IMG/VR virus record: IMGVR_UViG_3300043432_000083
Span: 33,761 to 97,760 of that record
From: a virus
Lineage: Duplodnaviria > Caudoviricetes
Reading direction: 5' to 3' (one strand)
Length of the DNA: 64,000 bases
Shown here: piece after piece, positions 1-64,000 of the stretch
Numbering within the stretch: the first letter of the stretch is position 1
How the letters are laid out: the number at the start of each line of letters is the position of its first letter
Program-made: the position numbers and the translations under genes
Notes under the pieces: model-generated
The model's input: only the letters and a program-made list of their open reading frames with translations
The model's database searches: none
What the model was told of the DNA's origin: nothing

Positions 1-345
1 CGGGTCGAACTTGGCATTTCGAGGGATGAATTCGTGGGTGTAGTCCTGGAACCCGGACACTGATGTTTGCGCGGTGGCGCTGACACTAGACTGTCCACAC
101 ACGCCCCTCAAAAAGTGCCCGATCAGGAGCGGATGTGGCTCCATCGTGACGTCTCCGCCGCCCGATTCCTTACCCGGTTGCGCGATGCCTTCTGCGGTGC
201 GTCCCACGATGCTTCCACGCCGAATCTGTTCAATGTTGGTCTGGAGCCCTTCCGAGACGATAGGTACGAAATTCCATGAGCTTGTCGCTGTCCCAAAACT
301 CTGCTGTCTCGATACAGCCAGAAATCCCAATACGCCTTCAGCCAT
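1..345 (-). CDS. Tail tube protein, N-terminal part (runs off left edge; not in ORF track)
   Basis: Manual translation MAEGVLGFLAVSRQQSFGTAT...FVPIVSEGLQTNIEQ...GGDVTMEPHP...YTHEFIP; typical tail-tube N-terminus; follows neck genes. Confidence 0.75.
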   Translation of the reverse strand, partial: MAEGVLGFLAVSRQQSFGTATSSWNFVPIVSEGLQTNIEQIRRGSIVGRTAEGIAQPGKESGGGDVTMEPHPLLIGHFLRGVCGQSSVSATAQTSVSGFQDYTHEFIPRNAKFDP

Positions 346-372
346 GTTCAGATCCTAGACGACTTCGCGTCA

Positions 373-585
373 TTATCGGTCGCCTACACCGAGACCATCA
401 GCGACAATAACTTTGATGTCGCGTTTCTCAACAAGTTTCTTCACTTCGGCATGGACAAGTCGAGCAGCTCCTCGGCTGACAAGGTCCTGTCCTCTGCTGT
501 CTTCAATCTCGAAGATGGTCCCTGGTCCGACTGTACCCACATCGGAAATAAAGACCACCTCTTTGTCGGTCCACTCTAGTTTCAT
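373..585 (-). CDS. Small hypothetical protein upstream of tail tube
   Basis: 70-aa ORF in operon position. Confidence 0.7.
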   Translation of the reverse strand: MKLEWTDKEVVFISDVGTVGPGTIFEIEDSRGQDLVSRGAARLVHAEVKKLVEKRDIKVIVADGLGVGDR

Positions 586-606
586 TTGATTATAACCCTT
601 TCTGCC

Positions 607-1260
607 TTACAGCTTAAGTAAATAATTTTGGATCGTTTGATTCACCAATTGTTCTGCTAATGGGGGCGTAGGCAGCAATGGTCGCGCTTTCAGTCCAGGA
701 TGATGCACCTCCATTCGGAACATGACAGACTGGATGTCCCCTTTGCCTTTCGGAGCGCGTAGCCCTGCTCCCTTGATGGATTTTGCAGAGACAATACCAA
801 TCTTTGGTGTCCCAGATTGCCTCCGTACGAAGGAGGTCAACTGCCCCGCGCCACCCAATCCGCTCATCGGCGGCATGAAGAACATTAACGCCTTGGCATT
901 TTTCGGTCGGATGATATAGGGACGCGTTCCGAAGTGGTGATACTCCGCCACAGAATTCTCGGGGAAGCCGACTACGACCTTGTCTGCCGACGCCTGATAG
1001 GTTACAGAGGCTCGCAGGATGCCGTTGTTCTGAAGGATCTTTGCACCTCTGCCAGATTGACGCCGACCGAACAGGGTGGAGGATGCTAGGGGCGCCCACT
1101 TCTTCTCTGAGCCTTCTGCCTGGAAATTCCGGTCGATCCATTTGACAAGCTCCACCCCGATCTGACGATGCAGTGCTATTCGATCCTTGATCCGCCCGCC
1201 AGTCTGGGAGATCAGCGCCCGCGCCTCCGTTAATCCTTTGGCAATGATCCCGAGGCCCAT
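607..1260 (-). CDS. Virion morphogenesis / tail completion protein (Mu gpG-like)
   Basis: NFQAEG..KWAPLA..ST, ILQNNGILRASV, AEYHHFGT, HHPG..ARPLL motifs. Confidence 0.85.
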   Translation of the reverse strand: MGLGIIAKGLTEARALISQTGGRIKDRIALHRQIGVELVKWIDRNFQAEGSEKKWAPLASSTLFGRRQSGRGAKILQNNGILRASVTYQASADKVVVGFPENSVAEYHHFGTRPYIIRPKNAKALMFFMPPMSGLGGAGQLTSFVRRQSGTPKIGIVSAKSIKGAGLRAPKGKGDIQSVMFRMEVHHPGLKARPLLPTPPLAEQLVNQTIQNYLLKL

Positions 1261-1760
1261 TATCGGCTTCCGACAGTGGTGTCGATCTGCAAGGAGAGGA
1301 AGTCTGAATTCGCCAGCACCACCGAGGAGAATGTCACGCGCTGAAACATGATTCCTTGTGCGCTGCTCGCATGATTGAATGTCCCAGCCTCGACGATGGA
1401 CACAGACGCGACGCTATCCGCAGATCCACCCCAAGTGGTGATGACAGTCCACACGTTGCCGTTCAATGAAACGACATCATACGCTTTCCGTTTGACTTCC
1501 CCAGTTAGCGTCGCATTGGTCAGAGTCGCAGCGGTCGTAACGGTGCCGATGGCAGTGTAATACATCGGAGAATTTGTTCCAACTGCTCGTGAGCCAACCC
1601 TTGAGGCCAGATAGTCCATACCATTGCTGACAATGAGATTGTCGCGTTCCTCTCGCTCGGTCATTACGACCGATCCGTTAGGCATCGTACGCCAGACTTC
1701 CTTGATCCATCGCCCATGCATCGGGAATACGCCAGCATCCGTGAAAATCAATTGTGACAT
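1260..1760 (-). CDS. Putative virion structural protein, paralog of 3306..3833
   Basis: NLIVSNG..AIGT..T....L.GEVKR..EAGTFN..G.M..R pattern seen in tail-collar/fibre-attachment-type proteins. Confidence 0.6.
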   Translation of the reverse strand: MSQLIFTDAGVFPMHGRWIKEVWRTMPNGSVVMTEREERDNLIVSNGMDYLASRVGSRAVGTNSPMYYTAIGTVTTAATLTNATLTGEVKRKAYDVVSLNGNVWTVITTWGGSADSVASVSIVEAGTFNHASSAQGIMFQRVTFSSVVLANSDFLSLQIDTTVGSR

Positions 1761-1793
1761 AGGTGCCCGCCATTCGCCATTCGAGGCAGTATT

Positions 1794-2036
1794 TTAGTCT
1801 CGCCGAACTGTTCTCATATTGACCAGATCGTCCCGTCCTGGACGCTGGGTGACGAAGCTTGCAACCAATGAGACCCCATCCCTGTAGACGACGCCTCGCC
1901 ACTTGCAGGATCGGCATTGGAAGATATTGATCCCAGACAGATGTTCTGCCAGCACTGCATTGCAATCCGGGCAACGGATGCGATGGCTTTCATCTGGAGT
2001 TCGTAATCGCAAGGCTTCTACAAATGCGTTCGTCAT
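1794..2036 (-). CDS. Com-like zinc-ribbon protein
   Basis: IRCPDCNAVLAE...FQCRSCK matches the Mu Com-type RCxxCxxLL..CxxC pattern. Confidence 0.65.
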   Translation of the reverse strand: MTNAFVEALRLRTPDESHRIRCPDCNAVLAEHLSGINIFQCRSCKWRGVVYRDGVSLVASFVTQRPGRDDLVNMRTVRRD

Positions 2037-2479
2037 AATGTGGCTGTCACCTCCGCTGCCAGGTCTATGGCTGCCTGTGCCCAGAATCCGTTATCGCCAG
2101 GGCCTCCGCCATGCTCGCCTCCGTTGATTTGCAACTGCCTCGATATCAGCGCGCCGCCAAGGGATCGATCAGTCATCAGGGCCAGCTCGACATAGCCCAG
2201 CAATTCGTCTCGCTGCGCCATCGCATCCTCGATTCCTGCCCCTGAAAAGGCGGCTACGACCACCTGCCATCGGTATAGATATCGTGTCCTTGTGCCTGCG
2301 GCAATAGGCTGCGTGGTCGGATCTCGCCGAAGCTCAAAAATATTGATATGGGGTGATGCGCTGATCGGAATGACCGCCCTGGCGATCTCTATCGTTGCTT
2401 GAAGATCACGAACATTCGCATCATTCGCGATGGTGGTTTTCGTCCCGTTCAATATCGCGGTGTAATTGATGCGCGCCAT
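2033..2479 (-). CDS. Putative tail terminator/completion protein
   Basis: 148 aa, P.INI and ALMTDRSLGG motifs, directly after head-tail adaptor. Confidence 0.6.
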   Translation of the reverse strand: MARINYTAILNGTKTTIANDANVRDLQATIEIARAVIPISASPHINIFELRRDPTTQPIAAGTRTRYLYRWQVVVAAFSGAGIEDAMAQRDELLGYVELALMTDRSLGGALISRQLQINGGEHGGGPGDNGFWAQAAIDLAAEVTATL

Positions 2480-2973
2480 TAGCTGTCCGCGTCCTGGTCG
2501 TCTTGCGCCTGGTCAATTCGGTTCGGCGAAACGCGCTGGTCGATGGCGTCCAAGATATTCATCGTTGGCGCGTACTGTTTAGTGCTGCTCCAGAATTGCA
2601 AGCTCTTTGGTGTCGTCTTGGAAAGGATTGTCCCCGAACTTGTGACGATGTCCGCTTCTCCGTCGAGCAAGGCTTTCAGCAAGGCATCATATCGGTCATT
2701 ATATTGCTTGCACCACTGACTCACGCTCGGATCTTCCATACTGATCTTCGAGGCGATGATGTCGGCTGCTGTCCCGAGCTTCGTCAAAGTCTTGAGCATT
2801 GGCGGCGCGCTCCCGGAGAACTGCGCCGTGTTCCAATACCGTCCGATGCGAGAATCGATTTCATCCTCTCGTGTCTCGATGAAGAATTCCACTTCGCCCG
2901 GCGTCATGCCTGCGGTGCTGATCAACGCGGGCAAAATGCTTTGCACCTGTCCTGCATCAACATAGCGTCCCAT
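2479..2973 (-). CDS. Head-tail adaptor (Mu gp36/DUF1320-like)
   Basis: N-terminal Y....V, EIDSRIGRY, PP.LK, RYDALLKALLDGEADI. Confidence 0.75.
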   Translation of the reverse strand: MGRYVDAGQVQSILPALISTAGMTPGEVEFFIETREDEIDSRIGRYWNTAQFSGSAPPMLKTLTKLGTAADIIASKISMEDPSVSQWCKQYNDRYDALLKALLDGEADIVTSSGTILSKTTPKSLQFWSSTKQYAPTMNILDAIDQRVSPNRIDQAQDDQDADS

Positions 2974-3297
2974 TTATTGCGTCCTCCCCTGCTCAAATGG
3001 CAAGGTCTTCGTCACCTCAAACACCTGCCTGGTGATGAATGGCGACCGACTGTTGGCATGGGTCGATTGTATCGCCGTCCATTCCTGCATCAAGTGACAA
3101 GGATATTTGCCGAACGAATCTGGAATAGTGACATAGACATACCAGTTGCCGGTCCCAGAGGTCACTGCCGCAAGGCTGGCTACCAGGGTTTCCGATGCTG
3201 TTTTGATCGCCAAACTGAGTGACAAAGGGTCAGTCGCGGCTGACCATGTGAATTGCTTGGTATCCCCAACTTCAACTCGTATATAAGGCGCTGCCAT
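2974..3297 (-). CDS. Putative beta-sandwich virion protein
   Basis: Start reassigned to MAAPYIRVEVGDT (AAGGA RBS); G.WY.Y strand pattern. Confidence 0.6.
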   Translation of the reverse strand: MAAPYIRVEVGDTKQFTWSAATDPLSLSLAIKTASETLVASLAAVTSGTGNWYVYVTIPDSFGKYPCHLMQEWTAIQSTHANSRSPFITRQVFEVTKTLPFEQGRTQ

Positions 3298-3305
3298 GCT
3301 GTCCT

Positions 3306-3833
3306 TTACAGACTTCCGACGCTGATGATGACTTGGACCGCCGCGATGTCGCTGTTCTGGAGGGTGAACGTCGCCGCCAATGGAGCGCGATTCAGCATGA
3401 TCCCAGCCCCACTGCCCGCAGCATTCCACACGCCAGCCTCGCCAATCACCACGTTGACCAAAGAGTCTGTTCCGCCACCAAAGGTCGAGACGGCACTCCA
3501 CGAATTATTAGTCGTCACCGATACCGCAGAAAACGTGAGGCGCTTGACTTCGCCAGCAAGGTTGGTCTGGTTGACGGAACCTACTGTCGTTGCTGTACCG
3601 ACTGCGATGTAGGCCATTTGAGAATTTGCACCGACCCCATAACTGGAAATCCATCGAGCCATCATCGACAAGCCGGTCTGTACGACCACGTTGTCGGCGC
3701 GATACTGTTCAGTAGTTCCGAAGTTCGAGAATCCTGGAGTTCGACGTTCCACGTTGATTAGATACGTCCCCTTCATAGGGAATCCAACGAGAGGAGAATT
3801 CGATACGGCTGTCTGCAACGGGGTCTTTGCCAT
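3306..3833 (-). CDS. Putative virion structural protein, paralog of 1260..1760
   Basis: DNVVVQTG, YIAVGTATT, LAGEVKR, GEAGVWN, GIMLNR align with the 1260..1760 product. Confidence 0.6.
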   Translation of the reverse strand: MAKTPLQTAVSNSPLVGFPMKGTYLINVERRTPGFSNFGTTEQYRADNVVVQTGLSMMARWISSYGVGANSQMAYIAVGTATTVGSVNQTNLAGEVKRLTFSAVSVTTNNSWSAVSTFGGGTDSLVNVVIGEAGVWNAAGSGAGIMLNRAPLAATFTLQNSDIAAVQVIISVGSL

Positions 3834-3899
3834 GAGGATCGGTCCTTATGTCCGACTAAGCGGCACAATTAACCATGTTACACAATACGTTGTCGTTTA

Positions 3900-5951
3900 T
3901 CATTCAATGCTACTTTTGCCCCCCCCAACGGCTATAACGCCGCGTCCAGCATGACTTTGTCCTATATGGGCGGACTGTCCCATATCGGCCTTGATATGTC
4001 CAGTCGTTACTATACCACCTTGCGACCCTGGACGCACAATCGACACAGTCCATGAATCGGCAACCGCCCCAGATTCCCCACGCTCGCGTTGGCTGATAGT
4101 GAGAGCATCCAGTCGGTCGATGAGTGACATCAGTTCTGTCAAGACACGATGGTAATCATCCTGCCCAATATTTGCAATTGTGCTGTCTTGCGCCAGTACC
4201 TGATCGAGCAGACTTCGGAGTACGGACGCCGCACTGCGAGCCGTATCTGCCGTGAATGCCTGCTCAGGCAATGTTCGGCTCAGCGATAGGATGCTTGGCA
4301 GCAAATCTCCTGCAAGGGATGTCTCAGTGATGTCACGCCGGATATGCAGGACAGAGGCTGGTTGACTTCCCAGCGTAAACTGATCGAAGGTCTCGCGTGA
4401 CTGTGTAACAGATCGGTGGGCATGATCCCACCCAAGCACCTCATCAAGCAACGCTCGGAAGGATATGAGGGTGTGCTGTTCTTTATCATCTGTTGGGATT
4501 GCATCCAATACAACTTTCAGATAAGTAAGCTGTGCGGTCAGAAGCCAGACGTCTGGCACATGAACACGCTCAACAACTATCCGGGATAACGCAGACAGCG
4601 ACTGAATTACATCCATCGCAGATGTGTCGTCAGCAATCTCGCGGTATCGTGTTGTAATTTGGGAGGTTAAGTCTGCCCATGCCGACGACTCGCAGAGAAG
4701 TCTTACGAGAGTCGTCGATGCCTTGAATACTTCCGACGCTTCGCAGGCGTCTATCCAGTCTCGCAGGATGACCGTCTGTTGTGATGTGGCATCAATACCC
4801 TGTAACCCATCAAGCAATGCGCGTAAATGAACAACTGCCGCTGCCGACAGTACCGCATCATTCGCCGCTAACCCATCTAGCTGCGTTCTAGCCATCGCCG
4901 CATATCGTGCGATCACATCACCATACTGCATCACTTCTTGAAGTGTGCGGCTCATATGCAGTGAACGGCTCGGATCGTCTGCTGCAAGCATGCCCTCAAT
5001 GAGATTTCGCGTCGCGCCTACGGTTCGATTATCGCTGTCCTGGGTGCGGAACATCTCCGACACATCGCGCATGACCGATTGAGACACTGGAAGATTGTCC
5101 AACAGCGCGAAACCCTCATTGTACGTTCGATTAATAGACAACAGAGTATTGAGAACTTCCGTGTGTATCATCGAATCGAGAATCATTCGAGAGTAGGTCT
5201 GTGATAATTCTGGAACATAAACCGATGCGCTGAAGGTATCTGCCGCATTGCCCGCGACATCCGACAACTGGCGAATAGCCCATACTTGCGCCGAAACGTC
5301 GTCTTGCATGACTGGCACATTCGCAAGTGCGGTATCGAGTAATGCTCCAAACTGCGCCGTGATGATCGACGCGGAGGTGCCAGTCGAGATCAATGCATTG
5401 CGGTTGACGTTCCCCCAAGCGGTCGAGATCGCCCAGGCCATCTGGACGAAGAGATATTCGCTGTTCGCCGTAAATTGGCCAGGACTGAATGAGAGGGTGG
5501 TCAATCGCCCAGAGGTTGTCGTGCTTAAATCTCTTAGAGTCGAGCATTGCACATTCGTCGTGATCTCTGTCGCGGACGACCCATTTTGGTTGGGGCTGCG
5601 ATAGAGCCTGACGCGCATATAGCCGCGCCCGGTGGTATCGGCACTGGTGTCACCGATCAGGAAGGCAAACGACCAGGCTTGGTTTCCAAATGTCCCATAG
5701 TAGGCGCTTTGCGTCCTGAAGGCATCTCTAGTCCCAAGCGTTCCAGCGTTCGGCAACAGTCCGTTAGATGTGAAGCTACCCGTAGGAGCTGTTTGCAATG
5801 CACCGAGTAACGCAGACTTCGAGGCGGCCTGTGTCCCATGCGTCCAGCCGGTCCCGGTCTTGAGACTGGCAGGGGCTGTAGCCGTCAGCATCATATGGCT
5901 GCTGACGCCTGCGACGGTATTTTGAAAATACAGTTGGATTGTTGAGGCCAT
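3900..5951 (-). CDS. Ser/Thr-rich virion protein with ~20-aa degenerate repeats (fibre-like)
   Basis: S/T/G-rich ~200-aa N-domain, then many R-x-[LI]-x-[DE]-x5-D units. Confidence 0.6.
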   Translation of the reverse strand: MASTIQLYFQNTVAGVSSHMMLTATAPASLKTGTGWTHGTQAASKSALLGALQTAPTGSFTSNGLLPNAGTLGTRDAFRTQSAYYGTFGNQAWSFAFLIGDTSADTTGRGYMRVRLYRSPNQNGSSATEITTNVQCSTLRDLSTTTSGRLTTLSFSPGQFTANSEYLFVQMAWAISTAWGNVNRNALISTGTSASIITAQFGALLDTALANVPVMQDDVSAQVWAIRQLSDVAGNAADTFSASVYVPELSQTYSRMILDSMIHTEVLNTLLSINRTYNEGFALLDNLPVSQSVMRDVSEMFRTQDSDNRTVGATRNLIEGMLAADDPSRSLHMSRTLQEVMQYGDVIARYAAMARTQLDGLAANDAVLSAAAVVHLRALLDGLQGIDATSQQTVILRDWIDACEASEVFKASTTLVRLLCESSAWADLTSQITTRYREIADDTSAMDVIQSLSALSRIVVERVHVPDVWLLTAQLTYLKVVLDAIPTDDKEQHTLISFRALLDEVLGWDHAHRSVTQSRETFDQFTLGSQPASVLHIRRDITETSLAGDLLPSILSLSRTLPEQAFTADTARSAASVLRSLLDQVLAQDSTIANIGQDDYHRVLTELMSLIDRLDALTISQRERGESGAVADSWTVSIVRPGSQGGIVTTGHIKADMGQSAHIGQSHAGRGVIAVGGGKSSIE

Positions 5952-5954
5952 TGC

Positions 5955-8900
5955 CTAGATGTACTCCTCGTCCCAGATTACAGCCAAATCTCTGACACCA
6001 CCCATCACCAAGGTCTCCAAATCTTTCTTGTCAGCCATTCGCCCAGTGTAGACGATCTCCCGTGGCTGGCCATCTACACCGCCCACCTTCAAGACGATTT
6101 GCACCTCAAACCCGCGACGGAGGACTTGCAAGGCTTCGTTGTAGTATTGCAATCCATCTGTGGCCATCTGATGTGTCGCGCCCAGGAAATCCTTGCGATA
6201 TGCCTCAATCGCAGTCTCCAGATACTGAATAGCCGATGGTGTCAAAGCTCCTTGATTCCGCTCCGACTCGTATCGAGCCAAATGAATCCAGTCACGGATC
6301 ATCAGGAATTTGCCGAGGATACGGTCTGGATACTGGGCTCGATCACGGAACATGAGTTGGATATTCCGGTCGAAGCGACCGCGCCGCCCGGTCTCCGTGA
6401 GGTAGCCGTCATGGGCGATATGGACATCAGACAGGACGATACTCTGGCCGACGGAGTGGTTCAGGGCTAATTCTGGATGCTCATGCACAAACCCGTAGCA
6501 CCTGATTCCCGTTTCCTTCCCATTCAACCATATTCGTCGGAAGAATCGCACTGGCAAGTCCGGCTTAAAAGCATTCGCTGGCACTGCACTGAAATGATGT
6601 TGCTGAATCGCAAAACCGTTATAGATCGACCATCGAAGATATTTCGGCAAGTTCTGAGCGTCAAGAAGCTCCTCGTCTGCGTCGATCCAATGAATAAAAT
6701 CTCCGGTCGCTCGCTGCCATCCTCGGTTTCGCACAGCATCAAATCCAACTTGCAATGGATTCTGTCCCTGCCCAGGCTCAATACCAAACCGTCGCAGTAT
6801 TTCCGGCGTCGTATCAGTTGAGCCGGTATCATCAACGATGATCTCGTCACAATAGGGAGCAATCGACTTCAGGCACCGCGTCAGCAAGGATTCCCCATTC
6901 TTGACGATCATCGCTCCAGTGAGGCTGAGTTGTGGCGATTGAAGCCACTTGCGACGTTCCAAGTTGAGCGTGCTGACAGGCATCAAGGCTTTCTTTGTAT
7001 AGCAATTCAACAGCCACGCCAGGGGTCGGTTGTCGTATTTCGACAAGGCCCCACCTTCGACAATCATCGCCAACAAGTCAGACTTGCCACCCAACATTTC
7101 CTTGACATCATGGCCGTCAAAGACCCATCGGCGCTTTCGTGGCTCGCCTCGATGGAGTCTGTCTTGCTGAACCCCAGGACAGGCCGTTACGAAGCAGATA
7201 TGGCCGCCATCATTCGTCAGATATTCAGCATCCTTGATATGCTTGAGTGGATCGATTGAGCAATCAAGGCTTTCAACGCCAACCACGAAATCCGCCTTGC
7301 CATCCCGCACCGACTCTGTGCTAAGCATCTGTGCAAGATGGTCCGCGATTATATCGCCATTCGCGCCAACGCCCCTGATGGTCTTTGGTTTGTATTGTGC
7401 CGCAACATTTGCCACGGCATGATAGAGATGGTCGGTTGGCAGCCGTGGAGCATCCTGCTCCATACGCTCGACTTCATCTTTATGACGGAATGCGGTTGTT
7501 TGTTCAGGCGTCAAGTCTGGTAATATCTTTTCAACGCCGTTGACATCGCCCAATCGCCACCAGTGCCTGACCAGCCTGAGTTTGTCCTTCGACCGTAGCT
7601 CGATAGCCCCAAGCAGGAAGTGCTCCCAATCTTCCGCTGCTCCTGACCAATCGTAGTGCTCGGCCCCATTCCGGCCAGCGTCTGACATACGCTTGTTCAG
7701 TAGATCATCGCTGATGACGTCCCAGGCGGCGTCAACGAATCGATTGACGAAGTCCGGCGTGGCAGACTTGCTAGGATGCTCAACTAATCTAGCGAATCCA
7801 TCAGCAAGACTGGTCGTCTCTGGCAAGGCTCCGAGGGTGGATGCGACCACCGGAAGTCCGCAGGCAGCAGCTTCCATCGTAGTCAAGCACGAGACTTCCT
7901 CGAAATTGTTAGATGGGTATAGAAGCACCCTCGCCCTCGAATACAAGCCATACAATTCAGACTTCTTCAACGCCCCAAGCCATTTTGCTCTTGGTCCCAG
8001 GTTCGCCATAAGCTGCTGACAATGCTGGTAAAATGGGGCGAGCGATTCGACGGTATTATTGTAAGCGGCCACATATAGCGTCAGGTTCGGATTGCGCTCC
8101 AAGAGTTTCGGGAACACCTGGGACAACAACACATCCAGTCCTCGTTCAGGACGGGAGGCATAGACGATGGCATTTTTGTCCTTCTGGCCACGCTTATCTA
8201 TCGACTTCCTCACGAAATCCAAATCAATCCCGTTCCGCATTGGGGCCATGATCTCCGGTGGTAGATCGTAGACCTTGCAGAGTTGTCTCGCGTGCCAGTT
8301 CGAGACTGGGACAATATAGTCCACGTTCCATAGGCTTGACCGGAACGGCACATGGAACCGTTTCAACCCAAGGTCATGGCACCACAAGATATTCAGCTTG
8401 CTCTGCAACGCCAGATTGAACCCGGTCGGCTCCCGCTGGATGATACTGATGTCGTGTGGGGTCGAGCTTGCATAACGGACATAGTCTCCAATAGGCAAGT
8501 AGGTCACGCCATCGAATTTCCCTGGCTGTCCTGGTAGATTCGAGAACACAGTAACACTGTGGCCCCGCTTCGCCAAAGCTCTGCATAGTCCAATCGCTGC
8601 TGACTCTGAACCGCCAAGGTCCTTCGTCCGATCTGTCTGTCCATCAAATGGCATCCCGGCGACCGCCATCAAGATTGACAGCTCCTTCACCGGAGGCGTC
8701 GAGGTGCAGGATGGCACCGGGAAACGGTCAGGGAGCGGTTGGGCTTCGATGATTGGCGCGGTCGCTGTCGGTGCAGTTGCTTTATCAGTGTTGATCTTGC
8801 CACCGCACACGTCCCAGAGATAGCTCGCCATATCAGCCCATGATGTTCCTGCGCTACCTGTCGAGCCTTCAACATCGTATGGCCGTTCCTTGAGCACGCG

Positions 8901-10661
8901 GACCAATTCAGCGGGGAATCGTTCATGGCCACACTTCACGCCATGCTTGACGGTTTCACTAAGCACCATCGTCGGGACTACCACCGGATAGCATCCAGAC
9001 CATTGCGCCTCCAGCGCCGTCTTGCAGCATAGCTCTCCGCCCGTGCAAGGATAGGCCCAGACTTCAGCTTCCGCAAATTCTTTCAGTGCATCAGTATGGG
9101 CAATGCGGCCAAGGTGAACGACGCCGGGCTGCTGCAACATCTGCTCAATCCTGCCGCGCTCACGTTGCATGCTCTCCCGAACAGGAGCCGCAACGACGGC
9201 TTCAGACCGTTTCCAGAAATCCCAGCCATAGGTGACATGCAGTTCGGCATCAGGAACTTGTGCCTTCACGTTCGGCCACATCTCTAGGAGTTGTGCCAAG
9301 CCACGGTCATAGGAGGACGCATACAGCACCCGGTTCCTAACTTTTGGATGGGCAGCAACAGCTTCAGCGATCTTCTCTGTATCTACACCAAGCCAGTGTT
9401 GATAGGTCTTGGTCGGATTAACCCACGGACAGGCTTTAAGAAGTTCCTGCCGATGGTACTCACTGATACAGAGGACCGCATCGAGGCTGTCCATCAACTT
9501 CGGCGGCAAGAAGGTGGCCGCTTGTCCAGGAGCAGGAAGATCGGTGGTCCAGAAGACCTTCGTCGCTGCTGGGATATGCACCATATCCAATGATTTGAAC
9601 AGGATCAGTACGTCCCGGTCGGCCTTTGGATTCTGATCGCGGCCAAGGTAGGTCACGCCGCCGATTTCTAGGCCGTTATCCGGGCCGTTCTTATAGACTG
9701 TGACCTCATGACCCTGTATAGCCCAGGCTTCAGCGACCTTGACGACCATCTCCTCGGACCCGCCAAGGCTCTCAGGCTGAAGCGGCGTCCATCCACCAGT
9801 GACATGACCACAATGGATGCTCACGGTGGCCCGTCGGAAGCTGATCGTCCGGTTCGCGTAGGACTGGCCCTGATCCTGTTCCTCGATCAATTCGTGATCG
9901 ACCACCTTGTGCAATCCAGCCTGCTTCGCCAAGTCAATCAGGTCTTGCTCGCTGAAGACGCGCAGATGCTCTCTGGCATCCTCTAGCTTGCCGTGATGCG
10001 GGATTGGGGTTGCTGGAACGCTGATGTACAGGATGCCGCCTGGGGCGAGGTGCTTGGTTGCTGTCTTGAGACAGGTTAGAGGATCAAGGACATGCTCCAA
10101 GACTTCGGAGATGAGGACTGCGTCGAATTTCGGAAACATTGCGACAGAGCCGTCTCGCTGTGTCCATTGCTGCAACTCAAATTCTTCAATGGGACACTGG
10201 ACGAATGTGAGATCGAACCCCCACTTGTTTGCTCGTTCCTCAGCAACATCAACGGCTTTGGTACACAAATCGACCCCGACACCCTTGATCCCGCTCGCCG
10301 CCAAATTGAGCAGCTGCCACCCGTCCAAACATCCCAAGTCCAAGACCGTCTGATGCTTCCGCTCCAGGATCAGTTCACGAATCTTGGCGAACCGTTTCAC
10401 TTGTTCATGGCGTCGGAAGATTTGATCCTCTGGACAGACCCCACCTCGCATCGTCCTGTAATACTCCTGATAGGCTTCAGGAGAGTTTATGTGTGCCGTC
10501 AAGGATTCGATTTCTTGGCGAACAGGATCGCTTGTTGGCAGAATTGATACGCCAAGCCGCGCCTTTATCGCCTGATCCCGCTCGATCAGTCCTTTCGGAT
10601 CGTTCATCACTTCTTTATAATCTGTCAATTGCTCTGGGTCCGTCATTGAGTTTTCAGTCAC
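5955..10661 (-). CDS. Multidomain SAM-methyltransferase / GT4 / GT4 / degenerate MTase / GT2 protein
   Basis: VLDLGCLDG and SEVLEHV (class I MTase); two GT-B units (YASSYDRGL..ELCCKTALEA; YASRPERGL..EVSCLTTMEA); GT2 (MIVKNGE..DTGSTD..WIDADE). Start reassigned to GTG 10661 (GGAGG RBS, GTGA overlap). Confidence 0.9.
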   Translation of the reverse strand: MTENSMTDPEQLTDYKEVMNDPKGLIERDQAIKARLGVSILPTSDPVRQEIESLTAHINSPEAYQEYYRTMRGGVCPEDQIFRRHEQVKRFAKIRELILERKHQTVLDLGCLDGWQLLNLAASGIKGVGVDLCTKAVDVAEERANKWGFDLTFVQCPIEEFELQQWTQRDGSVAMFPKFDAVLISEVLEHVLDPLTCLKTATKHLAPGGILYISVPATPIPHHGKLEDAREHLRVFSEQDLIDLAKQAGLHKVVDHELIEEQDQGQSYANRTISFRRATVSIHCGHVTGGWTPLQPESLGGSEEMVVKVAEAWAIQGHEVTVYKNGPDNGLEIGGVTYLGRDQNPKADRDVLILFKSLDMVHIPAATKVFWTTDLPAPGQAATFLPPKLMDSLDAVLCISEYHRQELLKACPWVNPTKTYQHWLGVDTEKIAEAVAAHPKVRNRVLYASSYDRGLAQLLEMWPNVKAQVPDAELHVTYGWDFWKRSEAVVAAPVRESMQRERGRIEQMLQQPGVVHLGRIAHTDALKEFAEAEVWAYPCTGGELCCKTALEAQWSGCYPVVVPTMVLSETVKHGVKCGHERFPAELVRVLKERPYDVEGSTGSAGTSWADMASYLWDVCGGKINTDKATAPTATAPIIEAQPLPDRFPVPSCTSTPPVKELSILMAVAGMPFDGQTDRTKDLGGSESAAIGLCRALAKRGHSVTVFSNLPGQPGKFDGVTYLPIGDYVRYASSTPHDISIIQREPTGFNLALQSKLNILWCHDLGLKRFHVPFRSSLWNVDYIVPVSNWHARQLCKVYDLPPEIMAPMRNGIDLDFVRKSIDKRGQKDKNAIVYASRPERGLDVLLSQVFPKLLERNPNLTLYVAAYNNTVESLAPFYQHCQQLMANLGPRAKWLGALKKSELYGLYSRARVLLYPSNNFEEVSCLTTMEAAACGLPVVASTLGALPETTSLADGFARLVEHPSKSATPDFVNRFVDAAWDVISDDLLNKRMSDAGRNGAEHYDWSGAAEDWEHFLLGAIELRSKDKLRLVRHWWRLGDVNGVEKILPDLTPEQTTAFRHKDEVERMEQDAPRLPTDHLYHAVANVAAQYKPKTIRGVGANGDIIADHLAQMLSTESVRDGKADFVVGVESLDCSIDPLKHIKDAEYLTNDGGHICFVTACPGVQQDRLHRGEPRKRRWVFDGHDVKEMLGGKSDLLAMIVEGGALSKYDNRPLAWLLNCYTKKALMPVSTLNLERRKWLQSPQLSLTGAMIVKNGESLLTRCLKSIAPYCDEIIVDDTGSTDTTPEILRRFGIEPGQGQNPLQVGFDAVRNRGWQRATGDFIHWIDADEELLDAQNLPKYLRWSIYNGFAIQQHHFSAVPANAFKPDLPVRFFRRIWLNGKETGIRCYGFVHEHPELALNHSVGQSIVLSDVHIAHDGYLTETGRRGRFDRNIQLMFRDRAQYPDRILGKFLMIRDWIHLARYESERNQGALTPSAIQYLETAIEAYRKDFLGATHQMATDGLQYYNEALQVLRRGFEVQIVLKVGGVDGQPREIVYTGRMADKKDLETLVMGGVRDLAVIWDEEYI

Positions 10662-11488
10662 TTGGACACCTCCTGCATCATGCGGTGAGTGGTTTGATTC
10701 TGCGATATTACCGTATTCGCCCAATACCGTTCCTTCATCATGTTGTACACGATCTGATCTGGTCGATGATGATTCACCATCACGTCTGGTCGATGTTTCC
10801 ACTTCTCCGCGAACCGCTCCCAGTCCTGGATTTCAATGTCGGTGTCTTGGCTGGCAGTGTGATCCGCTCGGCGACTACGCTTATCAAGGTGCAAACATCT
10901 CGCGGCATCCGTTACGCCGTATTGCAGACCAGCATCACGGACTCGCTGTGCATAATCTGTGTCTCCATAACAGACATACATTCCTGAGTCGAAGTAGCCG
11001 ACCTTCTCGATGCACTCTCTGGTCATCAGGAATGCGGCTCCGTTGTAGGTTGAATAATCGACCTTCTCCGCTGGCTCAGGCTCCTCATACAGTTTCCACA
11101 GATCGTCGAATTGGTCGCTGACGACTCTAGGTCCAAGGAACGCGCAACCCGAATCGTCCTGAATCGCATCTAACAACGCCAAGGCGTCAGGGGCCAGCAG
11201 GATATCTGAGGTCAAGATGAATATCTTCTCCGATTGTCCAGCCAATACCAGCCCCCGGTTCAGCGAGGTCCAGACGCCAAGATTCTTCTCATGCCGGATG
11301 ACCCGCGCCCCACGTCGCATGGCGTCAGCGAAGACCGCATCCATCCCTGGCGCCGTTGAGCAGTTGTCCAGCAAGACGACGGACGACACCAGCTTGTCAT
11401 GATGGGCGTTCGCCCAGTAATGGGCCAGCGTCGCCGCGAGGATAGCAGGAGCGTTCCTGCACGGTATCACCACGGACACCCTACTCAT
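10658..11488 (-). CDS. Glycosyltransferase family 2
   Basis: VSVVIP, LLDNCS, NLG...SLNRG, TSDI, GAAFL..EKVGYFD..YGDTDY. Confidence 0.9.
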   Translation of the reverse strand: MSRVSVVIPCRNAPAILAATLAHYWANAHHDKLVSSVVLLDNCSTAPGMDAVFADAMRRGARVIRHEKNLGVWTSLNRGLVLAGQSEKIFILTSDILLAPDALALLDAIQDDSGCAFLGPRVVSDQFDDLWKLYEEPEPAEKVDYSTYNGAAFLMTRECIEKVGYFDSGMYVCYGDTDYAQRVRDAGLQYGVTDAARCLHLDKRSRRADHTASQDTDIEIQDWERFAEKWKHRPDVMVNHHRPDQIVYNMMKERYWANTVISQNQTTHRMMQEVSK

Positions 11489-11588
11489 GTCTCTTGTCCT
11501 TTTTCAACTGCTCCCACCGCTTCAAGCACTGCTCGCACAAGGGAGGAATGCCAAGGCATACCGGACAGACGGAACGAATATCGGTCAA
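11481..11588 (-). CDS. 35-aa CxxC...CxxC micro-protein
   Basis: TTG-start MTDIRSVCPVCLGIPPLCEQCLKRWEQLKKDKRHE fills the gap, overlapping both neighbours. Confidence 0.5.
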   Translation of the reverse strand: MTDIRSVCPVCLGIPPLCEQCLKRWEQLKKDKRHE

Positions 11589-12376
11589 GGCTTCCACCCT
11601 TCCGCCAGCTTCACCTCAAATGCCTTGACCTGCTCCGGTGTGCCGAGACCATGAAACTCCTCAACTGGAATCGCCCGGATGTTGCGTTGGTGTCGTTGGG
11701 CATGGTTCGCAGATGGGGCCAGATAAAATTCCCCGTTGGTTCGGTCGTTCTTGACGACCATTGAGCAGATCGCAGTTACCAGATCACCGGTCCTCCGCCA
11801 CCAATAAGCTCCACACGTCGCCATATCTGAGACCTGCTTCTTTTCCACGACCTGCACCACCATATCGGTCCCGTCTGTCACCACGTAGCTCCATTGAGGC
11901 CCGGTTCCAGGAAACGTCAAAATGAATCCATCAAGGTTATCAACCATCGCCTTGTTGTGAATCGCTTCCAGATTGCACTTGATCCACTGATCGCTGTTGA
12001 GGATCAGCACAGGATCATTCGGGGGCAATCCCACCGCAGCCGCTAGGACAGACATGGCTGCACCTTGCGTCGGACCTGGGATGACACAGGTTCTGATGGA
12101 TGGCCATTGGCCGCTATCATCAGTCCAAGACCAGTCCCATAATTCGTCTTGCAACAATCGCCCATCGCTGTTATCTTTCACCACCGCAATAATTCCGTCT
12201 CGCCAAGCAGAGGGCACCACATCCAATACCCAGTCCAGCATCCGCCGCCCGCCAACCGGGATCAGCGGCTTCGGCTCTTTGTAGCCTTGGTCTTTGAAGC
12301 GTTTGCCTTCGCCGCAACACGGGATGATGATGTGCGGGATGCTGTCTTTTTCACGGGTGTTTTCGGCTCTGTCCAC
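11585..12376 (-). CDS. Sugar-phosphate nucleotidyltransferase (GT-A fold)
   Basis: IPCCGEGKRF..PKPLI, NSDQ, WSYV, EKK.VS, NGEFYLAP, GLGTPE. Confidence 0.88.
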   Translation of the reverse strand: MDRAENTREKDSIPHIIIPCCGEGKRFKDQGYKEPKPLIPVGGRRMLDWVLDVVPSAWRDGIIAVVKDNSDGRLLQDELWDWSWTDDSGQWPSIRTCVIPGPTQGAAMSVLAAAVGLPPNDPVLILNSDQWIKCNLEAIHNKAMVDNLDGFILTFPGTGPQWSYVVTDGTDMVVQVVEKKQVSDMATCGAYWWRRTGDLVTAICSMVVKNDRTNGEFYLAPSANHAQRHQRNIRAIPVEEFHGLGTPEQVKAFEVKLAEGWKP

Positions 12377-12421
12377 GATTGGGAACCCTCCTGTGTGAGA
12401 TATTCGCCATAGTGCGTCACG

Positions 12422-13111
12422 TTATGCCACCACTGCTTGAGCTGGTGCATCCATGCCATGTTGTCGTGCTCCACCCGGCAATAACCTGCCGCGTCCAAGA
12501 ATGCGATGGATCAACCACGGTTCGACTTCATGTGGTCCTGCGACTTCAATCAACCGGCATCCGGCCTGCCGAGCCGCTTGCTTGCCTGCGTCCCCATCTT
12601 CAATGACGGTCATCTGTTCCGGCTGAATATGCCAGATATGGGCGGCCTTCTGATACATTTGTGGAGAGGGCTTGGCGTGCAGCACATCCTCATTGCTGAG
12701 GTAGAAGTCCATAAAGTTAATAATCCCCATGTTCAGCAGCACGGCCTGCACTGTGGCTCGAATGGAGTTCGAGCAACAACACATCTGCCAATTGGCATGC
12801 TTCAGCGTTAGCAGCAACGCGGTCACCTCCGGCCTCGGCTTCGTATCTGCCACCGCAATCAGTGTCGCTTCCTTCTTGCGGTGTTCAATGTCAGTTATAA
12901 CAGCCAGGTTATTCGGTATCCTCCCTATCTGCACCAACAGATCCACCTTGCGGCGCGTCGGCAGACCCTTAAAGGTGGACAAGTGTTCCTCCCAGGTGAT
13001 CGGCGGACAGTATGGGATCAATGCGTGGTTGACCGCCTCAAAATGGGCGACATCACTATCCCAAATGCAATTGTCGAGATCGAGCGCCAAATATCCCGCT
13101 ACATCACGCAT
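12422..13111 (-). CDS. HAD-family phosphatase
   Basis: DLDNCI (motif I), CSNS (II), KPSP (III), IEDGDAG (IV). Confidence 0.9.
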   Translation of the reverse strand: MRDVAGYLALDLDNCIWDSDVAHFEAVNHALIPYCPPITWEEHLSTFKGLPTRRKVDLLVQIGRIPNNLAVITDIEHRKKEATLIAVADTKPRPEVTALLLTLKHANWQMCCCSNSIRATVQAVLLNMGIINFMDFYLSNEDVLHAKPSPQMYQKAAHIWHIQPEQMTVIEDGDAGKQAARQAGCRLIEVAGPHEVEPWLIHRILGRGRLLPGGARQHGMDAPAQAVVA

Positions 13112-14120
13112 GGCAGAATTCCTCTAATGTTGGTCTGATCGTTCTCAAATCGGATGGTTTCGAGTATAGTATGGTCAACAAACGGTATCCCGCTTTTATG
13201 TATGCAGTATTTCTCTTATGATCTTTGTCTATATTTTTGTGCCAGTAGCTACCATCCAACTCCACGATCTTGCCTTGAGTTTCAGACAGAAAATCTGGAT
13301 AATGTCCAGCAACGCGCTTCGCATGACGACCCCCACCAGTAAACACCCACAACTCAGGCTGAATTTCGTCAAGCATGGCAAGTATAGCCTTCTCAGTGTT
13401 ATTTGGCTTTGCCATTGAAATCATTGATCTGGCACCATTTAATAATTGTTCGCGTTGAGCTGGGTCATTCCATCGTGCAAGTGTTTGCTTGCTAGTCTTC
13501 TTACGATTTTCAGGTAAACACTTCACTGCTTGTATTTTCTTAGATACCCTCTCTTTGTATTCAGGATCTTGCCATCTCGCTTTTACGGCTCTTATAATTT
13601 TCTGTTTTTCCTCTTCTGACTTTTTGCGACTCATGCGACCCTTCCAATTTGGATCGGAGGCTATTTGCTGCATTCTAATACGATGTTTCTTTCTGTATTC
13701 CTCATTATCCCAAATTTTCTGAAGTCTATTTGTCCGACGTGCTGCAATCTCAGGATCAGCCCATTCCTTTTTTCTTGCTTTACTCAGATTCTTCCGATAT
13801 TCATCAGCCTTCGGACTGTTCAGCAATTCCTTGATAGCCTTCTTATGAGATTCTGAAAATCTCTGCAATACTTCAGGCCGAGTTTCCTTACGTCCTTTAT
13901 TCCACGCCACTTGGCCAAGATGAGATATTCGCAATTTCTCTCTTGTCTCGGCTGATGCTTTTCTCCCAGTATTGGCTCGACCTATTTTCTCAAACATAGC
14001 TGCTTTTGTCTCAGGCGTCCTCCTGTTCCAAGCACCTTTTGACGCAGCACTTCTTCGTTCCTTTGTATATTTGCCAAGTGGATCAGTAGGATTTACTTTT
14101 TCCGCTGCTATCCGCTTCAT
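13104..14120 (-). CDS. Free-standing homing-endonuclease-like protein (NUMOD3 repeats + Vsr/DUF559-type nuclease)
   Basis: SAETREKLRISHLG..WNKG repeats; C-terminal YPDF...IVELDGSYWH..D..RN....GY; AT-richer than flanks. Confidence 0.8.
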   Translation of the reverse strand: MKRIAAEKVNPTDPLGKYTKERRSAASKGAWNRRTPETKAAMFEKIGRANTGRKASAETREKLRISHLGQVAWNKGRKETRPEVLQRFSESHKKAIKELLNSPKADEYRKNLSKARKKEWADPEIAARRTNRLQKIWDNEEYRKKHRIRMQQIASDPNWKGRMSRKKSEEEKQKIIRAVKARWQDPEYKERVSKKIQAVKCLPENRKKTSKQTLARWNDPAQREQLLNGARSMISMAKPNNTEKAILAMLDEIQPELWVFTGGGRHAKRVAGHYPDFLSETQGKIVELDGSYWHKNIDKDHKRNTAYIKAGYRLLTILYSKPSDLRTIRPTLEEFCHA

Positions 14121-14224
14121 TGCCCAATCCTGATTGTATCGATGATGATATACAGCGACAGTGCAGTGACAAGAAGACCACAAAGAATCAGCACCACAAG
14201 CATGATCCCCTCAAGCGATTTCAT
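14117..14224 (-). CDS. 35-aa single-TM micro-protein
   Basis: MKSLEGIMLVVLILCGLLVTALSLYIIIDTIRIGQ; ATGA overlaps at both ends. Confidence 0.55.
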   Translation of the reverse strand: MKSLEGIMLVVLILCGLLVTALSLYIIIDTIRIGQ

Positions 14225-14382
14225 GCGGCCTCCACTGGCTGCGGAATATGCTCCCATGTCCATTGACATCCTGGTGTCTGGCAGGACTGGGACAGTATCA
14301 TGTCACGACTGTCCAATGACCCGATCACTCGGTTGAGGCATTGCGGACAAATCAGCACCCACGGATAATCTTGCCTAGCCAC
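14221..14382 (-). CDS. Small Cys-rich hypothetical protein
   Basis: CPQC...CQTPGC; GTG start after GGAG RBS. Confidence 0.5.
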   Translation of the reverse strand: MARQDYPWVLICPQCLNRVIGSLDSRDMILSQSCQTPGCQWTWEHIPQPVEAA

Positions 14383-14650
14383 CAAACTCCCTCCTTGCCT
14401 TCGCCATGATCGATTCACAAGGAATGCCAGCTAACGCGCACCACATCTCCAGCAACATCGACGGAGTTTGCAGCCACTGCCTCGCCTTGTCGCTGTCGGC
14501 GTCCAGTGTGTTCACCCTCGCATCCAGCCATGCTTGTTCGATTACTGATTGCGCCAAGCTGACGTAGCCGCTGTGCCGCAGTATCTCATTCTCTCGTGTG
14601 CGGGTACGCAGGCGGAACACATCGTCCAGCGGGTTGCTTTCCATCGTCAT
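14375..14650 (-). CDS. Conserved-type small phage protein
   Basis: LAQSVIEQAWLDA..ARQWL..WCALAGI pattern common in phage hypothetical proteins. Confidence 0.6.
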   Translation of the reverse strand: MTMESNPLDDVFRLRTRTRENEILRHSGYVSLAQSVIEQAWLDARVNTLDADSDKARQWLQTPSMLLEMWCALAGIPCESIMAKARREFGG

Positions 14651-15384
14651 CGCGCAAACCAGGGATACCATTCCATCTCGTTAACCTTCGGCTCAGGGAT
14701 CTCGCCAGAGGCCAGCATGCCGATGACCGACGCGAACCCACATCCCCATTTCGTCTCCAACCACGTCCGGTTGAAGCCTTGTGCCTGCATGTTCTGGGTT
14801 GTTGGAGTCCCTCTATCCATGTGCTGCCAATGTCGATCTAATCCAATCGGATGATGACTCCAACCATGGGCATCAGAAATTGAGACCCGGTCTTTACTGA
14901 GTCCCCGAATTGCCCGCGCCTGCCAATCCCATTCCTGGAAGCCATTGACCACAAACCGCTCGTCGAACCAGCCAACCTCTCGCAGTACCTTGCGATTAAA
15001 CAGGAACGCCAAGTCCCCAGCCGGAGCGACATAGAGATCAGCATCATGCTGGGAGATCAGCTCGACCCATCCAACTTGAACCTCTACATCGTCCATCGAA
15101 CATAGCAGCCATTCGACTTCAGGATCACGGAAAGCCCACAGCATCGCGGTATTCCAGGTCCGCGACATATGGCCTGCCGACTCCGGCGTCCGCCCCATCG
15201 AAATGACCTGGCTGCGCTCCGGCAGTTCCACCCCTCGTCCCGTCTCTGGATGCCCGGCCAACAGATACAGATGGCGATACGTCGGAATCGTTCGCATCCA
15301 TCCTTGCAGCGTTCGCTCCAGCAATTCATTGCGCTTATGCCCAGCTATCGCTATGACTGTCTTTGAGAAGTTTACGCTGGGCAC
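14647..15384 (-). CDS. GT2-like glycosyltransferase
   Basis: SRTWN, SMDDV, VGWFDERF..GFQEWDW. Confidence 0.8.
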   Translation of the reverse strand: MPSVNFSKTVIAIAGHKRNELLERTLQGWMRTIPTYRHLYLLAGHPETGRGVELPERSQVISMGRTPESAGHMSRTWNTAMLWAFRDPEVEWLLCSMDDVEVQVGWVELISQHDADLYVAPAGDLAFLFNRKVLREVGWFDERFVVNGFQEWDWQARAIRGLSKDRVSISDAHGWSHHPIGLDRHWQHMDRGTPTTQNMQAQGFNRTWLETKWGCGFASVIGMLASGEIPEPKVNEMEWYPWFAR

Positions 15385-16229
15385 GATTCCATCCTTTTTA
15401 TGTCGACTGCAATCTCCGCCTCTATTGTCTGTCGTAGACCCTCGCTCAACGTCTTGGGCAGCCAGCCAAGTTTTCTTAGTTGGTAAGGGAAGGCTTCAAT
15501 CGCCATGGGTTCCCCACTTCGATAAGGCAATGCGCCAAACAACAACTTGCTGGTAGATCGTGTGTGGCAGCGCACTATCGTAGCAACTTCTTCGATAGAG
15601 GTGATATAGCCTGTTCCGCAGTCTAGCGTCACCGACTCCCCCTCTCCGCACAACTCCTTGCCACGTTCCGCCAGCGTCAGGAACGCCGACGCCACATCGC
15701 TGACATGAATGAAGTCCCGGTACTGCTGACCCGGCGTCAACGGTATGTCCTGATTACTGAGGCACTGCCTAATGAGATCATGAATAAACTTGCCGTCATG
15801 ATCCCCTTCGCCGTAGACATAATGCAGCTTGACGTTCAGGAATCGGGTAGAGGTACCTTGGCAGGCCAGCGTTGCCCATTTCGCAAAGGTCTTTTTCGAT
15901 AAGACATAAGGGGCCATATGCGTCGAATCTTCGGGCAGTGCCGTATCTGCTGCGATGAACAGCGGAACCTTGTTGACAATAGCTCGCTCCAACAGTCTTA
16001 GCGGACCATTCACGTTGTCCACCAACACATCTTCCAAACGGGATAAATTCTCACATCGTCCATGATTTGTCGCCAAGTGAACAATCGCATCGAGCCCACC
16101 GAACATCATCCCATATCCAGGTATATCGCTGTGTGGCAGCCGATACACATTCCAGTTTACCAACTCAAATGCTTGGCGGACATGCTGTCCAATGAATCCG
16201 CTGGCTCCGGTGATCAAAACGTCTGGCAT
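15372..16229 (-). CDS. NDP-4-keto-sugar reductase (SDR; abequose/paratose synthase-like)
   Basis: ITGASGFIG, YVLSK, VYG, GQQYRDFIHVSDV, FGALPYR. Confidence 0.85.
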   Translation of the reverse strand: MPDVLITGASGFIGQHVRQAFELVNWNVYRLPHSDIPGYGMMFGGLDAIVHLATNHGRCENLSRLEDVLVDNVNGPLRLLERAIVNKVPLFIAADTALPEDSTHMAPYVLSKKTFAKWATLACQGTSTRFLNVKLHYVYGEGDHDGKFIHDLIRQCLSNQDIPLTPGQQYRDFIHVSDVASAFLTLAERGKELCGEGESVTLDCGTGYITSIEEVATIVRCHTRSTSKLLFGALPYRSGEPMAIEAFPYQLRKLGWLPKTLSEGLRQTIEAEIAVDIKRMESCPA

Positions 16230-17497
16230 CAGACGACCTCAATCTCTGGAATTGGGATGATGAACTTGCCTCCACGTCGGCGATACTCGGCCTGCTGCGC
16301 CAAGATTTCCTCCTTGAAGTTCCATGTTAGCAATAAGGCGTAATCGGGCTGATCCTCTAACAACCGCTCAGGTGTATAGATCGGCAGCCGTGAGCCTGTC
16401 ATGTATCGACCCTGCTTCGCTGGGCTTTTGTCCACAACGTACTCGATCAGCTTGGTGCTGGCTTCAATTCCGCAACTGTTCAACAGGGTTCCCCCTTTGG
16501 CCGCTGCGCCATACGCCACAACGCGCTTGCCCTTCACAGCCAAATCAGTCAGGCATTGGATCAGGTTCTCCTGTGACTGCTTGACTCGTTCCGCGAATGC
16601 TGCGTAGGTTTGATAATCCTTGACGCCCCACCGATCCTCTTCATTGAGGAGCTGTATCAATCGAGGGCTCATCCGCCGAGTGGTCAGCATGTGGTAATGT
16701 TGGGCGTAGATGCGTAGGGACCCACCATGCGTCGGCAACTGCTCCACATCGAAGATGGCCAGCCCATGCGATAAGAACAAGGCTTTCAGCGCCTTCAGGG
16801 AGTAATAGCACAGGTGTTCATGATAACAGGTGTCAAACTCGCATCGGTCAATCAGTTCCTTAACATGCGGAACCTCGAAAACCGCCACACCCTTCTCTGC
16901 GAGGAGAGTGGCGACACCAGCTACGAAGCCGTTGGTGTCTGCGACATGCGCCAGCACATTGTTGCCCAGGATCACGTCGGCGTAGATCCCCTCCCAGGCC
17001 AATTCCTGTGCCAAGGTCTTTGTGAAGAACTCATTGCGGGTCGGGATGCCCTTCGCTATAGCCGCCCTAACTGGCCCTTCTGACGGATCAATACCGAGGA
17101 CTGGGATGCCTCTCGCCACGAAATGCTGAAGTAGATAGCCGTCATTGCTGGCAATCTCGACTGCTAGGCTTTTCTTGTTGAGTGCGAACCGATCAATCAG
17201 TGCATCTACATTCTGCTTGCAATGGTTCACCCATGCCTCAGACACCGAGGAGAAATAAGGATAATCAGTCTGAAACACCTTTTCCGGCGCAACCGTATGG
17301 ACAAGTTGCACCAGTGAACACTCTGAACAGAAGGCCAGGTCCATCGGATACCGAGGCTCCCGCTGGTCAAGCTGATCCTGCCTCAGCAAATGCCCGGACA
17401 GCGGCAGGTTGCCAAGGCTGAGGAATGTCTTGATGTCCGGCGAGCCGCAGGCCCGACAGACGGTAATGTCAGCATCATACTGTGCTTGGGTCTGCAT
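16229..17497 (-). CDS. NDP-hexose C-methyltransferase (TylC3/NovU-like)
   Basis: CRAC..CSECSLVQL Zn site, EIASNDG, NVLAH, YHEH, HGGSLR, YGAAAKG; start reassigned to MQTQ (TGATG overlap). Confidence 0.92.
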   Translation of the reverse strand: MQTQAQYDADITVCRACGSPDIKTFLSLGNLPLSGHLLRQDQLDQREPRYPMDLAFCSECSLVQLVHTVAPEKVFQTDYPYFSSVSEAWVNHCKQNVDALIDRFALNKKSLAVEIASNDGYLLQHFVARGIPVLGIDPSEGPVRAAIAKGIPTRNEFFTKTLAQELAWEGIYADVILGNNVLAHVADTNGFVAGVATLLAEKGVAVFEVPHVKELIDRCEFDTCYHEHLCYYSLKALKALFLSHGLAIFDVEQLPTHGGSLRIYAQHYHMLTTRRMSPRLIQLLNEEDRWGVKDYQTYAAFAERVKQSQENLIQCLTDLAVKGKRVVAYGAAAKGGTLLNSCGIEASTKLIEYVVDKSPAKQGRYMTGSRLPIYTPERLLEDQPDYALLLTWNFKEEILAQQAEYRRRGGKFIIPIPEIEVV

Positions 17498-18231
17498 CAA
17501 TCCTCCCAGGTTTTCCATGCTGCCTTGCCACTTTGCCACATGGCCTCCAGTTCTCTCCAATCCCGCTCGGTATCCATGCACTGCCAGAATCCGTCATGCT
17601 GATAGGCGGCAAGTTGGCCGTCCTTCGCCAGTCGCTGCATTGGGTCCTGTTCCCATTGGGTCTGATCGCCGTCGATGTAGTCGAAGACACCAGGCTCGCA
17701 GGCGAAGAAGCCCCCGTTGATCCAACCTCCGGAATGCTCCGGCTTCTCGGTGAAGGACGCCACGTCGTTGCTTGTCAGTATCAGTTCGCCAAATCGACCG
17801 CGAGGACGAACTGCTGCCACCGTACAGAGTTTGCCCTGCTCTCGATGGAAGGCCAAGAAGTCAGTCAGGTTCAAATCCGTCACGCCATCACACCAACTCA
17901 TCAGGAACGTCCCACGATGTTCCAACATGGGCTTGAGCCTAAGCAATCGACCGCCATTCTGCGTCCCATAGCCGGTTGAGCCTCGGTAGACCTTCCAATT
18001 GGATGGGAAGGCCATCGGGTCTGAGCAGTACCAATCGATCACCCATCCCATATGTCCCAGCGCCAGCATGAAGTTCTTGAACCCATGCCGACCGAAGTGC
18101 TGCATGATGTGCCAGAGGATCGGCTTGCCGCCAATCTCGACCATTGCCTTTGGTCGATCTGCGAAGGTGGCCTTCAGGCGCTCGCCGTTACCGCCACACA
18201 GTATGACGACTGGAACCGTGTTAGCGTCCAA
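17497..18231 (-). CDS. rfbF: Glucose-1-phosphate cytidylyltransferase
   Basis: LCGG.G.RL, PK.MVEIGGKPILWHIM, WINGGFF, GFWQCMDT.RD. Confidence 0.9.
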   Translation of the reverse strand: MDANTVPVVILCGGNGERLKATFADRPKAMVEIGGKPILWHIMQHFGRHGFKNFMLALGHMGWVIDWYCSDPMAFPSNWKVYRGSTGYGTQNGGRLLRLKPMLEHRGTFLMSWCDGVTDLNLTDFLAFHREQGKLCTVAAVRPRGRFGELILTSNDVASFTEKPEHSGGWINGGFFACEPGVFDYIDGDQTQWEQDPMQRLAKDGQLAAYQHDGFWQCMDTERDWRELEAMWQSGKAAWKTWED

Positions 18232-19363
18232 ACGCCCCGCTCCTTCCTGCGTCGCTATTCAACAGATGTGCCTTGCGGTCACATCGGCAACCACAATCCG
18301 CCATCCACGCTTCCTGTCGCGCCATCCATTCGGCCATCTGCTCAGCGGGATAGTCGTAATACAGGTCCCAGAATCCCTTGTCGGCCAGATTGCCCAATGC
18401 AATGGGTCGGAAATCCGGCGCTGCCGACTGCGAACAGGGATACAGCCAGCCGTCATAGCCGATGGTCGGGAAGACAAACCGGGAGACGCAAGGGAAGGTC
18501 CTCGATTGTCCGATCAGATCACGCTCCTGATCAGTGTCTGAAAACATGGTCTGGCACTCGGCGCTGCTCTCCTTATCCGTGACCGTCTGGATCATGTCCG
18601 CCCAGCGCAACCGCTCGTCTGGCGTTAGGAGCAAATCGGTGGCGCAATTGCCGCGAGGTTCCTGCGGGAAGGCGAAGCGCAGCACATCACAACCTGCCTC
18701 TCGGAAGTCCTGCACAAATCTCTGCATTTCCCCAAGTCTAGCATTCTCGCGGAACACCAAATAGGTCGCAGCGAGTTCAAATGGTCGCAAGAGCCATCCC
18801 CTCCGGACTTGGCTCAACGCTTCAACATTCTCCAAGACTCGACGGTATAGTCCGGTCCCGTAGACGCCCTGATGCACAATGCCGTAGATTGCATCTGATC
18901 CTGCATCAACGCTCACACTGACATAGCTCTTCCGGTGCATCATGCCAGATTCCAAACTGTTTAAGAGGGCATCTGACACTTTCAACGCCTTCGTGTTGAT
19001 TCCGACCGTGATGCCGCGACACACCGCCGCATTGAATAGATAGTCGAAGTCTGGTGAGTGCAGGGGGTCGGTTGCGTACCCGGCAAAGATGATCTTCTGC
19101 ACACCACCATCGATCATCTCAGTCAGCACGTCCAGCGCCCGGTCTAACGGGAGTCGGTCAGATACAGCTTGCGCAGATCCGCCATAGCAATGCGGACAGG
19201 GGAGCCAACACAACTTATCGGTCGCCGGTCCAGGCTGCCATTCAATCTGATGCGGCATCACAGTCTTGTTGAGGACCGAGGTCTTGAATACGGACCAGTC
19301 CGGTACATAATCTGCCGCATACTGATACCGGGCCAAAAAGAACTCTTCCATCATCACGGTCAT
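18221..19363 (-). CDS. Radical SAM enzyme with C-terminal SPASM/twitch-like Cys cluster
   Basis: CWLPCPHC (Cx3Cx2C), SVDAG, C...DGWLYPC..LGN, C-terminal CGCRC. Confidence 0.88.
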   Translation of the reverse strand: MTVMMEEFFLARYQYAADYVPDWSVFKTSVLNKTVMPHQIEWQPGPATDKLCWLPCPHCYGGSAQAVSDRLPLDRALDVLTEMIDGGVQKIIFAGYATDPLHSPDFDYLFNAAVCRGITVGINTKALKVSDALLNSLESGMMHRKSYVSVSVDAGSDAIYGIVHQGVYGTGLYRRVLENVEALSQVRRGWLLRPFELAATYLVFRENARLGEMQRFVQDFREAGCDVLRFAFPQEPRGNCATDLLLTPDERLRWADMIQTVTDKESSAECQTMFSDTDQERDLIGQSRTFPCVSRFVFPTIGYDGWLYPCSQSAAPDFRPIALGNLADKGFWDLYYDYPAEQMAEWMARQEAWMADCGCRCDRKAHLLNSDAGRSGAFGR

Positions 19364-19980
19364 GCCCACCATGCCCCTTGTGGATGGACAACAGCATCCT
19401 CGCGATTCAGTATCCGCTCGTACAGTGCTGGGTAATCTGTCACGATGCCGTCAGCCTGCATCCACTCTTCCAGCTTGGCCAGATCGACCGGTCGTCCGTG
19501 CAGTTCAGGAGATAGGACATAGGCTCGGAAATCATGCTCATGCAAGAGTCGAATATCCTCTGCTGACACCCAATCTTCATCCGGCTGTTCAAGCCATGCA
19601 CCCTGCTCGATGGCGTTCACATCTATCTGCTCACGCTGTGTCACAACCGTCAATGTCCCAGAGAGACCACAATAGGGATGCAGTGGACTGATAAATATTT
19701 GCATATTCGTCCATCCCTGCTTTGCGAGGGTGATCCTCATGTTCTGCACCGTCTCTTGGCTCTTCAGATGCAGGAACACTTGCTTGCTGAACTCTGACTT
19801 TGGGATTTCCCACCAGATCTCCGGTCGATCATGGCCCACGCGGAGGAAATTGTGATGCGCGCCCCAGACATCAACCTCCACACCCCACCCCTTATTTAGA
19901 GCCTCGTCAAGCGCACAGGGGTGATTCTGGTGACGTTGTTCTGGCCACCAACTTCCCCTATGGCAGATGATCTGTGTCAC
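19360..19980 (-). CDS. PLC/GDPD-like phosphodiesterase-fold protein
   Basis: ICHRG, EVDVW, GHD, HLK, SPELHGR, GIVTDYP. Confidence 0.75.
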   Translation of the reverse strand: MTQIICHRGSWWPEQRHQNHPCALDEALNKGWGVEVDVWGAHHNFLRVGHDRPEIWWEIPKSEFSKQVFLHLKSQETVQNMRITLAKQGWTNMQIFISPLHPYCGLSGTLTVVTQREQIDVNAIEQGAWLEQPDEDWVSAEDIRLLHEHDFRAYVLSPELHGRPVDLAKLEEWMQADGIVTDYPALYERILNREDAVVHPQGAWWA

Positions 19981-20210
19981 TTGGCCTCCGCTGCTTTGCG
20001 TGACAGTTGATCGATCTGGAATCGGAGGCTCACGATCTCAATCTCCCGCTGGATTTGTCTGGCGAAGTCCACCAGGGTGGATTCAAGCGCCTGTGACCGC
20101 GCTTGGCATATTGCCAACTCCTTCGCAGCCTCCGGCTTCTCCTCCGCGAACGCCATCACCGGCATCAGCATCAACAGCTCAATTACAATCAACCATCGTC
20201 TTACGGACAT
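19977..20210 (-). CDS. Small coiled-coil protein with predicted signal peptide
   Basis: MSVRRWLIVIELLMLMPVMAFA|EE then heptads. Confidence 0.6.
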   Translation of the reverse strand: MSVRRWLIVIELLMLMPVMAFAEEKPEAAKELAICQARSQALESTLVDFARQIQREIEIVSLRFQIDQLSRKAAEAK

Positions 20211-20539
20211 ACGACCTCATGGCAGGTTAGCAGGTTCTCGATCTTCAGCTTGATCCCGTCCGTAGTCGTATCCGCCGCCTTCCGCAACTGCTCGTCCTTA
20301 TATGTCTTCGCCTGCGTCACCACGCCGTCCACCCACTGCGTCAGCAGATACTCCACGTACTCTCGGCGCGTCCAAGCCACAGACGGCGGGGTCAGGGCGG
20401 CGCGCTCAGCATTGACTTTTTGCAACAAGACGCCAATCGCCCTATCTTGGTCGTCAGTGGTTGTCAAGATCAATGATCCCGCCCACGCCGGGTGGCTGAG
20501 GGCGAGGAAGAGTAGGGTCAATCCAATCAGTCGTCGCAT
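20201..20539 (-). CDS. Hypothetical protein with predicted signal peptide
   Basis: Start reassigned to MRRLIGLTLLFLALSHPAWA|GS; AGGAGG RBS. Confidence 0.65.
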   Translation of the reverse strand: MRRLIGLTLLFLALSHPAWAGSLILTTTDDQDRAIGVLLQKVNAERAALTPPSVAWTRREYVEYLLTQWVDGVVTQAKTYKDEQLRKAADTTTDGIKLKIENLLTCHEVVCP

Positions 20540-20549
20540 GCAATCCTCC

Positions 20550-21332
20550 TTAACTTGTGGGCGCCACAGGTTCGTCATAGACCAACTCGAATCGTATGCG
20601 CCCAGTGGCATCCGATGGAGTGGCGTTCGGCGTAATGGTGATAGTTTGCGCAGCAACACCCACATAATTGGTTCCCCACGCCCTCGTACCTACATCAGTC
20701 GTATTGATCGCGGTCGAGGCCGACGCGCCTTGCTGCAAGACCGTGCCGGACGTGGTGGCAGTAATGACCATCACGCGCCATGCCACGCTTCGCAGGATCG
20801 CGTTGGCGGGAATGGTGATCGTCGTCGCGGTAGTCGGGGAAGCGGCGATGGGGGTGAGTTCGGTCTTGTGGCCCTTTTTAAACTCCTGCCCGTTGGCACC
20901 AGCGAGTGTGATCCCGGCTCCAGCCAAAGGGGAGAGTGTCAACATTGTTGCGCCAGCAGAGTTTTTGATGTTAACAACAAAGCTCCCAGTGGGTTGCCAT
21001 GTCAGATGGTGTGCGGTGTCTTTGAAGAATCCCCATTTGCTGACTCCATTATCGTAGAAATATAGGGACGCATATTGTGCGGCACCGGGCGTATCGAGAA
21101 TCAGATTGTTGTCATTTCTCGTGATCGTAACGGCTCCCCCACTCACCGTCAGCCCTGCCTGCATGGTTTGGAGGGCTTTCCACTCATTCGGACGATTCAG
21201 TGCAATTCCGCCTCCGCTGCCTTGGTACCCTGGAGACGGGAAGAAGCCTTGGGCTGAGGCGAGGCGCGGGAGCAGGGCCATACACAAGACCAGCCACAAC
21301 ACAGGAGCAATCCTCAGTCGCCGCTGCATCAT
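20550..21332 (-). CDS. Fibre-like beta protein with predicted signal peptide
   Basis: MMQRRLRIAPVLWLVLCMALLPRLASA|Q; N.W...QT...GL and FYDNGVSKW motifs typical of phage fibres; T/A/G-rich. Confidence 0.6.
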   Translation of the reverse strand: MMQRRLRIAPVLWLVLCMALLPRLASAQGFFPSPGYQGSGGGIALNRPNEWKALQTMQAGLTVSGGAVTITRNDNNLILDTPGAAQYASLYFYDNGVSKWGFFKDTAHHLTWQPTGSFVVNIKNSAGATMLTLSPLAGAGITLAGANGQEFKKGHKTELTPIAASPTTATTITIPANAILRSVAWRVMVITATTSGTVLQQGASASTAINTTDVGTRAWGTNYVGVAAQTITITPNATPSDATGRIRFELVYDEPVAPTS

Positions 21333-21637
21333 CGCGCCTCCATGATCCGCACGTTGCCGCTGCCCACCACCCAAACCGCGACCGACTGCGTCAAGGTCCA
21401 ACTCGCGCCAGTGTTGGCAGGGATGATGTAGCCAGCCCCTGAGGTGGCGGTGGCGGAATTGAAGCCCCAATAAACATGATCCGAGGTGTTGTTGAACACC
21501 GACAGCATCTTACGTCCCGAGAATGGGGTGGCCCCCACCCGCACCTCCTGCGCTGAGGTGACGAGTGAGAGCGTCCCGACCGTACCGCTTTCGCTGATGG
21601 TGACCCGCTGATCTGCTCGATACCAATCACGAGGCAT
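21329..21637 (-). CDS. Small beta-rich putative virion protein
   Basis: RK.L.VFN....VYWG......G..I..G.....V.IME pattern; downstream of capsid. Confidence 0.55.
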   Translation of the reverse strand: MPRDWYRADQRVTISESGTVGTLSLVTSAQEVRVGATPFSGRKMLSVFNNTSDHVYWGFNSATATSGAGYIIPANTGASWTLTQSVAVWVVGSGNVRIMEAR

Positions 21638-21649
21638 AGTTCACCCTCC

Positions 21650-22072
21650 TTATGGATTGACGATGAACCAGCCCACGTCGATGTTCGCCGCCACGCCACT
21701 CTGCGTTCCGAGGTAACCGAGCGAAAAATACCCACCGGACCCCTGCGGAGCTACGGTCGTCACCACGACCTGCCCGATCAGGTTGTAGGATGCTACCCCA
21801 GCACCCAACAGCACCGGAGACACCAACACCACCGCGCCGGAATTCAGGGCGGTCGTGCTCTGTGTGGCGGAGGTCGCTCCGGAGTTGATTCTGGTGATGC
21901 CCGCCACTCGGTTCGCCCCGCCCATCGCGGCTCTCGGCGGCACATTGTGGATCAGTGCGGACGACAAGGTCATCGTTGCATTGACGGCCATTGGACCGTT
22001 AAAGCCGACAGAGCCGGTAAAGGTCGCTCCGTCAGCGGCGACCAATTTCCGTCGAATTTTATGCACGGCCAT
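21650..22072 (-). CDS. Putative head fibre/decoration protein
   Basis: G/A/T/V-rich, ends IDVGWFIVNP; two genes after capsid. Confidence 0.5.
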   Translation of the reverse strand: MAVHKIRRKLVAADGATFTGSVGFNGPMAVNATMTLSSALIHNVPPRAAMGGANRVAGITRINSGATSATQSTTALNSGAVVLVSPVLLGAGVASYNLIGQVVVTTVAPQGSGGYFSLGYLGTQSGVAANIDVGWFIVNP

Positions 22073-22143
22073 ATTGATTCACCATTCTGTCACCCTGGAC
22101 ACCTTTGCGCTTCTGCTTCACTGGGTCCCTGTGTCCCGACCAG

Positions 22144-22449
22144 TTATAGCTCTGCTTGCTTGGGCTTGTTCCGCCGACGACGAGGTTCTGGAACGTCTAC
22201 CTGCTCGAACTCTTCGAATGACTCTGGTGTATTGACAGGCTCCTGGCCCATCTCTGCTCGAATCTGCTCGTCGGTCTTCCGGACAATGCAGCCTTCGCCG
22301 TACTGCTCTTTCAGATATCGAACATTACTTGGGTCTTGCCACGCCGATGGCAGCTTCTCGCCTTTGCGGCACACCAAGGTCCTGAAATTGAAATCCCGGT
22401 TCGCGTACCAGTTGCTTCGTGCAAAATCATCGCCCCATCCAGAGGACAT
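22144..22449 (-). CDS. Hypothetical protein following capsid gene
   Basis: Start reassigned to MSSGWG (AAGGAG RBS); acidic then basic tail. Confidence 0.6.
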   Translation of the reverse strand: MSSGWGDDFARSNWYANRDFNFRTLVCRKGEKLPSAWQDPSNVRYLKEQYGEGCIVRKTDEQIRAEMGQEPVNTPESFEEFEQVDVPEPRRRRNKPKQAEL

Positions 22450-22469
22450 GATTACTTCACTCCTTCTGA

Positions 22470-22556
22470 AAGAAGAACAGAAGCGGAGGGAGCACTGGGT
22501 ACGACGCCCATCGTTGTGTCCTCGTTGTCGTGAGGCTGCGTCATGGCTCCCTCCGC
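22470..22556 (-). terminator. Terminator-like branched hairpin after capsid gene
   Basis: GCGGAGGGAGC (22483-22493) pairs with GCTCCCTCCGC (22546-22556), followed on the minus strand by TTCTGTTCTTCTTTC. Confidence 0.55.
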
Positions 22557-22568
22557 CGCTATTTGTTG

Positions 22569-23570
22569 TTACGCCACCACCGAGCTCAGCAGATAGGTCA
22601 GCTGCGTTGCGGTGATCCGCTCGTCTTGGAAGTAGTTCACCCGCTTGAGGCGGGCCTTGATGTCGTCGTCGTCCTTGGTCTCCACGAGGAAGTCCGTGAA
22701 GCCCTGCGGCCGCCACCGGAAGGCATACACGCCCGACGGCGTGTTCCTGGCGGGCCGATCTGCCGCCACAAACAGGCTGGCGTTCTTGCCCCAGATGAAG
22801 GTCATGCTCGACGCGCTGGTCGGCAGGCCCTCCGCCGCGTTCTGCTTCGGCGTTTTGCCCACAAAGTACCGACCCACCTGGAACACCGGCGCGATGACCG
22901 CCTCGATATTGCCAGCAGTGGCCACCTGCGCACCCTTGACACGGTCAATCATGTCGGGATGCAAGAGCAGCGAGTCATGCACTTCCTGTCCCACGACCAT
23001 GGTGAATTTGCTCTGGCCGGTCTCCTTCATGATCCACAGCCGACCGGTCGTGACGTCCGAGACCGGGTCGCTGTTGGCACGATCCGACCACTGCGCGGTG
23101 CCAGTCAGGGCATTGCCAGACCCGACGTTCGCGGCGGTGGTCAGCAGATTCGCCACGCGATTCTCCATGTCTAACATCAGGAGCTGCATCACGTGACGGG
23201 CCGCACTCTCTTCAAGCGCCAGAGCTTCGTCGGCGTTGTCCAAATCCTCATACGCAATGAACTCCTCCAACGCATAGTTCTTGGCATAGTAGGTCGCGCT
23301 GGAGACCGCAGTTTCGACTCGGTTCGGGCGGGTGCCGCGAGCCCGGTTGGTGTCAGGCACCTTGAACCAATAATCCTTATCCCAGGTCCGGTATATATCA
23401 GACTGCTTGGCTACTGGAACCACCGGAATGATCTGCGGAGCCAAGAACTGACTGGGCTCCACATAGAACTGAATCGACATTTCGCTCAAGGGTGAATCGA
23501 TGTGCCAGTCTGTGTCGCTGGCTGCGTATCGCCGCTCTGCGGAGAGGGCGGCCATTCGTGGATCACTCAT
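22569..23570 (-). CDS. Major capsid protein (HK97 fold, phage E-family-like)
   Basis: 333 aa; LAPQIIPVVPV, W.D..NSDPVSD, LLLHPDMIDRVK; follows protease and cement genes. Confidence 0.88.
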   Translation of the reverse strand: MSDPRMAALSAERRYAASDTDWHIDSPLSEMSIQFYVEPSQFLAPQIIPVVPVAKQSDIYRTWDKDYWFKVPDTNRARGTRPNRVETAVSSATYYAKNYALEEFIAYEDLDNADEALALEESAARHVMQLLMLDMENRVANLLTTAANVGSGNALTGTAQWSDRANSDPVSDVTTGRLWIMKETGQSKFTMVVGQEVHDSLLLHPDMIDRVKGAQVATAGNIEAVIAPVFQVGRYFVGKTPKQNAAEGLPTSASSMTFIWGKNASLFVAADRPARNTPSGVYAFRWRPQGFTDFLVETKDDDDIKARLKRVNYFQDERITATQLTYLLSSVVA

Positions 23571-23592
23571 AATTAGTCGCTCCTTTCTCCGC

Positions 23593-23970
23593 TTACGCGG
23601 CGCCCGTCAGTTGAGGATTGAGGATCATCGAGAAGGTGCCCGATGCCACCACGCTCTCTCGTGCGGTCCCGGCATAGTTCGATCCTACCGCCGTGCGGAA
23701 GTAGCCCTGGGCGTCGCAGTCCAATCGGTCGCCCCGAGTGATGGCGGCTCCGGCCACTGCCTTCGTGATGCCGCTCATCCGGACCCGAACCGTCCGGCCC
23801 GATCCTGCCTTGGTCTGCGTGACGCCGATGATCGCGCCGCCCGACAGACTCGTCACCCGCACCTGGTTGTCATTCACCGTCGATAGGCGAACGCCTCGGT
23901 ACTGATGACTCGACAAATCCCATTCGGCCACTGCCGAGAATTCCGGCATGCCACCAATGCTCTCAGCCAT
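23593..23970 (-). CDS. Capsid cement/decoration protein (DUF2190-like)
   Basis: AIIGV, GITKAVAGAAITRGD.L..DAQG, G.ARES. Confidence 0.8.
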   Translation of the reverse strand: MAESIGGMPEFSAVAEWDLSSHQYRGVRLSTVNDNQVRVTSLSGGAIIGVTQTKAGSGRTVRVRMSGITKAVAGAAITRGDRLDCDAQGYFRTAVGSNYAGTARESVVASGTFSMILNPQLTGAA

Positions 23971-24111
23971 CTCTTATATCCTAACCCACTCAGGGGCATT
24001 CATTGTCGCAATTCAATTTAGTGCTTTCTAAGTCCCTACGAATTCTGTCCGATACGGACAGCCTGAAATCCTATCGACCTGCGACACGCAGATCAATTCC
24101 ATACCTAGTCC

Positions 24112-24783
24112 CTATTTCTTGAACATCCGACCCATGCGGGCCGCTCCAGCATCCTGCTTGGCCTGTCCTTGCGGCGTGATACCCGCCGCCATGTCCTTCA
24201 GGTCCGGATTGGCGTCATAGATCGCCTTCAGCGCCACGCTGAACACCTTCTCATTCTTGTCCTTCATGTACTGTTTGGCCTGCTTGGTCGCTTCGGCCTT
24301 CGCCTCAGACGGTCGCAGCAGCTCAAGAGTCCCAGGCTGGCCCGCCGTCTCGGTCGCCTCGCCGCTGGACAGCTCCTTGAACAGGAAGGTCCCAGGCTTG
24401 CGCGACTCGAACAGCGACTTCAGGGCGTCCAGGTTGGACAGCTCCTTGCCGTTCTGCGAATAGGCTTTGACCTGCCCACCGGAGAGTGTGTCATACAAAT
24501 GCTCGACGATGGGCCGCTCAACCGGGAGGATCTTCAGATTGGACTCACTGGTCAGGGAGCTGAACCACGACTCCTTCTCGGTGACGCGGTTCCGCTCGGC
24601 CAGCTCCGCCTTTTCCTTCTCCAGCTCGACCACGCGCTGCTGGGCGGAGGTTTCCTTCTGGCTCAGCTCAGTGACCCTGGTGGAATGCTCCTGAATGGTG
24701 TCCGACAGTTCTTGATTCTTGTTCGTGAGTTCCGCGATCTGGGCCTGCAATGCCTCGACCGTCGGAGTCTGTCCGTCAGCCAT
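24112..24783 (-). CDS. Internally initiated scaffolding protein (in frame with protease)
   Basis: GAAGGAG RBS ~8 nt before in-frame ATG of MADGQTPTVEALQAQIAEL; Mu gpI/gpZ-type arrangement. Confidence 0.6.
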   Translation of the reverse strand: MADGQTPTVEALQAQIAELTNKNQELSDTIQEHSTRVTELSQKETSAQQRVVELEKEKAELAERNRVTEKESWFSSLTSESNLKILPVERPIVEHLYDTLSGGQVKAYSQNGKELSNLDALKSLFESRKPGTFLFKELSSGEATETAGQPGTLELLRPSEAKAEATKQAKQYMKDKNEKVFSVALKAIYDANPDLKDMAAGITPQGQAKQDAGAARMGRMFKK

Positions 24784-25749
24784 TGCGTGTGCTCCTTCCG
24801 TCGGGGCAGATGCGCCCACTGGGGTTGTGTCCGGGCCTAATTCGCCATCGGACTGCATGTTGTTTTTCGCTTTGCTGATCTGTATGGCTTTCTCCTGTGC
24901 TTGCGCCTCTGCTTCCGAACTATGGGTACCCAAGACCTTACCGGTAGACTCAGAGATCAGCACCCACTTGTCTCCTTGCTGCTCAATAATGTATCGCCTT
25001 TCTGCCTGTTGTCCAAATATCTGAAAGGCTTCGTCTGGTTCATAGAGATCGCAGACCTGTCCCGAGGCACATTCCCCTTCCACCAAAGAGCAGCAGGCAA
25101 TATATTGATTTGTGCCCTTGGGATCGGAAGGCCCACAAAAGAATTCACAATTGCCGCAGCAATCCATCAACCCATCATCATTTGCATCCTCGCCGCCTGC
25201 TCGATAATGAACTACGGCTTTGTCCTTCTTGTTAACAGTAACTGGAAGCGACCATTGCGCGGTGGATGGGGCAGACCCGTCCATCATGCCCATGTCATAC
25301 CGCTTGAACGGACGCTGCTCGCCATCGTACAGCGTCTCCAATGCCGCGAGGCTGGTCACAGCCGGGATGTCCGCGCCAAGCAGTGAGAGCGCCTTGACAA
25401 CCCGTGGCCATGTCTTGCCATTGCAACTGTAGTCCCAATATATCTCTGCCGACACCCTATTGTATGCGCGCCGTTTGATCGCTTGGTACACCTGCTTCGG
25501 CAGATCGGTCAGGTCGCAGTAGAGCTTGTCCCCGATGCGCCGGAGGTTCCTCACCCAGCCGATGGCAGGCATCCCGTCCGACTGGGCCAAGGGCTGTGAG
25601 GCATCGTGCCCCAGCTTCATCGGCGGATCGAATCCGACCTGTCCGAAGGCAGCGACCATATGGTCCAGATCCTGCTCGGAATAAACATCACGATTCCACG
25701 TGCCAACGCTGAAGATGGGCACCTGTTTTAGCTCAAAGGTTTCACTCAC
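24112..25749 (-). CDS. Prohead protease/scaffold (Mu gpI-like) with inserted domains
   Basis: IF.VGTW, PMKLGH, PAIGWV..L, Y.RVSAEI, LSLLGADIPAV; C-terminal coiled coil. Confidence 0.88.
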   Translation of the reverse strand: MSETFELKQVPIFSVGTWNRDVYSEQDLDHMVAAFGQVGFDPPMKLGHDASQPLAQSDGMPAIGWVRNLRRIGDKLYCDLTDLPKQVYQAIKRRAYNRVSAEIYWDYSCNGKTWPRVVKALSLLGADIPAVTSLAALETLYDGEQRPFKRYDMGMMDGSAPSTAQWSLPVTVNKKDKAVVHYRAGGEDANDDGLMDCCGNCEFFCGPSDPKGTNQYIACCSLVEGECASGQVCDLYEPDEAFQIFGQQAERRYIIEQQGDKWVLISESTGKVLGTHSSEAEAQAQEKAIQISKAKNNMQSDGELGPDTTPVGASAPTEGAHAMADGQTPTVEALQAQIAELTNKNQELSDTIQEHSTRVTELSQKETSAQQRVVELEKEKAELAERNRVTEKESWFSSLTSESNLKILPVERPIVEHLYDTLSGGQVKAYSQNGKELSNLDALKSLFESRKPGTFLFKELSSGEATETAGQPGTLELLRPSEAKAEATKQAKQYMKDKNEKVFSVALKAIYDANPDLKDMAAGITPQGQAKQDAGAARMGRMFKK

Positions 25750-26018
25750 CCTCTGTCCTCCTCAGCCAGCCTCGGCATCAGTCGCACTCTTGCACCCTCA
25801 ATCGCTGAGGAGCTTTCAACGGATCGTCGCAGTAACTTGTCGCGCATCACTCTGTTGCTCAGATAGTGATTGGTCTCGATCCATGGCTGAAGAATCGCGG
25901 TCGGCGCGGACGCAGGACAGGACCCCGTGGCCTGGTCCGACAAACACATAGGGGAGGAGGCGGCATAGGGAAGGATGCCGACCTGTCCTGCCGCCGACAG
26001 CGTAGTCCTCTCACTCAT
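25746..26018 (-). CDS. Hypothetical protein
   Basis: ORF overlapping protease start. Confidence 0.4.
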   Translation of the reverse strand: MSERTTLSAAGQVGILPYAASSPMCLSDQATGSCPASAPTAILQPWIETNHYLSNRVMRDKLLRRSVESSSAIEGARVRLMPRLAEEDRG

Positions 26019-26069
26019 GCGAAGCACTGAGTCCACTGCATTACCAACTCCACCTCCGCCACCGACGAC

Positions 26070-26255
26070 TCATCTTCGGTTTGCCTCTTTCTCCGTCTGC
26101 TCCCATGGATTGTGCACCCTGACACCCCGGTCCACGGTCGTCCCTGCAAGCTGCGTCTTGCCACACTTCCCACATCGTACACCAGGCTTGCCGCCGATCC
26201 AGGTGCGGGAGAATCGACCGCCGCAATTGCTATGCACTGTCCCTGGTGAGGCCAT
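26070..26255 (-). CDS. Small Zn-ribbon protein
   Basis: HSNCGG...CGKCG; GGAGG RBS. Confidence 0.55.
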   Translation of the reverse strand: MASPGTVHSNCGGRFSRTWIGGKPGVRCGKCGKTQLAGTTVDRGVRVHNPWEQTEKEANRR

Positions 26256-26256
26256 C

Positions 26257-26523
26257 TTAACATCCCTCCTTCTCGCCCAACTCGTCTGGAGTGATCTTGC
26301 CATACTCTAACACTGGTTTGTCGAATGCCTGCGTGATGTACAGCAGATCGTCCTTGAGCTCCTCTAAACTGTCTGCGCACAGCGGGATCGGCTCCTCGGT
26401 ATAGCTACAAATGCTACCATCGTCATCGTCATAATAAACTTCATGGATGCCGTAGTGCTCGATCTCATCTGGGCTGATCTCGCTCCGCAGATAGCGATGA
26501 AGAATGCGATAGTTCCACGTCAT
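26257..26523 (-). CDS. Conserved-type phage hypothetical protein
   Basis: MTWNYRI...YGIHEVYYD...AFDKPVL. Confidence 0.7.
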   Translation of the reverse strand: MTWNYRILHRYLRSEISPDEIEHYGIHEVYYDDDDGSICSYTEEPIPLCADSLEELKDDLLYITQAFDKPVLEYGKITPDELGEKEGC

Positions 26524-27398
26524 ACCGCACCATGTGCAGCGATATGGACGTTGCAAGGCGCTTGGCTGGTTCGATCCCAGCAATTCGAGCAGACTGGATA
26601 GCCCTGTACCATAGCATAATCCTCCTGAAGTTCTATGTGTCGATAACAACGCGAACAGCCCGGCATGATGACAGAGTCTTGCAATCCTTTTGGCTCTACC
26701 ACCGCCAGCAATTCCTTCGGCAAGACCATCCGCGCCACGTCCCCGAACTGCTCAATCAAGAACGCGGCTTCTCGGAGACGTTTGGCTTGGTGTCGAGAAA
26801 CATCATAATAGGCATCCTCCGCCCCGAACCGGCTCCGATCTGCCTGTTGTCCTGGCTGCACCCCGTCCTGCGCCCACGGTGCTTTCGTATGTCGGACAAT
26901 CACGGCATCTGTTTTTGCGCAGCGCCATCCCTTCGCCCGCGCTTGCAAACTGAGGTATAGATCGTCCAAGGTCTGCACCCTCACATCAGGCTCAATCCCA
27001 CTTTCCCGATCTATCACCATGCAGAACCCGCAGCAGTAGGCCAGCTCCAGCGTGGAGTCTATCAACATCGCTTCTGGAATCTTCTCGTCATGCTTAATCG
27101 CCTCTGCTGGATTCAGCAAGGCAATGTTCGGAAGGGCTGACATGCGACAGATCAGATTAACCAGCCAGCCGTCATGCAGCACCTCTGCATCATCTTCAAT
27201 AAGGCACAGATAACGGGCTTGTGACCGGCGGAACAGGCGAATGCGCTTCTCGACTTTCGTCAGTTGCTCCCCCTTTTCGATATACACATCGGCCAGCATC
27301 CCCGCTGAGATGGTTTCGAGGGACTTGAGTAGTCGAGCGAGCCAGGGATTGCTCTCGGAGTCCCGCACGCTGATCCCGATGTCCACGAGGTTCGGCAC
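26520..27398 (-). CDS. GT2-like glycosyltransferase
   Basis: CLIEDD.E....GWL, GFCMVI, DDLYLSLQARAKGW, VRH. Confidence 0.75.
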   Translation of the reverse strand: MPNLVDIGISVRDSESNPWLARLLKSLETISAGMLADVYIEKGEQLTKVEKRIRLFRRSQARYLCLIEDDAEVLHDGWLVNLICRMSALPNIALLNPAEAIKHDEKIPEAMLIDSTLELAYCCGFCMVIDRESGIEPDVRVQTLDDLYLSLQARAKGWRCAKTDAVIVRHTKAPWAQDGVQPGQQADRSRFGAEDAYYDVSRHQAKRLREAAFLIEQFGDVARMVLPKELLAVVEPKGLQDSVIMPGCSRCYRHIELQEDYAMVQGYPVCSNCWDRTSQAPCNVHIAAHGAV

Positions 27399-27559
27399 TA
27401 GTCTGATTCCTTATCTAGTGCCAGCACTGTGTCCCCTTCCTCATCGTCATCCTCATCCTCCAGTCCGATACTGGCATCCACCTCTTGGTCGAAGCTCGCT
27501 TGTGCCAACAGGTCCCGCGTCTCCTCCATCTGATCTAATTCCACCAATAACTCCATCAT
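27398..27559 (-). CDS. 53-aa highly acidic protein (not in ORF track)
   Basis: MMELLVELDQMEETRDLLAQASFDQEVDASIGLEDEDDDEEGDTVLALDKESD; 21 of 53 residues D/E; GGGAGG RBS. Confidence 0.65.
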   Translation of the reverse strand: MMELLVELDQMEETRDLLAQASFDQEVDASIGLEDEDDDEEGDTVLALDKESD

Positions 27560-27566
27560 CCCCTCC

Positions 27567-30377
27567 CTATGCCGCCTTCAACACAGTGATGCCGAACTTG
27601 TGCTCTATCGGCGCCCAGACTATCGGATTGATGTAAGCGCTCTTCGCCACCGACGGCGTGTTCCGCAGTGTGCTGGACACTTGCTTCGCGACATTGGCGA
27701 CCAGTTTCTTCGCCTCGGTCTTGGTCGTCGGTGGAGGGGCAGACTTCAAGGCTCGTTGCGCCACGCTGGTCCCGATCAGTGTGCGTAGGTCCTTCGCAGA
27801 GCATTTGCCATATCCCTTGAGATAGCCATTGACCTGTCCTGCCGAAACCGAAAAGACTTTGTCGGAACCCGACTTACCTACCAAGCGGGATCCGATGGCT
27901 GAAGCCAATGTTGGATCGGTGATCGTTCCTTGCCATGCCATCCCTTTCTTGCCGATGAAGTCGAATTTCACAATGTCTCCAGTGACTGTTAAGTGTCGAG
28001 CTTCCAAGGTTGTGGCGCCATACGCTTTGACATTGGCCTGGGTGTCGGCATCTGAGCCGACGCGCATCGCGGTCGCCAATATCAAGCCGGTGACCACCGC
28101 CTCCTCTTTGCCTTTGGCCAGGTCTTGCTCGACGCCCCGCACCAGCTTCGGATAGACCTTGCTCAGCTCCGCCACCCGCTGGAACTTCGCCGCCGCCCGC
28201 TCTCCGGTCGCCTTGGTGCTGTAGAGATACTGCTGACGACCTTTGCTGTCAATGCCAGTGGCTTGCAAAGCACTATTCGGATTATCGCTCACTTCCACAC
28301 CAGTCCATTGCGGTGGAATATGCAGTGCTTTAATCCGATCCAAGGCGTCTCTATCAGTGATAACCTGCCCGTCCCCGCCCACGAAGGCGCGTCCGCCGAC
28401 CTGATACTCATCGCTGACAGCAGCTCCGGCTCCCTCAACGGCGGTCCACTTGCCTGACTCGTCACGTGCCTGATCCGGGTTGAAGTCGTAGTCCCGCGAG
28501 GCGTGATCGCCGCAGAAGCCGCGTCCAGACAGCTCGATGCCCTTGGCTACTTCAGACGGCGTGATGTACTGCACAGGCCCCTCGTCGCGGGTGATGGGCG
28601 TCCATAGGCTTCGGCAGTTGTAATGGCGCGGTGGGCTGAGTCGATCTTCTTCTGGACTCCCTGGCCGCATGATCTTCTGATCCAGATAGTGACAGACCTC
28701 GGTGGTCCTGGCATCCAAGATCGCGCTGTACTGCATTCCGATAATGAAGCCCGACTCGACCTCCGGCGCAAACATCGCCTTCCGGCCCTCGTTGAGCGCC
28801 TCGATGGTGTTGGTCCGCACCATTGTCTCCAGCCGGTACGGGGTCAGCAGCTTCTCGTCGATGGCCTGATCCGGGTCTCCCAGCCAGGGCAGGAACACAT
28901 CGGACAGGGCCTGCTGCACGTCCCGCAGCGGGAGACCCTGCTTGATCGCGTCGTACAGCACAGCTTTGGCGTCGGACAGGATCGGGTCGCGGAGCTGGGC
29001 ACCCCACAGGGACGCTTTGGACTCGAAGAACTCCAACGCCTTCTCCGGCGGCAGGCCCTCCAGGGTATGGCGGACTTGATAGTCCTTCGCCTTCTGCCGC
29101 TTCAGCTCAGCTTGGGCATCCTTGCCACCCATGCGGAATGCCGCCCCCAGCACCTCCCGCAGCGTCGGCACCAACTGACCCAAGCCCCGCAGCTCCAGGT
29201 CATTGACCAGTTTGGTCGTCAGCTCCTTGCCGTTCAGCTTGCGGGTGATGAGGGCGATCAGCTTGTCCCGGCCCTGTGCCAAGATCGCACGGATACGCTG
29301 CTTGGACTGGGCCTCCAGCGCGTCCAGGTTGGTCCGAATAGCAACGAAGTCTACTTTGCGCTCATATTGGGTCAGGTCGCGGGGCAGGTCGGGAATGTCG
29401 GCGTAGTCGTGCTCATCACTTTCAGTATTGCTTCCTCCGCCATCCATCCACTTGCCACTGTCATCCCTAGCTTGGTTGGGGTCGAAGTCGTACTGCTTTT
29501 TTACTTTCAAGCCTTTTGCAGATACAAGAACTTCCTTATCCCCGCCTGCATTCAGATTTCCACTACTATATGCAGACAACAGAATATTTTTGATGGGGAC
29601 CTTCATTGCAACGACTATTCCTTTTTTGCCGGCATATTGTTTCGCTATTCGCAAACTTGATGTCCAAGATTCTACCGGATATCGAGTTTGCAGCACTTGC
29701 TTCACATCTTCAACCTTTCCAATTCCTCGATATAATACAATAGATTGTATTTTACCTCCTTCAGACATTCGCCATTGAGTATAAGCTATTCTCTTTATTG
29801 CATGGTCGGCTAATTTATCAAAATAGCGTTTACCCAATTGAGTCTTTCCCATAGTCCCTAGCAATGGAGAGCTGGCCCCGCGAGGCGTTCCTATATGTCC
29901 ACCAACTAATTTCTCAAATTCATGATATGTCTTATCCTGTGTTAATTCATTAAATAATTGATCCCTCCTATCCGAGGAATACCGACCAAAACTTTTATAC
30001 GCAGCTTCTATTCTATCTGAATTGATAAGGAGTAGGTGAGAATCTTGCCAGTTCTTGCCTACACCTTTCTCTTCGCTGCCTACACCACTACCACCACCCT
30101 CGGTCCACTTCCCATCCTCATCCCTGGCCTGGTCCGGATCGAAGTCGTACTGCTTGCCAGTCAACCGCTTCTTCAGCTCGGCCTTGACCTGCTCGGCGTC
30201 CCAGTCGGGATGCTCAACCACGATGGCCTGCGCCAACTTGAGGAGGTCTATTTTCGACTCGATGACGGAGACCTGCGTCGTCGGCTTGTCCTTACTGTAC
30301 ACCTTCACAGACTTGACTCGCCACCACGGCAGGCCCCCGTAGGTCTTCAGCCAGGTGCGATCGCTCGCCAGTGGCAT
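27567..30377 (-). CDS. MuF head morphogenesis protein fused to ADP-ribosyltransferase-like and DNA topoisomerase IB domains
   Basis: MuF core (RLETMVRTN, YSAILD.RTT..C..LD, PP.HYNCRS); ART R-S-E motifs (LYRG, ESWTSS, KEVLV); TopIB motifs (MRVG, FIGKKG, KDLRT, NTPSVAKSAYINP). Confidence 0.9.
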   Translation of the reverse strand: MPLASDRTWLKTYGGLPWWRVKSVKVYSKDKPTTQVSVIESKIDLLKLAQAIVVEHPDWDAEQVKAELKKRLTGKQYDFDPDQARDEDGKWTEGGGSGVGSEEKGVGKNWQDSHLLLINSDRIEAAYKSFGRYSSDRRDQLFNELTQDKTYHEFEKLVGGHIGTPRGASSPLLGTMGKTQLGKRYFDKLADHAIKRIAYTQWRMSEGGKIQSIVLYRGIGKVEDVKQVLQTRYPVESWTSSLRIAKQYAGKKGIVVAMKVPIKNILLSAYSSGNLNAGGDKEVLVSAKGLKVKKQYDFDPNQARDDSGKWMDGGGSNTESDEHDYADIPDLPRDLTQYERKVDFVAIRTNLDALEAQSKQRIRAILAQGRDKLIALITRKLNGKELTTKLVNDLELRGLGQLVPTLREVLGAAFRMGGKDAQAELKRQKAKDYQVRHTLEGLPPEKALEFFESKASLWGAQLRDPILSDAKAVLYDAIKQGLPLRDVQQALSDVFLPWLGDPDQAIDEKLLTPYRLETMVRTNTIEALNEGRKAMFAPEVESGFIIGMQYSAILDARTTEVCHYLDQKIMRPGSPEEDRLSPPRHYNCRSLWTPITRDEGPVQYITPSEVAKGIELSGRGFCGDHASRDYDFNPDQARDESGKWTAVEGAGAAVSDEYQVGGRAFVGGDGQVITDRDALDRIKALHIPPQWTGVEVSDNPNSALQATGIDSKGRQQYLYSTKATGERAAAKFQRVAELSKVYPKLVRGVEQDLAKGKEEAVVTGLILATAMRVGSDADTQANVKAYGATTLEARHLTVTGDIVKFDFIGKKGMAWQGTITDPTLASAIGSRLVGKSGSDKVFSVSAGQVNGYLKGYGKCSAKDLRTLIGTSVAQRALKSAPPPTTKTEAKKLVANVAKQVSSTLRNTPSVAKSAYINPIVWAPIEHKFGITVLKAA
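28446..28490 (-). repeat. Head-protein tag copy YDFNPDQARDESGKW (precedes TopIB)
   Basis: One of four 45-nt/15-aa copies. Confidence 0.92.
29448..29492 (-). repeat. Head-protein tag copy YDFDPNQARDDSGKW (between ART and MuF core)
   Basis: One of four 45-nt/15-aa copies. Confidence 0.92.
30105..30149 (-). repeat. Head-protein tag copy YDFDPDQARDEDGKW (precedes ART)
   Basis: One of four 45-nt/15-aa copies. Confidence 0.92.
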
Positions 30378-30619
30378 CAGGCGTTCCCCTTCTCGATCAG
30401 CAGCTTAGTGATCGGCGTCACCACGATCTGCCCGAACTGCGGAATGGTCGCCAAGGCATCATCCTTGACAGCAACAAAGTCTCCGCCTAACGCATTGCCC
30501 ATCGACACCGCAAGCGCATAGTCGACGAAGGTGCCGAGCTTCGTCCACAGCACTGCGTCTTCGGTCTGGGCCAGGAACTTGCCGACGATCCAAATCCCTT
30601 GGCTAGGCATTGATTTCAT
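30377..30619 (-). CDS. Small hypothetical protein between portal and MuF
   Basis: 80-aa ORF, stop overlaps MuF start. Confidence 0.6.
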   Translation of the reverse strand: MKSMPSQGIWIVGKFLAQTEDAVLWTKLGTFVDYALAVSMGNALGGDFVAVKDDALATIPQFGQIVVTPITKLLIEKGNA

Positions 30620-30622
30620 TTG

Positions 30623-33600
30623 TTAGGATCGTTGTGGCCATCGCTTCCATCCATACTCGTCTATTTTAGTCCCGTTTCTACCAATTGAATTAGGAACTAC
30701 TTCGCCAAAATATCTGTACTCACGCGCCCCTATCGATCCCAAAGTGGTATCGACAATTCTATCTGCTTTATCAAGATTCCATGCATGAAATGTTCGATCT
30801 GCTATAAAACTACCTGACGACTGCTTTTCCCAAATAGCACCAATTACAGTTCGAAAACCTTTCTGACGATTGGTTCGCGCGCTGTTATCTTGACATTGAC
30901 CTTGCCTACCTGGTGGGATATTTGGCGCTATCTGTGTCTGCTCTTGCCATTCTTTCGGTATTCTATAAGGACGAGATTTTGTCTCCTTTTTATCTCCACC
31001 ACCTGCACTCCCACCAGCAGTCCACTTCCCATCCTGATCTCTCGCCTGGTTGGGGTCGAAGTCGTAGGACTTCTTCATTGCCTCTACGATCACAGCGTCC
31101 AGCTCATTGTCCTGCGGTATAGCTGTTCCGTCCTCAGTCGGCGCCATAACTCCTACTTGCCCTGCTCCGGTCTGCTCTACCTTGGCTGCCTCGATGTCCT
31201 CTGCCGACTTCTCAGGGAACTCGGTGATCAATCGAATATGCGCCTCATCCTCCGGCGTGCTGGTCACGCCCCCTGCTGCAATGGCCTGGAGCCACAAGGT
31301 CAGCAAATTCGCCTTGTCCGACTCCGTGAACGGCAGGAACACGAACTTGGGATAGTCCTCCACTTGATAGTTCAAGTCCACCAAGCGTCGGATCACTTGC
31401 TCTCCCATCACCGTCTCAGCCAAATCCCGCTGGAGCTTCTCGATGATCAGGATGAAGACGTCGAAGTGCTTCTTCGCCTGCCCATAGCTGCCGGTGTCCC
31501 CCTGAGCGCTCAAGCCCAGCAGGTTCGGCAGCAACAAGGAGCGGGCGATGGCCATGTCACACAGCGCAAAGGTCCGCTCGAATACCGAGGAGCCCTGAGC
31601 GCTGATGCCACTGGTCGGGAATTGCAAGGTGATGAAGTCAGGATGAACATAGGAGGTGGCGGCCTGAAGATTCTCTAAGGAGGTCCGCACATCATCCACT
31701 GTCCCTTCTGGCACCATCCCAGAGGAGGGGACAATGCCCTCGGCAAGAGGGACGCTGTTTCCGGACCAACAGGCTTTCCCGTTCCTCCGCACATATACCA
31801 GATGATGCGGCGGGACCGTCACGCAGTAGATCATGCCAGAATAGTCCATCCAGGACCGCCTATCGTCTGGCCTATTGCAGAATGATGCCCCAATCCGAGC
31901 CTCATTTCTGCTGACGGCATACAGCGGAGAACCATCAGGACAAGTTGTATTCCGCTTCTTGACTCCAGCCCACCCACACTTCAAGATGATCTCCTGTACA
32001 TCATCCGCCAATCGCTCTGATTTCGTGCAATACCCTTGATCGCTTCCGTCACCCAGCCATAAAGCATCAAGCAGAATTCGTAATTGTCGTTGAGATATTT
32101 GCTTCAATTCAATGGGAACAAACTTGTCCCCAGCCTTCCCGAATTGCAGCAAATATTCGAAGAGCTGGCGGTCCTTGATCGTGAATGTCCGCATCCCATG
32201 CTTGTCAAGACTATCCTGCGCGTGAAGTCCGGCGGCGGAAATCCATGAGGCGATTCTATCTGCATCAGGACCGTTTTTCTGGCCGATCAACACCCTTTTG
32301 CTTCCACCGGGTGTTTCATATGCACATCCTTCTGCCAGCCAGACACCAAAGAACCGAAGCCAATCATCCATCGGCATTGTACGCTCTGGATAATCCAGCG
32401 TCCGAACTCCTTTGGTCAAGCCAAGATGATTCGAAGTCTGGTATTTCACAGTCAAGGCAGGCAAAGTAAAATATTCTTGTTCTACTCCGTGCCATATCGC
32501 ATCCCGCTTGTACGCCACACTTCGAGGCAGGTCCTTCGCCTCAATGAACCGGAACCGATAGTCCGGCCTGTCACGCAGATTCGTCTCGGTCGAGACCCAC
32601 ATCCGATGATTCGGCGTCACCAGCAGATCGATGTATCGCCCGCCCTGATGCAGCATCTTACCGCGATAGTGATCCGCGAATGTGTCTGTGACTGATCGGT
32701 ATTCCATTTCCCCGGTGTCCGGACTCAATGTAGCAACCTTGTCCCCGACCTTTGGCTCCGAAATATTTCTCCATCCCTGCTCCGTCAGGATCTCTGTGTC
32801 ATCCGAATAGCAATACCGATCAAGGAACATGCCCAGCCAGGTCCAGGCATTCGTCTTCAGCCACCAGGCGCGATACGCCGCACGAAGATCGGAGGTGCCA
32901 TATTGATTCTGATGCTCCCCCATGTAGCTCATCAGGGCAAACTTCTCGGTAGGAAGTCGCTTGCCCCATTGCTCGATGCCATCCGGCAAAAGGTTGTCAT
33001 GGCCATCCGTCACGAAGAGGAAGCCATGTGGGAGCCTGGACTTGATCGACTTCAGGCCCAGCTTCCCGTTATAGGGACCACTGTCCAGTTGACGGTACAG
33101 CAGCTCGCTAACACTGAAGCCGTATGCAAGTGAACAATTATGAAGAAACACAGAATTTGCTACAAAGTTCTGCACTTCTGGCACATGCATGTCATACACA
33201 TCAGCAAATCCCCAAGGTTCAATAGAGATCACTTCATGATTGTCCCCTTGAGTTTGTACAGCCCTTTGCTTTTCATGGTAAGCCAACATAGCCAGGCGTT
33301 GGCTTCTCCCTTTCTTACGCCGCATATCGTCTGTCCAAATGCGCTTTCGATTTGCGTCAGCAAGCTTGGCTTTTCGCTCCGGAGTCCAAGCAGCTTTGAA
33401 TCCAGATCGCATCCGATCAACTATTTTTGCATCTCCCCACAAGGCACGACTCTGACGCGAAAGACGCGCTCGCTGATTAGGTAAAGCCATAGTCTCAATC
33501 TGCTTTTCCCTCGCGCGTCGGACCCAATCAGCTCCGGCAGCCAATCCCTCTGCCTTGGCCTTGAGCATAGCCTTAACATGATTTTGTAATTCCTGCTCTG

Positions 33601-34516
33601 TCATCTTTGACAAACGATTGCGGGTGTGCTCGCTAATATGTCTACCGTGCCCTTTGATCTCCAAGTTTTCAGGAGCATCATCCGCTTTTTCCTCATTCCG
33701 ATGGTGTACAGCAGAACCTTCCGGAACTGGCCCACACACCTCTGTATAGACCCAGTTAGCCCTCTTACACTGTCTCTCGTGTGGAGGCTTGATCCGAACA
33801 TACCCATCTTTGCTTCTCTGCTGATCAAATGGCATCAGCCGATCTCCCGATCTCAACAGACCAGCTCGTTTGTAACTACCATTACGAAGCAAAAAGGGGT
33901 GATTATCAGTGCAAATAATAGAATCCTCTTTCCATACAAATCCCCATTTCCGATTACCAGTCCGCCACCGATATGTCACACGTATGCATGGCGCATTCTG
34001 CTTACTCAACCACACTTTGCTAGCTCTCGCAAGCGTCATGCGTCCATTAACATAACTATAAACCAGAGGAGTTGTCCCTACAAGCTCTCTGATCGGCCTA
34101 TCTCCGTCCGGAGAGTGAATAATAGTATCTCCATGCAGACATAGCATCTCTTGCAGGTTCTGGTCCAGGCACCCGTCCATCTTGGTGAAGTTCCACTTGA
34201 CAAACTCCGCCACCTCCACACTGTCCGACTTGTCATCCACTGGCTCGATGTCCCATCCGGTGGACAGGATGGCATGCTTCTTCATGGCGAGGGCGGCCTT
34301 GACGGCATCATCGGTCTGCATCTTCTGGTAGATGGACAGGCCCTTGCGGCCCACGAGGTCATCGGAATTGACTTGTCGCTCTAGGTTGGAGGGGAAGAAG
34401 ATAGCACGGCGGTTGACGCTGACTTCGGTGAGGAGCTGCTGAAGAGAGGCTCCTCCCGACTGAGGAGTCGAGGTCCGCGTCCTCCGAGGGGGAGCCTGCT
34501 GAGCCGCTACAGACAC
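30623..34516 (-). CDS. Portal protein (Mu gp29/DUF935-like) with two inteins and a C-terminal extra domain
   Basis: YQKM.TD..V, YGFSVSE, YGTSDLRAAY..W, GSYGQA..H, IRRLVDLNY...YPKF; about 610 aa after splicing. Confidence 0.9.
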   Translation of the reverse strand: MSVAAQQAPPRRTRTSTPQSGGASLQQLLTEVSVNRRAIFFPSNLERQVNSDDLVGRKGLSIYQKMQTDDAVKAALAMKKHAILSTGWDIEPVDDKSDSVEVAEFVKWNFTKMDGCLDQNLQEMLCLHGDTIIHSPDGDRPIRELVGTTPLVYSYVNGRMTLARASKVWLSKQNAPCIRVTYRWRTGNRKWGFVWKEDSIICTDNHPFLLRNGSYKRAGLLRSGDRLMPFDQQRSKDGYVRIKPPHERQCKRANWVYTEVCGPVPEGSAVHHRNEEKADDAPENLEIKGHGRHISEHTRNRLSKMTEQELQNHVKAMLKAKAEGLAAGADWVRRAREKQIETMALPNQRARLSRQSRALWGDAKIVDRMRSGFKAAWTPERKAKLADANRKRIWTDDMRRKKGRSQRLAMLAYHEKQRAVQTQGDNHEVISIEPWGFADVYDMHVPEVQNFVANSVFLHNCSLAYGFSVSELLYRQLDSGPYNGKLGLKSIKSRLPHGFLFVTDGHDNLLPDGIEQWGKRLPTEKFALMSYMGEHQNQYGTSDLRAAYRAWWLKTNAWTWLGMFLDRYCYSDDTEILTEQGWRNISEPKVGDKVATLSPDTGEMEYRSVTDTFADHYRGKMLHQGGRYIDLLVTPNHRMWVSTETNLRDRPDYRFRFIEAKDLPRSVAYKRDAIWHGVEQEYFTLPALTVKYQTSNHLGLTKGVRTLDYPERTMPMDDWLRFFGVWLAEGCAYETPGGSKRVLIGQKNGPDADRIASWISAAGLHAQDSLDKHGMRTFTIKDRQLFEYLLQFGKAGDKFVPIELKQISQRQLRILLDALWLGDGSDQGYCTKSERLADDVQEIILKCGWAGVKKRNTTCPDGSPLYAVSRNEARIGASFCNRPDDRRSWMDYSGMIYCVTVPPHHLVYVRRNGKACWSGNSVPLAEGIVPSSGMVPEGTVDDVRTSLENLQAATSYVHPDFITLQFPTSGISAQGSSVFERTFALCDMAIARSLLLPNLLGLSAQGDTGSYGQAKKHFDVFILIIEKLQRDLAETVMGEQVIRRLVDLNYQVEDYPKFVFLPFTESDKANLLTLWLQAIAAGGVTSTPEDEAHIRLITEFPEKSAEDIEAAKVEQTGAGQVGVMAPTEDGTAIPQDNELDAVIVEAMKKSYDFDPNQARDQDGKWTAGGSAGGGDKKETKSRPYRIPKEWQEQTQIAPNIPPGRQGQCQDNSARTNRQKGFRTVIGAIWEKQSSGSFIADRTFHAWNLDKADRIVDTTLGSIGAREYRYFGEVVPNSIGRNGTKIDEYGWKRWPQRS
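31022..31066 (-). repeat. Head-protein tag copy YDFDPNQARDQDGKW (precedes portal C-terminal domain)
   Basis: One of four 45-nt/15-aa copies. Confidence 0.92.
31757..32812 (-). mobile_element. Intein 2 in portal (352 aa, LAGLIDADG-type endonuclease)
   Basis: Begins CYSDDTEILTEQGW, block B VTPNH, FFGVWLAEG and LDALWLGDG, ends ACWSGN|S. Confidence 0.92.
33137..34141 (-). mobile_element. Intein 1 in portal (335 aa, HNH-type endonuclease)
   Basis: Begins CLHGDT, block B CTDNHPF, VHHRNE.K.D..PENL, VYDMHV..VQNFVAN, ends FLHN|C. Confidence 0.92.
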
Positions 34517-34563
34517 TCTGCTGATCGTCGTGCTCCTTGTCCATTGAGGATACTATATGCAAA

Positions 34564-34608
34564 AAGCCCAGCCAACGAACACGAGAGACTCGCTCATTGG
34601 CTGGGCTT
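34564..34608. promoter_or_regulatory. 12-bp inverted repeat upstream of portal
   Basis: AAGCCCAGCCAA (34564-34575) / TTGGCTGGGCTT (34597-34608). Confidence 0.5.
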
Positions 34609-34629
34609 CGGTATTTCCGATGACCCAAG

Positions 34630-34680
34630 CTATTCTATTTAGCTTATACTATACTTTATGGGAAAAGTAAAGAAAAAATA
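34630..34680 (-). promoter_or_regulatory. Candidate promoter for head operon
   Basis: AT-rich intergenic; minus strand TTTACT-17 bp-TATAAG. Confidence 0.35.
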
Positions 34681-34692
34681 TCAGATCCTGAA

Positions 34693-35187
34693 TCACACGC
34701 CCTCCCGCACGCGCCGCAGGGTTTCGGTCACGGCATCGCGGTAGACCTGAAGCGCCAGATCTTTCGTTGACAAACCAGAGGACATATATGTCCATTGATA
34801 ATGCTCGCGCTGTTGTTCTGTCAGCTCCGGCACTTCGATGTTGGCAGCAGCGGCGCGGCCTTGGTGGTAGCCGTACTCGAAGCTCCGCGTGATCACCTTA
34901 TGAATTGCCTCCAGATCCTTGCCGCACACCTTCGGCGCATAGGTCAGCAAGACGCAGCGAACCTCCCAACTCAGCTCCGGCCCTGTCGCCGTTGGCTCCG
35001 ACTGGGCGGCAGGCGCCGAATTGCGGCCCGCTTGGTACACAGTGCGCACCAGCCAGTACAGATCAATGCCGACGCCAGGGATATTGCTCGCCGCGATATA
35101 CCCGCGGACTTGCTGGTCAGTCAGGACGCCAGGATCACGCCTGGGTTCGTCGTAGTCTTGCTGCGTTACGGTCTGTGTTTCACTCAT
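34693..35187 (-). CDS. Hypothetical protein
   Basis: 164-aa ORF with RBS; recurring Y..G helices. Confidence 0.6.
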   Translation of the reverse strand: MSETQTVTQQDYDEPRRDPGVLTDQQVRGYIAASNIPGVGIDLYWLVRTVYQAGRNSAPAAQSEPTATGPELSWEVRCVLLTYAPKVCGKDLEAIHKVITRSFEYGYHQGRAAAANIEVPELTEQQREHYQWTYMSSGLSTKDLALQVYRDAVTETLRRVREGV

Positions 35188-35199
35188 CGCCTCACCTTC

Positions 35200-35358
35200 C
35201 TATCTCCACTCCAATTTTATACACCCATAGCCATGCAACTTCGCCGTATACAACTTGAAGATCACCTGGATAATCGACTCCCCCTCCCACCAGAGGCGAT
35301 ACTTGTATCCAAGTTTCACGTCTGGCACCCACACCTCTATGGTCCACCTATGCCCCAT
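35200..35358 (-). CDS. 52-aa hypothetical protein (not in ORF track)
   Basis: MGHRWTIEVW...GESII...GYGCIKLEWR; GAGG RBS; fills gap. Confidence 0.6.
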   Translation of the reverse strand: MGHRWTIEVWVPDVKLGYKYRLWWEGESIIQVIFKLYTAKLHGYGCIKLEWR

Positions 35359-35386
35359 CGCCTCACCCTCCGAGCGCCGAGGGGCG

Positions 35387-35761
35387 CTATTTCACTAAGA
35401 TACGCCTGCCCAGCGGATCAACCGGCGGACCTGGATCGGACACAACTGGAGCCGGGGCGGGCTCGAAGATATGCGGCGGAATCATGATCGCCTGCTGAAT
35501 CGACTCCTGCATCTGTTCAAGCTGCCCGTGCCAGTCTGGTCCCTGCGGAACAGGGATGGGCTGCCAGTGCGGAGAATAGTATATCTCATATCGACCCCTA
35601 TACTGATCCCAATAATAACGTGGCTGAGTGTCTCTCGCTGAACGATATTGCTCAAATGTCTCCTCAGCCTTCATCAGCACCGTTCCAAATTCCTCCAGTC
35701 GATCAGCGGTCCCATCGGCAGACTCTATCCACAGCTGTCCCCAATTTTTCATGTCTGGCAT
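35387..35761 (-). CDS. Hypothetical protein ending LGRRILVK
   Basis: Start reassigned to MPDMKNW (GGGGAG RBS). Confidence 0.6.
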   Translation of the reverse strand: MPDMKNWGQLWIESADGTADRLEEFGTVLMKAEETFEQYRSARDTQPRYYWDQYRGRYEIYYSPHWQPIPVPQGPDWHGQLEQMQESIQQAIMIPPHIFEPAPAPVVSDPGPPVDPLGRRILVK

Positions 35762-35763
35762 CT

Positions 35764-36363
35764 TTACTCCCCTTCTGGCCGAACCAGTATCCGCTGGCCC
35801 AGTTGGATTGTTAGTTCCTTTGCCTCGCTCTTCTGCCTTTTCTGCACCCTGCCAAAATGTAGATGCGTGAACTGATCCCATAGTGGCTCTGTACCCCCTC
35901 GCTTCTGATATTCGTCCAACAGAGGCTGCGCCCCGATAATATCGTGGTATTGAAGAAATTGCAGACTATAATTGAAATTGAACATCAGGGAATTCCCATC
36001 GAAGATCTCGGACATATCTTGGACAATCGCCTCACCCACCGTTCCAGTTCCAATAACAGCATAAGGAAAAGCCTCTGTCTCCTTGAATTTCGCTTGCAGA
36101 TAGCCCAGCAAGACCTCCACAGAATCGTAACTGGAATAACATCTTCTTATCCCTTGTCCTATCGATTCGCGATCCATCACCTCATACGGAATCTGCACCT
36201 CCACCTCAGCAGAAAGTCGCTGTGGCCCGATCTGAATTGCTCTTCTAGAACCTTCCACGCGATACATATTCTCCATCGGAATGTCTTGTCGCATCTCTAT
36301 CCGCCTGACGTATCCAGTGTAGTCCGTTCTATTCATCACGAAGATATGCTGCATGCCAATCAT
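35764..36363 (-). CDS. Hypothetical protein ending LGQRILVRPEGE
   Basis: Start reassigned to MIGMQH (AGGAG RBS, ATGA overlap). Confidence 0.6.
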   Translation of the reverse strand: MIGMQHIFVMNRTDYTGYVRRIEMRQDIPMENMYRVEGSRRAIQIGPQRLSAEVEVQIPYEVMDRESIGQGIRRCYSSYDSVEVLLGYLQAKFKETEAFPYAVIGTGTVGEAIVQDMSEIFDGNSLMFNFNYSLQFLQYHDIIGAQPLLDEYQKRGGTEPLWDQFTHLHFGRVQKRQKSEAKELTIQLGQRILVRPEGE

Positions 36364-36866
36364 AGCAATTTCTCCTGTGGGACTAAGATACGGGAGTCCA
36401 AGTCGATTATCGTTATGCCCGGCGCGTCTCTGCGAACAAGCGGACCTCGACAACTCATCACGGTCGGAGGGGACTGCCTGAAATCTACAAAGACCGGCTG
36501 AGATCGAGCGCGAATATTTGCAAGAACATCCCGAGCCAAGATGCGAAAGCACACGCGACCTATATACTCATAAGGAAGGGAATAGTGCAGATAATAAGCC
36601 GTATCAGTATGAAGATCCTCATACGCGCTGTATGCAATAAAGCTGGATCTTTCATCTTCAACACTCACCTGCAAATCAAATCGAGCGGTTTGCCATATAA
36701 TAGCATGCTCATCATCGAAATAGGGTCGGAATGATGATCCAGCAAAACGAAAAATCAATGTAACCCCTGAGAAACTGGATATTTGCTCACAAAACAGTTC
36801 TGGCTCGAATGGCAATACAGGCTTCTGCTCTGGCTCTTCTTCGGACTTGATCAGTCTATTCCACAT
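36360..36866 (-). CDS. Hypothetical protein ending LDSRILVPQEKLL
   Basis: Start reassigned to MWNRL. Confidence 0.55.
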   Translation of the reverse strand: MWNRLIKSEEEPEQKPVLPFEPELFCEQISSFSGVTLIFRFAGSSFRPYFDDEHAIIWQTARFDLQVSVEDERSSFIAYSAYEDLHTDTAYYLHYSLPYEYIGRVCFRILARDVLANIRARSQPVFVDFRQSPPTVMSCRGPLVRRDAPGITIIDLDSRILVPQEKLL

Positions 36867-36969
36867 GACCCAAGAGTCTCCAGAATACGAAGCTGGCCAA
36901 GAGGAATGCCGCGATCCCAATGCCGGACGCGAAACACACCGAATCCATTAGCTCCAGACAATCAATCAT
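36856..36969 (-). CDS. 37-aa single-TM micro-protein
   Basis: MIDCLELMDSVCFASGIGIAAFLLASFVFWRLLGHVE; GGAGGAG RBS. Confidence 0.5.
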   Translation of the reverse strand: MIDCLELMDSVCFASGIGIAAFLLASFVFWRLLGHVE

Positions 36970-37371
36970 TTACTCCTCCTTCGGCGGCTTGATCGTCCGC
37001 TCCTCCTCCAGCACATGCGGAACTCCGCATTGAAAGGTCATCCGCACTGCGCCGTAGTCGACATTCTGCCATCCCGTCTCCGCCATCTCCGACGCTAGAA
37101 TGCGTCGTGTCTCTCGAATCAGTCCGATCTGTCCCGGCGCACTCATCGTTATTGTCAGGTCTCCGCGATATCCGTTGCTCGGGTCGAGCCACTTCCCTAG
37201 TCGGTCCGCGACCCACCGAGGCAGCAGCAGCATCTGCATCGGCGCTTGTTCCGTCGAATTGACGATGGTGTGCTGTGCTTCGATCTGGTGTTCGGCATCC
37301 AGACGCCCAGGGCGGAAGCACACATCCTGGAAGATCGGGCAGTGATAGCCATAGATCGGATGCTCAGTCAT
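36970..37371 (-). CDS. Hypothetical protein with C-terminal DUF2292/YezD-like segment
   Basis: YGAVRMTFQCG.P..LEEERTIK. Confidence 0.5.
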   Translation of the reverse strand: MTEHPIYGYHCPIFQDVCFRPGRLDAEHQIEAQHTIVNSTEQAPMQMLLLPRWVADRLGKWLDPSNGYRGDLTITMSAPGQIGLIRETRRILASEMAETGWQNVDYGAVRMTFQCGVPHVLEEERTIKPPKEE

Positions 37372-39169
37372 CTGCGCTCAGCCTCCTTCCTCCAGGAGTC
37401 CATAATCGCTTTCCCGCTCCCTCTTGACTCAGCCGCTGTCCGCCAGTCTTCCCTGCCATATACATGCCGGTGGTCATGCCGATGCGCGGAGGGCCTGCCG
37501 GGAATCGCGACCACACCCAATACTCAAAATCATCGCTCAGATGAGACAAGCCAAGCTGCTTCTGCACCCGGTCGGACTTGTCCTTCAGTCCGTCAGAACC
37601 CAGCGGCATCTGCTCAAACTCCGCAATCATCTCGATGCATCGAGGCGCGACCTTGACGAAGCGTCGCTCCTGTCCATTCACGCGATAGCAGAGCATCTGG
37701 TTCGCCCGGTTCAGTCGATCCCGCAGCGGCGGATTCGCGCTCCCAGGCTGCACCATCAATCGAAATCCAGGCACGTGCTTGCAGTAGTCCATCACAATCT
37801 GATAGCTGGTGATCCCTGCTGAAGTGCGAGAGTGTCCAGTCGCATCTCCGTAGATCCATACCCCGCCCGTATGGCCATTGCTACGGAGGTATTCAGGCAA
37901 GCGGCTGCCTCCTGTTCCGTACCGACGCAAGAATTCGATGCACGTGTCCGGCGTGGCGGCAGTCGGCAATGCGATCACATCAAGAATCCACCACTCCTGC
38001 CCATAGTCCTCCGGTGCCTGCTGCAAGATAAAGCTACACATCTTCATGTTGATGCCTGGATTGAAGTCCATGCTCCATTCCAGCGGCTTTCCCGGTTGCA
38101 CCTCTGGATTGAACGGCAGGATGTTCCCGACAGGCGCAATGGAAGAGGAGAAAGCCCAGAATGCTCGGTTGCCGACTGCCGTTCCTGGCTTCTCGCACAA
38201 GAACTGCACCAGGCGACTCTGCGCATTCGCCTTCATCCAATGATCGGCCATCACTGGGATCGGGACATGCCCCTGTGACCGACGCGCTTTCTCGCCTCCA
38301 CAGACCGACCTGATCCGAACAGTTCCATCCGGTCCGACCTCCTCCATCTCATACAATGGACAGCGCCCGACCGTCCCATCCAACAGCGGAACTTCATTAC
38401 AGTCATACGTACAGGTGCGTAAACTTTCGAACATGCAGAAGCGGCGGACCGGTAGAAAGGGAAACTCTTGAAGGATACGATTGACCGTACCTGTGCTGGT
38501 GTATTGTGTACTCGTCTCAATGAACTGTGCTCGTGGACCCATTGGTGTCTTCAGAAACTGCTGCCGCACATCATAAGGGATCAGATCCAATTCATCCAGT
38601 ACCGACAGCTCCGGATGTGGACCGGATGCCTGCGCCAGTGTCCCAGGTAGCCACTCAATTTTGCCACCATTAAGAAATTCCGCCTTTTCATGTCCGGGTT
38701 CCGACGTCGTCAGCATCTCGCTCCATGGCTTGATTGAGACCTGGCTATGAAAGTAATCTCTAGCGCGGTTCGCCTGATTTTCCACTGCGCCCATATGCGC
38801 GATGGAAAAGTGTCGGAACCGCATCAGCATATGCTCCAGGAAAGCCAGCATCAATGTCTTACCTGCGAATCGACTCGCGATCAAGATTTCATGGCGAATC
38901 AGTCCGGACCACAATTCCCACAGCACATCGAGCGGCGCATCGTGATCGGGGCATATTGCTATCGGACTGAATGTCAATCCAGTCTTGCCTTCTCCATTGC
39001 ATTCCGGACAGATCATCACACCGTTGATGTTGGCATACTGACCTGCGCCTTTGCAACTCCCGCAAGGGAACCGACAGACTTCCTTGGCATAGAGATAGAG
39101 CTCCTCCTTTGTCGTCGGAGGGCGAGTCGCCAAGGCGGCCAGCATAATGTCATGTTCTGTAGTGCGCAT
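37364..39169 (-). CDS. Terminase large subunit
   Basis: Walker A ASRFAGKT, Walker B VLDELD, nuclease MDFN, YGDATG, SHLSDDFEY; start MRTTEH (TGATG overlap). Confidence 0.88.
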   Translation of the reverse strand: MRTTEHDIMLAALATRPPTTKEELYLYAKEVCRFPCGSCKGAGQYANINGVMICPECNGEGKTGLTFSPIAICPDHDAPLDVLWELWSGLIRHEILIASRFAGKTLMLAFLEHMLMRFRHFSIAHMGAVENQANRARDYFHSQVSIKPWSEMLTTSEPGHEKAEFLNGGKIEWLPGTLAQASGPHPELSVLDELDLIPYDVRQQFLKTPMGPRAQFIETSTQYTSTGTVNRILQEFPFLPVRRFCMFESLRTCTYDCNEVPLLDGTVGRCPLYEMEEVGPDGTVRIRSVCGGEKARRSQGHVPIPVMADHWMKANAQSRLVQFLCEKPGTAVGNRAFWAFSSSIAPVGNILPFNPEVQPGKPLEWSMDFNPGINMKMCSFILQQAPEDYGQEWWILDVIALPTAATPDTCIEFLRRYGTGGSRLPEYLRSNGHTGGVWIYGDATGHSRTSAGITSYQIVMDYCKHVPGFRLMVQPGSANPPLRDRLNRANQMLCYRVNGQERRFVKVAPRCIEMIAEFEQMPLGSDGLKDKSDRVQKQLGLSHLSDDFEYWVWSRFPAGPPRIGMTTGMYMAGKTGGQRLSQEGAGKRLWTPGGRRLSADD

Positions 39170-39888
39170 CACTCCGGCTTCTGGCGACTCTTCGCCATCT
39201 CCAGCATCAGCCCGACGAACTCCGTGCTGGTCAATGTCGCTACCTTCTCCTTCATTGCGGTCATTGCCGCAATCCGTGACAGCGTCTCCATCTCTTCTGT
39301 ACTGTCCTTGCGCTTCTTGTCCTGTGAATCCCCGACCTCCTCGCGGATCTCGCGCAAACACTCCAGTGCCCGGTCCCAGGCCTCCCGAGCGAACCGAGGA
39401 GGTGAAGACATCTGTGACAGCCGGAGTACATCCAGCTCAACCGACTCTGTCCCGATCTCCCATGCTTCAACATCCTTCGGCAGTGTCCAGCCCAATCCCT
39501 GACAGTCCTTGCACTCCCTCTGTCCGATCACACCCTTACACTTCTTACACGGCAAACGATAGAACTCCCGAAGCGTCAGCGAATACAACCGAACCAGCTC
39601 ATCCAACCGCGTCCGACGATAACGCAGCGGAACCGCCTCAATCTCCTGGTTCCACAGTTCCCGACGTTGGCGAAGCTCGTCTTTATGAACAATCAAGTAG
39701 GCTCGGATCGCCCCCTCTCCAATCTCCACACCCTGCTCTTCGCGCAGAATATTCCGAATGCGTCCTGGCTTATACCCCTGGGCCAGCAAGGACAACACAT
39801 AATCTTGCTGCGCGATGGACAGCTTGGGGCCTTTGGTCGGGAGGAAGGCTCGACGTCGAGCGGGGAGCTTTGGTGTCGTTCGCTTCAT
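39169..39888 (-). CDS. Putative terminase small subunit
   Basis: N-terminal HTH (KLSIAQQDYVLSLLAQGY..I..ILREE.GVEI), RL.EL, L.EIREEVG; directly upstream of TerL. Confidence 0.65.
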   Translation of the reverse strand: MKRTTPKLPARRRAFLPTKGPKLSIAQQDYVLSLLAQGYKPGRIRNILREEQGVEIGEGAIRAYLIVHKDELRQRRELWNQEIEAVPLRYRRTRLDELVRLYSLTLREFYRLPCKKCKGVIGQRECKDCQGLGWTLPKDVEAWEIGTESVELDVLRLSQMSSPPRFAREAWDRALECLREIREEVGDSQDKKRKDSTEEMETLSRIAAMTAMKEKVATLTSTEFVGLMLEMAKSRQKPE

Positions 39889-40208
39889 GCCGAGGCTCGG
39901 GATCGATTGACGATAGCCGCTTTCGCAATGCTGCGTTGTCGACACAGCGTCCGCTTGCAGATCCCGTAATCAGGACTTTTAGATTCCAGATAGGCCATCA
40001 GCTTCGCATTCTCCGCCTTTGTCAAGCATACTTCGCCTTCCTGCCAGTCGGCGCCCATATCATTAATCTCCAGTCGCTGCTTCCACGCCCCGCCCTTGCC
40101 TCGGATGAGCATCTGCCTGTCCTCCATTTCGACCATGCTGTTGACCGAATACAGTGTGCAACCAAAGTGGATAGTAGGCATAACAATATCCATTCCCGAT
40201 CCAGCCAT
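39885..40208 (-). CDS. Hypothetical protein (start uncertain)
   Basis: Stop overlaps TerS start. Confidence 0.4.
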   Translation of the reverse strand: MAGSGMDIVMPTIHFGCTLYSVNSMVEMEDRQMLIRGKGGAWKQRLEINDMGADWQEGEVCLTKAENAKLMAYLESKSPDYGICKRTLCRQRSIAKAAIVNRSRASA

Positions 40209-40343
40209 TCTCGTTTAGAAATTGTCGAAACGCCCGCTCATACTCGTTGCTCGGCGGCAAGATATCATGGGATGGATCATGATGACACTTCTCCGTTCCG
40301 GACTTGCCACCCGCAATCGTCAGCCAATCAGAGAGATCCTGCC

Positions 40344-40682
40344 TCACAGAACGCACTCGCTCATAACCTCCACATAGGACTCTTTCAAGACAAGGACCAA
40401 ATACCAGACTCGCAGCCAAACCCTCGGATCAGGAGAGAACATCGCCAGCCTTATCCACTCGTGGTTCCGCTTGATCTCATCCAGCTTCCAATTCAAACGA
40501 TACCACTCGTCGTCTATATTATCCGCTCGTTGCATCATCTGAGACAGAACAGTGTCCCAAGGGTTCCAAATATAGATTTGCTGCTGTCTGGTACACCAGG
40601 CCAGCCAAATGACCTGCAATACGCAGTACAGAACTATAAGAGGATATATAACCAAAAAGATTCGCAGAAACAGATCACCCAC
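40344..40682 (-). CDS. Hypothetical membrane-anchored protein
   Basis: GTG start after GAGGT RBS; hydrophobic N-terminus. Confidence 0.5.
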   Translation of the reverse strand: MGDLFLRIFLVIYPLIVLYCVLQVIWLAWCTRQQQIYIWNPWDTVLSQMMQRADNIDDEWYRLNWKLDEIKRNHEWIRLAMFSPDPRVWLRVWYLVLVLKESYVEVMSECVL

Positions 40683-41289
40683 ACGCCACCTCGCTGATGC
40701 CATCTCGCTGCTTGACCTCAAAGGTCCGATCTGCGAACTCCGACAGCTCCCGCGAATGGGTCACCATGATGATCTGCAACCCAAATCGGTCTGACAATTC
40801 CCGAAGCATCTGCCCAGCCAATGGCAACCGAGCGGCACTCAAGAATCTGAACGGCTCGTCTAGTATCAGCACCGCTCTGCTGCGACGTGGCGAGAGACGC
40901 CACAGCGCCACCCGCAGTGCGAAAGCTGCCACATCCACCGCTCCGCCGCCCGATGCGCTCAGCGGATCGATCTCCTCCCCGTTCCTCGCAAATACGATGT
41001 CCGCTTCGGTTTTGCCTCGCCGCACGACGAAATGCACCTTGAGCTGATACGGATCCGGAAACACCGAGGCCAATGCCAGAGTGACCAGCTCAGAAATATG
41101 GTATTCCAATTCTTGCTGCGTTTGTTGCGCAATCTGCTGAATAATAACCTGGGCCTGCTCTGCGAATCCGATCTCCCGGCTTAGGACACGAACCTGCTTT
41201 GCCGTGCGATCAAGCTGCTCCTTCACCTGGTCTCGCCGACCCGTCTCGCGTTCCAGCTTAGTTCGGAATTGCAGAATCTCAGAAGGCAT
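40675..41289 (-). CDS. Rad50/SbcC-like ATPase, C-terminal half
   Basis: Coiled coil, signature SASGGG, Walker B LILDEPF, MVTH. Confidence 0.88.
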   Translation of the reverse strand: MPSEILQFRTKLERETGRRDQVKEQLDRTAKQVRVLSREIGFAEQAQVIIQQIAQQTQQELEYHISELVTLALASVFPDPYQLKVHFVVRRGKTEADIVFARNGEEIDPLSASGGGAVDVAAFALRVALWRLSPRRSRAVLILDEPFRFLSAARLPLAGQMLRELSDRFGLQIIMVTHSRELSEFADRTFEVKQRDGISEVACG

Positions 41290-41518
41290 AGGACTCCCGC
41301 ATCTCCGTCAACTTGCGCTCCAACACTATCTGCTTATCCTTCAGCTCCTTGGATAGAGACTGCTGCTTCGCTTCCCCTTCCTCCAGCGTCTTGCAATTGA
41401 ATTCAGATCGAAGCCGATCCTGAAGCGAAGACAGTTTACCTTCTAACCGAGACTTCTTGTCCTTCGTCTCTTCAATCCTGCGCTTCATCTTCAGCAATTC
41501 CGACGCAATATCAGCCAT
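41279..41518 (-). CDS. Small coiled-coil protein in the Mre11/Rad50 cluster
   Basis: 79 aa, heptad-rich. Confidence 0.7.
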   Translation of the reverse strand: MADIASELLKMKRRIEETKDKKSRLEGKLSSLQDRLRSEFNCKTLEEGEAKQQSLSKELKDKQIVLERKLTEMRESYAF

Positions 41519-42476
41519 CGATGTTCCTCCATACCTCTTCCCGCACAGCCTGCCGAATCCCGTTCTGCTCCATGAACCGCTCCAGGTTCTGCCGAAAACT
41601 CAATCCCAATTCGATGCCTTCCCCACCCAGCCGAGACAGGAACGCCTCCATGCGCTCGTTTTTCTCCTGCTCCTGGATCACATGATCGTCCCGCATGACG
41701 CCCTGCTCAATCGGCACATCGACCGCTTCGACCGACCCATCCTCATACCAGAGCCACACCTGCGGCTGTCGGTTCTTCTCGTCGGCGGTCATGCGCAGAA
41801 TGCCCCCAGGATTGACCAAGGCTCGCCCGTCCTCTGTCCGATGACAGAACGACCGATGATAGTGTCCCGTAACGATCAACCGGAACGATTCGCACTCCCG
41901 ATGCAATGCGGCATCCGTCAGCCCTTCTCGTTCTGAGCCCGGCCAGGGCATCCGGCCAGACGGATACACCAGTCCATGATACAACAGAATAGGTTTGCTA
42001 TTGAATGAACACGCCTTTCTGAAAGTCCTCCAGAAGGTCTCCGTAGTCGAAAGGTCTCCTCCCCACGGAATGCCCCATCCGACAAGGTCCTTCCAAGCCT
42101 CAATGCAGTCATTCAGCCCCAGCACCGTCACATGCCGCCCAGTCCTCAGCGTATTCAATCCCGACCGATGGAATAGATCGAGACTATGCTGCGGCAGATC
42201 GTGATTGCCAGGGATGGTGAAGAACGGTTTTGGCAGATTGTTAATGGCAAATGAAATCAAAGCCGGACTTGGCTTGTGAAGGTTGAAGGTATCTCCTGCA
42301 TCCAGCACAGGGACGCCTCCACACTTCTGCTGAAGCTCCTTGAGCCAGGACAGTTTCCGCTCCAACGTCGTCAGAACCTCGTCTGTCCGGCAGACCGGCG
42401 TATCCTCCCGGAGGTGCAGGTCCGAGGTCAGGATTGCCTGGACATTTGCTCGCTTAGTTGGGGAAGTTCGTTTCAT
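41511..42476 (-). CDS. Mre11/SbcD-like metallophosphoesterase nuclease
   Basis: SDLH, AGD, GNHD, GHYH, NPG motifs. Confidence 0.9.
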   Translation of the reverse strand: MKRTSPTKRANVQAILTSDLHLREDTPVCRTDEVLTTLERKLSWLKELQQKCGGVPVLDAGDTFNLHKPSPALISFAINNLPKPFFTIPGNHDLPQHSLDLFHRSGLNTLRTGRHVTVLGLNDCIEAWKDLVGWGIPWGGDLSTTETFWRTFRKACSFNSKPILLYHGLVYPSGRMPWPGSEREGLTDAALHRECESFRLIVTGHYHRSFCHRTEDGRALVNPGGILRMTADEKNRQPQVWLWYEDGSVEAVDVPIEQGVMRDDHVIQEQEKNERMEAFLSRLGGEGIELGLSFRQNLERFMEQNGIRQAVREEVWRNIDG

Positions 42477-42734
42477 TTATGACATGCTTTCAAGTGCCTT
42501 TATCGTTTCATTCGCGCCCCAATAATCATTAAATTCCTTGGCCTTCAAGAAAACAAGATGATACTGATGACCTGTCAGAAGTGTTCGAAGGTCCTCAGCA
42601 AGCGATTCCACAAAACGGTCTCTCTCTTCTTGAGAACCCATATTCTTTATTCGAACTTTACGCGCACGACTATCTGCTAAGTCCAGCGAACGAAGCGTTA
42701 CTGCATCTTCCTCAGCTTGGGATAAGTATGGCAT
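42477..42734 (-). CDS. Hypothetical protein
   Basis: 85-aa ORF with GGAG RBS. Confidence 0.55.
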   Translation of the reverse strand: MPYLSQAEEDAVTLRSLDLADSRARKVRIKNMGSQEERDRFVESLAEDLRTLLTGHQYHLVFLKAKEFNDYWGANETIKALESMS

Positions 42735-42785
42735 ATTAATATCTCCCTCTACTTATTCATGCACGGAGTGATTAACTTCACATTG

Positions 42786-43199
42786 TCACCAGCTTATCGT
42801 GAAAATCTTCTTGCCAATATGCTGTCCCAGAAACTCGCAAACACTGTCCGCCGATGCCACAGAATACCTTGTCGTATTCTCAATCGACATCGCTTCTCGA
42901 ATCTGCTTAATCAGTTCCTCTGTGATAATCGGGAACTCCTCTCCAATTAGCTCTGATACCCTGGCGACCGCACCTGGTATGTATGTCTCTTCCTGATCAA
43001 ATAGATTCGCCTTCAGCCAAGACACTTCTCCAACCCACACACCGGCAGTGTTCCGAACGCACTCGTTGCTGGGGTCGTCATATCTCCTATTCGCATCTAT
43101 ATCAAAAAATTTCGAACCAAGCGTCGAGCTTTTGAAATACGCGACATCCTGCTCGCTGGCATATTCAAGGATATGTATGTGCAAATCAGCCGCCATCAA
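42786..43199 (-). CDS. Hypothetical protein
   Basis: 137-aa ORF coupled to upstream stop. Confidence 0.65.
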   Translation of the reverse strand: MMAADLHIHILEYASEQDVAYFKSSTLGSKFFDIDANRRYDDPSNECVRNTAGVWVGEVSWLKANLFDQEETYIPGAVARVSELIGEEFPIITEELIKQIREAMSIENTTRYSVASADSVCEFLGQHIGKKIFTISW

Positions 43200-44254
43200 T
43201 GATCTCCCTCAATTACCTGCCCACACAATGGGCACTCGTCGGGCATGTTCTCGTGATATTCCACTTCCAGTTCCTGCACCTCTCGCTCCATCTGCCCAAC
43301 CTTCGCCTGCTCGCTGCGATACTCATCCAACAATCCATCTAGCCTCGATAGCCGATCCCATCCTGCCGCCAGCGCCTTGCTGTCCAAAATCCACACGTCG
43401 TAGAGCATCCCAAGCCCATCAGCATCCGGCAGCCCGATCAAGTCCGCCTGCGTTGCTTTCAAGTCTCGCAGGACAGCGGACAAGGTGTGTTCCTTCTCTG
43501 TCAGCTCGAAGACCTGTTGAGATAGTCCGGTAACTTCCACAACCAATCGCTCAGCGCCCGACATGTCCGGCAGATCGGACAATAGAGATTGTAGCTCATT
43601 CCACTCCCTCACGATCCCATCGATCTGGACAGACAATGCCGACAGATCCTCGACTGACTGCTCCAGCAGCTCTGCGTCCCGAACATCCCGCTCCATCTGA
43701 TCCAGATAGTCGAACTGCTGATGCTGCTCCTCCAGGCTCGCCTTTTGCTGCTCCGCGACTTTCAGCTCGGCATTTTTGTCCCGCAATCGCTTGGCGGCAT
43801 TGAACAGCGCCACGTCAATCTCGTCCAGGTGGGCGATCCGGTTCAGCGTCTGCGCCACCTCGCCCGGCGACACCGACAGGAGGAACGGCGCGTCAAGCTG
43901 CCGCTGCACATTCAGGTCAGGATCGAGGTTCAGCAACTTCTCTACTTCCTCTGGCACGCTTGTCCCAATCGCCGACAGTGTCGTCCCGTTGACGACATAA
44001 CCCCGCCCATCCATGTTGCAAAACCGCATCACGACATCATGCGCATCGGTCGTGATCGCCACCGAGACGTCGCTCTCGCCGTGGCGCAGAAAGGCATTGC
44101 CCAGCGGACGATTGGTCAGGACCCAATTAATCGCCCGAAGGACAGAAGACTTACCGGAATCGGACTCACCGACTATTACATTGATTCCTGGCGCGAACTC
44201 CAGGACAGAGTCCTGATGTGATTGAAAGTTGGAGATTATCAGACTAGAAATCAC
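43196..44254 (-). CDS. Rad50/SbcC-like ATPase, N-terminal half ending in Zn hook
   Basis: Start reassigned to GTG 44254: NFQSH, Walker A GESDSGKS, Q-loop QRQLDAPFLL, C-terminal CPLCG. Confidence 0.88.
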   Translation of the reverse strand: MISSLIISNFQSHQDSVLEFAPGINVIVGESDSGKSSVLRAINWVLTNRPLGNAFLRHGESDVSVAITTDAHDVVMRFCNMDGRGYVVNGTTLSAIGTSVPEEVEKLLNLDPDLNVQRQLDAPFLLSVSPGEVAQTLNRIAHLDEIDVALFNAAKRLRDKNAELKVAEQQKASLEEQHQQFDYLDQMERDVRDAELLEQSVEDLSALSVQIDGIVREWNELQSLLSDLPDMSGAERLVVEVTGLSQQVFELTEKEHTLSAVLRDLKATQADLIGLPDADGLGMLYDVWILDSKALAAGWDRLSRLDGLLDEYRSEQAKVGQMEREVQELEVEYHENMPDECPLCGQVIEGDH

Positions 44255-44826
44255 TTGAGCATCCCTATCGCCTTCGGATCGACTTGTTCCAAGAATGTCT
44301 CCAGTCGAAGGAACACCAGCGGCATCTCCGTCAACTGCTTGTCGTCCAGCGTCGCGGTATATCCCAGGATCGGACAGTTCAGCTTGCCGCGAATCTCCTC
44401 CAGCCCCAACACCACGGTAGATTCCAGCACGACTACTGGCTCGTGGAAATCCCGCTTGAAGATCAGCATCGGGATGCGTTTGCTCAGTTCGGCATCCCGC
44501 TGGCACTGCGTCCAGAACTCCAGGATCTGCTTCTTCCCATCCAGCTTCCCGTCGATCAGGTCCAGCAGGTCCCAGGGAATGTTGCGCATCCGTGTTCCCT
44601 TGCGCGTTTTGGAATAGCCATTCTTCGTCTCGATGTTGATCCGCTCGATCAGCGGAGCGCCGACCGCCTTCATCGCCATGATGTCGCCAAGCTGATGCTT
44701 CGCGTCCGGACTCTGTTTCGTCGCCCGCGTCCGGTTGCGCCAGAACACGTCGGCGTCCTCATCATCTGTCCACCACAACGACAGCATCCGACAGACCTGC
44801 CGCTCGAAGTCCGCCCCTTTACCCAC
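44251..44826 (-). CDS. Holliday junction resolvase (Hjc-like PD-(D/E)xK)
   Basis: KGADFER, GDI, IETK, FW.Q...A, PMLIFKR. Confidence 0.82.
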   Translation of the reverse strand: MGKGADFERQVCRMLSLWWTDDEDADVFWRNRTRATKQSPDAKHQLGDIMAMKAVGAPLIERINIETKNGYSKTRKGTRMRNIPWDLLDLIDGKLDGKKQILEFWTQCQRDAELSKRIPMLIFKRDFHEPVVVLESTVVLGLEEIRGKLNCPILGYTATLDDKQLTEMPLVFLRLETFLEQVDPKAIGMLK

Positions 44827-44834
44827 TTAGCGTC

Positions 44835-45011
44835 CTACATGCAGTTCGCATAATATTCATCCCAGCGCTCATTCCAATAGTCATCAGCATCCTTCTGGCA
44901 GGACGGACAGAGCGTGGCCCAATTACTCTCATCATCGACATAGTCCGTTCTCTGCCGAGTTCGATTCGCTCCTGAGCATCCACATTGTTCACAGATTTTA
45001 GCATCACTCAT
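44835..45011 (-). CDS. Small Zn-finger protein
   Basis: CEQC...LCPSC. Confidence 0.6.
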   Translation of the reverse strand: MSDAKICEQCGCSGANRTRQRTDYVDDESNWATLCPSCQKDADDYWNERWDEYYANCM

Positions 45012-45283
45012 AATGCACTCGCCGACCGGCATTGATACCGGCAACTGTCTGTTCGGCTTTTCTCGCCCCAAAGGGGCTCACCAGTCTCGCCGCCACACAT
45101 CCCGACTGGCAGGCTCAGCGATTGTATCCACCACGTGTTCATCCACGTTGCGGCGAGCGCAAAGAATTCTTTCCGACCGAATGAATTGCAGACAGGCATA
45201 GGGATCTTGTTGTACCAAAGGCAGACCGAACCCGCTACCCCCAGCGCGTCACTTAAACCCTTGGCCTTGATCTCATTCCCCAT
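45008..45283 (-). CDS. Hypothetical protein
   Basis: ORF fills gap. Confidence 0.35.
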   Translation of the reverse strand: MGNEIKAKGLSDALGVAGSVCLWYNKIPMPVCNSFGRKEFFALAATWMNTWWIQSLSLPVGMCGGETGEPLWGEKSRTDSCRYQCRSASAL

Positions 45284-45349
45284 CGCATCTCACTTTCGCA
45301 GCGGGTGACGATGTCCCGCACGATTATGCCTGCCCGCATCACCCCAATC

Positions 45350-45535
45350 CTACTTCGCCTTCTTCTTGCCCCCGCTACCAGCCTTCTTCTTCGCCACCTG
45401 TTCGATCACCTCCTTTCTGATCAAATCAATGGCTATATCCAGCGCTGACCGAATTTCTGGCAGATTAACACTGCCACACAGCCTCAATGCCCTTACATAA
45501 TGCAAAGCCTCTTTTAATTCCATCTGCCTACTCAT
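45350..45535 (-). CDS. Small basic hypothetical protein
   Basis: Overlaps recA-like stop. Confidence 0.5.
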   Translation of the reverse strand: MSRQMELKEALHYVRALRLCGSVNLPEIRSALDIAIDLIRKEVIEQVAKKKAGSGGKKKAK

Positions 45536-46643
45536 ACTTTGGCTTCCTGTTCAGCCGAACACTCTCCTCAATCTCCTGCCAGGCGACCTCGGTCCGATTG
45601 ATCAGCCATTCCTGCTCGCCCTGCTCCTCGATGTTCTGAATGACCTTCTGCCGAGTTCCATTCAGCGACTCCATCGGCGTGAGGATGGTGTTCCCCTTCT
45701 TCTGCCACTTCCCCTCCTCCAACAGAAAATCGATGCACGCTCCAAGATCGTCCACACCGTAGTCGTAGTAGACGCTGAACTCGACCTCCCGCAGCTTCCC
45801 AGTCAGCTTGTTCTTGCTGACCTTCGCCTTGATGTTGGAGCCGATGACGCGCTCCTTGGATTTGATCTTCCCCTTCACCGCCAGCCAGATCTCGTGGCTC
45901 GCGTAGAATCGCAGCGCCTTGCCTCCGCTCCGGGTCCGCTTCTCAAAGCTCATCGGATCGATGTTATCCCGCGTCTGCGAAATGACCAGCAGCATCGACT
46001 TGGTGGACTTCAGCTTCGACAGGATTGTCCGCAAGATCTCACCAATCAGCTTCGGCTTCTCCATGCGATAGGAGCCTTTCAATTCCTTCCCCTGCCGAAC
46101 AGCCTGGACCTGATCCTCCAGGCGTCCCTGCTCGTCAGTGCTGGACAGGGCGTCCAAACTGTCCAGCACATAGACGAAGGGCTGGCCCCGCTCGATGACC
46201 TCAAACACATTGGCATGAAACTCCTGCACCGTCTCGCTGTATTTCGGCAATGCCTCCCCATCGCCATCCTGCACCGTATACGGCGGGATCACGCGCTCAG
46301 CGACCTTCTCACTGAACAATCCCTTGATGTTGAACTCGCACGCCTGCTCCACGTCATCATAGATGAAGGCATAGTCATCGAACCGGGAGTCACGCGCCAT
46401 CTCCGCAAACATGGAGAACGCCAGCAAGGTCTTGCCGCTGCTGCTGTCTCCGATCAGATTGACGATCTTCCCAGCGCCGTATCCGCCAGACCCCGTATCG
46501 GAACAGGCCAGGTTCAGCATGATGGAGCCGGTCGGGATCAGCGGACACGACAGCTTCTGCTGCTCAGGCGACGCTACGTCCTGTTTCGGCTTGCGCATCC
46601 GCTTCATGACACGGTCCGCCATGGCTTGCAATTCCTCACTCAT
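45528..46643 (-). CDS. RecA/UvsX-like recombinase
   Basis: IPTGS..LN, GDSSSGKT, VLDSLDAL, ISQTR, SGGKALRFYAS, VSKNK. Confidence 0.92.
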   Translation of the reverse strand: MSEELQAMADRVMKRMRKPKQDVASPEQQKLSCPLIPTGSIMLNLACSDTGSGGYGAGKIVNLIGDSSSGKTLLAFSMFAEMARDSRFDDYAFIYDDVEQACEFNIKGLFSEKVAERVIPPYTVQDGDGEALPKYSETVQEFHANVFEVIERGQPFVYVLDSLDALSSTDEQGRLEDQVQAVRQGKELKGSYRMEKPKLIGEILRTILSKLKSTKSMLLVISQTRDNIDPMSFEKRTRSGGKALRFYASHEIWLAVKGKIKSKERVIGSNIKAKVSKNKLTGKLREVEFSVYYDYGVDDLGACIDFLLEEGKWQKKGNTILTPMESLNGTRQKVIQNIEEQGEQEWLINRTEVAWQEIEESVRLNRKPKYE

Positions 46644-46646
46644 GCT

Positions 46647-47666
46647 CTACCTCTTCTTACCAGCATCCCGCTGCTTCTCCTGTACATCTACGCACCGCTC
46701 CCACAAATCGCAATCCTTGCATTCGTCATACTCGTCGCAGTCCGTTCCGAAGGTCCCGTCCTTCACCGGACAAGTCAACACCTCACTTTTAGCAGAGGGC
46801 TTCTCTCTCTTTCCATCGGTGCGAACAGTCTCTGTTGTAGATCGCTTCGGCGGATCTACTTTCCGCTCCTCCTGAGGCTTCTCAGGCGCGTCCTCGACTT
46901 CAGCAGGTCCGGAGGAATTCGGGTCGTCGTCCAATTCCAGGAAGATCCGCTCCAGATCATCATACGACTGAACTTTCAGGATCGTGTCCAGGTCCAGCGC
47001 CTTCGACAGAATATCGTCGTCCAGGGCATCCCGATCTGCTGTGTCGATGCGGGTCACTTCCATGAACTTGTTCTGGCCCATCGCCTTCTCGGACGCTCGC
47101 AGCTTCAGGATGCATCCACCATCCCGCTCCGCGAATCCAGCATCCACATTCCCTTCTAGCAGCTCCTCCTCTAACTTACGCTGAAACAGATAGGCGCTGT
47201 AGTCCCAGAGCTGTACCCCCTTGTCTGGGTCGTCGTGGTCATAGACATTATAGATTTCCCGCTCCTTGGGCTTCAGCGCCTGGAGCAGCTTCTCATCCGG
47301 CTTGTCCTGCTTCATCGCCTCAGCCCGATGCTCACAGATCGGACACTTCTTCTTCACTGTCTTCAGGCACAGGTAGCCCTTCTCCTCTGCGCCGACGTTA
47401 TAGTGCACGAAGACAGTCCGCTTATACCAGTCCTCACCCTTTGGCACCTGCTCTGGGTGATCGTCAACCGACACCGCGTAGGGCACAATGCTGATCGCCG
47501 CATGTCGCTTCAGCGTGAAGAAGTTGACGCCGTCAGGCAGATTGTACTTGGTCCCGCCTCCGCCCTGCTTCTCCCGCTCCTCCGCCCGCTGCTTGATCCG
47601 ATCCCGCATCCCTGCGTGCTTTGCTCGCTTCTGATCTCGCTCTGTCCGTCTCGCTGATCGCTCCAC
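46647..47666 (-). CDS. Single-stranded DNA-binding protein (T4 gp32-like)
   Basis: VH....YLC..T.KKKCPICE, YNV.D, acidic linker; extra Cys-rich C-terminus. Confidence 0.75.
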   Translation of the reverse strand: MERSARRTERDQKRAKHAGMRDRIKQRAEEREKQGGGGTKYNLPDGVNFFTLKRHAAISIVPYAVSVDDHPEQVPKGEDWYKRTVFVHYNVGAEEKGYLCLKTVKKKCPICEHRAEAMKQDKPDEKLLQALKPKEREIYNVYDHDDPDKGVQLWDYSAYLFQRKLEEELLEGNVDAGFAERDGGCILKLRASEKAMGQNKFMEVTRIDTADRDALDDDILSKALDLDTILKVQSYDDLERIFLELDDDPNSSGPAEVEDAPEKPQEERKVDPPKRSTTETVRTDGKREKPSAKSEVLTCPVKDGTFGTDCDEYDECKDCDLWERCVDVQEKQRDAGKKR

Positions 47667-47685
47667 CTACTCTCCTCCTTATTGG

Positions 47686-47811
47686 TTAGTTGCCCAAGAT
47701 GTCCTTACGGGACCGATACCAGCCTGCTCCGGCAAACCGCGCCACTGCATAGCTCCACACCGGCCCGAATAGAACCACGAACACCACCATCCCGCTTCCC
47801 CACAGGTCCAT
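47686..47811 (-). CDS. 41-aa single-TM micro-protein
   Basis: MDLWGSGMVVFVVLFGPVWSYAVARFAGAGWYRSRKDILGN; TGATG overlap. Confidence 0.5.
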   Translation of the reverse strand: MDLWGSGMVVFVVLFGPVWSYAVARFAGAGWYRSRKDILGN

Positions 47812-48002
47812 CACCGCTTCCGCGCCGCCAGTCTATTGGTTGGCGACTTCGCCTCCTTCACCACATTGACTTGGATTTGATCGACTACAATTACAGTATT
47901 GACTGTCCACGGCGAGATCGAAAGGCCCTTCCACATTTTTATCTCCTTCAATGACAGGCCCGTCTCCGTCTCAATGGAAATCACTACCTTCCTCGGCTTC
48001 AT
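47811..48002 (-). CDS. Hypothetical protein
   Basis: 63 aa, RBS, ATGA overlap. Confidence 0.6.
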   Translation of the reverse strand: MKPRKVVISIETETGLSLKEIKMWKGLSISPWTVNTVIVVDQIQVNVVKEAKSPTNRLAARKR

Positions 48003-48226
48003 TCTCCCTCCTTCTTGCTCTTAACTGCCCACATCGGCGCTTGGATCGTCTGCATGAGTAATGCATTCATCTCCAGGATCTTCCCGTTCTGCTCGACGAT
48101 CCGCTTCGCGACTTCCATCACATCTGCAGAAAGAGTCAACGGCTCAAACGTAAGTGTATAATTCCGTACATCTTCCAACAGCCTCTCTGCCACACTATCC
48201 TCTGTCTTCTTACTTGACTTCGCCAT
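47999..48226 (-). CDS. Hypothetical protein
   Basis: 75 aa, coupled. Confidence 0.6.
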   Translation of the reverse strand: MAKSSKKTEDSVAERLLEDVRNYTLTFEPLTLSADVMEVAKRIVEQNGKILEMNALLMQTIQAPMWAVKSKKEGE

Positions 48227-48693
48227 TATCCCCTCCGCATCCCATCCCGCACCATATTCCGCGTGACCCGCTTCGTCCCTTCTGCACCGTCGCCAGACTC
48301 GGCTTTCGGCATCGAGTAGTATTCCATCCCGTAGAGCCGCACCAGGTTCTCTAACGCCGCCTTGCGCTGATGGAATCCTTCCACCGCCACATCCAGTATC
48401 TCGCAGCTGTTCTTCGCCTCCAGGTACTGCTTGTTTGCCTCCTGATAGCGCGGATGCTGGAGGATCGCCGCCTTGACTGCTGCCTCTGTCATTTTCAATG
48501 TCGTCTGACGAACGTGGCTATCGACCTCTGCCTCGGTCAGCTTCAGGCGCTCCTTCGCTTCATCGACCTCGGCCCGCGCCTCCCTCGCGGCCTGGGCGTA
48601 CTGCATGAACAGTTGCGGCTGATTCACCCACTCCTGATCCAGCCGATGCTCGTTGATCTGGATGTCCTGCATGTAGTCCAACTCTCTTGCCAT
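48226..48693 (-). CDS. UvsY-like recombination mediator
   Basis: IN...LD.E...QP..F..Y, TEAAVKA.I...P.Y, FHQRK.AL..L; clustered with RecA- and gp32-like genes. Confidence 0.7.
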   Translation of the reverse strand: MARELDYMQDIQINEHRLDQEWVNQPQLFMQYAQAAREARAEVDEAKERLKLTEAEVDSHVRQTTLKMTEAAVKAAILQHPRYQEANKQYLEAKNSCEILDVAVEGFHQRKAALENLVRLYGMEYYSMPKAESGDGAEGTKRVTRNMVRDGMRRG

Positions 48694-48710
48694 TCACTCC
48701 CTCCTTACTC

Positions 48711-48740
48711 TTATTATACTGTCCGACCCGAAAACCACAG
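48711..48740 (-). promoter_or_regulatory. Repeated phage promoter motif, copy 1
   Basis: CTGTGGTTTTCGG-N7-AGTATAATAA upstream of uvsY-like gene. Confidence 0.7.
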
Positions 48741-48925
48741 TTATTTTTTGCCCCTGCATTGGATTCCACCAATGCTTTCTCGGACGGGCTCGTCCGGGCC
48801 ATTTGTCTCCCAGAGTTACTCGCAGATTATTGTCTACGAGACATATCATAGGGTTCCGACCCCTACTCCCTTCACATCAGTCCTCGGCCAACGAGCAGGA
48901 ATCAAACCTGCACTTTCTAAGCGAT

Positions 48926-49843
48926 TCATTCCCCGCCCACCACCTCATATGCCGCCATCACAATCCCCGGCCAGCCGATGTCATAGGTCGGGGGACGAAA
49001 AGCGTCGAGCACGACATACGCCTTCGGCTCATCCTCGTTCAGCAGTACCGCCGAACAGTAACCCAGAACAGCCCGACGCACATCCTCCGGAGCCTGATCC
49101 TTGAGTCCCTGAAGAATCTTCTTCACCTGCTTCCAATCCGCTTTTTTCATCAGGCAGCGACACAGATCAATGACCTGGCTCTGCTCGACCGCCGCCTTCT
49201 CCACTGTCCGCAGCATCGACTCTTCCGGCAGGTCAATGGTCCTGTCCAGCATCACCAGGGCTGCCCGAGGATGCCCCAGGCTGTTCATGGCGATCTTCTT
49301 CAGCACCTCCAGCGGGACCGACTTGCCCTCTGCTCGCACCACCCGGCGCAATAGCCGAACGATCTGCTCCTCCTCCAGCGGAGCCACCTTCAGTTCAGTG
49401 CAACGACTCAGGATTGTCGGCAGGAGCTTCTGCGGGTCGGTCGTCGCCAGCATGAAATAGACATGGGATGGGGCATCCTCCAGCATCTTGAGCATAGCAC
49501 TCATGGCATCACTGGTTTGACGGTGGCATTCATCGATGATCCACACTCGGCAGGAGCCTCCCAACGGAGCTAATCCAATCTTGCTACGGATGTCCCGAAT
49601 TGTATCAATGCCGCGAAAGTCCGCCGCATCAATCTCCACAAGATCATGCTCGGAACAGCCCAACCGAAGCGCGGCGACTCGTGCCAACGTCGTCTTTCCG
49701 CAGCCAGACGGTCCAACAAATAGAAACGCTTTCGGGATTTCCTGCTTCGGCTTGTTCAGCAGTCCCTCGAATGCCTCCACCACAGACGCATTGCCTACAA
49801 ACTCCTGTATGGTATTCGGTCGGTATTTATTGTACAGCGCCAC
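48926..49843 (-). CDS. Clamp loader, DnaX (gamma/tau)-like AAA+
   Basis: LYNKYRP, GPSGCGKTT, EIDAA, IIDECH, LATT.PQKL..TILSRC. Confidence 0.9.
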   Translation of the reverse strand: MALYNKYRPNTIQEFVGNASVVEAFEGLLNKPKQEIPKAFLFVGPSGCGKTTLARVAALRLGCSEHDLVEIDAADFRGIDTIRDIRSKIGLAPLGGSCRVWIIDECHRQTSDAMSAMLKMLEDAPSHVYFMLATTDPQKLLPTILSRCTELKVAPLEEEQIVRLLRRVVRAEGKSVPLEVLKKIAMNSLGHPRAALVMLDRTIDLPEESMLRTVEKAAVEQSQVIDLCRCLMKKADWKQVKKILQGLKDQAPEDVRRAVLGYCSAVLLNEDEPKAYVVLDAFRPPTYDIGWPGIVMAAYEVVGGE

Positions 49844-49852
49844 GCACCCCTC

Positions 49853-50821
49853 CTATGAGATTAAATCCCAATCGCTCTCTGCCATCTCCGACACCAACTC
49901 CGAGAAGGATACTGTGGGCTCCCAGCCCAGCAGACGCTTTGCCTTGCTCGCATCTCCGCACAAAGAGTCAACCTCGGCACGCCGATGAAGATGTGAGGCC
50001 GTCTTAACATATTTCGCCCAGTTGTCATTGAACCATCGGAAAGTCTCCTCTGCAAACTCCCGAACGGAATGCTGCTGTCCGGTTGCAATGACATAATCAT
50101 CAGGCGAGTCCTGCTGGAGCATCAGCCACATCGCCCTGACATAATCCTTGGCATGACCCCAATCCCGACGAGCCTCCATATTGCCCAACACCAGCTCCTT
50201 CTGCTGTCCGCAAGCGATTTTCGCTGCTGCCGAGGTGATCTTCCGCGTCACAAACTCCATGCCGCGACGCGAACTCTCATGATTGAACAGAATGCCAGAG
50301 GAGACGTGCATCCCGTAGGCTTCACGATACAATCGCGCCAGATTGAACCCCGCCACCTTCGTGATGCCATAGACCGACCGAGGATGAAACGGCGTCTGTT
50401 CATGCTGCGGACTCTCCGACACCTTCCCGAACATCTCGCTCGACGCGGCGAAGTAGACTCGACAATCCCCAGCGCAGTCCCGCAGCTCCGACAGGACATG
50501 GTGCGTCCCGGCCACATTGACCTGCATCGTCGTGAATTCGTCATCGAAGGAATTGCCAACGAAGCTCTGCGCCGCCAGGTGATAACACTCGACCGGATTC
50601 ACGTCCCGCACGATTCGATGCAAACTCGGTAGATGCTCCACGCAACCGGAGTGCAGCACCACGCGATCCTGAAGATGTCGAATGCGCCAGAGGCGGTGCT
50701 CAGGACGCTCCAACGCCATTCGACGCACGATGCCGTGCACCTCATAGCCTTTCTCCAACAGAAGTTCTGCCAGATACGACCCGTCCTGACCGGTGATCCC
50801 GGTGATCAACGCCCGTTTCAT
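49853..50821 (-). CDS. gmd: GDP-mannose 4,6-dehydratase
   Basis: ALITGITGQDGSYLAE, ASSEMFG, PRS.YG..K, ILFNHES, FVTRKI, RDWGHAKDYV. Confidence 0.95.
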   Translation of the reverse strand: MKRALITGITGQDGSYLAELLLEKGYEVHGIVRRMALERPEHRLWRIRHLQDRVVLHSGCVEHLPSLHRIVRDVNPVECYHLAAQSFVGNSFDDEFTTMQVNVAGTHHVLSELRDCAGDCRVYFAASSEMFGKVSESPQHEQTPFHPRSVYGITKVAGFNLARLYREAYGMHVSSGILFNHESSRRGMEFVTRKITSAAAKIACGQQKELVLGNMEARRDWGHAKDYVRAMWLMLQQDSPDDYVIATGQQHSVREFAEETFRWFNDNWAKYVKTASHLHRRAEVDSLCGDASKAKRLLGWEPTVSFSELVSEMAESDWDLIS

Positions 50822-51015
50822 TGTTCCTCCTCGATATACTGGCTCAGGTCCTCTACCAGACTAGGATCGCCACATCGCTTCAGATAGTCCTTTCCTCCGT
50901 CCACCGCAATCCCTCCGCAGGAGCACCACTTGAAATCACGCCGATACTCAGACACCAACACATCCCCGCAGCGGCGGCATCGCGCTGAATTGGTTTGTAT
51001 TCGCTGCGCGCTCAT
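50818..51015 (-). CDS. Small conserved-type Zn-binding phage protein
   Basis: CRRCGD...S....DF..CSCG...VDGG..Y. Confidence 0.7.
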   Translation of the reverse strand: MSAQRIQTNSARCRRCGDVLVSEYRRDFKWCSCGGIAVDGGKDYLKRCGDPSLVEDLSQYIEEEQ

Positions 51016-52382
51016 TTCGCAATCTCCACCGGCTTCTTCTCCCACCAACTCGCATCAATAGGGGCAAACTCCGCTTCCACGTCCATGGACACCACTATAA
51101 ATTTCCAGGCATCCCGAATGTCCTGTGTCATGATCTGATAGGCGCGACTCAGGACCGTTCCCAATTCCTCCGGATGAGCGTCCATCGTCACTTCATCATG
51201 GATCTGCCCGATGATCTTCGTCTCATACTGGCCTTCCTTGAGCCATCGGTGCAGTCGAATCAGTGACCAGAGCAGGCAGTGAAAGGCAGTACCTTGGATG
51301 GCCAGATTCAACACGACGTTCTTCCGCATCACGCCGGAGCAAGTAAACCCAGTGAACATATGTATCTTCCCGGTTTTCTCATATCGGCGATACCACTCCT
51401 CCTTCCATTTTGTATAGCCACGAAAGCGATCATTCCAGAAGCGGCCCTCCACCTTCTGCATATGGTCCTCAAAGCCCTGATAGCTCCGAATCCGCTTGGC
51501 CTTCAGATGCTCGCGCATCGGCATCCCGTCCGCTCGCTCCAGCTTCAATGTACCAATAGCTTCCCACAACCTCTGAGCGCATGACTTATACCAGTCCCCG
51601 TAGAACTGGGGGAATACGAACATGTTTTTCGCCGTGTATCGAACCTGCTTATGAACCTTTTCATTCTGATCCAGACAGTAGATTTCCCGTGCCATGTCCC
51701 TATGCATGTCCTTGTTCGGATCATTGATATACGCGAGCATCTCCTTGTCTTGGTGATAGCACGCAGCGATCCGGACCTCGGCGCCAGAGATGTCCACACC
51801 ACCGATTTGATGTCCAGGACGAGGCAAGAAGGCCTGCCGGATCAATTTCGCATATTCCCCCTCGCGGATAGGTTGATTTTGGAAGTTCGGCGAATCCGCG
51901 CTGCTTCGAAAACTAACCACTGTGTGTAGATTAAAGAACGGACGCAGAAACCCGTCCTCCGACACATTCTTCACAATCCCGCCGATGTAGGTGTCCCGAA
52001 CCTTCGTTAGCTTGCGCTGCTGGAGCAGCAGCTTCACGAACGGCACATCCAGCTTGCCCAACACTTCGTCATCTACCTGCGCATTGCCTGCCGCCGTCTC
52101 CTTAATTGGCTCCAAGCCCTTGTGCTTGAACAGGTACCAGGACAACTGCGGATTGGAGTTGATATTGAAATCCTGTCCCTTCAATCGACGCCATTCCTGC
52201 ACATCAACATCGTCCATGAGCTGCTCCGTCGTCCGGGTGATGCGGCGACCCAGGAGCCGCTGCTGCCGCTCGCAGTAGTCCCGGTCAATACGGATACCGG
52301 TCCGCTCAATCTCCGCCAGAACCAAGGCCCCATCATGAAGGAGCTGGTAGGCCGCTTTCGTGTCAGGCTTGATCGTCAGCAT
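51012..52382 (-). CDS. Family A DNA polymerase, polymerase domain (split gene)
   Basis: PNFQNQP, motif A DISGAEVR, motif B R..AKN..F...YG, IQGTA, motif C QIHDE. Confidence 0.93.
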   Translation of the reverse strand: MLTIKPDTKAAYQLLHDGALVLAEIERTGIRIDRDYCERQQRLLGRRITRTTEQLMDDVDVQEWRRLKGQDFNINSNPQLSWYLFKHKGLEPIKETAAGNAQVDDEVLGKLDVPFVKLLLQQRKLTKVRDTYIGGIVKNVSEDGFLRPFFNLHTVVSFRSSADSPNFQNQPIREGEYAKLIRQAFLPRPGHQIGGVDISGAEVRIAACYHQDKEMLAYINDPNKDMHRDMAREIYCLDQNEKVHKQVRYTAKNMFVFPQFYGDWYKSCAQRLWEAIGTLKLERADGMPMREHLKAKRIRSYQGFEDHMQKVEGRFWNDRFRGYTKWKEEWYRRYEKTGKIHMFTGFTCSGVMRKNVVLNLAIQGTAFHCLLWSLIRLHRWLKEGQYETKIIGQIHDEVTMDAHPEELGTVLSRAYQIMTQDIRDAWKFIVVSMDVEAEFAPIDASWWEKKPVEIAK

Positions 52383-52498
52383 AGAGCTTTGATCGGAATT
52401 GTTTTAATCCATATGTAACAAGGAGCCAGATAATGAAGTGCAAATAATAAGATCAGTATTATTCCAATCAATAAAAATTCACAGATAAAATCACGCAA
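52376..52498 (-). CDS. 40-aa hydrophobic micro-protein between polymerase halves
   Basis: TTG-start MRDFICEFLLIGIILILLFALHYLAPCYIWIKTIPIKALC; AT-rich; overlaps both neighbours. Confidence 0.4.
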   Translation of the reverse strand: MRDFICEFLLIGIILILLFALHYLAPCYIWIKTIPIKALC

Positions 52499-53690
52499 TC
52501 CCAATACCCTCCATCTGCCGCATCGCCAAATGATACTGCACCAAGGCATCCATCCCGCAATACTGCAGTAGGTCGCGCAGCGGCGCTTCCTTGACTCGGT
52601 TAAACTTCTCCCCTTCCCTTGTGCTCAGATAGGGCTCGATCTTCGATGAGTAATCCCCCACCCCAAAATTCACATAGGCTTGGAACTTGAGTCCAGACAC
52701 GCCGGGCCGGTTGTCTAGCAGATGGGAGCCAAGCATCGAGCAGAAGGCCCAATTCCTCACCGGATGCCCAAGGATGACGTTCGTCCATTGGGTCTCAAAC
52801 TTCAAGTTGTGCGCGGTCTTGGGAATCCGCTCCGACATCAGCAGCCGCTTCAGCCATCGACGCAGGTCCAGATTTGCCGTCATCTCAAACGCGAACGCCC
52901 CCAGTTCCGACGCGATCCCACAACAGACGATCTCATGCCCCGAATCGTAGGGACGCAGGCCGGTTGTCTCATAATCGAACGCCATCAGCCCTCCAGTCGA
53001 AGGCAGCACATAATGCAACTTGCGCAACTCCTCAACCGCTTCGTCCTCTGTCTGCAACAGTCGAACGCTGTCCTCTGACAACGATGGAGGCAGCGGCTTG
53101 TCCAAGCATCCCAGCGCTGTCTCGATATCCTGCCGAAAGACGGTCTCGACCACCGGCTCGCCCCTCGACCGCAACAGGAAGCTCGGATGGTAGGTCGGCA
53201 CCACCCAACAGTTGGCGTCCCGGTCCGGGATTGTCCAACCCCGCCATTTCGTGATCCCACCCAAATCCTTCTTCCATCGATGCCCCAGGAAGCTCTCCAA
53301 CGCCACGCCGCCCAGCAGCAGAATCAGCGACGGACGGAAGTCCCGAATCTCCTCCCACACGCGAGAGCGGCAGGCTGCGACCTCCTTATCCGTCGGGGTG
53401 CGATTGCCAGGTGGTCTGCATGACACGCTGTTCGTCTTCCTACAATCCCGGTCCAGGTCGATATCATAGTCCCGAAGGATACGGCGCAGAAGCTGTCCTG
53501 CCTCGCCGACAAGTTGCTTGCCTTGTGCATCCTCGGTTTTCCCTGGAGCCTCTGCAATGATCAGAATCCCCTTCTTGCCCTCGCCGGACGGCGGCATCGC
53601 TGGGGAGTTACAGGACTGGGACAGGGAGCAGCCGACACAGGACAAACCATTGTTGATGTCAGAATCGGAAAAGAACATAGGAACTGTCAT
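52491..53690 (-). CDS. Family-4 uracil-DNA glycosylase-like domain fused to 3'-5' exonuclease (N-terminal half of PolA)
   Basis: CVGC.L, AEAPG..ED..G...VG.AG, CRPPGNR.P, TYHPS; exonuclease FDYETTGL, HNLKFE, YCGMDA. Confidence 0.9.
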   Translation of the reverse strand: MTVPMFFSDSDINNGLSCVGCSLSQSCNSPAMPPSGEGKKGILIIAEAPGKTEDAQGKQLVGEAGQLLRRILRDYDIDLDRDCRKTNSVSCRPPGNRTPTDKEVAACRSRVWEEIRDFRPSLILLLGGVALESFLGHRWKKDLGGITKWRGWTIPDRDANCWVVPTYHPSFLLRSRGEPVVETVFRQDIETALGCLDKPLPPSLSEDSVRLLQTEDEAVEELRKLHYVLPSTGGLMAFDYETTGLRPYDSGHEIVCCGIASELGAFAFEMTANLDLRRWLKRLLMSERIPKTAHNLKFETQWTNVILGHPVRNWAFCSMLGSHLLDNRPGVSGLKFQAYVNFGVGDYSSKIEPYLSTREGEKFNRVKEAPLRDLLQYCGMDALVQYHLAMRQMEGIGIA

Positions 53691-54682
53691 GCCTCCGGGA
53701 CATTTACTGAGCACGCATGCAGGAAATTCTCGCCCTGAAACTTCAGGAGGCCAGGACAGACCTCGACCGTCTTGAGCTTGCCGCTGATCTCCCGCAGGAA
53801 CGCCGGGCGGATGCGGAACTCGATCTTGTCCCCTTTGTACCGGACCCGCACCTGCTCCTCAAACCAGCCCACCGGCCCCCTCGCCTTCACCGTCAACGCA
53901 TTGGCCGCCAGACCAATCTCTGCCATCCCATCAATCTCGTCCTTCACCAGCACCTCCGCCCGCTCTAGGACATCCGGCAATTCTGCTGGCAGCTCCAATG
54001 TGAAGCCATCGTTGGCAATCAGTTTCGACAGATCGGGATAGGTCCCCTCGAAGGTTCGGGCGCTAAAGACAACCTGCTTCTCGTTGCGGAAATGAATCCA
54101 TCCCTCCGACGTGGCATAGTCGGTCGGCGCATAGGCCGGGAGCTTGTCGGCAGCGCTCTCTGGGATCAGCAGATCATCAGCAATAGACTCACCCAACGTC
54201 CATCGCCCAAGCCGATAGTTATCGCAGCTCTCCATCACATTGCCCTTGACATGGATGCTGGTCAGGACCGGCTTCGTCATGTCCTTACCAACGCTCATCC
54301 CGCAGAACTTCAGCCCATCGGCGAATCCCTTGGGTAACGGCTTCCACGCCTTCTCGCCTTTCAGCGTATCCAGCGGCAGCCGAACCTCGGTCTGCAAGGC
54401 CACTCCCGCCTTGCGCCGCTTCCCCTGTATCACCAGCTCCGTCTTCGTGACCTCCGTCTGGACCTCCTCGTCCGGGAACTTAGTCAGCAGAGAATACAGT
54501 TCCCCGGCCCGGACTGCCCCAGTGATGCCGGGTGGGACGGGATGGGAGATGCTGATCTGGTCATTGTAGGTGTAGACCATCCCGTCATCGAACACAAAGC
54601 TTCCGGACTGCTCTAGGATCTCCCGGCTTGCCAGACCTGGGCGGACAGCCGCCAGCGCATCAATCAAGACTTGTCGATTCAT
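53687..54682 (-). CDS. Sliding clamp (beta-clamp-like)
   Basis: KPVLTSIH, SCDNYRL, SAR..EGTYPD, VLERA. Confidence 0.82.
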   Translation of the reverse strand: MNRQVLIDALAAVRPGLASREILEQSGSFVFDDGMVYTYNDQISISHPVPPGITGAVRAGELYSLLTKFPDEEVQTEVTKTELVIQGKRRKAGVALQTEVRLPLDTLKGEKAWKPLPKGFADGLKFCGMSVGKDMTKPVLTSIHVKGNVMESCDNYRLGRWTLGESIADDLLIPESAADKLPAYAPTDYATSEGWIHFRNEKQVVFSARTFEGTYPDLSKLIANDGFTLELPAELPDVLERAEVLVKDEIDGMAEIGLAANALTVKARGPVGWFEEQVRVRYKGDKIEFRIRPAFLREISGKLKTVEVCPGLLKFQGENFLHACSVNVPEA

Positions 54683-55596
54683 TACTTCTCCTTTTTGCCA
54701 ACAATCAGATACTCATGCATTTTCGCAGTGACTTTCCGCGATTCAACCTGCGACGCAAATATCTGTCCATAACAGTTCTGCCATTTCACAATCACAATAT
54801 CCCATAGTGTAAACCCCGCTTGCTCAAACAGTCTTGCGACATCAGCATGGTACATATAAAACCGACCATTCTTCCGAAAATCATTAACATTAAATACACA
54901 GAACTTGTCCGGCTTGAGCACACGATGACATTCTGTAATTACCCGAGACATACCAGATAAAAATTCATCATAGGACTTTCCATACCCAAGCTGCTCAGAC
55001 TCCTCACCATAGAATTCGATATCCCAATATGGCGGGGACGTATACACCAAATCAATCGTGTTCCCATCTTCCATCATATTCTCGCTAGATTGCTTATGCA
55101 GAATGATGGCACTTTCATTCTTTATGAGAACATTTCTCGATAGCAGCTTTTCTTTCACCTGTTCATTAAATGCCATATATCGTTCTGATACATCATAACC
55201 GATATAAGATCGATTCTTCTCATAAGTAATTTCCATGCGAGAATTGTGACCTGCGCATGGGTCCAGGATTGTATCTCCTTCAGAAGAATAAAAATCCAAG
55301 ATGAACATTCCTAATGCTGGGGGAAAGGTAGAAACGCCCCCCGCTTTACCAACAGCATTTCCAGAGATAGCAAAACCCTCTTGTATAACCCCATGGTACA
55401 TAACATGCTCTTTATTTTTCTTTATTCGTTCTCTCTTTATTTGACCATGGGCTCGATCACCCTCAAACACCATAACAGGACGGAAATTAAAAGACAGTTT
55501 CGGTTCTATTATCGAACAAGGCACAAACCCATACTTTTGAATAATCCTTTCTCGCTCTTTTCGAGAGTCTGCTAACGCATCAAGTGTTTTCCCCAT
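54682..55596 (-). CDS. Amino (N4-C/N6-A) DNA methyltransferase
   Basis: STFPP, ILDPCAG, TSPPYW, HEYLIV.KK; AT-rich. Confidence 0.85.
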   Translation of the reverse strand: MGKTLDALADSRKERERIIQKYGFVPCSIIEPKLSFNFRPVMVFEGDRAHGQIKRERIKKNKEHVMYHGVIQEGFAISGNAVGKAGGVSTFPPALGMFILDFYSSEGDTILDPCAGHNSRMEITYEKNRSYIGYDVSERYMAFNEQVKEKLLSRNVLIKNESAIILHKQSSENMMEDGNTIDLVYTSPPYWDIEFYGEESEQLGYGKSYDEFLSGMSRVITECHRVLKPDKFCVFNVNDFRKNGRFYMYHADVARLFEQAGFTLWDIVIVKWQNCYGQIFASQVESRKVTAKMHEYLIVGKKEK

Positions 55597-55597
55597 A

Positions 55598-56380
55598 TTA
55601 CATCTTGCTATGGCCGGGCTGCCACTGGCAGGTGCCGTCGGGTAGCGGGATTGCGGTAAAATCCCCGAAGAGATTGGGGGCCTCCTTCGTCATCATCTCG
55701 GCCACCTTCCCGAAGACGCTTCGGATTTCCACTTCAGCTCCTGACGTTGTTCGCGCCTCAATCACCCATCGGAGTGTCCGGGCATTGGCCGTCCAGATAA
55801 GGGTTGTCGCTACTCCGTCCGGGGCGATCCGCCGCATGGCGGAGGTGAGGACCTTCTTCTCGTGAAAGGGCCGCCCTTCGATCTTCAGGGCCTCCGCCAA
55901 CTGTTGTTGCGCCTTCTCACCGTTGATTATTGCCTCCTCGAAGATTGCGCGGGCCTCCGGATTATCGCGGATTTCGGGCGGCAGCCACATGGGGATGTCG
56001 GTCAGACGCACGAAGCGTAAACTTTCCTGGCTGATGGCGGTTCCGGCCCGGTGACGCACCAACTCGTGGGTGAAGACCCGGCTGACATGGAAGAAAGCGA
56101 AAGTCCAGTTGGCGTGCTCCAGGACGCTGCCATGCTTCACCTGCAGGATATTCTGCAAGTAGGCTTGGCTGCCATCCCTGACCTTGGTGACATTAGGGTT
56201 GAGGCCGGGCTCGAAGGAGCGATAGCAGGCGCGCCCCGCCACTTCGATCAGTTGCTCGGCCGCTGAGGGAGCATCGGTTGTCCACCCGGGGGCACCGACG
56301 GCCTGCAGATAGGCGGCAAGCCCCTCGGTATCGATTGTCGGTCTGGCTAAGAGAAAGACCTGTGGTTCTATCCACTCCAT
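55598..56380 (-). CDS. thyX: Flavin-dependent thymidylate synthase
   Basis: AGRACY.S, H.SVLEH, SRVFTHELVRHR, SQESLRF, NAR, EIR. Confidence 0.95.
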   Translation of the reverse strand: MEWIEPQVFLLARPTIDTEGLAAYLQAVGAPGWTTDAPSAAEQLIEVAGRACYRSFEPGLNPNVTKVRDGSQAYLQNILQVKHGSVLEHANWTFAFFHVSRVFTHELVRHRAGTAISQESLRFVRLTDIPMWLPPEIRDNPEARAIFEEAIINGEKAQQQLAEALKIEGRPFHEKKVLTSAMRRIAPDGVATTLIWTANARTLRWVIEARTTSGAEVEIRSVFGKVAEMMTKEAPNLFGDFTAIPLPDGTCQWQPGHSKM

Positions 56381-56919
56381 TATACAGCCTTCTTTAATTG
56401 TATCTGATATGTACCATCTTCATGCTTCGTTATCTTATGCCCCGCCTTCCCCATTTTCTTCAGCGCTTCATAGAACGTCGTCCCCATCGCCTTCTTCACA
56501 TCGGACATTGTTTTACCGGATATCAGCAATTTAATCGCCTTATGTACTTTCGACCCCATCATAAACCCGAACTCATCCCGTTTTCCCTCTCCCCTATCTG
56601 ACTTTACATCCTTCGCATCTTTCTTTACCTTACTCTGTTCCTTCGCCTTCACATCCATCTCACTCCCATCCATCTCACTCCCATCCTTCCCATCCGACTT
56701 CTGCTCTGCAGCCGTTCGTAGATCGCCGCTCCCATTTTTCAGCGCAGCCAGCGTCGCCAGCGTTTCATCGGTCAGCTCGTCCCCTTCAGCAATCAATCCA
56801 GATGCCTCCAACACCGCTGCCTTGACCTGCCCGACCGCCAGTGTGATGTTGATCACTGGGTCCAGACCAAGCACCTCGTTCAGCTCCTTCGCCGCTCGCA
56901 CAATCTCTTTCCGTTCCAT
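56380..56919 (-). CDS. Hypothetical protein with basic C-terminal putative DNA-binding segment
   Basis: Strong RBS; charged linker with a 15-bp tandem duplication. Confidence 0.65.
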   Translation of the reverse strand: MERKEIVRAAKELNEVLGLDPVINITLAVGQVKAAVLEASGLIAEGDELTDETLATLAALKNGSGDLRTAAEQKSDGKDGSEMDGSEMDVKAKEQSKVKKDAKDVKSDRGEGKRDEFGFMMGSKVHKAIKLLISGKTMSDVKKAMGTTFYEALKKMGKAGHKITKHEDGTYQIQLKKAV

Positions 56920-56957
56920 TCACTCCTCCTTCGCCATTGTTATACACCACTCTGTAT

Positions 56958-56987
56958 TTATTATACTGTCCAGTCCGAAAACCACAG
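56958..56987 (-). promoter_or_regulatory. Repeated phage promoter motif, copy 2
   Basis: CTGTGGTTTTCGG-N7-AGTATAATAA. Confidence 0.7.
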
Positions 56988-56993
56988 TGACTT

Positions 56994-58397
56994 TTATTCT
57001 GCCACTTTCTGTTTGCCATCATCCACATAGTCCCACTGCGCCGCCGCATGGAACTTGCCGATGGGTAGGCACCGATAGACCGTCACCGGCTTGCTGGCGG
57101 CTTGCCCATGCCGCACCAGAATCTCTTCCACCACCACTCGGTCCTCCTTCTTGTCCTCCTCGGTTTGGGTTAGTCCATACAGCGCCGTCACGTGATCATT
57201 CTTGCGCCGATCGCCGGAGAAGTTCCGCATCCCGATCTTGCGCTTGCCGTAGCTGTCCGCATCCCCCTGCGTCGCCGTGATGACCAGGCAGTTCCGCCGC
57301 TGGGCCAAGGCTCGCATGTAGGTCCAGGTCTCGTTGATCTCGTTCCGCTCTCCGTTGTCCCCTCGGCTTCGGATCGGCGACAGCAGATCGGCGTAGTCAA
57401 TCACCACCAGGTCGGGCACAAAGGTGTAGAAGTGCTGCCAGTTGTCCAGGACACCTTCCAGATCCCGGATGCTCTTGCTCCCGGATGGGAAGCAGTCGAT
57501 ACGCAGATGCTTACCCTTGACCTTTTTCTTCCAACCCTCCTCAGCATTCAACACATCTGTCAGACCGAACGCCTCCACCTCCTTCTCTTCCCATTCGATC
57601 CCATTACCGTTGCGATGATAGAGTTTGATCAAACCCTCTTTGCGATACTTCTTCGACTGCTTCTTCGTCATATGCTGGGCCATCCGCTCCTTGACATCTC
57701 GCATCGACATATCTCCGACAACGAAGTAGGCCACATTGCAGCGCTGCCACCAGGCGGTCATCGCCAGCTCTTGGAGCGCCCAGGACTTGCTCACCTTGGC
57801 CGACCCGAACAGGGCGATGAACCGTGTCCGGCGGAGCTGGCTGTTCATCAGCTGACCCAGCGGACCGGACAGCCGGAACAGCGGGCGGTCCTCATCCTCG
57901 AACAGCTCCATGAAATAGCCACGATCCATCGGCCCAGCCCCGCCGCCGTCGTGGAACCGGACCGGAGTATACTGCACAATGGCTTGATCGCCAACATCTG
58001 CATCCTTGCCAGTGACCGCCGCCCGCAGATCGTCAGAGAGCCGCTTCAGCTTGCGAAGCTTTAGATATTTCTCTGCCACCGACAGCACATAATCATCGTT
58101 CGTCGGCAGTTGTCCAGCCTCATACTCTGTCAGCACCTTCTCGATGGTCTTTTCTACTAGGTCCAGCTTCGACTCATCCTCGTCAGAGTCCTCTCGGTAG
58201 ATACGCCAGAGGTCCTGGATGCCTCGACCCGGCGCGACCTGGTGCTGCTCAAAATGACTGGCACAGAGCTGGGCGATGGTCTTGAAGATCCGGCTGTCGA
58301 TCAGTGGCAATGGATCCAGCGACAGAAACTGTCGGAGGAACCGCTCGCTGCCGATCAGCCCCAGGATCATCAGATGCTCTTCGTGGGCAGCAGCCAT
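56994..58397 (-). CDS. DnaB-like replicative helicase
   Basis: Variant Walker A GSAKVSKS, VVIDYADLL, ITATQ, K..HV. Confidence 0.85.
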   Translation of the reverse strand: MAAAHEEHLMILGLIGSERFLRQFLSLDPLPLIDSRIFKTIAQLCASHFEQHQVAPGRGIQDLWRIYREDSDEDESKLDLVEKTIEKVLTEYEAGQLPTNDDYVLSVAEKYLKLRKLKRLSDDLRAAVTGKDADVGDQAIVQYTPVRFHDGGGAGPMDRGYFMELFEDEDRPLFRLSGPLGQLMNSQLRRTRFIALFGSAKVSKSWALQELAMTAWWQRCNVAYFVVGDMSMRDVKERMAQHMTKKQSKKYRKEGLIKLYHRNGNGIEWEEKEVEAFGLTDVLNAEEGWKKKVKGKHLRIDCFPSGSKSIRDLEGVLDNWQHFYTFVPDLVVIDYADLLSPIRSRGDNGERNEINETWTYMRALAQRRNCLVITATQGDADSYGKRKIGMRNFSGDRRKNDHVTALYGLTQTEEDKKEDRVVVEEILVRHGQAASKPVTVYRCLPIGKFHAAAQWDYVDDGKQKVAE

Positions 58398-58595
58398 CTA
58401 GGAAAGCTCGACAGGAGGCTCTGGCAACGGCATCCATGCGACAGGAACGTCGAACCCATAATTGAAATCCAGCATCCCATGAGCCCACCACGCATCCCCA
58501 ATTCGCTCAGCTACCTCCATCGACCCATCATCGAACACCACGAGAACATATTGAGACTCTTTCGGCAACTCTTCTTTTATCCATCTCCACACCAT
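58398..58595 (-). CDS. DUF551-like protein
   Basis: W..IKEELP...VLV...VAWMPLPEPP. Confidence 0.75.
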   Translation of the reverse strand: MVWRWIKEELPKESQYVLVVFDDGSMEVAERIGDAWWAHGMLDFNYGFDVPVAWMPLPEPPVELS

Positions 58596-58599
58596 CTTG

Positions 58600-58830
58600 C
58601 TATCTCCCGACATATTCGATGCGACAGGTGTTCTCGATCTCGTCAAGCCGGATCGACTTGATCTCCGCCCGCGTTTGCTTCAGCCGCCTCAGCACCAGAC
58701 CCAGCCTGCTCGCCTTGTTGTATTGCCGCTTCTCCCGAATCTGCTTCCGCCTCTTGCAGTACCATCGGGAAATGTAATAACTCTTTTCCCACGCCGCATG
58801 CGCACGAAGAACAATCTCGCCTCCCACCAT
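58600..58830 (-). CDS. Small basic hypothetical protein
   Basis: 76 aa, GAGG RBS. Confidence 0.45.
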   Translation of the reverse strand: MVGGEIVLRAHAAWEKSYYISRWYCKRRKQIREKRQYNKASRLGLVLRRLKQTRAEIKSIRLDEIENTCRIEYVGR

Positions 58831-58840
58831 AGTTCCTCTC

Positions 58841-59176
58841 CTACAGAAAGAGCTTCAGTTCTCCGCGCTCATGCTCGATCAGCAGCGCTTTTCTATCTCC
58901 CTCTTTGACTTCCTTGATATCAAGTAACTTCGATTTCTTCGACTTATCCAGCCCCAGTCCTAAGCCCTCGTCAGCGGAGCGTTTCTCGCAATCCAACAGC
59001 CGAAGATACAAACGCTGCACCAGGTCCGGCGGCTTGTTCCTGTATTTATCATCGTTGACCAGACTGTCGCATACCGCCCGCATCCGCAGCCCCTCTGTCC
59101 AGGAGGAGTGATCGATGCCGCACAGCCTATAAATGTCTGATCGCGTCGGTTCCCCTGCCATATCTTCTCTCCTCAT
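58841..59176 (-). CDS. Hypothetical protein
   Basis: 111 aa directly after promoter motif. Confidence 0.6.
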   Translation of the reverse strand: MRREDMAGEPTRSDIYRLCGIDHSSWTEGLRMRAVCDSLVNDDKYRNKPPDLVQRLYLRLLDCEKRSADEGLGLGLDKSKKSKLLDIKEVKEGDRKALLIEHERGELKLFL

Positions 59177-59180
59177 GACT

Positions 59181-59210
59181 CTATTATACTGAGTTCACTG
59201 ATTTTCACAG
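59181..59210 (-). promoter_or_regulatory. Repeated phage promoter motif, copy 3 (variant)
   Basis: CTGTGAAAATCAG-N7-AGTATAATAG. Confidence 0.55.
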
Positions 59211-59244
59211 TCATATCAATTCTGCCATACGACAAGACATCCGC

Positions 59245-60165
59245 TTAGGTCCGAGCTTCAATCCTTCGATGATCATCCCCATCCACAGGCAAGAACTGAC
59301 ACATATCGGCCAAACGAGAAGCAATGCGCTCCCCAAGTGAAGCGACAATGCCCGCTATATTTCGATTCGATGTTGCAATTATAGGGCTCCGATCACAGTA
59401 CCGTCCGTGAATCACGGCACGCAAAAAATCGCGCTCCCATTCAGAGGCGGAAGACACTGCGATATCATCTAATATCAGCAAGGGAATGTCCCTCAGCTCT
59501 TCCACCCAGTCATACACATTACTCTCTCGCCGATCAAAGCAGTCGCGCCGAACTCGCAAAAACAAATCCACCATATCAAACCATCTAACGCCGGGCTCCC
59601 AAGCCTCCTCATAATCGTCGCCGACAACAAAACCATGACGACTCCATTTAGTAGGATTCCTCTTGTAAAGTCTTTTCTCTTGCACCATCCACCGCTGACA
59701 GCATAATTTCGCCAAGAGGCTTTTCCCTGTGCCGACTGTCCCGTAGAATAACAGGCCCAGCTTCTCGCCCCGGCCATAGCACCATCGCCTTGCCTCCCTC
59801 AAGGCAAGAACCTGTCCATCCCTTGGTACAAAATCCTCCCAGGTCCGCACGCGCAGCAATTTTCTATCCAGCATACCAATCTCGTGCAAGTACCAATTCA
59901 TATGCTGTTCAAAGTGCTGCCTAGCTCGTTCTTCAGCAGGAATTCCCCTCTTTGGCGGAGCCTCGACAATTCCGTGCAATTTGTTCAGCTCTCGTGTCAG
60001 CTCCTCAGGAGTAATGTCCAAACGATCATAAAGCTCCTGCTCTTTGTCGCAGAGCAACTGCTGATCCGGAGTCAACGCTAGGCCCTCCCCATCTTCTGAT
60101 CCTTTCCCTCCTGCCGACTCCACACTACCAGGGGGTGGTGGAATAGCAGAATCCGACTCCCTCAT
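59245..60165 (-). CDS. DnaC/IstB-like AAA+ helicase loader (start approximate)
   Basis: GTVGTGKS, LLILDDI, IATSN, GERIASRL.DMC, G.DHR. Confidence 0.88.
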   Translation of the reverse strand: MRESDSAIPPPPGSVESAGGKGSEDGEGLALTPDQQLLCDKEQELYDRLDITPEELTRELNKLHGIVEAPPKRGIPAEERARQHFEQHMNWYLHEIGMLDRKLLRVRTWEDFVPRDGQVLALREARRWCYGRGEKLGLLFYGTVGTGKSLLAKLCCQRWMVQEKRLYKRNPTKWSRHGFVVGDDYEEAWEPGVRWFDMVDLFLRVRRDCFDRRESNVYDWVEELRDIPLLILDDIAVSSASEWERDFLRAVIHGRYCDRSPIIATSNRNIAGIVASLGERIASRLADMCQFLPVDGDDHRRIEART

Positions 60166-61288
60166 CGACTCGCTTTCCTCTGCCACTGTTATTGATCCTC
60201 TCTTTGATTGGAGTTGGAATGCGCTGAGACAGCCGCAGCAGCCAGCTATCCTGATTGTGGGCACTGTAGATGAAGTCCTCGAACGACAGCCCCTTGAGGA
60301 AGGAATGCTCCTTGTCGGTGGGCCAGAACGCCTTGCTCTCCACCATCAGGCGAAGGCGCCGGTCTAGGATGTTGCAGACCTCCTGCTCCGTCCATCGCTT
60401 CGAGAGCAGCGACGGGGACACTTTGTAGTCGCCTGTCAGCTCTTTCCTCAGATCGAAGATCGTTGCTGGGAAGGCTCCTTGATACAGGTTCTGTAGCAAC
60501 TTCACGGAACGATCATAGACATGCTGCTTTGTCATTTTCCGAACCAGCGACAGGCTATGCCAGATCTGTAACGGTTTTGGCATCGCTTCTATGGGTGGGG
60601 CTGATGCTTTATTCTGTAGTGTAGGTTTCCTTCGTTTGATTCTTTGAGCATCCTGTAGGACTTTCTGTCCCATGGAATTTTTTGCCTCAGAACCAGAAGG
60701 AAGGTTTGAGGCTTCACGTTCGTCAGGACGTGAACTCATATCCGAAGGATATGTACTATTAGGTTCCTTATTAATATACTTATTTGAAACCGTTTTAATA
60801 CCCCTCTTGAAACGGTTTGTAGACCCTCTTAAAACGGTTTCAAGGGGAGCAGCCTTTTGAAGACCCTTGGTTTTGTACAGGCGACGACCCATTAACGCGC
60901 CCCAAATGGCTCGATATTCCAGGAAGAAAAACTTGAAAACCTCACCAGTCGGGGACTTGTCCATCCTGACTCTCAGCAGACGATTCTGCTCCAGCGCCTT
61001 GATGGCCTTCGTCTGATAATACCGGGACAGACCGGTGGATGCCGTCATGTCCTGCGCGGTTCGATAATACCAGTTTGTTGGGGAATCAAGCTGCTTCTTA
61101 GAGACGAGATAGGAAACCAGGTTCAGATGGTCGGTCAGGATCAGAGCGGCATGGAGACCGAAATGCTGGATGAATGTCCGTCGCAATGGAAGATAACCAC
61201 CCTTCTCTTCTGAGAGCAGGACCTTCAGCGCCTTCTCTGCTTCTGCCAACGAGGGGGAGCGTTGTTGCTGCTCGGCGTTCACTTCCAT
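60125..61288 (-). CDS. Phage replication initiator
   Basis: N-terminal wHTH (WYYRT......TGLSRY.Q..AIK.L); central low-complexity linker with iterons; upstream of DnaC-like gene. Confidence 0.75.
   Translation of the reverse strand: MEVNAEQQQRSPSLAEAEKALKVLLSEEKGGYLPLRRTFIQHFGLHAALILTDHLNLVSYLVSKKQLDSPTNWYYRTAQDMTASTGLSRYYQTKAIKALEQNRLLRVRMDKSPTGEVFKFFFLEYRAIWGALMGRRLYKTKGLQKAAPLETVLRGSTNRFKRGIKTVSNKYINKEPNSTYPSDMSSRPDEREASNLPSGSEAKNSMGQKVLQDAQRIKRRKPTLQNKASAPPIEAMPKPLQIWHSLSLVRKMTKQHVYDRSVKLLQNLYQGAFPATIFDLRKELTGDYKVSPSLLSKRWTEQEVCNILDRRLRLMVESKAFWPTDKEHSFLKGLSFEDFIYSAHNQDSWLLRLSQRIPTPIKERINNSGRGKRVDEGVGFCYSTTPW
60750..60845. repeat. Candidate replication origin (iterons + AT-rich tract)
   Basis: CCCTCTT[G/A]AAACGGTTT at 60802 and 60824 (22-bp period); perfect 15-bp IR 60784-60798 / 60829-60843. 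Confidence 0.6.
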
Positions 61289-61665
61289 AGCCGACTCCTT
61301 TCTGCGATGATCTGATAATCGAGGACCAGTTTGTTGTCCTCCCTAATGCGAATGGCTTTTGTCTCGAAGAGCGTTTGCAAGGCGCGCTCTTGATCTGATT
61401 TGGAGAGGCCCGTGCGCCAGGTGATCGATTCGTTGTCGATTAGGATGCCTTTCGAGTGGTCCTCCAGATCAATTAGCATCGGTAGAAGCAGTGCCACAGC
61501 AGGGCCGAACGCCTCGACAAGAACAGGCTCCACGACACAGGGCACTAATGGGTGACCGGTGTAGGCTGGAGATTTCTCTGCGGTCTTAGACACGGATGAT
61601 GGCTCCAAATCCACAGTGGGATATATGAAGGGTTTCTTTTTCTGCAAGACTTTCCCAACGCCCAT
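61279..61665 (-). CDS. wHTH protein resembling initiator N-terminus
   Basis: FG...AL.L, TGLSK..Q.RAL..L shared with 60125..61288. Confidence 0.55.
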   Translation of the reverse strand: MGVGKVLQKKKPFIYPTVDLEPSSVSKTAEKSPAYTGHPLVPCVVEPVLVEAFGPAVALLLPMLIDLEDHSKGILIDNESITWRTGLSKSDQERALQTLFETKAIRIREDNKLVLDYQIIAERSRLWK

Positions 61666-61671
61666 CCTACC

Positions 61672-62112
61672 CTACTCCTTTCCTTCTACCTGTCGTAATG
61701 TTGTTAGAGCCAAACCATATTTTGTTTGTCGGTCATGGTCCTTCATCGTAAATTCTTTGCCGCGCATCCGCGATAGATCCATATTGTCCTCCAGGTCGGC
61801 GATCTTGACCTTGCGGGCGAGCGAATGCTCGGCGACGCGTCGGATGTAGTCCTGATAGGGTTCATGAGGCGTTCGAGTCAGGATCTTGATCGCGTCGAGC
61901 AGATGCTCCGGGAAAGATGCATCGAACAATAATTCCCAATGCGGGCCATCCTCCAGTACGTCATGCAGAACCGCGACAACCCGTTCCTCCTCGGTTTCCA
62001 TCGCCAGCATGACCCGGAGCGGATGGAGGATATAGGGTTGTCCAGCGAGATCGGTCTGACCAGCATGGACCTTGACAGCGAGGGTAATGGCATCATCGAG
62101 CAGGCTTGGCAT
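61672..62112 (-). CDS. HD-domain small alarmone hydrolase-like protein (RelA/SpoT hydrolase fold)
   Basis: HAGQ.D..G.PYI.HP, AVLHDVLED, VKIADLEDN. Confidence 0.82.
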   Translation of the reverse strand: MPSLLDDAITLAVKVHAGQTDLAGQPYILHPLRVMLAMETEEERVVAVLHDVLEDGPHWELLFDASFPEHLLDAIKILTRTPHEPYQDYIRRVAEHSLARKVKIADLEDNMDLSRMRGKEFTMKDHDRQTKYGLALTTLRQVEGKE

Positions 62113-62371
62113 GTCTGAACCTTTTCTGATTGAGTGGTTTGGCGGACTGCTTCATAGCTTTCTGTTTTGGTCGGAGTGTCGGATCAACTTGCGGTAGGGC
62201 TGGTGTCGAATGGCTGTGGGCAGTTAATCGGACATAGGGGGATTTGCTGGCAGTAGTCGCCACCTTCTCTCTGGCAGGACGCCAAGGGCGCTTCTGGTCG
62301 AGGCTCCGCGCATAGCTTAGCACCTGTCGTATCGATGCCTGTCCAAAATCAGTTGGTTTGAGAATCCCCAC
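62093..62371 (-). CDS. Hypothetical basic protein
   Basis: GTG start with GGAG RBS. Confidence 0.45.
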   Translation of the reverse strand: MGILKPTDFGQASIRQVLSYARSLDQKRPWRPAREKVATTASKSPYVRLTAHSHSTPALPQVDPTLRPKQKAMKQSAKPLNQKRFRHAKPAR

Positions 62372-62556
62372 CCTGCTCCACCTTTACTGCACGTCGTTAC
62401 AGCATCGGCACTACGGCCAGAGGATTCTATCGGTTATCTCTGTGACAAGATAACCGATAGGGGACGGTGGAACGGCTGAGGAAACCGGCCATGTCCCCGT
62501 CGAGGACCTATCGGCGTCAGCAGGACCTCTGCAGAGGAAACTCTGCTGACAAGTTT

Positions 62557-62585
62557 ATTATATTAGGCTCCAAAGGGAAAATCAA
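62557..62585 (-). promoter_or_regulatory. Sigma70-type promoter
   Basis: Minus strand TTGATT-17 bp-TATAAT. Confidence 0.6.
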
Positions 62586-62627
62586 AGTTTTAATTCCTAT
62601 CATATATTCAAAATCGATAGGTTTTCC

Positions 62628-63515
62628 CTATAACCCCAGCCACCGCCTTATCTGCTTGACTTGCTGCTCGTCCAGACTGCCGGGGTCCTCCGCTGGACAG
62701 TCCACAATCTCCGCCTCTGTGCCAAGCGTCGTCAATTCATCCATCAGTTTCTCTGCCTGCAACTGTGCCCGCTCCTCCGGATCATACAATAGGAACACCA
62801 TCTCAAACCGGCTGAGCAGCTCGACCTGCGGCCAGGTCCAGGTGATGCCCATGGTGGCAACTGATCCGATCCCCATCCGCCAGGCATCGGTCGGTCCCTC
62901 CACCACCAAGACGCGGTTCCGCCCTTCGCAGCGGTCCAGGTCATACAGCCAGGACTTGGCGGGATAGCCTTCCTCCTCCTGGAGACAATTCTTATAGCGG
63001 GTGTCCGACTTGTCAGTGATGTCGCGTCCGGTGTAGCTGATGAGCTGCTCCTGTCGGATGATAGGGACGATGATCCGCCACTTGTAGGGACCGAGCGGGC
63101 CGGTGGCCTTGAGATGATAATCGTGCACGAGCTGCTCAGGATCGAATCCGCGATCTGTGAGATAATGGTTGTGGCTATGACAGAGGTGTCTTGATCCATA
63201 CGGTAGGCTGATGGCCTTCGGCGCTTCCCGCCGCGCCTTGCGCTTGTCCAGGATCAGGCGGCTGGCTGGTATCTGCCCGAGTAGCAGCTTGACCTCTCCG
63301 CTGGATTTGTGCAGCAGCTTGCACAACACAGCGACTCCTCGATGGCCGCCGCATCGCCAGCAGTGGGCCACCTGCCCATCCAGCCGGATGCCGAGGTGAT
63401 AGTTGTCGTCCCCACAAAACGGACAATGGACCTGCACATGCCCTGACGTCGCGTGATGGTGCTGCGTCGTGTGGGGGATGCCGTGGTCCGAGAGGATCGT
63501 CAACAGGTCAGCCAT
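62628..63515 (-). CDS. DNA primase (Zn finger + TOPRIM)
   Basis: CPFC..D...HL...HCWRCG, YL..RG, GR, VVEGPTDA, YD; start reassigned to MADLL. Confidence 0.88.
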   Translation of the reverse strand: MADLLTILSDHGIPHTTQHHHATSGHVQVHCPFCGDDNYHLGIRLDGQVAHCWRCGGHRGVAVLCKLLHKSSGEVKLLLGQIPASRLILDKRKARREAPKAISLPYGSRHLCHSHNHYLTDRGFDPEQLVHDYHLKATGPLGPYKWRIIVPIIRQEQLISYTGRDITDKSDTRYKNCLQEEEGYPAKSWLYDLDRCEGRNRVLVVEGPTDAWRMGIGSVATMGITWTWPQVELLSRFEMVFLLYDPEERAQLQAEKLMDELTTLGTEAEIVDCPAEDPGSLDEQQVKQIRRWLGL

Positions 63516-63519
63516 GCCC

Positions 63520-63550
63520 TTATTATACTGGGCTAGGCTGAAAACCCCGT
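63520..63550 (-). promoter_or_regulatory. Repeated phage promoter motif, copy 4 (variant)
   Basis: ACGGGGTTTTCAG-N8-AGTATAATAA immediately before primase ATG. Confidence 0.55.
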
Positions 63551-63673
63551 TAAAAATTCTATGCCCCTTTAGAATCAATGGGTTAGGATGATATATAATG
63601 CTTTCCTTATGGATGGGCCTGCTGACCTATAAAATAATTTATATAAAATACCGCATAAAACGTGATTTAATGC

Positions 63674-63702
63674 TTGACTTATGGGTATAGGTAAACTATA
63701 GT
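63674..63702 (+). promoter_or_regulatory. Divergent sigma70-type promoter
   Basis: TTGACT-17 bp-TATAGT in AT-rich intergenic region. Confidence 0.6.
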
Positions 63703-64000
63703 ATATTCAGTTAGAGGGTACGGGGCAGGCGGTGACGGGTCCCGCCACTGGAACCAAAGCGCAGCAAAAGCGGGTGGCCCCAAGCCCAAAAGAAAGCGAT
63801 CTTGCCAATCGCAGCAGCCAACGACGGGGGCGGTTAGCAGTACCCAGTGTGACGGCGTTGGACGAACAGAGCGAGCCAGGGAGCGCGGCGTGATAACCAT
63901 CCGCGTCCCACCTGGTAACGGGGTCGCAGCGGAGGGGCTGCTTGGCCAGGTCCCGGAGAGGCTCGCGGGGAACATCAAAGGTCCTGCTCGGAGAACAAAA

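Follow-up and report, generated by a model that had tools for sequence, protein, structure and literature searches.

The occurrence of a 14-kb block of sugar genes (positions 5955-19980) among the structural genes of a complete, uncultured phage genome of 98 kb (97.8 kb) raises the question of what this phage glycosylates. Virion glycosylation alters how antibodies, and probably grazers, enzymes and surfaces, see phage particles; to our knowledge, it has been documented experimentally only in a few mycobacteriophages and giant algal viruses. An original prediction, made from the window (the whole 64,000-nucleotide stretch of DNA that was analysed), held that this island is self-contained, makes rare methylated sugars and builds a virion glycan coat, and that it does not modify DNA or O-antigen. 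From sequence comparison and structure prediction, the best explanation was that the island probably attaches a methylated glycan, in part made of branched sugars, to a virion protein. The island is most likely an enlarged version of a glycosylation system that a large, uncultured group of siphoviruses carries in the head module.

All ten of the predicted glycosylation genes were found, on the minus strand and, as claimed, between capsid and neck genes (Table 1). The island consists of densely packed genes for soluble enzymes that make sugars, transfer sugars or methylate, and no membrane segments were detected in any of its enzymes. Co-transcription with the structural genes, another part of the prediction, was suggested indirectly, by overlaps between genes and by the absence of terminator-like sites above chance; a scan for promoters and terminators gave counts at the level of chance and carried no information. 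Two island genes, g14 and g15, had been missed. No near-identity match to the island was present among GenBank phages.

Table 1. Features of the island, its flanks and related genes elsewhere in the genome
Feature	Position	Strand	Evidence or remarks
Neck1	607-1260		Downstream flank of island
g09, 683 aa	3900..5951	-	Next to giant enzyme; candidate acceptor or fibre
Giant enzyme, 1,563 aa	5955..10646	-	Pfam, family search, AF2, Foldseek, profile versus PDB
GT2 glycosyltransferase, 276 aa	10658..11488	-	PF00535 2.9e-10, PF13641 1.9e-9
Second sugar-1-phosphate nucleotidyltransferase	11585..12376	-	PF00483 1.3e-9; PDB 4evw NDP-sugar pyrophosphorylase 1.9e-10
HAD-superfamily hydrolase/mutase, beta-phosphoglucomutase family	12422..13111	-	PF13419 5.5e-25, TIGR02009 2.5e-21
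g14, homing-endonuclease-like, free-standing, 359 aa	13104..14183	-	PF04480 5.8e-5
g15, 98 aa	14375..14671	-	Conserved in L004 (tblastn, 45% identity)
g16, probable divergent GT-A, 245 aa	14647..15384	-	PF10111 (GT2_2) 9e-4
Short extended SDR, 285 aa	15372..16229	-	PF01370 6.7e-25; GxxGxxG and YxxxK present
NDP-4-keto-hexose 3-C-methyltransferase (TylC3/TcaB9/MtmC type)	16229..17581	-	PF08421 8e-22, PF13489 9e-16, PF08484 4e-58
RfbF-like sugar-1-phosphate (glucose-1-phosphate cytidylyl-) transferase	17497..18231	-	TIGR02623 4.4e-76 (256 bits, under the curated cut-off of 300), PF00483 2.5e-13
Radical SAM enzyme	18221..19372	-	PF04055 2.5e-10; CxxxCxxC and four further conserved Cys
g21, GDPD-fold (glycerophosphodiester phosphodiesterase-like) protein, 206 aa	19360..19980	-	AF2 and Foldseek; first island gene
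Major capsid protein (MCP)	22569..23570	-	phrog_1005 2.1e-60; upstream synteny anchor
g34, possible GT-A protein, 292 aa	26520..27398	-	Between MuF and protease; viral GT2-like atlas clusters 0.94-0.95
Gmd-like GDP-mannose 4,6-dehydratase	49853..50821	-	PF16363 5e-116; TIGR01472 2e-111 (372 bits, under the cut-off of 415)
ThyX	55598-56380		Thymidylate synthase

The giant enzyme is encoded in an open reading frame of 1,615 aa (P0001), in which the probable start Met is residue 53, at 10646, placed there because of an upstream stop at 10658. In the numbering of P0001, from which 52 is to be subtracted for the 1,563-aa protein, an intact SAM methyltransferase (MT) domain (~136-298) was followed by a first GT-B domain (~330-700), a GT4 domain (730-1043), a second MT that has lost motif I and hence is decayed (~1100-1280) and a GmaR/SunS-type GT2 with a helical domain (~1285-1615). 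By its predicted domains, the protein is a larger version of a GT4-MT-GT2 enzyme of ~960 aa. In this core enzyme, as read from its sequence, a single chain unites a GT2 of the GmaR/SunS type with a GT4 and a SAM methyltransferase. The catalytic motifs (the Glu pair of the GT4, the DxD motif and MT motif I) were invariant across this family.

A profile of the GT2 module (A7) matched GmaR (2.5e-32), SunS (1.5e-22) and ThuS (2.9e-22) in the PDB, and the next family was chondroitin synthase (1.2e-10). An AF2 model of the module was obtained with a pLDDT of 91.9 and helices at 190-281. With this model, Foldseek detected SunS/ThuS at an E value of 9e-17 and the next match at 2e-8; the SunS alignment covered ~293 of 335 residues, with a TM of 0.61-0.63, and included the helical domain. 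Residues D94, D96 and E97 were invariant in 40 sequences. The module had a GT-A domain with a DxD motif, a similarity to GmaR, SunS and ThuS that clearly exceeded its similarity to the rest of GT2 and, in the AF2 model, the helical domain that follows the GT-A domain in SunS and ThuS. These results indicated, on sequence and modelled structure, that the module belongs to the GmaR/SunS/ThuS clade and is related to protein glycosyltransferases. The motifs DxD, HE.P and H.GY..RN of the GT-A domain are shared with GmaR (the Listeria flagellin O-GlcNAc transferase; PDB 22ao) and with SunS and ThuS (glycocin S-/O-glycosyltransferases; PDB 7msn, 7msp and 7msk), the latter also sharing the helical domain, and the characterised members of the clade all act on proteins or peptides. 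The phage module differs in being the C-terminal portion of a larger multi-enzyme (960-1,560 aa) whose gene belongs to a phage head module, and the phage system lacks a TPR array, an anti-repressor function and bacteriocin genes.

Placement in a protein-glycosylating branch of GT2 enzymes gives a concrete mechanism. Late in infection, the GT2 module would act in the cytoplasm and attach the first sugar to a Ser, Thr or Cys residue of one of the structural proteins of the phage, and the glycan would then be extended by the GT4 domain(s) and O-methylated by the methyltransferase. The same relatives could also point to a glycocin-like glycopeptide or other small glycosylated product, as the best structural matches were to SunS and ThuS, which glycosylate the precursors of bacteriocins, and SunS is prophage encoded. 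Small variable open reading frames, often present between the MCP gene and the gene for the core enzyme, would fit such a product, but no peptide exporter, leader protease or conserved small precursor was found and 12 of 39 loci had nothing between the two genes, which makes this reading very improbable.

The distribution of the core enzyme was examined in IMG/VR, where the ~960-aa family gave 254 matches and at least 80 contigs carried a full-length gene. Alignments were needed for these searches, since single-sequence searches of IMG/VR with the giant enzyme and the radical SAM enzyme detected one locus only and none, respectively. Synteny was counted in 80 full-length loci, of which 45 were informative for the upstream side, having at least 3 kb of upstream sequence. 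In 39 of these 45 loci, the MCP gene lay upstream in the same orientation, and connector or tail genes lay downstream in 51 of 58, with the downstream gene starting no more than 20 bp after the enzyme gene in about half of the 51. One MCP cluster (C2) was present in 52 loci. This survey of related phages, a check proposed along with the original prediction, showed that, in at least 80 contigs, the enzyme gene has a fixed place between those for MCP and connector. No GenBank phage carried a full-length GT4-MT-GT2 protein, and the full-length homologues in bacterial genomes were all in MAG contigs, from many phyla.

In the close relatives L004 and L005/L006, whose MCPs are 76% to 77% identical to that of the source phage, g21 and the genes for the HAD protein, the nucleotidyltransferase, the GT2 and the giant enzyme were found at the same site. 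Two distant contigs, L168 and L177 (MCP identity of 33% to 34%), retained the order MCP, g21, radical SAM enzyme, RfbF and C-methyltransferase; L177 ends at this last gene, and L168 goes on with the SDR, three copies of g16, HAD and nucleotidyltransferase genes.

The relationship of the GT2 module to protein glycosyltransferases, together with the recurrence of the same locus in at least 80 phages, suggested that these phages probably sugar-coat their own particles. A GT4-MT-GT2 gene directly after the capsid gene provides a marker with which the frequency of sugar-coated phages could be tested in surveys. We consider it an evenly balanced matter whether this gene is near-core in the head module of a large, as yet uncultured siphovirus group, with virion self-glycosylation common among environmental phages and some of the coats, that of the source phage included, extended by phage-made sugars such as a 3-C-methyl-branched hexose, the synthesis of which would involve an uncharacterised, distantly DesII-like radical SAM enzyme. 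If so, virion self-glycosylation would be a widespread trait of environmental phages and not a peculiarity of mycobacteriophages.

Position among the head genes could also be expected of an enzyme that is packaged in the head, injected with the DNA and used to glycosylate a host target early in infection. The nucleotide-sugar genes in the same gene string fit only bulk synthesis in the producing cell, and this explanation was judged improbable. A target other than the virion in the producing cell was given more weight. The enzymes could glycosylate a host or exported protein or an envelope polymer (flagellin, pilin, S-layer protein or O-antigen intermediates), masking receptors or excluding other phages; GmaR, to which the GT2 module is most closely related among characterised enzymes, glycosylates flagellin, and SunS glycosylates a secreted peptide. 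Soluble multi-domain GT4 and MT enzymes (WbdA/WbdD) are also known to assemble O-antigens at the inner membrane face, on lipid carriers. Three open reading frames with signal-peptide-like N termini, possible targets themselves, lie directly upstream of the island in the same dense gene string; because an exported protein does not form part of the virion, they hint that a function related to the envelope is encoded nearby. The relatives L004 and L005, however, have no signal-peptide genes and retain the island, and in phages of great diversity the enzyme gene keeps its place, flanked by those for MCP and connector. Furthermore, no flippase, polymerase, transporter or polyprenyl-phosphate glycosyltransferase turned up, and the flippase, polymerase and lipid-carrier glycosyltransferase families were absent from the Pfam and NCBIfam matches of the island open reading frames. 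Overall, modification of a host or exported target was considered unlikely.

Glycosylation of a virion protein, the preferred explanation, calls for an acceptor. The candidates were a loop of the MCP (residues 138-166), g09 and the small proteins encoded in the stretch from the MCP gene to the island. The N-terminal 200 aa of g09 are 25% to 40% Ser/Thr and almost without acidic residues, and ~40-aa helical repeats follow; g09 had no match in Pfam or PHROG, and the gene is missing from the relative L006. The MCP does not end in a Ser/Thr-rich tail like those of mycobacteriophages, its C terminus being like that of relatives without glycosyltransferases, and comparison with those relatives showed no insertion or columns specific to glycosyltransferase-carrying phages. 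The 'TSxS-NxGS' loop at residues 138-166 is a lead from a comparison with four glycosyltransferase-less controls and related sequences. No Ser/Thr-repeat tag or tract consistently accompanied the enzyme across the 80 loci. The gene for the major tail subunit is truncated by the end of the window.

The predicted synthesis of rare methylated sugars by the phage was supported by the nucleotide-sugar genes and by the intact MT domain of the giant enzyme. The 3-C-methyltransferase had full-length matches in the PDB to MtmC (4rv9, 2e-82, residues 39-449), KijD1 (2e-71) and TcaB9 (1e-69) and had the Zn-binding N-terminal, SAM and C-terminal domains of its family. As in the TcaB9/MtmC/KijD1/TylC3 pathways, this full-length homologue is encoded beside a nucleotidyltransferase and an SDR; the island differs in having no adjacent 4,6-dehydratase, in its association with a radical SAM enzyme and in being phage encoded. 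The claim that the island is self-contained failed on this point. No 4,6-dehydratase was found within 5955-19980, and thus the island does not hold a complete 3-C-methyl-6-deoxyhexose pathway; the sole 4,6-dehydratase of the genome (its only PF16363 match) is the Gmd-like protein, the gene of which lies 30 kb away in the replication module, adjoining the DNA polymerase gene. The SDR was considered as the missing dehydratase and rejected, its nearest relatives in the PDB being MoeE5 (3e-12) and GalE-type epimerases. It appears from its sequence to be of the epimerase or 4-ketoreductase type, with no clear 4,6-dehydratase character.

A profile of the radical SAM enzyme matched SkfB (3e-6) and DesII (5e-6) in the PDB. 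Among metagenome loci, a nucleotidyltransferase gene adjoined members of its family in 56 of 80 and a C-methyltransferase gene in 39 of 80. This enzyme, also common in aquatic bacteria, appears to represent an uncharacterised, distantly DesII-like family tied to nucleotide-sugar cassettes, and the bacterial cassettes that contain it carry a 357-aa dehydratase. Because the island is without a 4,6-dehydratase, the 4-keto intermediate for the C-methyltransferase would come from elsewhere, the candidate sources being the host, the SDR, the radical SAM enzyme and the Gmd-like dehydratase, which possibly feeds the C-methyltransferase. The branched sugar would probably be carried as a CDP derivative, or a GDP derivative via Gmd, rather than as a dTDP derivative. 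The cassette of RfbF, 3-C-methyltransferase, SDR, radical SAM enzyme and GT-A protein would add a 3-C-methyl-branched hexose to the glycan, and appears to be present in the source phage and, independently, in L168 and L177. In the clade of the source phage, a further sugar, drawn from a nucleotide sugar that the phage makes, would be added by the GDPD-like protein, the paired HAD protein and nucleotidyltransferase, and the separate GT2. The last three are core island genes, with identities in L004 and L005 of 62% to 64% for the HAD protein, 60% to 63% for the second nucleotidyltransferase and 69% to 73% for the 276-aa GT2. The source phage has the richest version of the system and opens the way to a pathway for branched sugars that includes an unstudied radical SAM enzyme.

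The Gmd-like gene beside the DNA polymerase gene could instead suggest that the island hypermodifies phage DNA with sugars as a protection against restriction, and DNA modification is the classical role of phage glycosyltransferases, according to a preprint (Pyle et al., 10.1101/2023.12.21.572611). Against this, the island genes lie in the head module, away from the replication genes, and the GT2 module groups with protein glycosyltransferases. The complete 97.8-kb genome contained neither a ThyA-type hydroxymethylase (PF00303) nor a C5 methylase (PF00145), and the 5-hydroxymethylpyrimidine route of DNA-glycosylating systems (T-even, 5mYOX/TET-linked) was not found; the absence of TET/JBP (PF12851) from the genome is a weak one, as the control search was silent in every control genome. 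The thymidylate synthase of the genome is of the ThyX type, for which we know of no hydroxymethylation activity. DNA modification was considered the least probable of the explanations, in agreement with its rejection in the original prediction.

Freeman et al. reportedly described mycobacteriophage virion glycosylation in Cell Host Microbe in 2023. In two other accounts, glycosyltransferases of mycobacteriophages (Che8 gp110, Corndog gp38 and Myrna) glycosylate virion capsid or tail-tube proteins (PMC12363180, PMC12619734). Phage-encoded soluble glycosyltransferases are common to these phages and the island. Corndog also encodes a methyltransferase, and its genes 34-38 are part of the head module, flanked by gene 32 and protease gene 39; the island gene sits after the MCP gene. 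When Corndog gp33-39, 41 and 49 were compared by BLASTP with all proteins of the window, nothing fell below an E value of 0.04, and gp34-38 thus showed no sequence similarity to the island proteins. The island differs from the mycobacteriophage systems in its single GT4-MT-GT2 chain, its GmaR/SunS-type GT2, an MCP without the Ser/Thr-rich tail and its own nucleotide-sugar genes, including those for a C-branched sugar route. In the chlorovirus PBCV-1, a GT-GT-methyltransferase (A064R) and viral GMD and GMER contribute to a methylated capsid glycan made independently of the host machinery. The likeness is in a virus-encoded cytoplasmic multi-domain glycosyltransferase and methyltransferase together with a viral GDP-mannose 4,6-dehydratase; PBCV-1 differs in being a eukaryotic virus, in its N-linked glycans on Vp54 and in domains unrelated in order and family.

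The original count of six glycosyltransferase domains held for four of them; the other two, g16 and g34, could be assigned tentatively. g16 had no sequence match in the PDB, and one of its three paralogues in L168 matched PF10111 (1e-4); it is probably a divergent GT-A glycosyltransferase. For g34, predicted to be a GT2, language-model look-alikes were GT-A-like, and an hhalign comparison (E value of 0.014) aligned its EDD..GWL motif with the DXD motif of genuine GT2s that phages carry in the same slot; there was no match in Pfam, PHROG or the PDB. In a mixed alignment, this slot was occupied in other phages by true GT2s and FkbM methyltransferases. As a lead, g34 may be a very divergent GT-A protein.

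The low-GC stretch at 12001-14000 (GC of 0.49) holds g14, which combines Lys-rich NUMOD3-like repeats with a DUF559/Vsr-type nuclease. In L004 this gene has been reduced to a remnant of 131 aa, with residues 67-318 gone, and g14 is a selfish insert and not a glycan gene. g15 had no match in Pfam. g21, which is short for a GDPD and had no Pfam match, was modelled by AF2 with a pLDDT of 84, and Foldseek aligned the model with the GDPDs 3no3, 1v8e, 1zcc and 5t9b at a TM of 0.55-0.64; phmmer against the PDB (3no3, 0.076) and atlas 'GP-PDE' clusters (0.95) pointed weakly the same way. The predicted TIM-barrel fold and the HR..E.D..H pattern of the GDPD superfamily were both present, with conserved residues H7, R8, E35, D37, H50 and D51 (HRG..E.D..HD), and g21 occupied the same position in the relatives L004, L006, L168 and L177.

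The window constitutes the final 64 kb of an IMG/VR phage genome that is complete at 97,760 bp and carries direct terminal repeats, and every gene of the region lies on the minus strand. Near-identity and MCP comparisons detected no close relative among GenBank phages, and the MCP shared no more than 32% identity with the MCPs of siphoviruses of Roseobacter, Pseudomonas, and Arthrobacter. The island is real and well delimited, and all of the genes listed for it in the original prediction were found. The assignment of the 3-C-methyltransferase was especially clear (full-length match to MtmC, 2e-82).

Features of the window in reading order, with their positions, strand, and distinguishing matches
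Feature	Position	Strand	Remarks
ThyX	55598-56380	-	Replication module
N6/N4 DNA methylase	54682-55596	-	Replication module
UDG-family domain fused to 3'-5' exonuclease	52491-53714	-	Replication module
Gmd-like GDP-mannose 4,6-dehydratase	49853-50821	-	PF16363 5e-116; TIGR01472 2e-111
Portal	30623-34516	-	Apparently also an intein target
MuF	27567-30377	-	
g34, 292-aa protein	26520-27398	-	Between MuF and prohead protease
Prohead protease	24112-25749	-	
Scaffold	23593-23970	-	
Major capsid protein (MCP)	22569-23570	-	phrog_1005 2e-60
Several small proteins		-	Between MCP and island
First signal-peptide-like ORF	~21332-20550	-	N-terminus ..LPRLASA/QG
Second signal-peptide-like ORF	~20539-20201	-	N-terminus ..SHPAWA/GS
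Third signal-peptide-like ORF	20210-19977	-	N-terminus ..PVMAFA/EE
Island	19980-5955	-	
GDPD-like first island gene	19360-19980	-	GDPD fold; catalytic pattern conserved
g16, 245-aa protein	14647-15384	-	
Homing-endonuclease-like insert	13104-14183	-	Promoter-like site at 14172-14145
Giant enzyme	5955-10646	-	Start probably 10646; 1,563 aa
683-aa repeat protein		-	After island
~170-aa protein	3306-3833	-	Paralogue of 1260-1760
~170-aa protein	1260-1760	-	Paralogue of 3306-3833
Connector genes, incl. Neck1	607-1260 (Neck1)	-	After 683-aa repeat protein

Six glycosyltransferase (GT) domains had been predicted. Four of these were solid, while g16 and g34 were weakly supported and are therefore regarded as leads. 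Co-transcription of the island was compatible with the gene overlaps and with terminator counts at chance level, which fall short of proof. A low-GC stretch within the island carries the homing-endonuclease-like gene, which encodes NUMOD3-like Lys-rich repeats and a DUF559/Vsr nuclease, and a 131-aa remnant of this gene is retained in the near relative L004.

The description of the island as self-contained did not hold. No 4,6-dehydratase is present inside it, and hence the island cannot alone provide the 4-keto sugar needed by the C-methyltransferase. The only 4,6-dehydratase of the genome is the Gmd-like enzyme, whose gene sits 30 kb from the island in the replication module, with a clamp-loader-like AAA ATPase on one side and DNA polymerase A on the other; this enzyme may be linked to the island. 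The radical SAM protein of the island falls in a large, uncharacterised protein family of aquatic bacteria, whose members adjoin a nucleotidyltransferase in 56 and a C-methyltransferase in 39 of 80 metagenome loci (L168-L247). A 357-aa 4,6-dehydratase, GT2, a GFO/IDH/MocA oxidoreductase, a DegT aminotransferase, and FdtA/RmlC-like proteins also occur in these cassettes, which apparently represent an unstudied route to branched or amino sugars in aquatic bacteria. A weak match (5e-6) was obtained between the radical SAM profile and DesII, to our knowledge the sole radical SAM enzyme acting on nucleotide sugars for which a structure has been solved. The likely sugar product is a 3-C-methyl-branched hexose, for which the candidate carriers are CDP or, via the Gmd-like enzyme, GDP.

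The domains of the giant enzyme are an intact methyltransferase (MT), a pair of GT-B domains, a second, internal MT from which motif I and ~37 residues have been lost, and a GT2. Its homologues fall into two groups, one of ~18 full-length forms, some interrupted by inteins, and one of many ~960-aa proteins with the order GT4, MT, GT2, and helical C-terminus. The giant enzyme is a GT4-MT-GT2 module with a decayed MT, to which an N-terminal MT and GT-B have been added. Four homologues (P0012, P0017, P0018, and P0025) are 300 aa longer and contain intein (PF14890) and HNH (PF13392) domains, indicating that the GT gene is an intein target in related phages.

When IMG/VR was scanned with an alignment of this enzyme family, 254 hits were obtained, and in the best 80 of the 254 loci, all near full length, ORFs were called and then clustered. 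The conserved order among these best 80 of 254 loci was portal, protease, scaffold, MCP, zero to four variable small genes, and GT4-MT-GT2, followed by a ~165-aa protein, Neck1, the tail terminator, a ~319-aa tail protein, and the tape measure protein. An MCP was located upstream in 39 of the 45 loci with enough upstream sequence, no gene intervening in 12 of the 39, and connector or tail genes were located downstream in 51 of 58 loci, about half of these 51 having a gap of ≤20 bp between the enzyme stop and the next gene start. Among 50,697 deposited phage genomes, no record covered more than 34% of the protein, and cultured phages of the same MCP type (CRP-6, KPP23, RDJL Phi 1, and Kovu) had no such gene after the MCP. 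Full-length matches in bacterial genomes were all within MAG contigs.

A small radical SAM protein of ~241 aa (cluster C10, 22 copies spread over 16 loci), methyltransferases of the FkbM type (cluster C34), and additional GT2 genes (cluster C36) were also present in the head modules of other phages of this group. Their genes were sited between portal and protease or adjoining the GT4-MT-GT2 gene (L047, L050, L067, L034, L073-L075, L082-L083, and others).

The class of acceptor was examined with an alignment of the GT2 and C-terminal module from 40 phages, which was then folded (model pLDDT, 91.9). Foldseek comparison of the model with the PDB ranked SunS and ThuS, which are glycocin S-glycosyltransferases, well above all others (E values of 9e-17 to 2e-15; TM of ~0.6; 23 to 25% identity over ~293 aligned columns, including the helical domain), with WrtF and TarS as runners-up at 2e-8. 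The sequence profile matched the flagellin O-GlcNAc transferase of Listeria, GmaR, at 2.5e-32, SunS at 1.5e-22, and ThuS at 2.9e-22, and the family after these three at 1e-10. GmaR, SunS, and ThuS transfer sugars to protein or peptide, and this is the strongest single argument for a protein acceptor of the giant enzyme. Proteins of a cyanophage, a Dickeya phage, and giant viruses have a fold similar to that of the GT2 module.

Membrane segments were detected in none of the island enzymes, and the Pfam and NCBIfam matches of the island ORFs included no family of flippases, polymerases, transporters, or lipid-carrier GTs. Transfer of sugar to DNA by the island is unlikely since the genome has no ThyA-like hydroxymethylase or C5 DNA methylase and a TET/JBP gene was not found, the last being a weak absence as the control of this search was silent. 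On balance, the island is probably a system for glycosylating virion proteins, and one of a new enzymatic type.

The MCP has neither a Ser/Thr-rich tail nor an insertion specific to GT-linked phages, and no recurrent Ser/Thr tract accompanied the enzyme across the best 80 of 254 loci. A 'TSxS-N[VLM]GS' pattern in an MCP loop (residues 138 to 166) was conserved in 46 GT-linked MCPs and missing in four GT-less relatives; as there are only four controls and the sequences are related, this pattern is treated as a lead. A further candidate acceptor is the 683-aa protein adjoining the giant enzyme, whose 200-residue N-terminus contains 25 to 40% Ser/Thr. The two ~170-aa paralogues on either side of the connector genes have 21 to 22% Ser/Thr, belong to phrog_5417, and have a weak tail-fibre match (phrog_4176); a homologue in L006 comes directly after the giant enzyme.

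In the literature covered, experimental virion glycosylation among phages is attributed to three mycobacteriophages, namely Che8, Corndog, and Myrna (PMC12363180, PMC12619734), and it has been suggested for further actinobacteriophages (PMC13313380). Corndog genes 34 to 38 lie within the head module; no similarity was detected between gp34-38 and the island proteins. In this literature, which is incomplete, no description was found of a GT of the GmaR/SunS type encoded in the head module of a phage. The interest of the system lies in its breadth of occurrence and in an enzyme-acceptor hypothesis that is open to testing.

Four IMG/VR contigs encode MCPs 76 to 79% identical to that of the window's phage. 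The island at the same site is smaller in L004 and L005/L006, where it consists of the GDPD-like gene, HAD, nucleotidyltransferase, GT2, and giant enzyme; the block of radical SAM, RfbF, C-methyltransferase, SDR, and g16 is absent. Two distant phage contigs, L168 and L177 (MCPs 33 to 34% identical), share with the window's phage the order MCP, GDPD-like gene, radical SAM, RfbF, and C-methyltransferase. This order continues in L168 with SDR, three g16 paralogues, HAD, and nucleotidyltransferase, while the L177 sequence stops at the C-methyltransferase. These gene orders indicated that the extended form of the island is present in a second lineage. The window's phage has the most elaborate version among those compared.

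The three successive ORFs with signal-peptide-like N-termini are tightly coupled, separate the head genes from the island, and are not present in L004 or L005/L006. The first of them is replaced in the near relative L003 by a protein of >441 aa, which has YadA-like 'NTTGYxNSAxG' repeats and whose N-terminus is hydrophobic. L003 also contains, judging from sequence alone, an IS200/IS605-type TnpB-like ORF of 386 aa (3962-5122, minus strand), which is inserted between two head-accessory genes on the strand opposite to theirs.

Follow-up and report, generated by a model that had tools for sequence, protein, structure and literature searches.

A recurrent tripeptide in the head proteins of an uncultured phage

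How might a phage release enzymes that are fused to its own head proteins? The head genes of an uncultured, 98-kb phage (Caudoviricetes) raise this question. We analyzed a window of 64,000 nucleotides from its genome (positions 33,761 to 97,760 of IMGVR_UViG_3300043432_000083); coordinates are counted from the first letter of the window. The head genes are in the order portal, MuF, protease-scaffold, cement, and capsid, which places the protease-scaffold between portal/MuF and the capsid gene; the genes listed in Table 1 are on the minus strand. An initial annotation had proposed that a short pattern, Lys/Arg-x-Tyr ([KR]xY), is one site common to junctions in the capsid, protease, portal, and MuF proteins.

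Table 1. Features of the head region and the evidence for each.
Feature	Coordinates	Strand	Evidence or remark
Portal gene with two inteins	30623-34516	-	Portal_Mu, E 5.6e-39
K1149-S1150-Y1151, end of portal body	31064..31072	-	Natural ends of cargo-free portals
Portal header tag 1, 13-aa core from F1153	31022..31060	-	Tag profile score 28.5, pattern match
Portal 125-aa cargo domain after Gly linker	to 30626	-	Downstream of header tag 1
K25-V26-Y27, end of conserved MuF N-terminal leader	30297..30305	-	Ortholog in L136
K75-Q76-Y77 before MuF tag	30147..30155 (tag core 30105-30143)	-	Heads cargo module aa 78-296
K294-Q295-Y296 before MuF tag	29490..29498 (tag core 29448-29486)	-	Heads MuF body aa 297-630
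R628-D629-Y630 before MuF tag	28488..28496 (tag core 28446-28484)	-	Heads topoisomerase IB cargo
Topoisomerase IB cargo	27570-28487	-	Topoisom_I, E 1e-24; Top1B_N_bact, E 3e-14
Predicted head-maturation protease core, aa 1-137 of 545-aa protease-scaffold	25339..25749	-	phrog_976, E 1.6e-31; phrog_3894, E 1.2e-25
Protease-scaffold, whole gene	24112-25749	-	Contains protease core
K149-R150-Y151, candidate self-cleavage site after protease core	25297..25305	-	Conservation and disorder
R251-R252-Y253, start of 47-aa mini-domain (aa 253-299, phrog_3684)	24991..24999	-	Relatives
K428-A429-Y430 in scaffold part	24460..24468	-	[KR]xY in 9/14 relatives; loop between helices
K492-Q493-Y494 in C-terminal scaffold domain	24268..24276	-	[KR]xY in 8/14 relatives
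Capsid protein leader aa 1-15, ending R13-R14-Y15	23526..23570	-	Comparison with relatives
Capsid gene	22569-23570	-	phrog_1005, E 2e-60

All of the motif strings that had been noted are present in the minus-strand proteins at the positions given for them. They are KSY followed by DFDP in the portal (residues 1149 to 1155), KQY-DFDP at residues 75 and 294 and RDY-DFNP at residue 628 of MuF, KTY at 11 and KVY at 25 in the MuF leader, and KRY (149 to 151) and RRY (251 to 253) in the protease-scaffold. The tripeptide is also enriched. The five head proteins contain 25 [KR]xY tripeptides versus 13.2 expected, and the remaining 61 open reading frames of the window contain 49 versus 48.3 expected. 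Shuffling gave a P value of 0.0002 for MuF and 0.006 for the protease-scaffold, and a large share of the head-protein excess is contributed by the junction sites themselves. Eight of the MuF tripeptides fall within folded domains; therefore, the tripeptide by itself is insufficient as a cleavage signal.

A pattern of three residues might recur by accident and then be inherited among close relatives. The identity of an AERRY string in the capsid and protease, which had been offered as support for a common site, does little against this. The string is present, but any common 5-mer arises in 13% of shuffles, the P value for the identity by itself is 0.04 to 0.13, and the two proteins also have a second, meaningless common 5-mer. 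We rejected it as evidence. The comparisons with relatives described below are a stronger guide, and they make chance plus shared ancestry highly improbable.

Capsid leaders are unalike except where they end

The capsid protein begins at M1. A start at M6 was considered and rejected because relatives keep the first five residues and have no Met at position 6. Y15 is invariant in 26 relatives. Among about 59 distinct leader-bearing relatives, about 48 have leaders ending in [KR]xY, and five further relatives have HxY, with His at P3; another 31 relatives are leaderless and start at the leader junction. The leaders span 5 to 30 residues and are unalike apart from their [KRH]-x-Tyr end, which every leader-bearing lineage has and which is kept between capsids at 35 to 40% identity in leaders that are otherwise dissimilar. 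This retention is not what accident and inheritance among close relatives would leave. The shortest leaders have 5 or 6 residues, and their removal would have no obvious purpose.

Alternatively, the motif might not be cut and might act as a conserved contact for docking or assembly, in which the Tyr and a nearby basic residue bind a partner such as the scaffold, protease, or inner capsid wall. Two near-leaderless capsids retain a Tyr at residue 4, which is compatible with a structural role for this Tyr, and leaders of minimal length fit a contact as well. However, a contact leaves unexplained why leaderless homologues start exactly past the Tyr.

Cultured phages were of no help here. The distant capsid relatives in RDJL Phi 1, KPP23, JBD67, and Laroye are leaderless, and the upstream head genes of these phages, judged by eye, are unlike this protease-scaffold, so they give no test of the motif. 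In the literature, the JBD30 paper has no capsid processing data, and we found nothing usable on YuA or Mu.

The protease-scaffold has a candidate self-cleavage site after its core

The protease-scaffold belongs to a fusion family with 192 relatives in viral contigs. H48 and S100 of its core are invariant in 14 relatives, and the spacing, with a Ser about 50 residues after the His, is as in the assemblin, HK97 gp4, and T4 gp21 proteases. A structural model of the core (aa 1 to 137) is folded and superimposes on T4 gp21 (5jbl; Z 7.6, rmsd 3.8, 113 aligned) and on herpesvirus proteases (Z 5 to 7.4). The top Foldseek rows were all capsid-maturation proteases of the T4 gp21/herpesvirus kind, at E-values of only 2e-3 and weaker. 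As modeled, then, the core shares the fold of the assemblin/HK97 gp4/T4 gp21 capsid-maturation serine proteases. By sequence, the core matched no solved structure, and the protease matched no Pfam protease family, including Mu-like_Pro (PF10123), at E 0.01. Therefore, it is not filed under Mu gpI, despite the Portal_Mu portal of this phage.

Y151 is invariant in 10 full-length relatives even though it lies within a linker of variable length, which is hard to attribute to chance. More broadly, of the 53 distinct family members, 42 have [KR]xY at 8 to 25 residues beyond the core. The region around Y151 (aa 126 to 173) has pLDDT values under 50, as a disordered linker would. Farther along the protein, a coiled coil occupies aa 331 to 399. 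Tyr253 is nearly invariant, with Lys/Arg at P3 in 7 of 12 relatives, and in the model it follows a disordered stretch (aa 235 to 251) and is the first residue of a strand; the status of RRY 251-253 as a cleavage site is ambiguous. Y494 is within a confidently modeled helix, in the end of the scaffold that binds the capsid, and its motif may be structural. The positions of Tyr253 and Tyr494 both suit a docking contact.

Relatives without cargo end naturally at the portal and MuF junctions

The cargo-free portals of two relatives (L003 and L136) terminate 5 to 12 residues past the same last helix that precedes Y1151. The MuF body contains a Phage_Mu_F domain (aa 472 to 590, E 1.1e-10; TIGR01641, E 2.5e-9). 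In L003, MuF stands alone; it can be aligned with aa 314 to 626, and its C terminus is 3 residues short of Y630. In both the portal and MuF, then, the junctions fall where the cargo-free proteins of relatives naturally end. Of the two motifs in the MuF leader, both of which are present, KVY at 25 to 27 is orthologous to a KVY immediately preceding a tag in L136, but KTY is not kept in L003. The MuF protein combines a MuF domain and an unrelated enzyme domain beside the portal gene, as is characteristic of MuF (SPP1 gp7) proteins with fused effectors.

The docking explanation gives no reason for the motif to lie in disordered linkers where the portal and MuF naturally end, or for a portal to leave a bulky C-terminal domain attached in the DNA channel region. 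We consider it unlikely.

The residues ahead of a widespread header tag vary with the protease

Each cargo junction is followed by a header tag, F-D/N-P-x-Q-P/A-R-D-x-x-G-K/R/Q-W, and then by Thr/Ser and a Gly-rich linker. The tag is in at least 118 viral contigs. This phage has four copies (profile scores 28 to 34), with [KR]xY ahead of all four. The positions downstream of the tag are 60% Thr and then Gly, and the tag is never at a protein C terminus. Some phages have stand-alone genes with the tag right after the Met. A literature search for the tag core returned no phage-related match and no paper on the tag. The capsid leader and the header tag both have an F/Y-D-P start.

The initial annotation had each tag beginning with the Tyr, which was not borne out; the tag proper starts at the Phe. 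The spacing from Tyr to Phe varies from 0 to 2 residues, which places the Tyr outside the tag. Furthermore, in the three lineages with this protease family, [KR]xY is ahead of 7 of 8 tags (the eighth is preceded by R-H-D-Y), whereas none of 132 tags in other phages (113 other loci) is preceded by it. This suggests that the Tyr is part of a lineage-specific site just upstream of a widely shared tag. Counted by lineage, the association between [KR]xY before the tag and the protease family has a Fisher P value of 4e-6, in a sample in which only three lineages combine tags and this protease family and some of their tags are orthologous. When 28 tag-bearing contigs were searched whole, the protease was found only in the two that have [KR]xY before their tags; eight of the others were complete. 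We extended the tag search to 77 further loci of the protease family, in which tags occurred only in an already known lineage, so the sample with both tag and protease stays at three.

One independent lineage (L078) repeats the pattern throughout, with RRY at the end of the capsid leader, RTY in the protease, RTY at the mini-domain, and a portal-RAY-tag-ADP-ribosyltransferase fusion. A control phage (L081) with the same capsid family and another protease family (phrog_3017) has a leaderless capsid and no Tyr ahead of its tag.

Agreement of the pre-tag residues among the tags of one phage was rejected as evidence for a site. It is significant, but so is agreement at all variable tag positions, which reflects paralogy. 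Such paralogy is real, and it is a point in favor of shared ancestry. However, the four tags of this phage have diverged in their DNA through synonymous changes, so they are not recent copies, and inheritance does not explain the lack of the motif before tags outside these lineages. To see whether Glu-preceded tags go with T4-type proteases, we searched five contigs with PF03420; neither these contigs nor the control genomes gave a match.

The cut might instead be at another bond, after the tag Trp or in the Gly linker, in which case the tag would be a removable leader, as the T4 capsid-targeting sequence is, and the upstream Tyr only an anchor. The stand-alone genes resemble a T4-type N-terminal leader in this respect, and the F/Y-D-P start in common with the capsid leader points the same way. 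However, the tag is common to phages with other protease families while the upstream residues change with the protease, no tag accompanies the capsid and protease sites, and no protein ends with one. We regard a cut at another bond as quite unlikely. The comparative data support the core of the original proposal, one site common to the capsid, protease, portal, and MuF junctions, after the Tyr is taken out of the tag. What is new is the apparent dependence of the residues immediately ahead of the tag on the protease family, which would separate the cut site from the tag.

Discussion

We observed a conserved motif that is placed at junctions and co-occurs with one protease family, and from this we infer cutting by this protease after the Tyr. 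[KR]xY is probably where the head-maturation protease of the phage itself cuts, and its use would free enzymes inside the head. A serine protease of the T4 gp21/herpesvirus assemblin fold, fused to the scaffold, would recognize Lys/Arg-x-Tyr. Inside the procapsid, it would free itself from the rest of the protease-scaffold at Tyr151, perhaps also cutting at Tyr253 and Tyr430, and would trim the 15-residue capsid leader at Tyr15. It would also sever the portal from its extra domain at Tyr1151 and divide the MuF polyprotein at Tyr77, Tyr296, Tyr630, and perhaps Tyr27. Four cargoes are predicted (a 219-residue module of unnamed type, the MuF body, topoisomerase IB, and the portal C-terminal domain), and each would retain an N-terminal header tag and Gly linker. 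The header tag would be a separate, widely shared element, with each phage lineage placing the site of its own protease ahead of it. More tentatively, we suggest that address and cut site could be separable in this way, with the portal and MuF as covalent carriers from which enzymes are then cut free.

By analogy, the site would be of a kind already known, a prohead-protease consensus such as those of T4 and SPN3US. In T4, internal proteins and Alt bear capsid-targeting sequences, the prohead protease is gp21, and the consensus is Leu/Ile-x-Glu. As in T4, one protease of the same fold and one short consensus in the capsid protein, scaffold, and packaged cargo are predicted here. The same short site ends the capsid leader, follows the protease core, recurs in the scaffold, and precedes all four tags, and one cargo class, in L078, is an ADP-ribosyltransferase. 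Unlike in T4, the site is Lys/Arg-x-Tyr, the portal or MuF carries the cargo as a covalent fusion, and the cargo would retain a separate, conserved tag.

The gp245 protease of the giant phage SPN3US takes N-terminal propeptides of 20 to 254 residues off eight head proteins, among them the portal. It does so at a single motif, and it removes its own C-terminal propeptide (PMC10052503). In the system of SPN3US and its phiKZ-type relatives, a common motif was found at 14 sites mapped in nine head proteins, and the short propeptides have 20 to 24 residues (PMC10052503, PMC5694885). The motif and the protease subfamily differ here, SPN3US has neither the header tag nor portal or MuF carriers, and its cuts were measured, whereas ours are predicted from sequence (PMC10052503, PMC5694885).

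In MuF polymorphic toxins and phage polyvalent proteins, a MuF head protein bears variable enzyme domains, as here, which have been suggested to be processed either before packaging or after it (PMC5512222; PMC3482391). This work proposes self-cleavage by internal metallopeptidase domains, in contrast to the prohead-protease site suggested here, and it describes no header tag and no prohead-protease site (PMC5512222; PMC3482391).

If this rule holds, then it provides a specificity, open to test, for proteases that are widespread in uncultured phages; this would be the first predicted for this large and unstudied family of protease-scaffold fusions. The rule also tells which virion proteins are trimmed, and where, so that mature virion proteomes would be predictable from sequence. 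For the many phages with header tags, it suggests that the tag is not the protease site, which instead lies just upstream and changes with the protease. In laboratory phage work, such capsids could be loaded with foreign proteins by following a simple design rule. Finally, the upstream site would explain how enzymes are carried and released when they are fused to the portal, the C terminus of which faces the DNA channel region.

The protease and its candidate self-site

Residues 1-137 of the protease-scaffold protein matched PHROG head-maturation protease families, and the nearest structures to the predicted core were T4 gp21 (Z 7.6) and herpesvirus proteases. His48 and Ser100 were invariant in 14 relatives. 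Pfam protease models did not match the protein, so we did not assign it to Mu gpI. Its models were disordered at residues 126-173 and 235-251. Tyr151, in a candidate Lys/Arg-x-Tyr ([KR]xY) self-site, was invariant in ten full-length relatives (34-57% identity), within a linker of varying length and sequence. [KR]xY occurred 8-25 residues past the core in 42 of 53 distinct family proteases from viral contigs, and most of the others had Lys-x-His-Tyr there instead. When 200 pair classes were compared on the alignment, [KR]xY was second by count of conserved columns. Some [KR]xY sites lie inside folded parts. Tyr494 is within a helix, Tyr430 is in a loop, and Tyr253 opens a strand that follows a disordered stretch. 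We consider it unlikely that the motif serves for docking and stays uncleaved.

The domain between the core and the mini-domain gave a low-confidence model and was found in most long relatives. Cys198, Cys201, and Cys220 were invariant and Cys233 nearly so in a 10-sequence alignment, and they probably form a metal site.

[KR]xY in head proteins and capsid leaders

All strings cited in the initial annotation, which had proposed [KR]xY as a prohead protease cleavage code, were found in the window's proteins. Five head proteins had 25 occurrences (13.2 expected), and the other 61 ORFs had 49 (48.3 expected). The excess was significant under shuffling for MuF (p 0.0002) and the protease-scaffold protein (p 0.006), and control patterns such as [DE]xY and Yx[KR] showed none. 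AERRY is indeed identical in the capsid protein and protease, but by itself this is weak evidence.

Among 90 distinct N-termini of the window's capsid family, 31 were leaderless and began at the junction. Leaders ended in [KR]xY in about 48 and in HxY in five. They were 5 to about 30 residues long, and those of distant lineages had nothing in common except the [KR]xY-type ending. All leader-bearing loci with enough flank carried the window's protease family, and capsid relatives with other proteases were leaderless. The window's four header tags are 67-85% identical in DNA, with many synonymous changes. Chance combined with shared ancestry is a very improbable source of the [KR]xY pattern.

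The public gene call starts the capsid protein at Met6 (328 aa); we place the start at M1 because relatives lack Met at position 6. The leaders of most relatives contain a conserved F/Y/x-D-P-R-L/M. Because the tag opens with the similar F-D-P, the two elements might have a common binding partner.

Features of the window (part of a complete virus record: 97,760 bp, direct terminal repeats), with its minus-strand head module, and of related loci; positions are those of the window or of the locus named
Feature	Position	Strand	Size or residues	Remarks
Portal	30623-34516	-	1,297 aa	Portal_Mu match; two inteins; extra C-terminal domain
Portal intein 1		-	about aa 126-461	HNH endonuclease
Portal intein 2		-	about aa 569-920	Hint domain
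Portal C-terminal domain	30626-31063	-	aa 1152-1297	
Small gene		-	80 aa	
MuF protein		-	936 aa	Topoisomerase IB in C-terminal third
First MuF cargo module	29490-30146	-	aa 78-296	
Glycosyltransferase-like gene	26520-27398	-		Between MuF and protease; same place in L003, L136, L142, L123
Protease-scaffold protein		-	545 aa	
Domain between core and mini-domain	25000-25230	-		
Cement protein		-		
Capsid protein	22569-23570	-	333 aa	phrog_1005
Capsid leader	23526-23570	-		
MuF gene, L136	2615-6475			Intein at conserved H-Y-N-C site
Portal-R-A-Y-tag-ADP-ribosyltransferase fusion, distant relative L078	3501-5678			One tag; phrog_3895, Alt-like phrog_802

Header tags and cargo junctions

The tag, present in at least 118 viral contigs, has a core beginning with Phe, then Thr/Ser and a Gly-rich linker. 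It is never the C-terminal end of a protein and sometimes directly follows the initiator Met. A literature search on the core sequence gave no phage-related match. The initial annotation began the tag at Tyr. However, Tyr-to-Phe spacing is 0, 1, or 2 residues, which places Tyr outside the tag.

Tag and protease family occur together in three lineages only. The preceding residues are KSY, KQY, KQY, and RDY in the window; RIY, KVY, and R-H-D-Y in the L004/L083/L136 contig; and RAY in L078/L119. [KR]xY preceded none of 132 tags from 113 other loci. Whole-contig protease-profile searches of 28 tag-bearing contigs found the protease in exactly two, the only [KR]xY contigs among them.

The cargo junctions fall where proteins of relatives naturally end. 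Cargo-free portals of two related loci (L003 and L136) end 5-12 residues past the helix preceding KSY. In L003, MuF is a stand-alone protein; it aligns to residues 314-626 of the MuF in the window and stops three residues short of Tyr630. KVY at MuF residue 25 is orthologous to the KVY-tag junction in L136; KTY at residue 11, also cited initially, is not conserved. Proteolysis at some other bond seems quite unlikely.

L136 also has a separate, weakly Alt-like gene (phrog_802 only, E 2e-4) overlapping the portal gene end by 8 bases; its product has a 29-residue leader ending in R-I-Y. The first MuF cargo module and the portal C-terminal domain had no PHROG match (E 0.1) and no Pfam match in whole-protein scans (E 0.01).

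A proposed shared substrate site

The best explanation, which we favor with moderate confidence, is that Lys/Arg-x-Tyr is the substrate site of this protease family. There is a precedent in SPN3US, in which one protease strips eight head proteins, portal included, of propeptides that are 20-254 residues long and also cuts away its own C-terminal part, with one motif throughout (PMC10052503). The SPN3US cuts were measured, whereas we infer those in the window. At Lys/Arg-x-Tyr, the protease would release itself, trim the capsid leader, and free cargo from the portal and MuF. The tag, as an element distinct from the site, would remain on the cargo.

Follow-up and report, generated by a model that had tools for sequence, protein, structure and literature searches.

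The window, a stretch of 64,000 nucleotides from a viral genome of 97,760 bp, carries a portal gene and a MuF gene with one small ORF between them (Table 1). The portal was recognized by Pfam (Portal_Mu, 5.6e-39, together with the matches Intein_splicing, HNH_3 and Hint_2) and by PHROG (phrog_113, portal). The intervening ORF, orf80, shows 37.5% identity over 48 aa to positions 9765-9908 of the locus L239 (tblastn) and is without a family match in Pfam and PHROG. In the MuF protein, Pfam detected Phage_Mu_F (residues 472-590), Top1B_N_bact (665-710) and Topoisom_I (722-913). The first 23 residues of its leader (MPLA..WLK.YG.LPWWR) are common to the relatives P0002-P0008, and its MuF core is 47-71% identical to P0002-P0009. 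The protein is polyvalent in that two unrelated domains, an R-S-E ADP-ribosyltransferase (ART)-like domain and a type IB topoisomerase (TopIB), are combined in one chain together with MuF. A link to packaging is indicated by PF04233 within the protein, by the portal immediately upstream and a head protease downstream, and by the conservation of this synteny in L239. Among isolated phages close relatives were not found, only remote MuF and TopIB matches, and a search with the MuF core among viral contigs returned no related loci.

Table 1. Features of the portal-MuF locus. Positions are those of the window; GC3 is given where it characterizes the feature.
Feature	Position	Strand	Basis or remark
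Portal gene (1297 aa): Mu-type portal with two inteins, tag, Gly linker and domain of ~120 aa	30623..34516	-	Pfam, phrog_113
Tag at the portal C-terminus (YDFDPNQARDQDGKW)	31022..31066	-	GC3 0.80, backbone-like
Portal cargo: Gly linker and ~120 aa, AT-rich	30623..31021	-	GC 0.44, GC3 0.29
orf80 (80 aa), between portal and MuF genes	30377..30619	-	Kept in syntenic L239
MuF polyvalent protein (936 aa): leader-tag-ART-like-tag-MuF core-tag-TopIB	27567..30377	-	Pfam and tag positions
Leader, aa 1-76 of the MuF protein	30150..30377	-	First 23 residues kept in relatives
Tag 1 of the MuF protein (YDFDPDQARDEDGKW)	30105..30149	-	GC3 0.80
AT-rich cargo: Gly linker and putative divergent R-S-E ART-like domain	29493..30104	-	GC3 0.31
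Tag 2 of the MuF protein (YDFDPNQARDDSGKW)	29448..29492	-	GC3 0.73
MuF (SPP1 gp7 / Mu F) core	28491..29447	-	PF04233
Tag 3 of the MuF protein (YDFNPDQARDESGKW)	28446..28490	-	Precedes TopIB
Cargo: type IB topoisomerase	27567..28445	-	PF21338, PF01028
Head maturation protease with coiled-coil scaffold-like tail, candidate reader (context)	24112..25749	-	phrog_976 (1.6e-31), phrog_3894

A peptide of the form Y-D-F-[DN]-P-[DN]-Q-A-R-D-x-x-G-K-W, here called the tag, occurs four times on the minus strand and nowhere else in a six-frame scan of the whole genome. Within the MuF protein it is located at residues 76, 295 and 629. The looser core RD..G[KR][WFY] has two extra matches in the genome, each with stop codons close by. 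Every copy is followed by a Gly-rich run (TAGGSAGGG, TEGGGSG, MDGGGS and TAVEGAGAA), and Pfam puts the tags at domain edges: 3' of Portal_Mu, on both sides of Phage_Mu_F, and ahead of Top1B_N_bact and Topoisom_I. The original prediction had described four tags at domain boundaries with Gly-rich linkers behind them, and this was confirmed for the position of each copy.

The cargo behind the third MuF tag was identified as TopIB by its bacterial N-terminal domain (PF21338, 2.7e-14) and its catalytic core (PF01028, 9.6e-25); the same layout of tag and TopIB was found again in L118, L024, L045 and L107, at just 32-38% identity. For the AT-rich cargo between the first two MuF tags, local iterative searching yielded an alignment of 40 copies of the domain, all from tag-bearing proteins; they share the motifs Y-R-G, S-S-W and E-x-E, in which the Arg (40/40), the Ser (39/40) and the second Glu (38/39) are conserved. 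The window copy reads YRG, ESW and D-K-E, its first acidic residue being Asp. By hhalign this family matched a family seeded by the ART of L239, which includes PF03496-annotated proteins, with a probability of 96.5% (E 9e-10). A relationship to ART-PolyVal was rejected (hhalign probability 1%) in favour of the R-S-E clade. An AF2 model reached a pLDDT of 47 overall and of 54-77 across most of the core. Foldseek returned no match at E<=0.001, and the weak matches (E >= 0.019) were mostly ART folds (ART2.2, ExoS, iota Ia, CDTa, C3larvin and TreTu). The assignment of this segment as an ART had been proposed before; motif alignment and profile match support it, as a divergent R-S-E ART-like domain. 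The portal tail, for which a Cys protease-like (papain/transglutaminase-like) identity had been put forward, was without Pfam or PHROG match and without sequence relatives. A weak Atlas lead pointed to YunG-like clusters, and the AF2 model of the tail, built without an alignment, was unusable (pLDDT 33.6). Homologues of the ART-like segment and of the portal tail were also sought in a set of 5.8 billion proteins, which returned only the query itself or nothing.

The window peptide is one local variant of a header family of very wide distribution, with the consensus [FY]-[DN]-P-x-Q-[PA]-R-D-x-x-G-[RKQ]-W-[TS]-x-GGGG, next to which a sister form of the header exists, F-[DN]-E-x-x-HPRD-x-x-G-[KRQ]-F. 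A degenerate DNA scan detected the tag in at least 118 contigs of viruses and at least 120 contigs of bacterial genomes. At the positions left free by the search pattern, 120 non-redundant viral instances show an aromatic residue at -1 (117/120) and Thr or Ser after the Trp (88/120), followed by the Gly run; six positions are invariant over 124 diverse instances, partly because the scan pattern fixes them. A 30-column profile retrieved 3,187 representative proteins (clusters) at E<=1e-3 and 448 at E<=1e-10, with up to nine copies per protein; the top-match sets are skewed to multi-tag proteins and to the G+C-rich organisms favoured by the DNA pattern. Tag-bearing phages span hosts from the Alphaproteobacteria, Actinomycetes, Bacillota and Chloroflexota. 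Tag loci are also present in strains in culture, among them Bradyrhizobium elkanii WSM2783 (L154), Afipia clevelandensis ATCC 49720 (L153), Paramagnetospirillum caucaseum SO-1 (L125) and Sphingomonas gilva ZDH117 (L156). In bacterial genomes, many tag ORFs are short and carry no annotation; a few of them were checked for head association. Peptides of the type PRDxxG[RK][WF], which had been mentioned for other phage head proteins, are real and very common. The strict 15-residue DNA pattern gave 0 matches in IMG/VR, and a consensus-like 30-aa tag gave none against isolate phages (tblastn), where the query is probably too short for significance. The four window tags matched no Pfam model even at E<=10, and nothing relevant was returned by the tag profile against PDB sequences or by literature text searches for QPRD and PRDxxG. 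The header peptide is apparently undescribed in Pfam, PDB and the literature searched.

The position of the tag follows a simple grammar. In 148 top proteins the first tag has a median position of 41 and lies at or before residue 21 in a quarter, the median tag-to-tag distance is 228 aa, and in 95% the last tag has at least 132 aa (median 260) behind it; the same pattern holds for the HPRD..GRF sister form. At least 25 free-standing ORFs have M-(A)-(G)-[FY]-[DN]-P as their sole possible start, and six of these tag-first ORFs adjoin MuF, portal or TerL. The tag often opens a protein or free-standing gene and is almost never C-terminal; it belongs to the module that lies 3' of it. Upstream segments of tag-bearing viral ORFs comprise portals of four or five Pfam families, MuF and the S78 prohead protease. 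Downstream segments comprise ART, Zeta toxin, TopIB, PI3/PI4-kinase-like, REase toxin, NUDIX, 2H and PBECR domains, and Acb1, 2H, NUDIX and ARTs are among the tagged cargo. Portals are found only upstream of the tag, with 0 portal families among the 25 commonest downstream families, and MuF itself is tag-headed in five downstream segments. Genes adjoining the tag loci encode TerL, the major capsid protein, MuF and a DUF2213 protein. These neighbours and the Pfam families on either side bear out the expectation that the tag is distributed non-randomly, in head-module proteins and ahead of variable domains.

The tag also marks the points at which relatives differ: modules are gained, lost, split off or swapped exactly there. 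At the MuF end, the tag and TopIB are present or absent as a whole unit. P0004, P0009 and P0007 carry the tag or an HPR variant ahead of TopIB at the place of tag 3, and in P0008, P0006 and P0003 the protein ends at this place. P0003 has a 218-aa tag-headed insertion within MuF. The N-terminal cargo slot holds ART-PolyVal in P0002 versus the R-S-E ART-like domain in the window. The portals of L239, L240 and L243 stop at the point where the portal tag of the window starts; in the syntenic L239 the ORF after the portal overlaps it and consists of a short leader, the tag, a Gly linker and an ART. Fused and split gene forms interchange in L029 and L239, with the change just upstream of the tag. 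That cargo varies among relatives and does so at the tag, as had been predicted, is evident from the comparisons with P0002-P0009 and L239.

From the motif, the rules of its placement, its occurrence in head modules and the turnover of cargo at the tag, we infer, with a probability of about 0.55, that the tag is a portable cassette header that opens each cargo module of virion-carried polyvalent effectors, and that it probably acts in trans as a loading or retention motif. Header, linker and downstream domain together would form the unit of function and evolution. Such units are attached to head anchors, namely MuF, the C-terminus of the portal, which points into the capsid, and sometimes the prohead protease; they are also strung in series or encoded as separate genes beside the anchors. 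As a short linear motif the header would most likely be read in trans while the head assembles, would serve as a loading or retention address for the cargo, and possibly would mark module separation too. If so, the head would carry the ART-like enzyme, TopIB and the portal-borne domain, and these would reach the host together with the DNA. The conserved coding stretch also falls at the junctions where cargo DNA is exchanged.

Clustering of the ORFs at 224 tag loci did not yield a universal reader gene, the largest family being present at 23 loci (~10%), and the phrog_976-type protease family of the window was seen in just one other tag locus, L180. One conserved partner is hard to name because terminase and capsid families, and apparently protease families too, differ among tag-bearing phages. 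A loading address seems superfluous for cargo that forms one chain with the portal or MuF. Complex prediction with the MuF core and the tag profile gave no support (score 0.00, mark 0.32), an outcome that by the rule of the method speaks neither for nor against binding. Two other roles were set aside: DNA binding, since the motif is net acidic, and 2A-like ribosome skipping, since the tag is also functional at the very start of a protein. It is conceivable, though we hold it only tentatively, that the header and HPRD..GRF constitute a general address code for capsid cargo, which a conserved component of the portal-MuF nucleus would read, much as signal peptides are read, so as to load the modules into the prohead and set their separation points.

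Alternatively, the tag could be purely a proteolytic site, at which the prohead protease or another phage peptidase splits a polyprotein in the head, with no addressing. The beads-on-a-string order with its domain-sized spacing resembles viral polyproteins, the fused and split forms of L029 and L239 switch just upstream of the tag, and residues 1-3 before the aromatic residue are lineage-specific and uniform within a protein, as P1-P3 residues would be. Precedents are the Mu portal gpH, which is trimmed C-terminally, and T4 Alt and the T4 internal proteins, which are cut by gp21. However, a mere cut site fits poorly, because at least 25 genes start with the tag and leave nothing to remove, and because the tag is almost never C-terminal. 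The quarter of top proteins that are tag-first argues in the same direction. Moreover, the same invariant motif is found with S78 proteases, with DUF2213 neighbours and with the phrog_976 protease of the window, and a Pro after the conserved D/N and after the conserved Gln is unfavourable for most endopeptidases. We regard cleavage as the sole function as unlikely.

At the DNA level, GC3 is 0.31 in the ART-like cargo and 0.29 in the portal tail, 0.67 in TopIB, and 0.73-0.87 in the tags, MuF core, leader, portal core and orf80. Both AT-rich inserts start directly after a tag, and the ART-like insert ends directly before the next; the earlier statement that these two cargos are AT-richer, with a shift at the tags, therefore holds, and the switch is sharp. 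Pairwise DNA identity among the four window tags is 71-87%, and 53-71% to L239. Tag identity is 0.52 within one protein versus 0.37 between proteins, which 0/500 shuffles match. Insert borders at the tags, and tags that are more alike within than between genomes in peptide and DNA, would also be expected if the tag were an inert linker cap without a partner in trans, kept by cassette spread and recombinational homogenisation. Against this, invariant residues survive synonymous codon turnover: tag pairs differ at 6-9 codons, 4-6 of them synonymous, and the invariant Ala is encoded by four codons and the invariant Arg by three (CGT vs AGG/AGA). These synonymous differences at invariant residues indicate selection on the peptide and not on the DNA; the six invariant positions, even if partly pattern-fixed, point to the peptide as well. 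The longest identical run between window tags is 20 nt, and at most 10 nt are shared with the nearest relative; in addition, a mere linker need not head free-standing proteins. An inert junction is accordingly improbable. For the proposal that the tag is also a recombination handle, the breakpoints at the tags and the likeness of tags within a protein are only circumstantial support, and identical runs of at most 20 nt speak against it.

It has also to be considered that the tag acts after delivery, binding a conserved bacterial factor or providing a host-protease site in the infected cell so that the effector is activated, localised or released. Its near-invariance over phages of Alphaproteobacteria, Actinomycetes, Bacillota and Chloroflexota would fit a universal partner better than fast-evolving head proteins, and it is acidic and aromatic, as are many short docking motifs. 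Nevertheless, its association is specifically with head anchors and head modules, MuF is itself tag-headed in the five downstream segments, and the results point to no host factor, which leaves such a role with little probability. Self-cleavage at the [DN]-Pro bond by Asp/Asn cyclisation, like N|PTH of FlhB/YscU, would need no reader and so would suit unrelated head types, and [DN]-P is present in all QPRD-form instances, though pattern-fixed; it is nonetheless highly improbable, as the sister form has [DN]-E, a 15-residue peptide with a flexible linker is unlikely to give the strained fold of known autocleaving sites, and N-terminal tags would shed just 2-5 residues.

Virion-delivered effectors are the first phage weapons in the host and are hard to spot, since they contain diverse domains that in many cases lack annotation. 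A header of ~20 residues in at least 3,187 clusters would provide a sequence key to probably injected enzymes, including anti-defence ones. The header would explain how virion-delivered proteins are built and reshuffled, and it makes the selection of minor cargo for encapsidation testable outside the T4 group. If it is a loading signal, it would offer an easy way to bring proteins of choice into phage heads. If the general address code were true, sequence would directly reveal which proteins thousands of uncultured phages inject, and the addition of ~20 residues could suffice to load a foreign protein into the head.

The polyvalent design with effectors fused to MuF and portal is already known. 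Polyvalent proteins (Iyer, Burroughs, Anand, de Souza & Aravind, 2017; PMC5512222) and virion-packaged NAD/ADPr enzymes (PMC9503650) are effectors fused to MuF, portal or capsid-processing protease. Packaging and injection are predicted for their domains, which include ART, Zeta, TopIB-like, 2H, PBECR, NUDIX and ParB (PMC5512222; PMC9503650), and the tag-bearing proteins share their Pfam repertoire. A text search of PMC5512222 found no description of the header peptide or of an interdomain motif. The header looks specific to the virion branch, because the commonest families of tag proteins include no conjugation-type ones; Pfam LPD39 aligns weakly from residue 4 of one tag-first protein. In MuF polymorphic toxins as described, MuF is at the N-terminus and a single toxin at the C-terminus (Jamet et al., 2017, PMC5576092; Bxa, PMC11699363; Apk2), and a junction peptide is not mentioned in PMC5576092 and PMC11699363. 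In contrast, MuF is internal and tag-headed here, with cargo on both sides and on the portal. In the window protein the C-terminal TopIB varies among relatives, and an extra cargo slot lies N-terminal of MuF.

For a header that would both load cargo and be processed, the best functional analogy is the T4 capsid-targeting sequence, which is present on IPI-III and Alt and is removed by the prohead protease gp21, the cargo later being injected with the DNA. There too, a short N-terminal peptide addresses unrelated cargo to the prohead, as the tag may do. The tag has neither sequence similarity to this signal nor its L/I-x-E cut rule, and the protease of the window (phrog_976/phrog_3894) is not recognisably of T4 type. 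The T4 signal is lineage-restricted, whereas the tag spans different terminase, capsid and protease families. Encapsulin cargo-loading peptides, which are usually C-terminal, dock enzymes inside an HK97-fold shell. They might be comparable in that a short conserved peptide with a flexible (Gly/Pro-rich) linker is placed on diverse enzymes, but their consensus and their usual position differ. Demarcation motifs such as VENN of CdiA and PxxxxDPxGL of Rhs have been discussed as recombination points and cleavage sites. Like the tag, they are short conserved motifs at a module boundary, placed where a constant trunk gives way to an exchangeable toxin; they differ from it in sequence and serve secretion instead of virion delivery, whereas the tag recurs ahead of each module and can open a protein that stands alone.

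Taken purely as a description, it is very probable that the 15-residue tag is the header of swappable cassettes of head cargo. A six-frame search of the whole genome, a single contig of 97,760 bp with 54.7% G+C, recovered the tag, Y-D-F-[DN]-P-[DN]-Q-A-R-D-x-x-G-K-W, at exactly the four places named in the original prediction and nowhere else. The carriers are two neighbouring minus-strand genes, and a Gly-rich stretch follows every copy. The DNA identity among the four copies is only 71-87% and most codon differences are synonymous; thus, conservation acts on the tag peptide, and the tag is not a recent DNA repeat. Its invariant residues are written in several codons (four for Ala; CGT, AGG and AGA for Arg). 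The ART-like segment and the portal tail are indeed AT-rich, as reported, and the shift in composition is abrupt. Their GC3 values are 0.31 and 0.29; GC3 is 0.67 in TopIB and 0.73-0.87 in the tags, the leader, the MuF core, the portal core and orf80, a small ORF lying between the portal and MuF genes. At codon resolution, low GC3 sets in directly after the tag Trp and, in the ART-like segment, ceases directly ahead of the next tag's Tyr.

Layout of the tag-bearing genes and their surroundings (nucleotide positions in the window; residue numbers in the protein)
Feature	Position	Strand	Remarks
Mu-type portal, 1297 aa	30623-34516	-	Portal_Mu 5.6e-39; two inteins (Intein_splicing, HNH_3, Hint_2)
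Portal tag	residue 1151 of 1297	-	~130 residues after tag
orf80, 80 aa	30377-30619		between portal and MuF; same place in the syntenic relative L239
MuF polyvalent gene, 936 aa	27567-30377	-	leader, tag 1, ~200-aa segment, tag 2, MuF core, tag 3, TopIB
Leader of 936-aa protein	residues 1-76
Segment between tags 1 and 2	~200 aa		without family match
MuF core	between tags 2 and 3; PF04233 match at residues 472-590 of 936		PF04233
Bacterial TopIB	C-terminal, behind tag 3		PF21338 + PF01028
Head maturation protease with coiled-coil tail	24112-25749		downstream of MuF gene; phrog_976

The tag belongs to a large family. A degenerate DNA pattern, [DN]PxQ[AP]RDxxG[KR..]W, matched at least 118 contigs of IMG/VR and at least 120 from bacterial genomes. 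At positions that the pattern leaves free, the 120 non-redundant viral instances have an aromatic residue at -1 (117 of 120) and T or S behind the Trp (88 of 120), followed by a Gly run. This conservation argues that the matches are true relatives and not chance hits. Against 1.84 billion representative proteins, a 30-column tag profile (A4) scored 3,187 matches at E<=1e-3, of which 448 reached E<=1e-10 and 29 reached E<=1e-30; the matched proteins are up to 3,849 aa long, with up to nine tag copies. In three close MuF relatives (P0005, P0007 and P0008) the tag is replaced at orthologous positions by Y-[DE]-F-[DN]-E-x-x-H-P-R-...-G-[KRQ]-F. This sister header, F-[DN]-E-x-x-H-P-R-D-x-x-G-[KRQ]-F-[TS]-x-GGG, is likewise followed by the Gly linker and was recovered from at least 115 viral contigs. 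It is as widespread there as the QPRD..W form and, like it, is almost never C-terminal. Among the Pfam models, PDB chains and papers that could be searched, none describes the peptide.

Among the 148 best proteins, the first tag has a median position of 41 and lies at or before residue 21 in a quarter of cases; the last tag is followed by at least 132 residues in 95% (median 260), and tags are spaced at a domain-sized median of 228 residues. The HPRD form is placed in the same pattern (5th percentile of residues downstream, 102). In at least 25 complete ORFs the only possible start is M-(A)-(G)-[FY]-[DN]-P..., and six of these adjoin MuF, portal or TerL; one locus (L029) has the order portal, MuF, tag-first gene. 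Early first tags, long downstream stretches and tag-first ORFs together argue that the tag belongs to the module behind it and is not the tail of the preceding domain. Small paralogous genes with the header at the start or inside also occur in tandem, three of 135-165 aa in a Bacillota MAG (L190:373-1743) and four in a Hyphomicrobiales MAG (L162:1-5295), all without Pfam match. A 163-aa tag-first protein (L109:7100-7588) weakly matches Pfam LPD39 (24.8 bits, under the cutoff) from residue 4 onwards; part of that model may therefore overlap the header. On three contigs of 116-188 kb (L059, L063, L095) a 393-aa protein begins with MYNPLQARDPLGKW, followed by LRV/HEAT repeats; in L007, L036 and L083 the shared start is shortened to 26 aa.

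When tag-bearing viral ORFs were cut at their tags and the pieces scanned against Pfam, the upstream pieces included portals (Phage_portal 7, Portal_Mu 7, Phage_portal_3 4, Phage_portal_2 1, P23-45 barrel 2), MuF (7), S78 protease (2), Acb1 (2) and several ARTs. Downstream pieces matched ADPrib_exo_Tox (11), Zeta toxin (5), MuF (5), TopIB (4), PI3/PI4-kinase-like (4) and ART-PolyVal (3), with REase toxins, NUDIX, 2H, PBECR3, DRAT and LPD39 as further families; no portal family was among the 25 commonest. The same polyvalent-protein repertoire was present in forty of the top profile-library matches. Of the gene families next to 224 tag loci, none recurs at more than 23; a DUF2213 protein, MuF, Bro-N, two TerL families and two capsid families are the most frequent. 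At one Bradyrhizobium elkanii locus the tag protein lies in a prophage with TerL and a lysozyme. The predicted association of the tag with head modules, in front of variable domains, is borne out by these data, within the limits set by short flanks and by the many small unannotated ORFs of bacterial genomes.

Proteins that share 47-71% identity with the window in the MuF core showed cargo turnover, and the changes fall at the tag, as had been proposed. The C-terminal slot holds the tag or an HPR variant plus TopIB in P0004, P0009 and P0007; P0008, P0006 and P0003 end at, or at most 14 residues from, the residue where the C-terminal tag would start; P0002 and P0005 carry an untagged extension of ~210 aa. 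P0003 has a 218-aa tag-headed insertion inside MuF. At the N-terminus, P0002 has ART-PolyVal in the slot that the window fills with a divergent R-S-E domain. The 82-kb contig of L239 keeps the gene order of the window (portal, orf80, MuF, orf292, protease), with protein identities from ~37% (orf80) to 69% (orf292). Its portal stops where the window's portal tag starts, and an overlapping ORF follows with a short leader, the tag (GGFDPNQPRNEVGEW), a Gly linker and a classical ART; the L240 and L243 portals end without a cassette. These differences argue that the tag is the point at which modules come and go, separate into genes of their own or give way to others.

The ART assignment is supported. 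Iterative searching produced an alignment of 40 copies of the domain, all in tag-bearing proteins and up to five per protein; Y-R-G, S-S-W and E-x-E show little or no variation among them (YRG, ESW and DKE in the window). Profile comparison linked this family to one seeded with the L239 ART, including PF03496-annotated proteins (probability 96.5%, E 9e-10). A weak AF2 model of the segment (pLDDT 47) gave sub-threshold Foldseek matches, mostly to ARTs. The portal tail, a putative Cys protease-like domain, found no relatives in Pfam, PHROG or homologue searches, and its AF2 model was of very low confidence (pLDDT 33.6); orf80 matched no family in Pfam or PHROG.

Related phages differ in which head genes carry inteins. 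In the window, the portal has two (31757-34141) and MuF none; at 524 and 463 aa, the L239 and L240 portal ORFs could not accommodate both, and Hint/intein domains occur in the MuF proteins P0004 (L239:9866-13831), P0006 and P0009. The first 23 MuF codons (30309-30377) encode a peptide, MPLA[ST][ND]..WLK.YG.LPWWR, that is kept in P0001-P0008, and everything from there up to the MuF core is variable; it may be the real anchor, or an assembly signal, of this MuF lineage. Leader residues 47-73 (30159-30239), VVEHPDWDAEQVKAELKK, resemble a piece inside the MuF core of P0002, P0003, P0005 and P0006 that is absent from the window's own core, as if this part of MuF had moved.

The best-fitting reading, to which we give a probability of about 0.55, is that the tag is a short linear motif that would be read in trans during head assembly, as a putative loading or retention address for its cargo module; reading may be coupled to separation of the modules. 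No reader gene was found. The tag is kept when the module is a separate gene and must therefore serve the module it heads; that it is a pure cut site is unlikely. It is also under purifying selection between fused domains, so it must act internally as well, and an inert recombination junction appears rather more doubtful. Support for the recombination handle originally predicted is circumstantial: compositional breakpoints coincide with tags, and tags within a protein are more alike at non-fixed positions than tags of different proteins (0.52 vs 0.37, reached by 0 of 500 label shuffles), most strongly at the three positions that precede the aromatic. YDF and QARD are common to all four window tags, and QPR to all three of L239. 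However, co-evolution with a partner would yield the same likeness, and exact DNA matches extend over no more than 20 nt inside the genome and no more than 10 nt against L239. The tag is bound up with head anchors, and it works in phages that differ in terminase and capsid type and apparently in protease type as well; we consider it improbable that it is a host-factor motif acting after delivery. Self-cleavage at [DN]-P is hardly credible. For the address reading, the T4 capsid-targeting sequence offers a working precedent and the encapsulin loading peptide a structural analogy.
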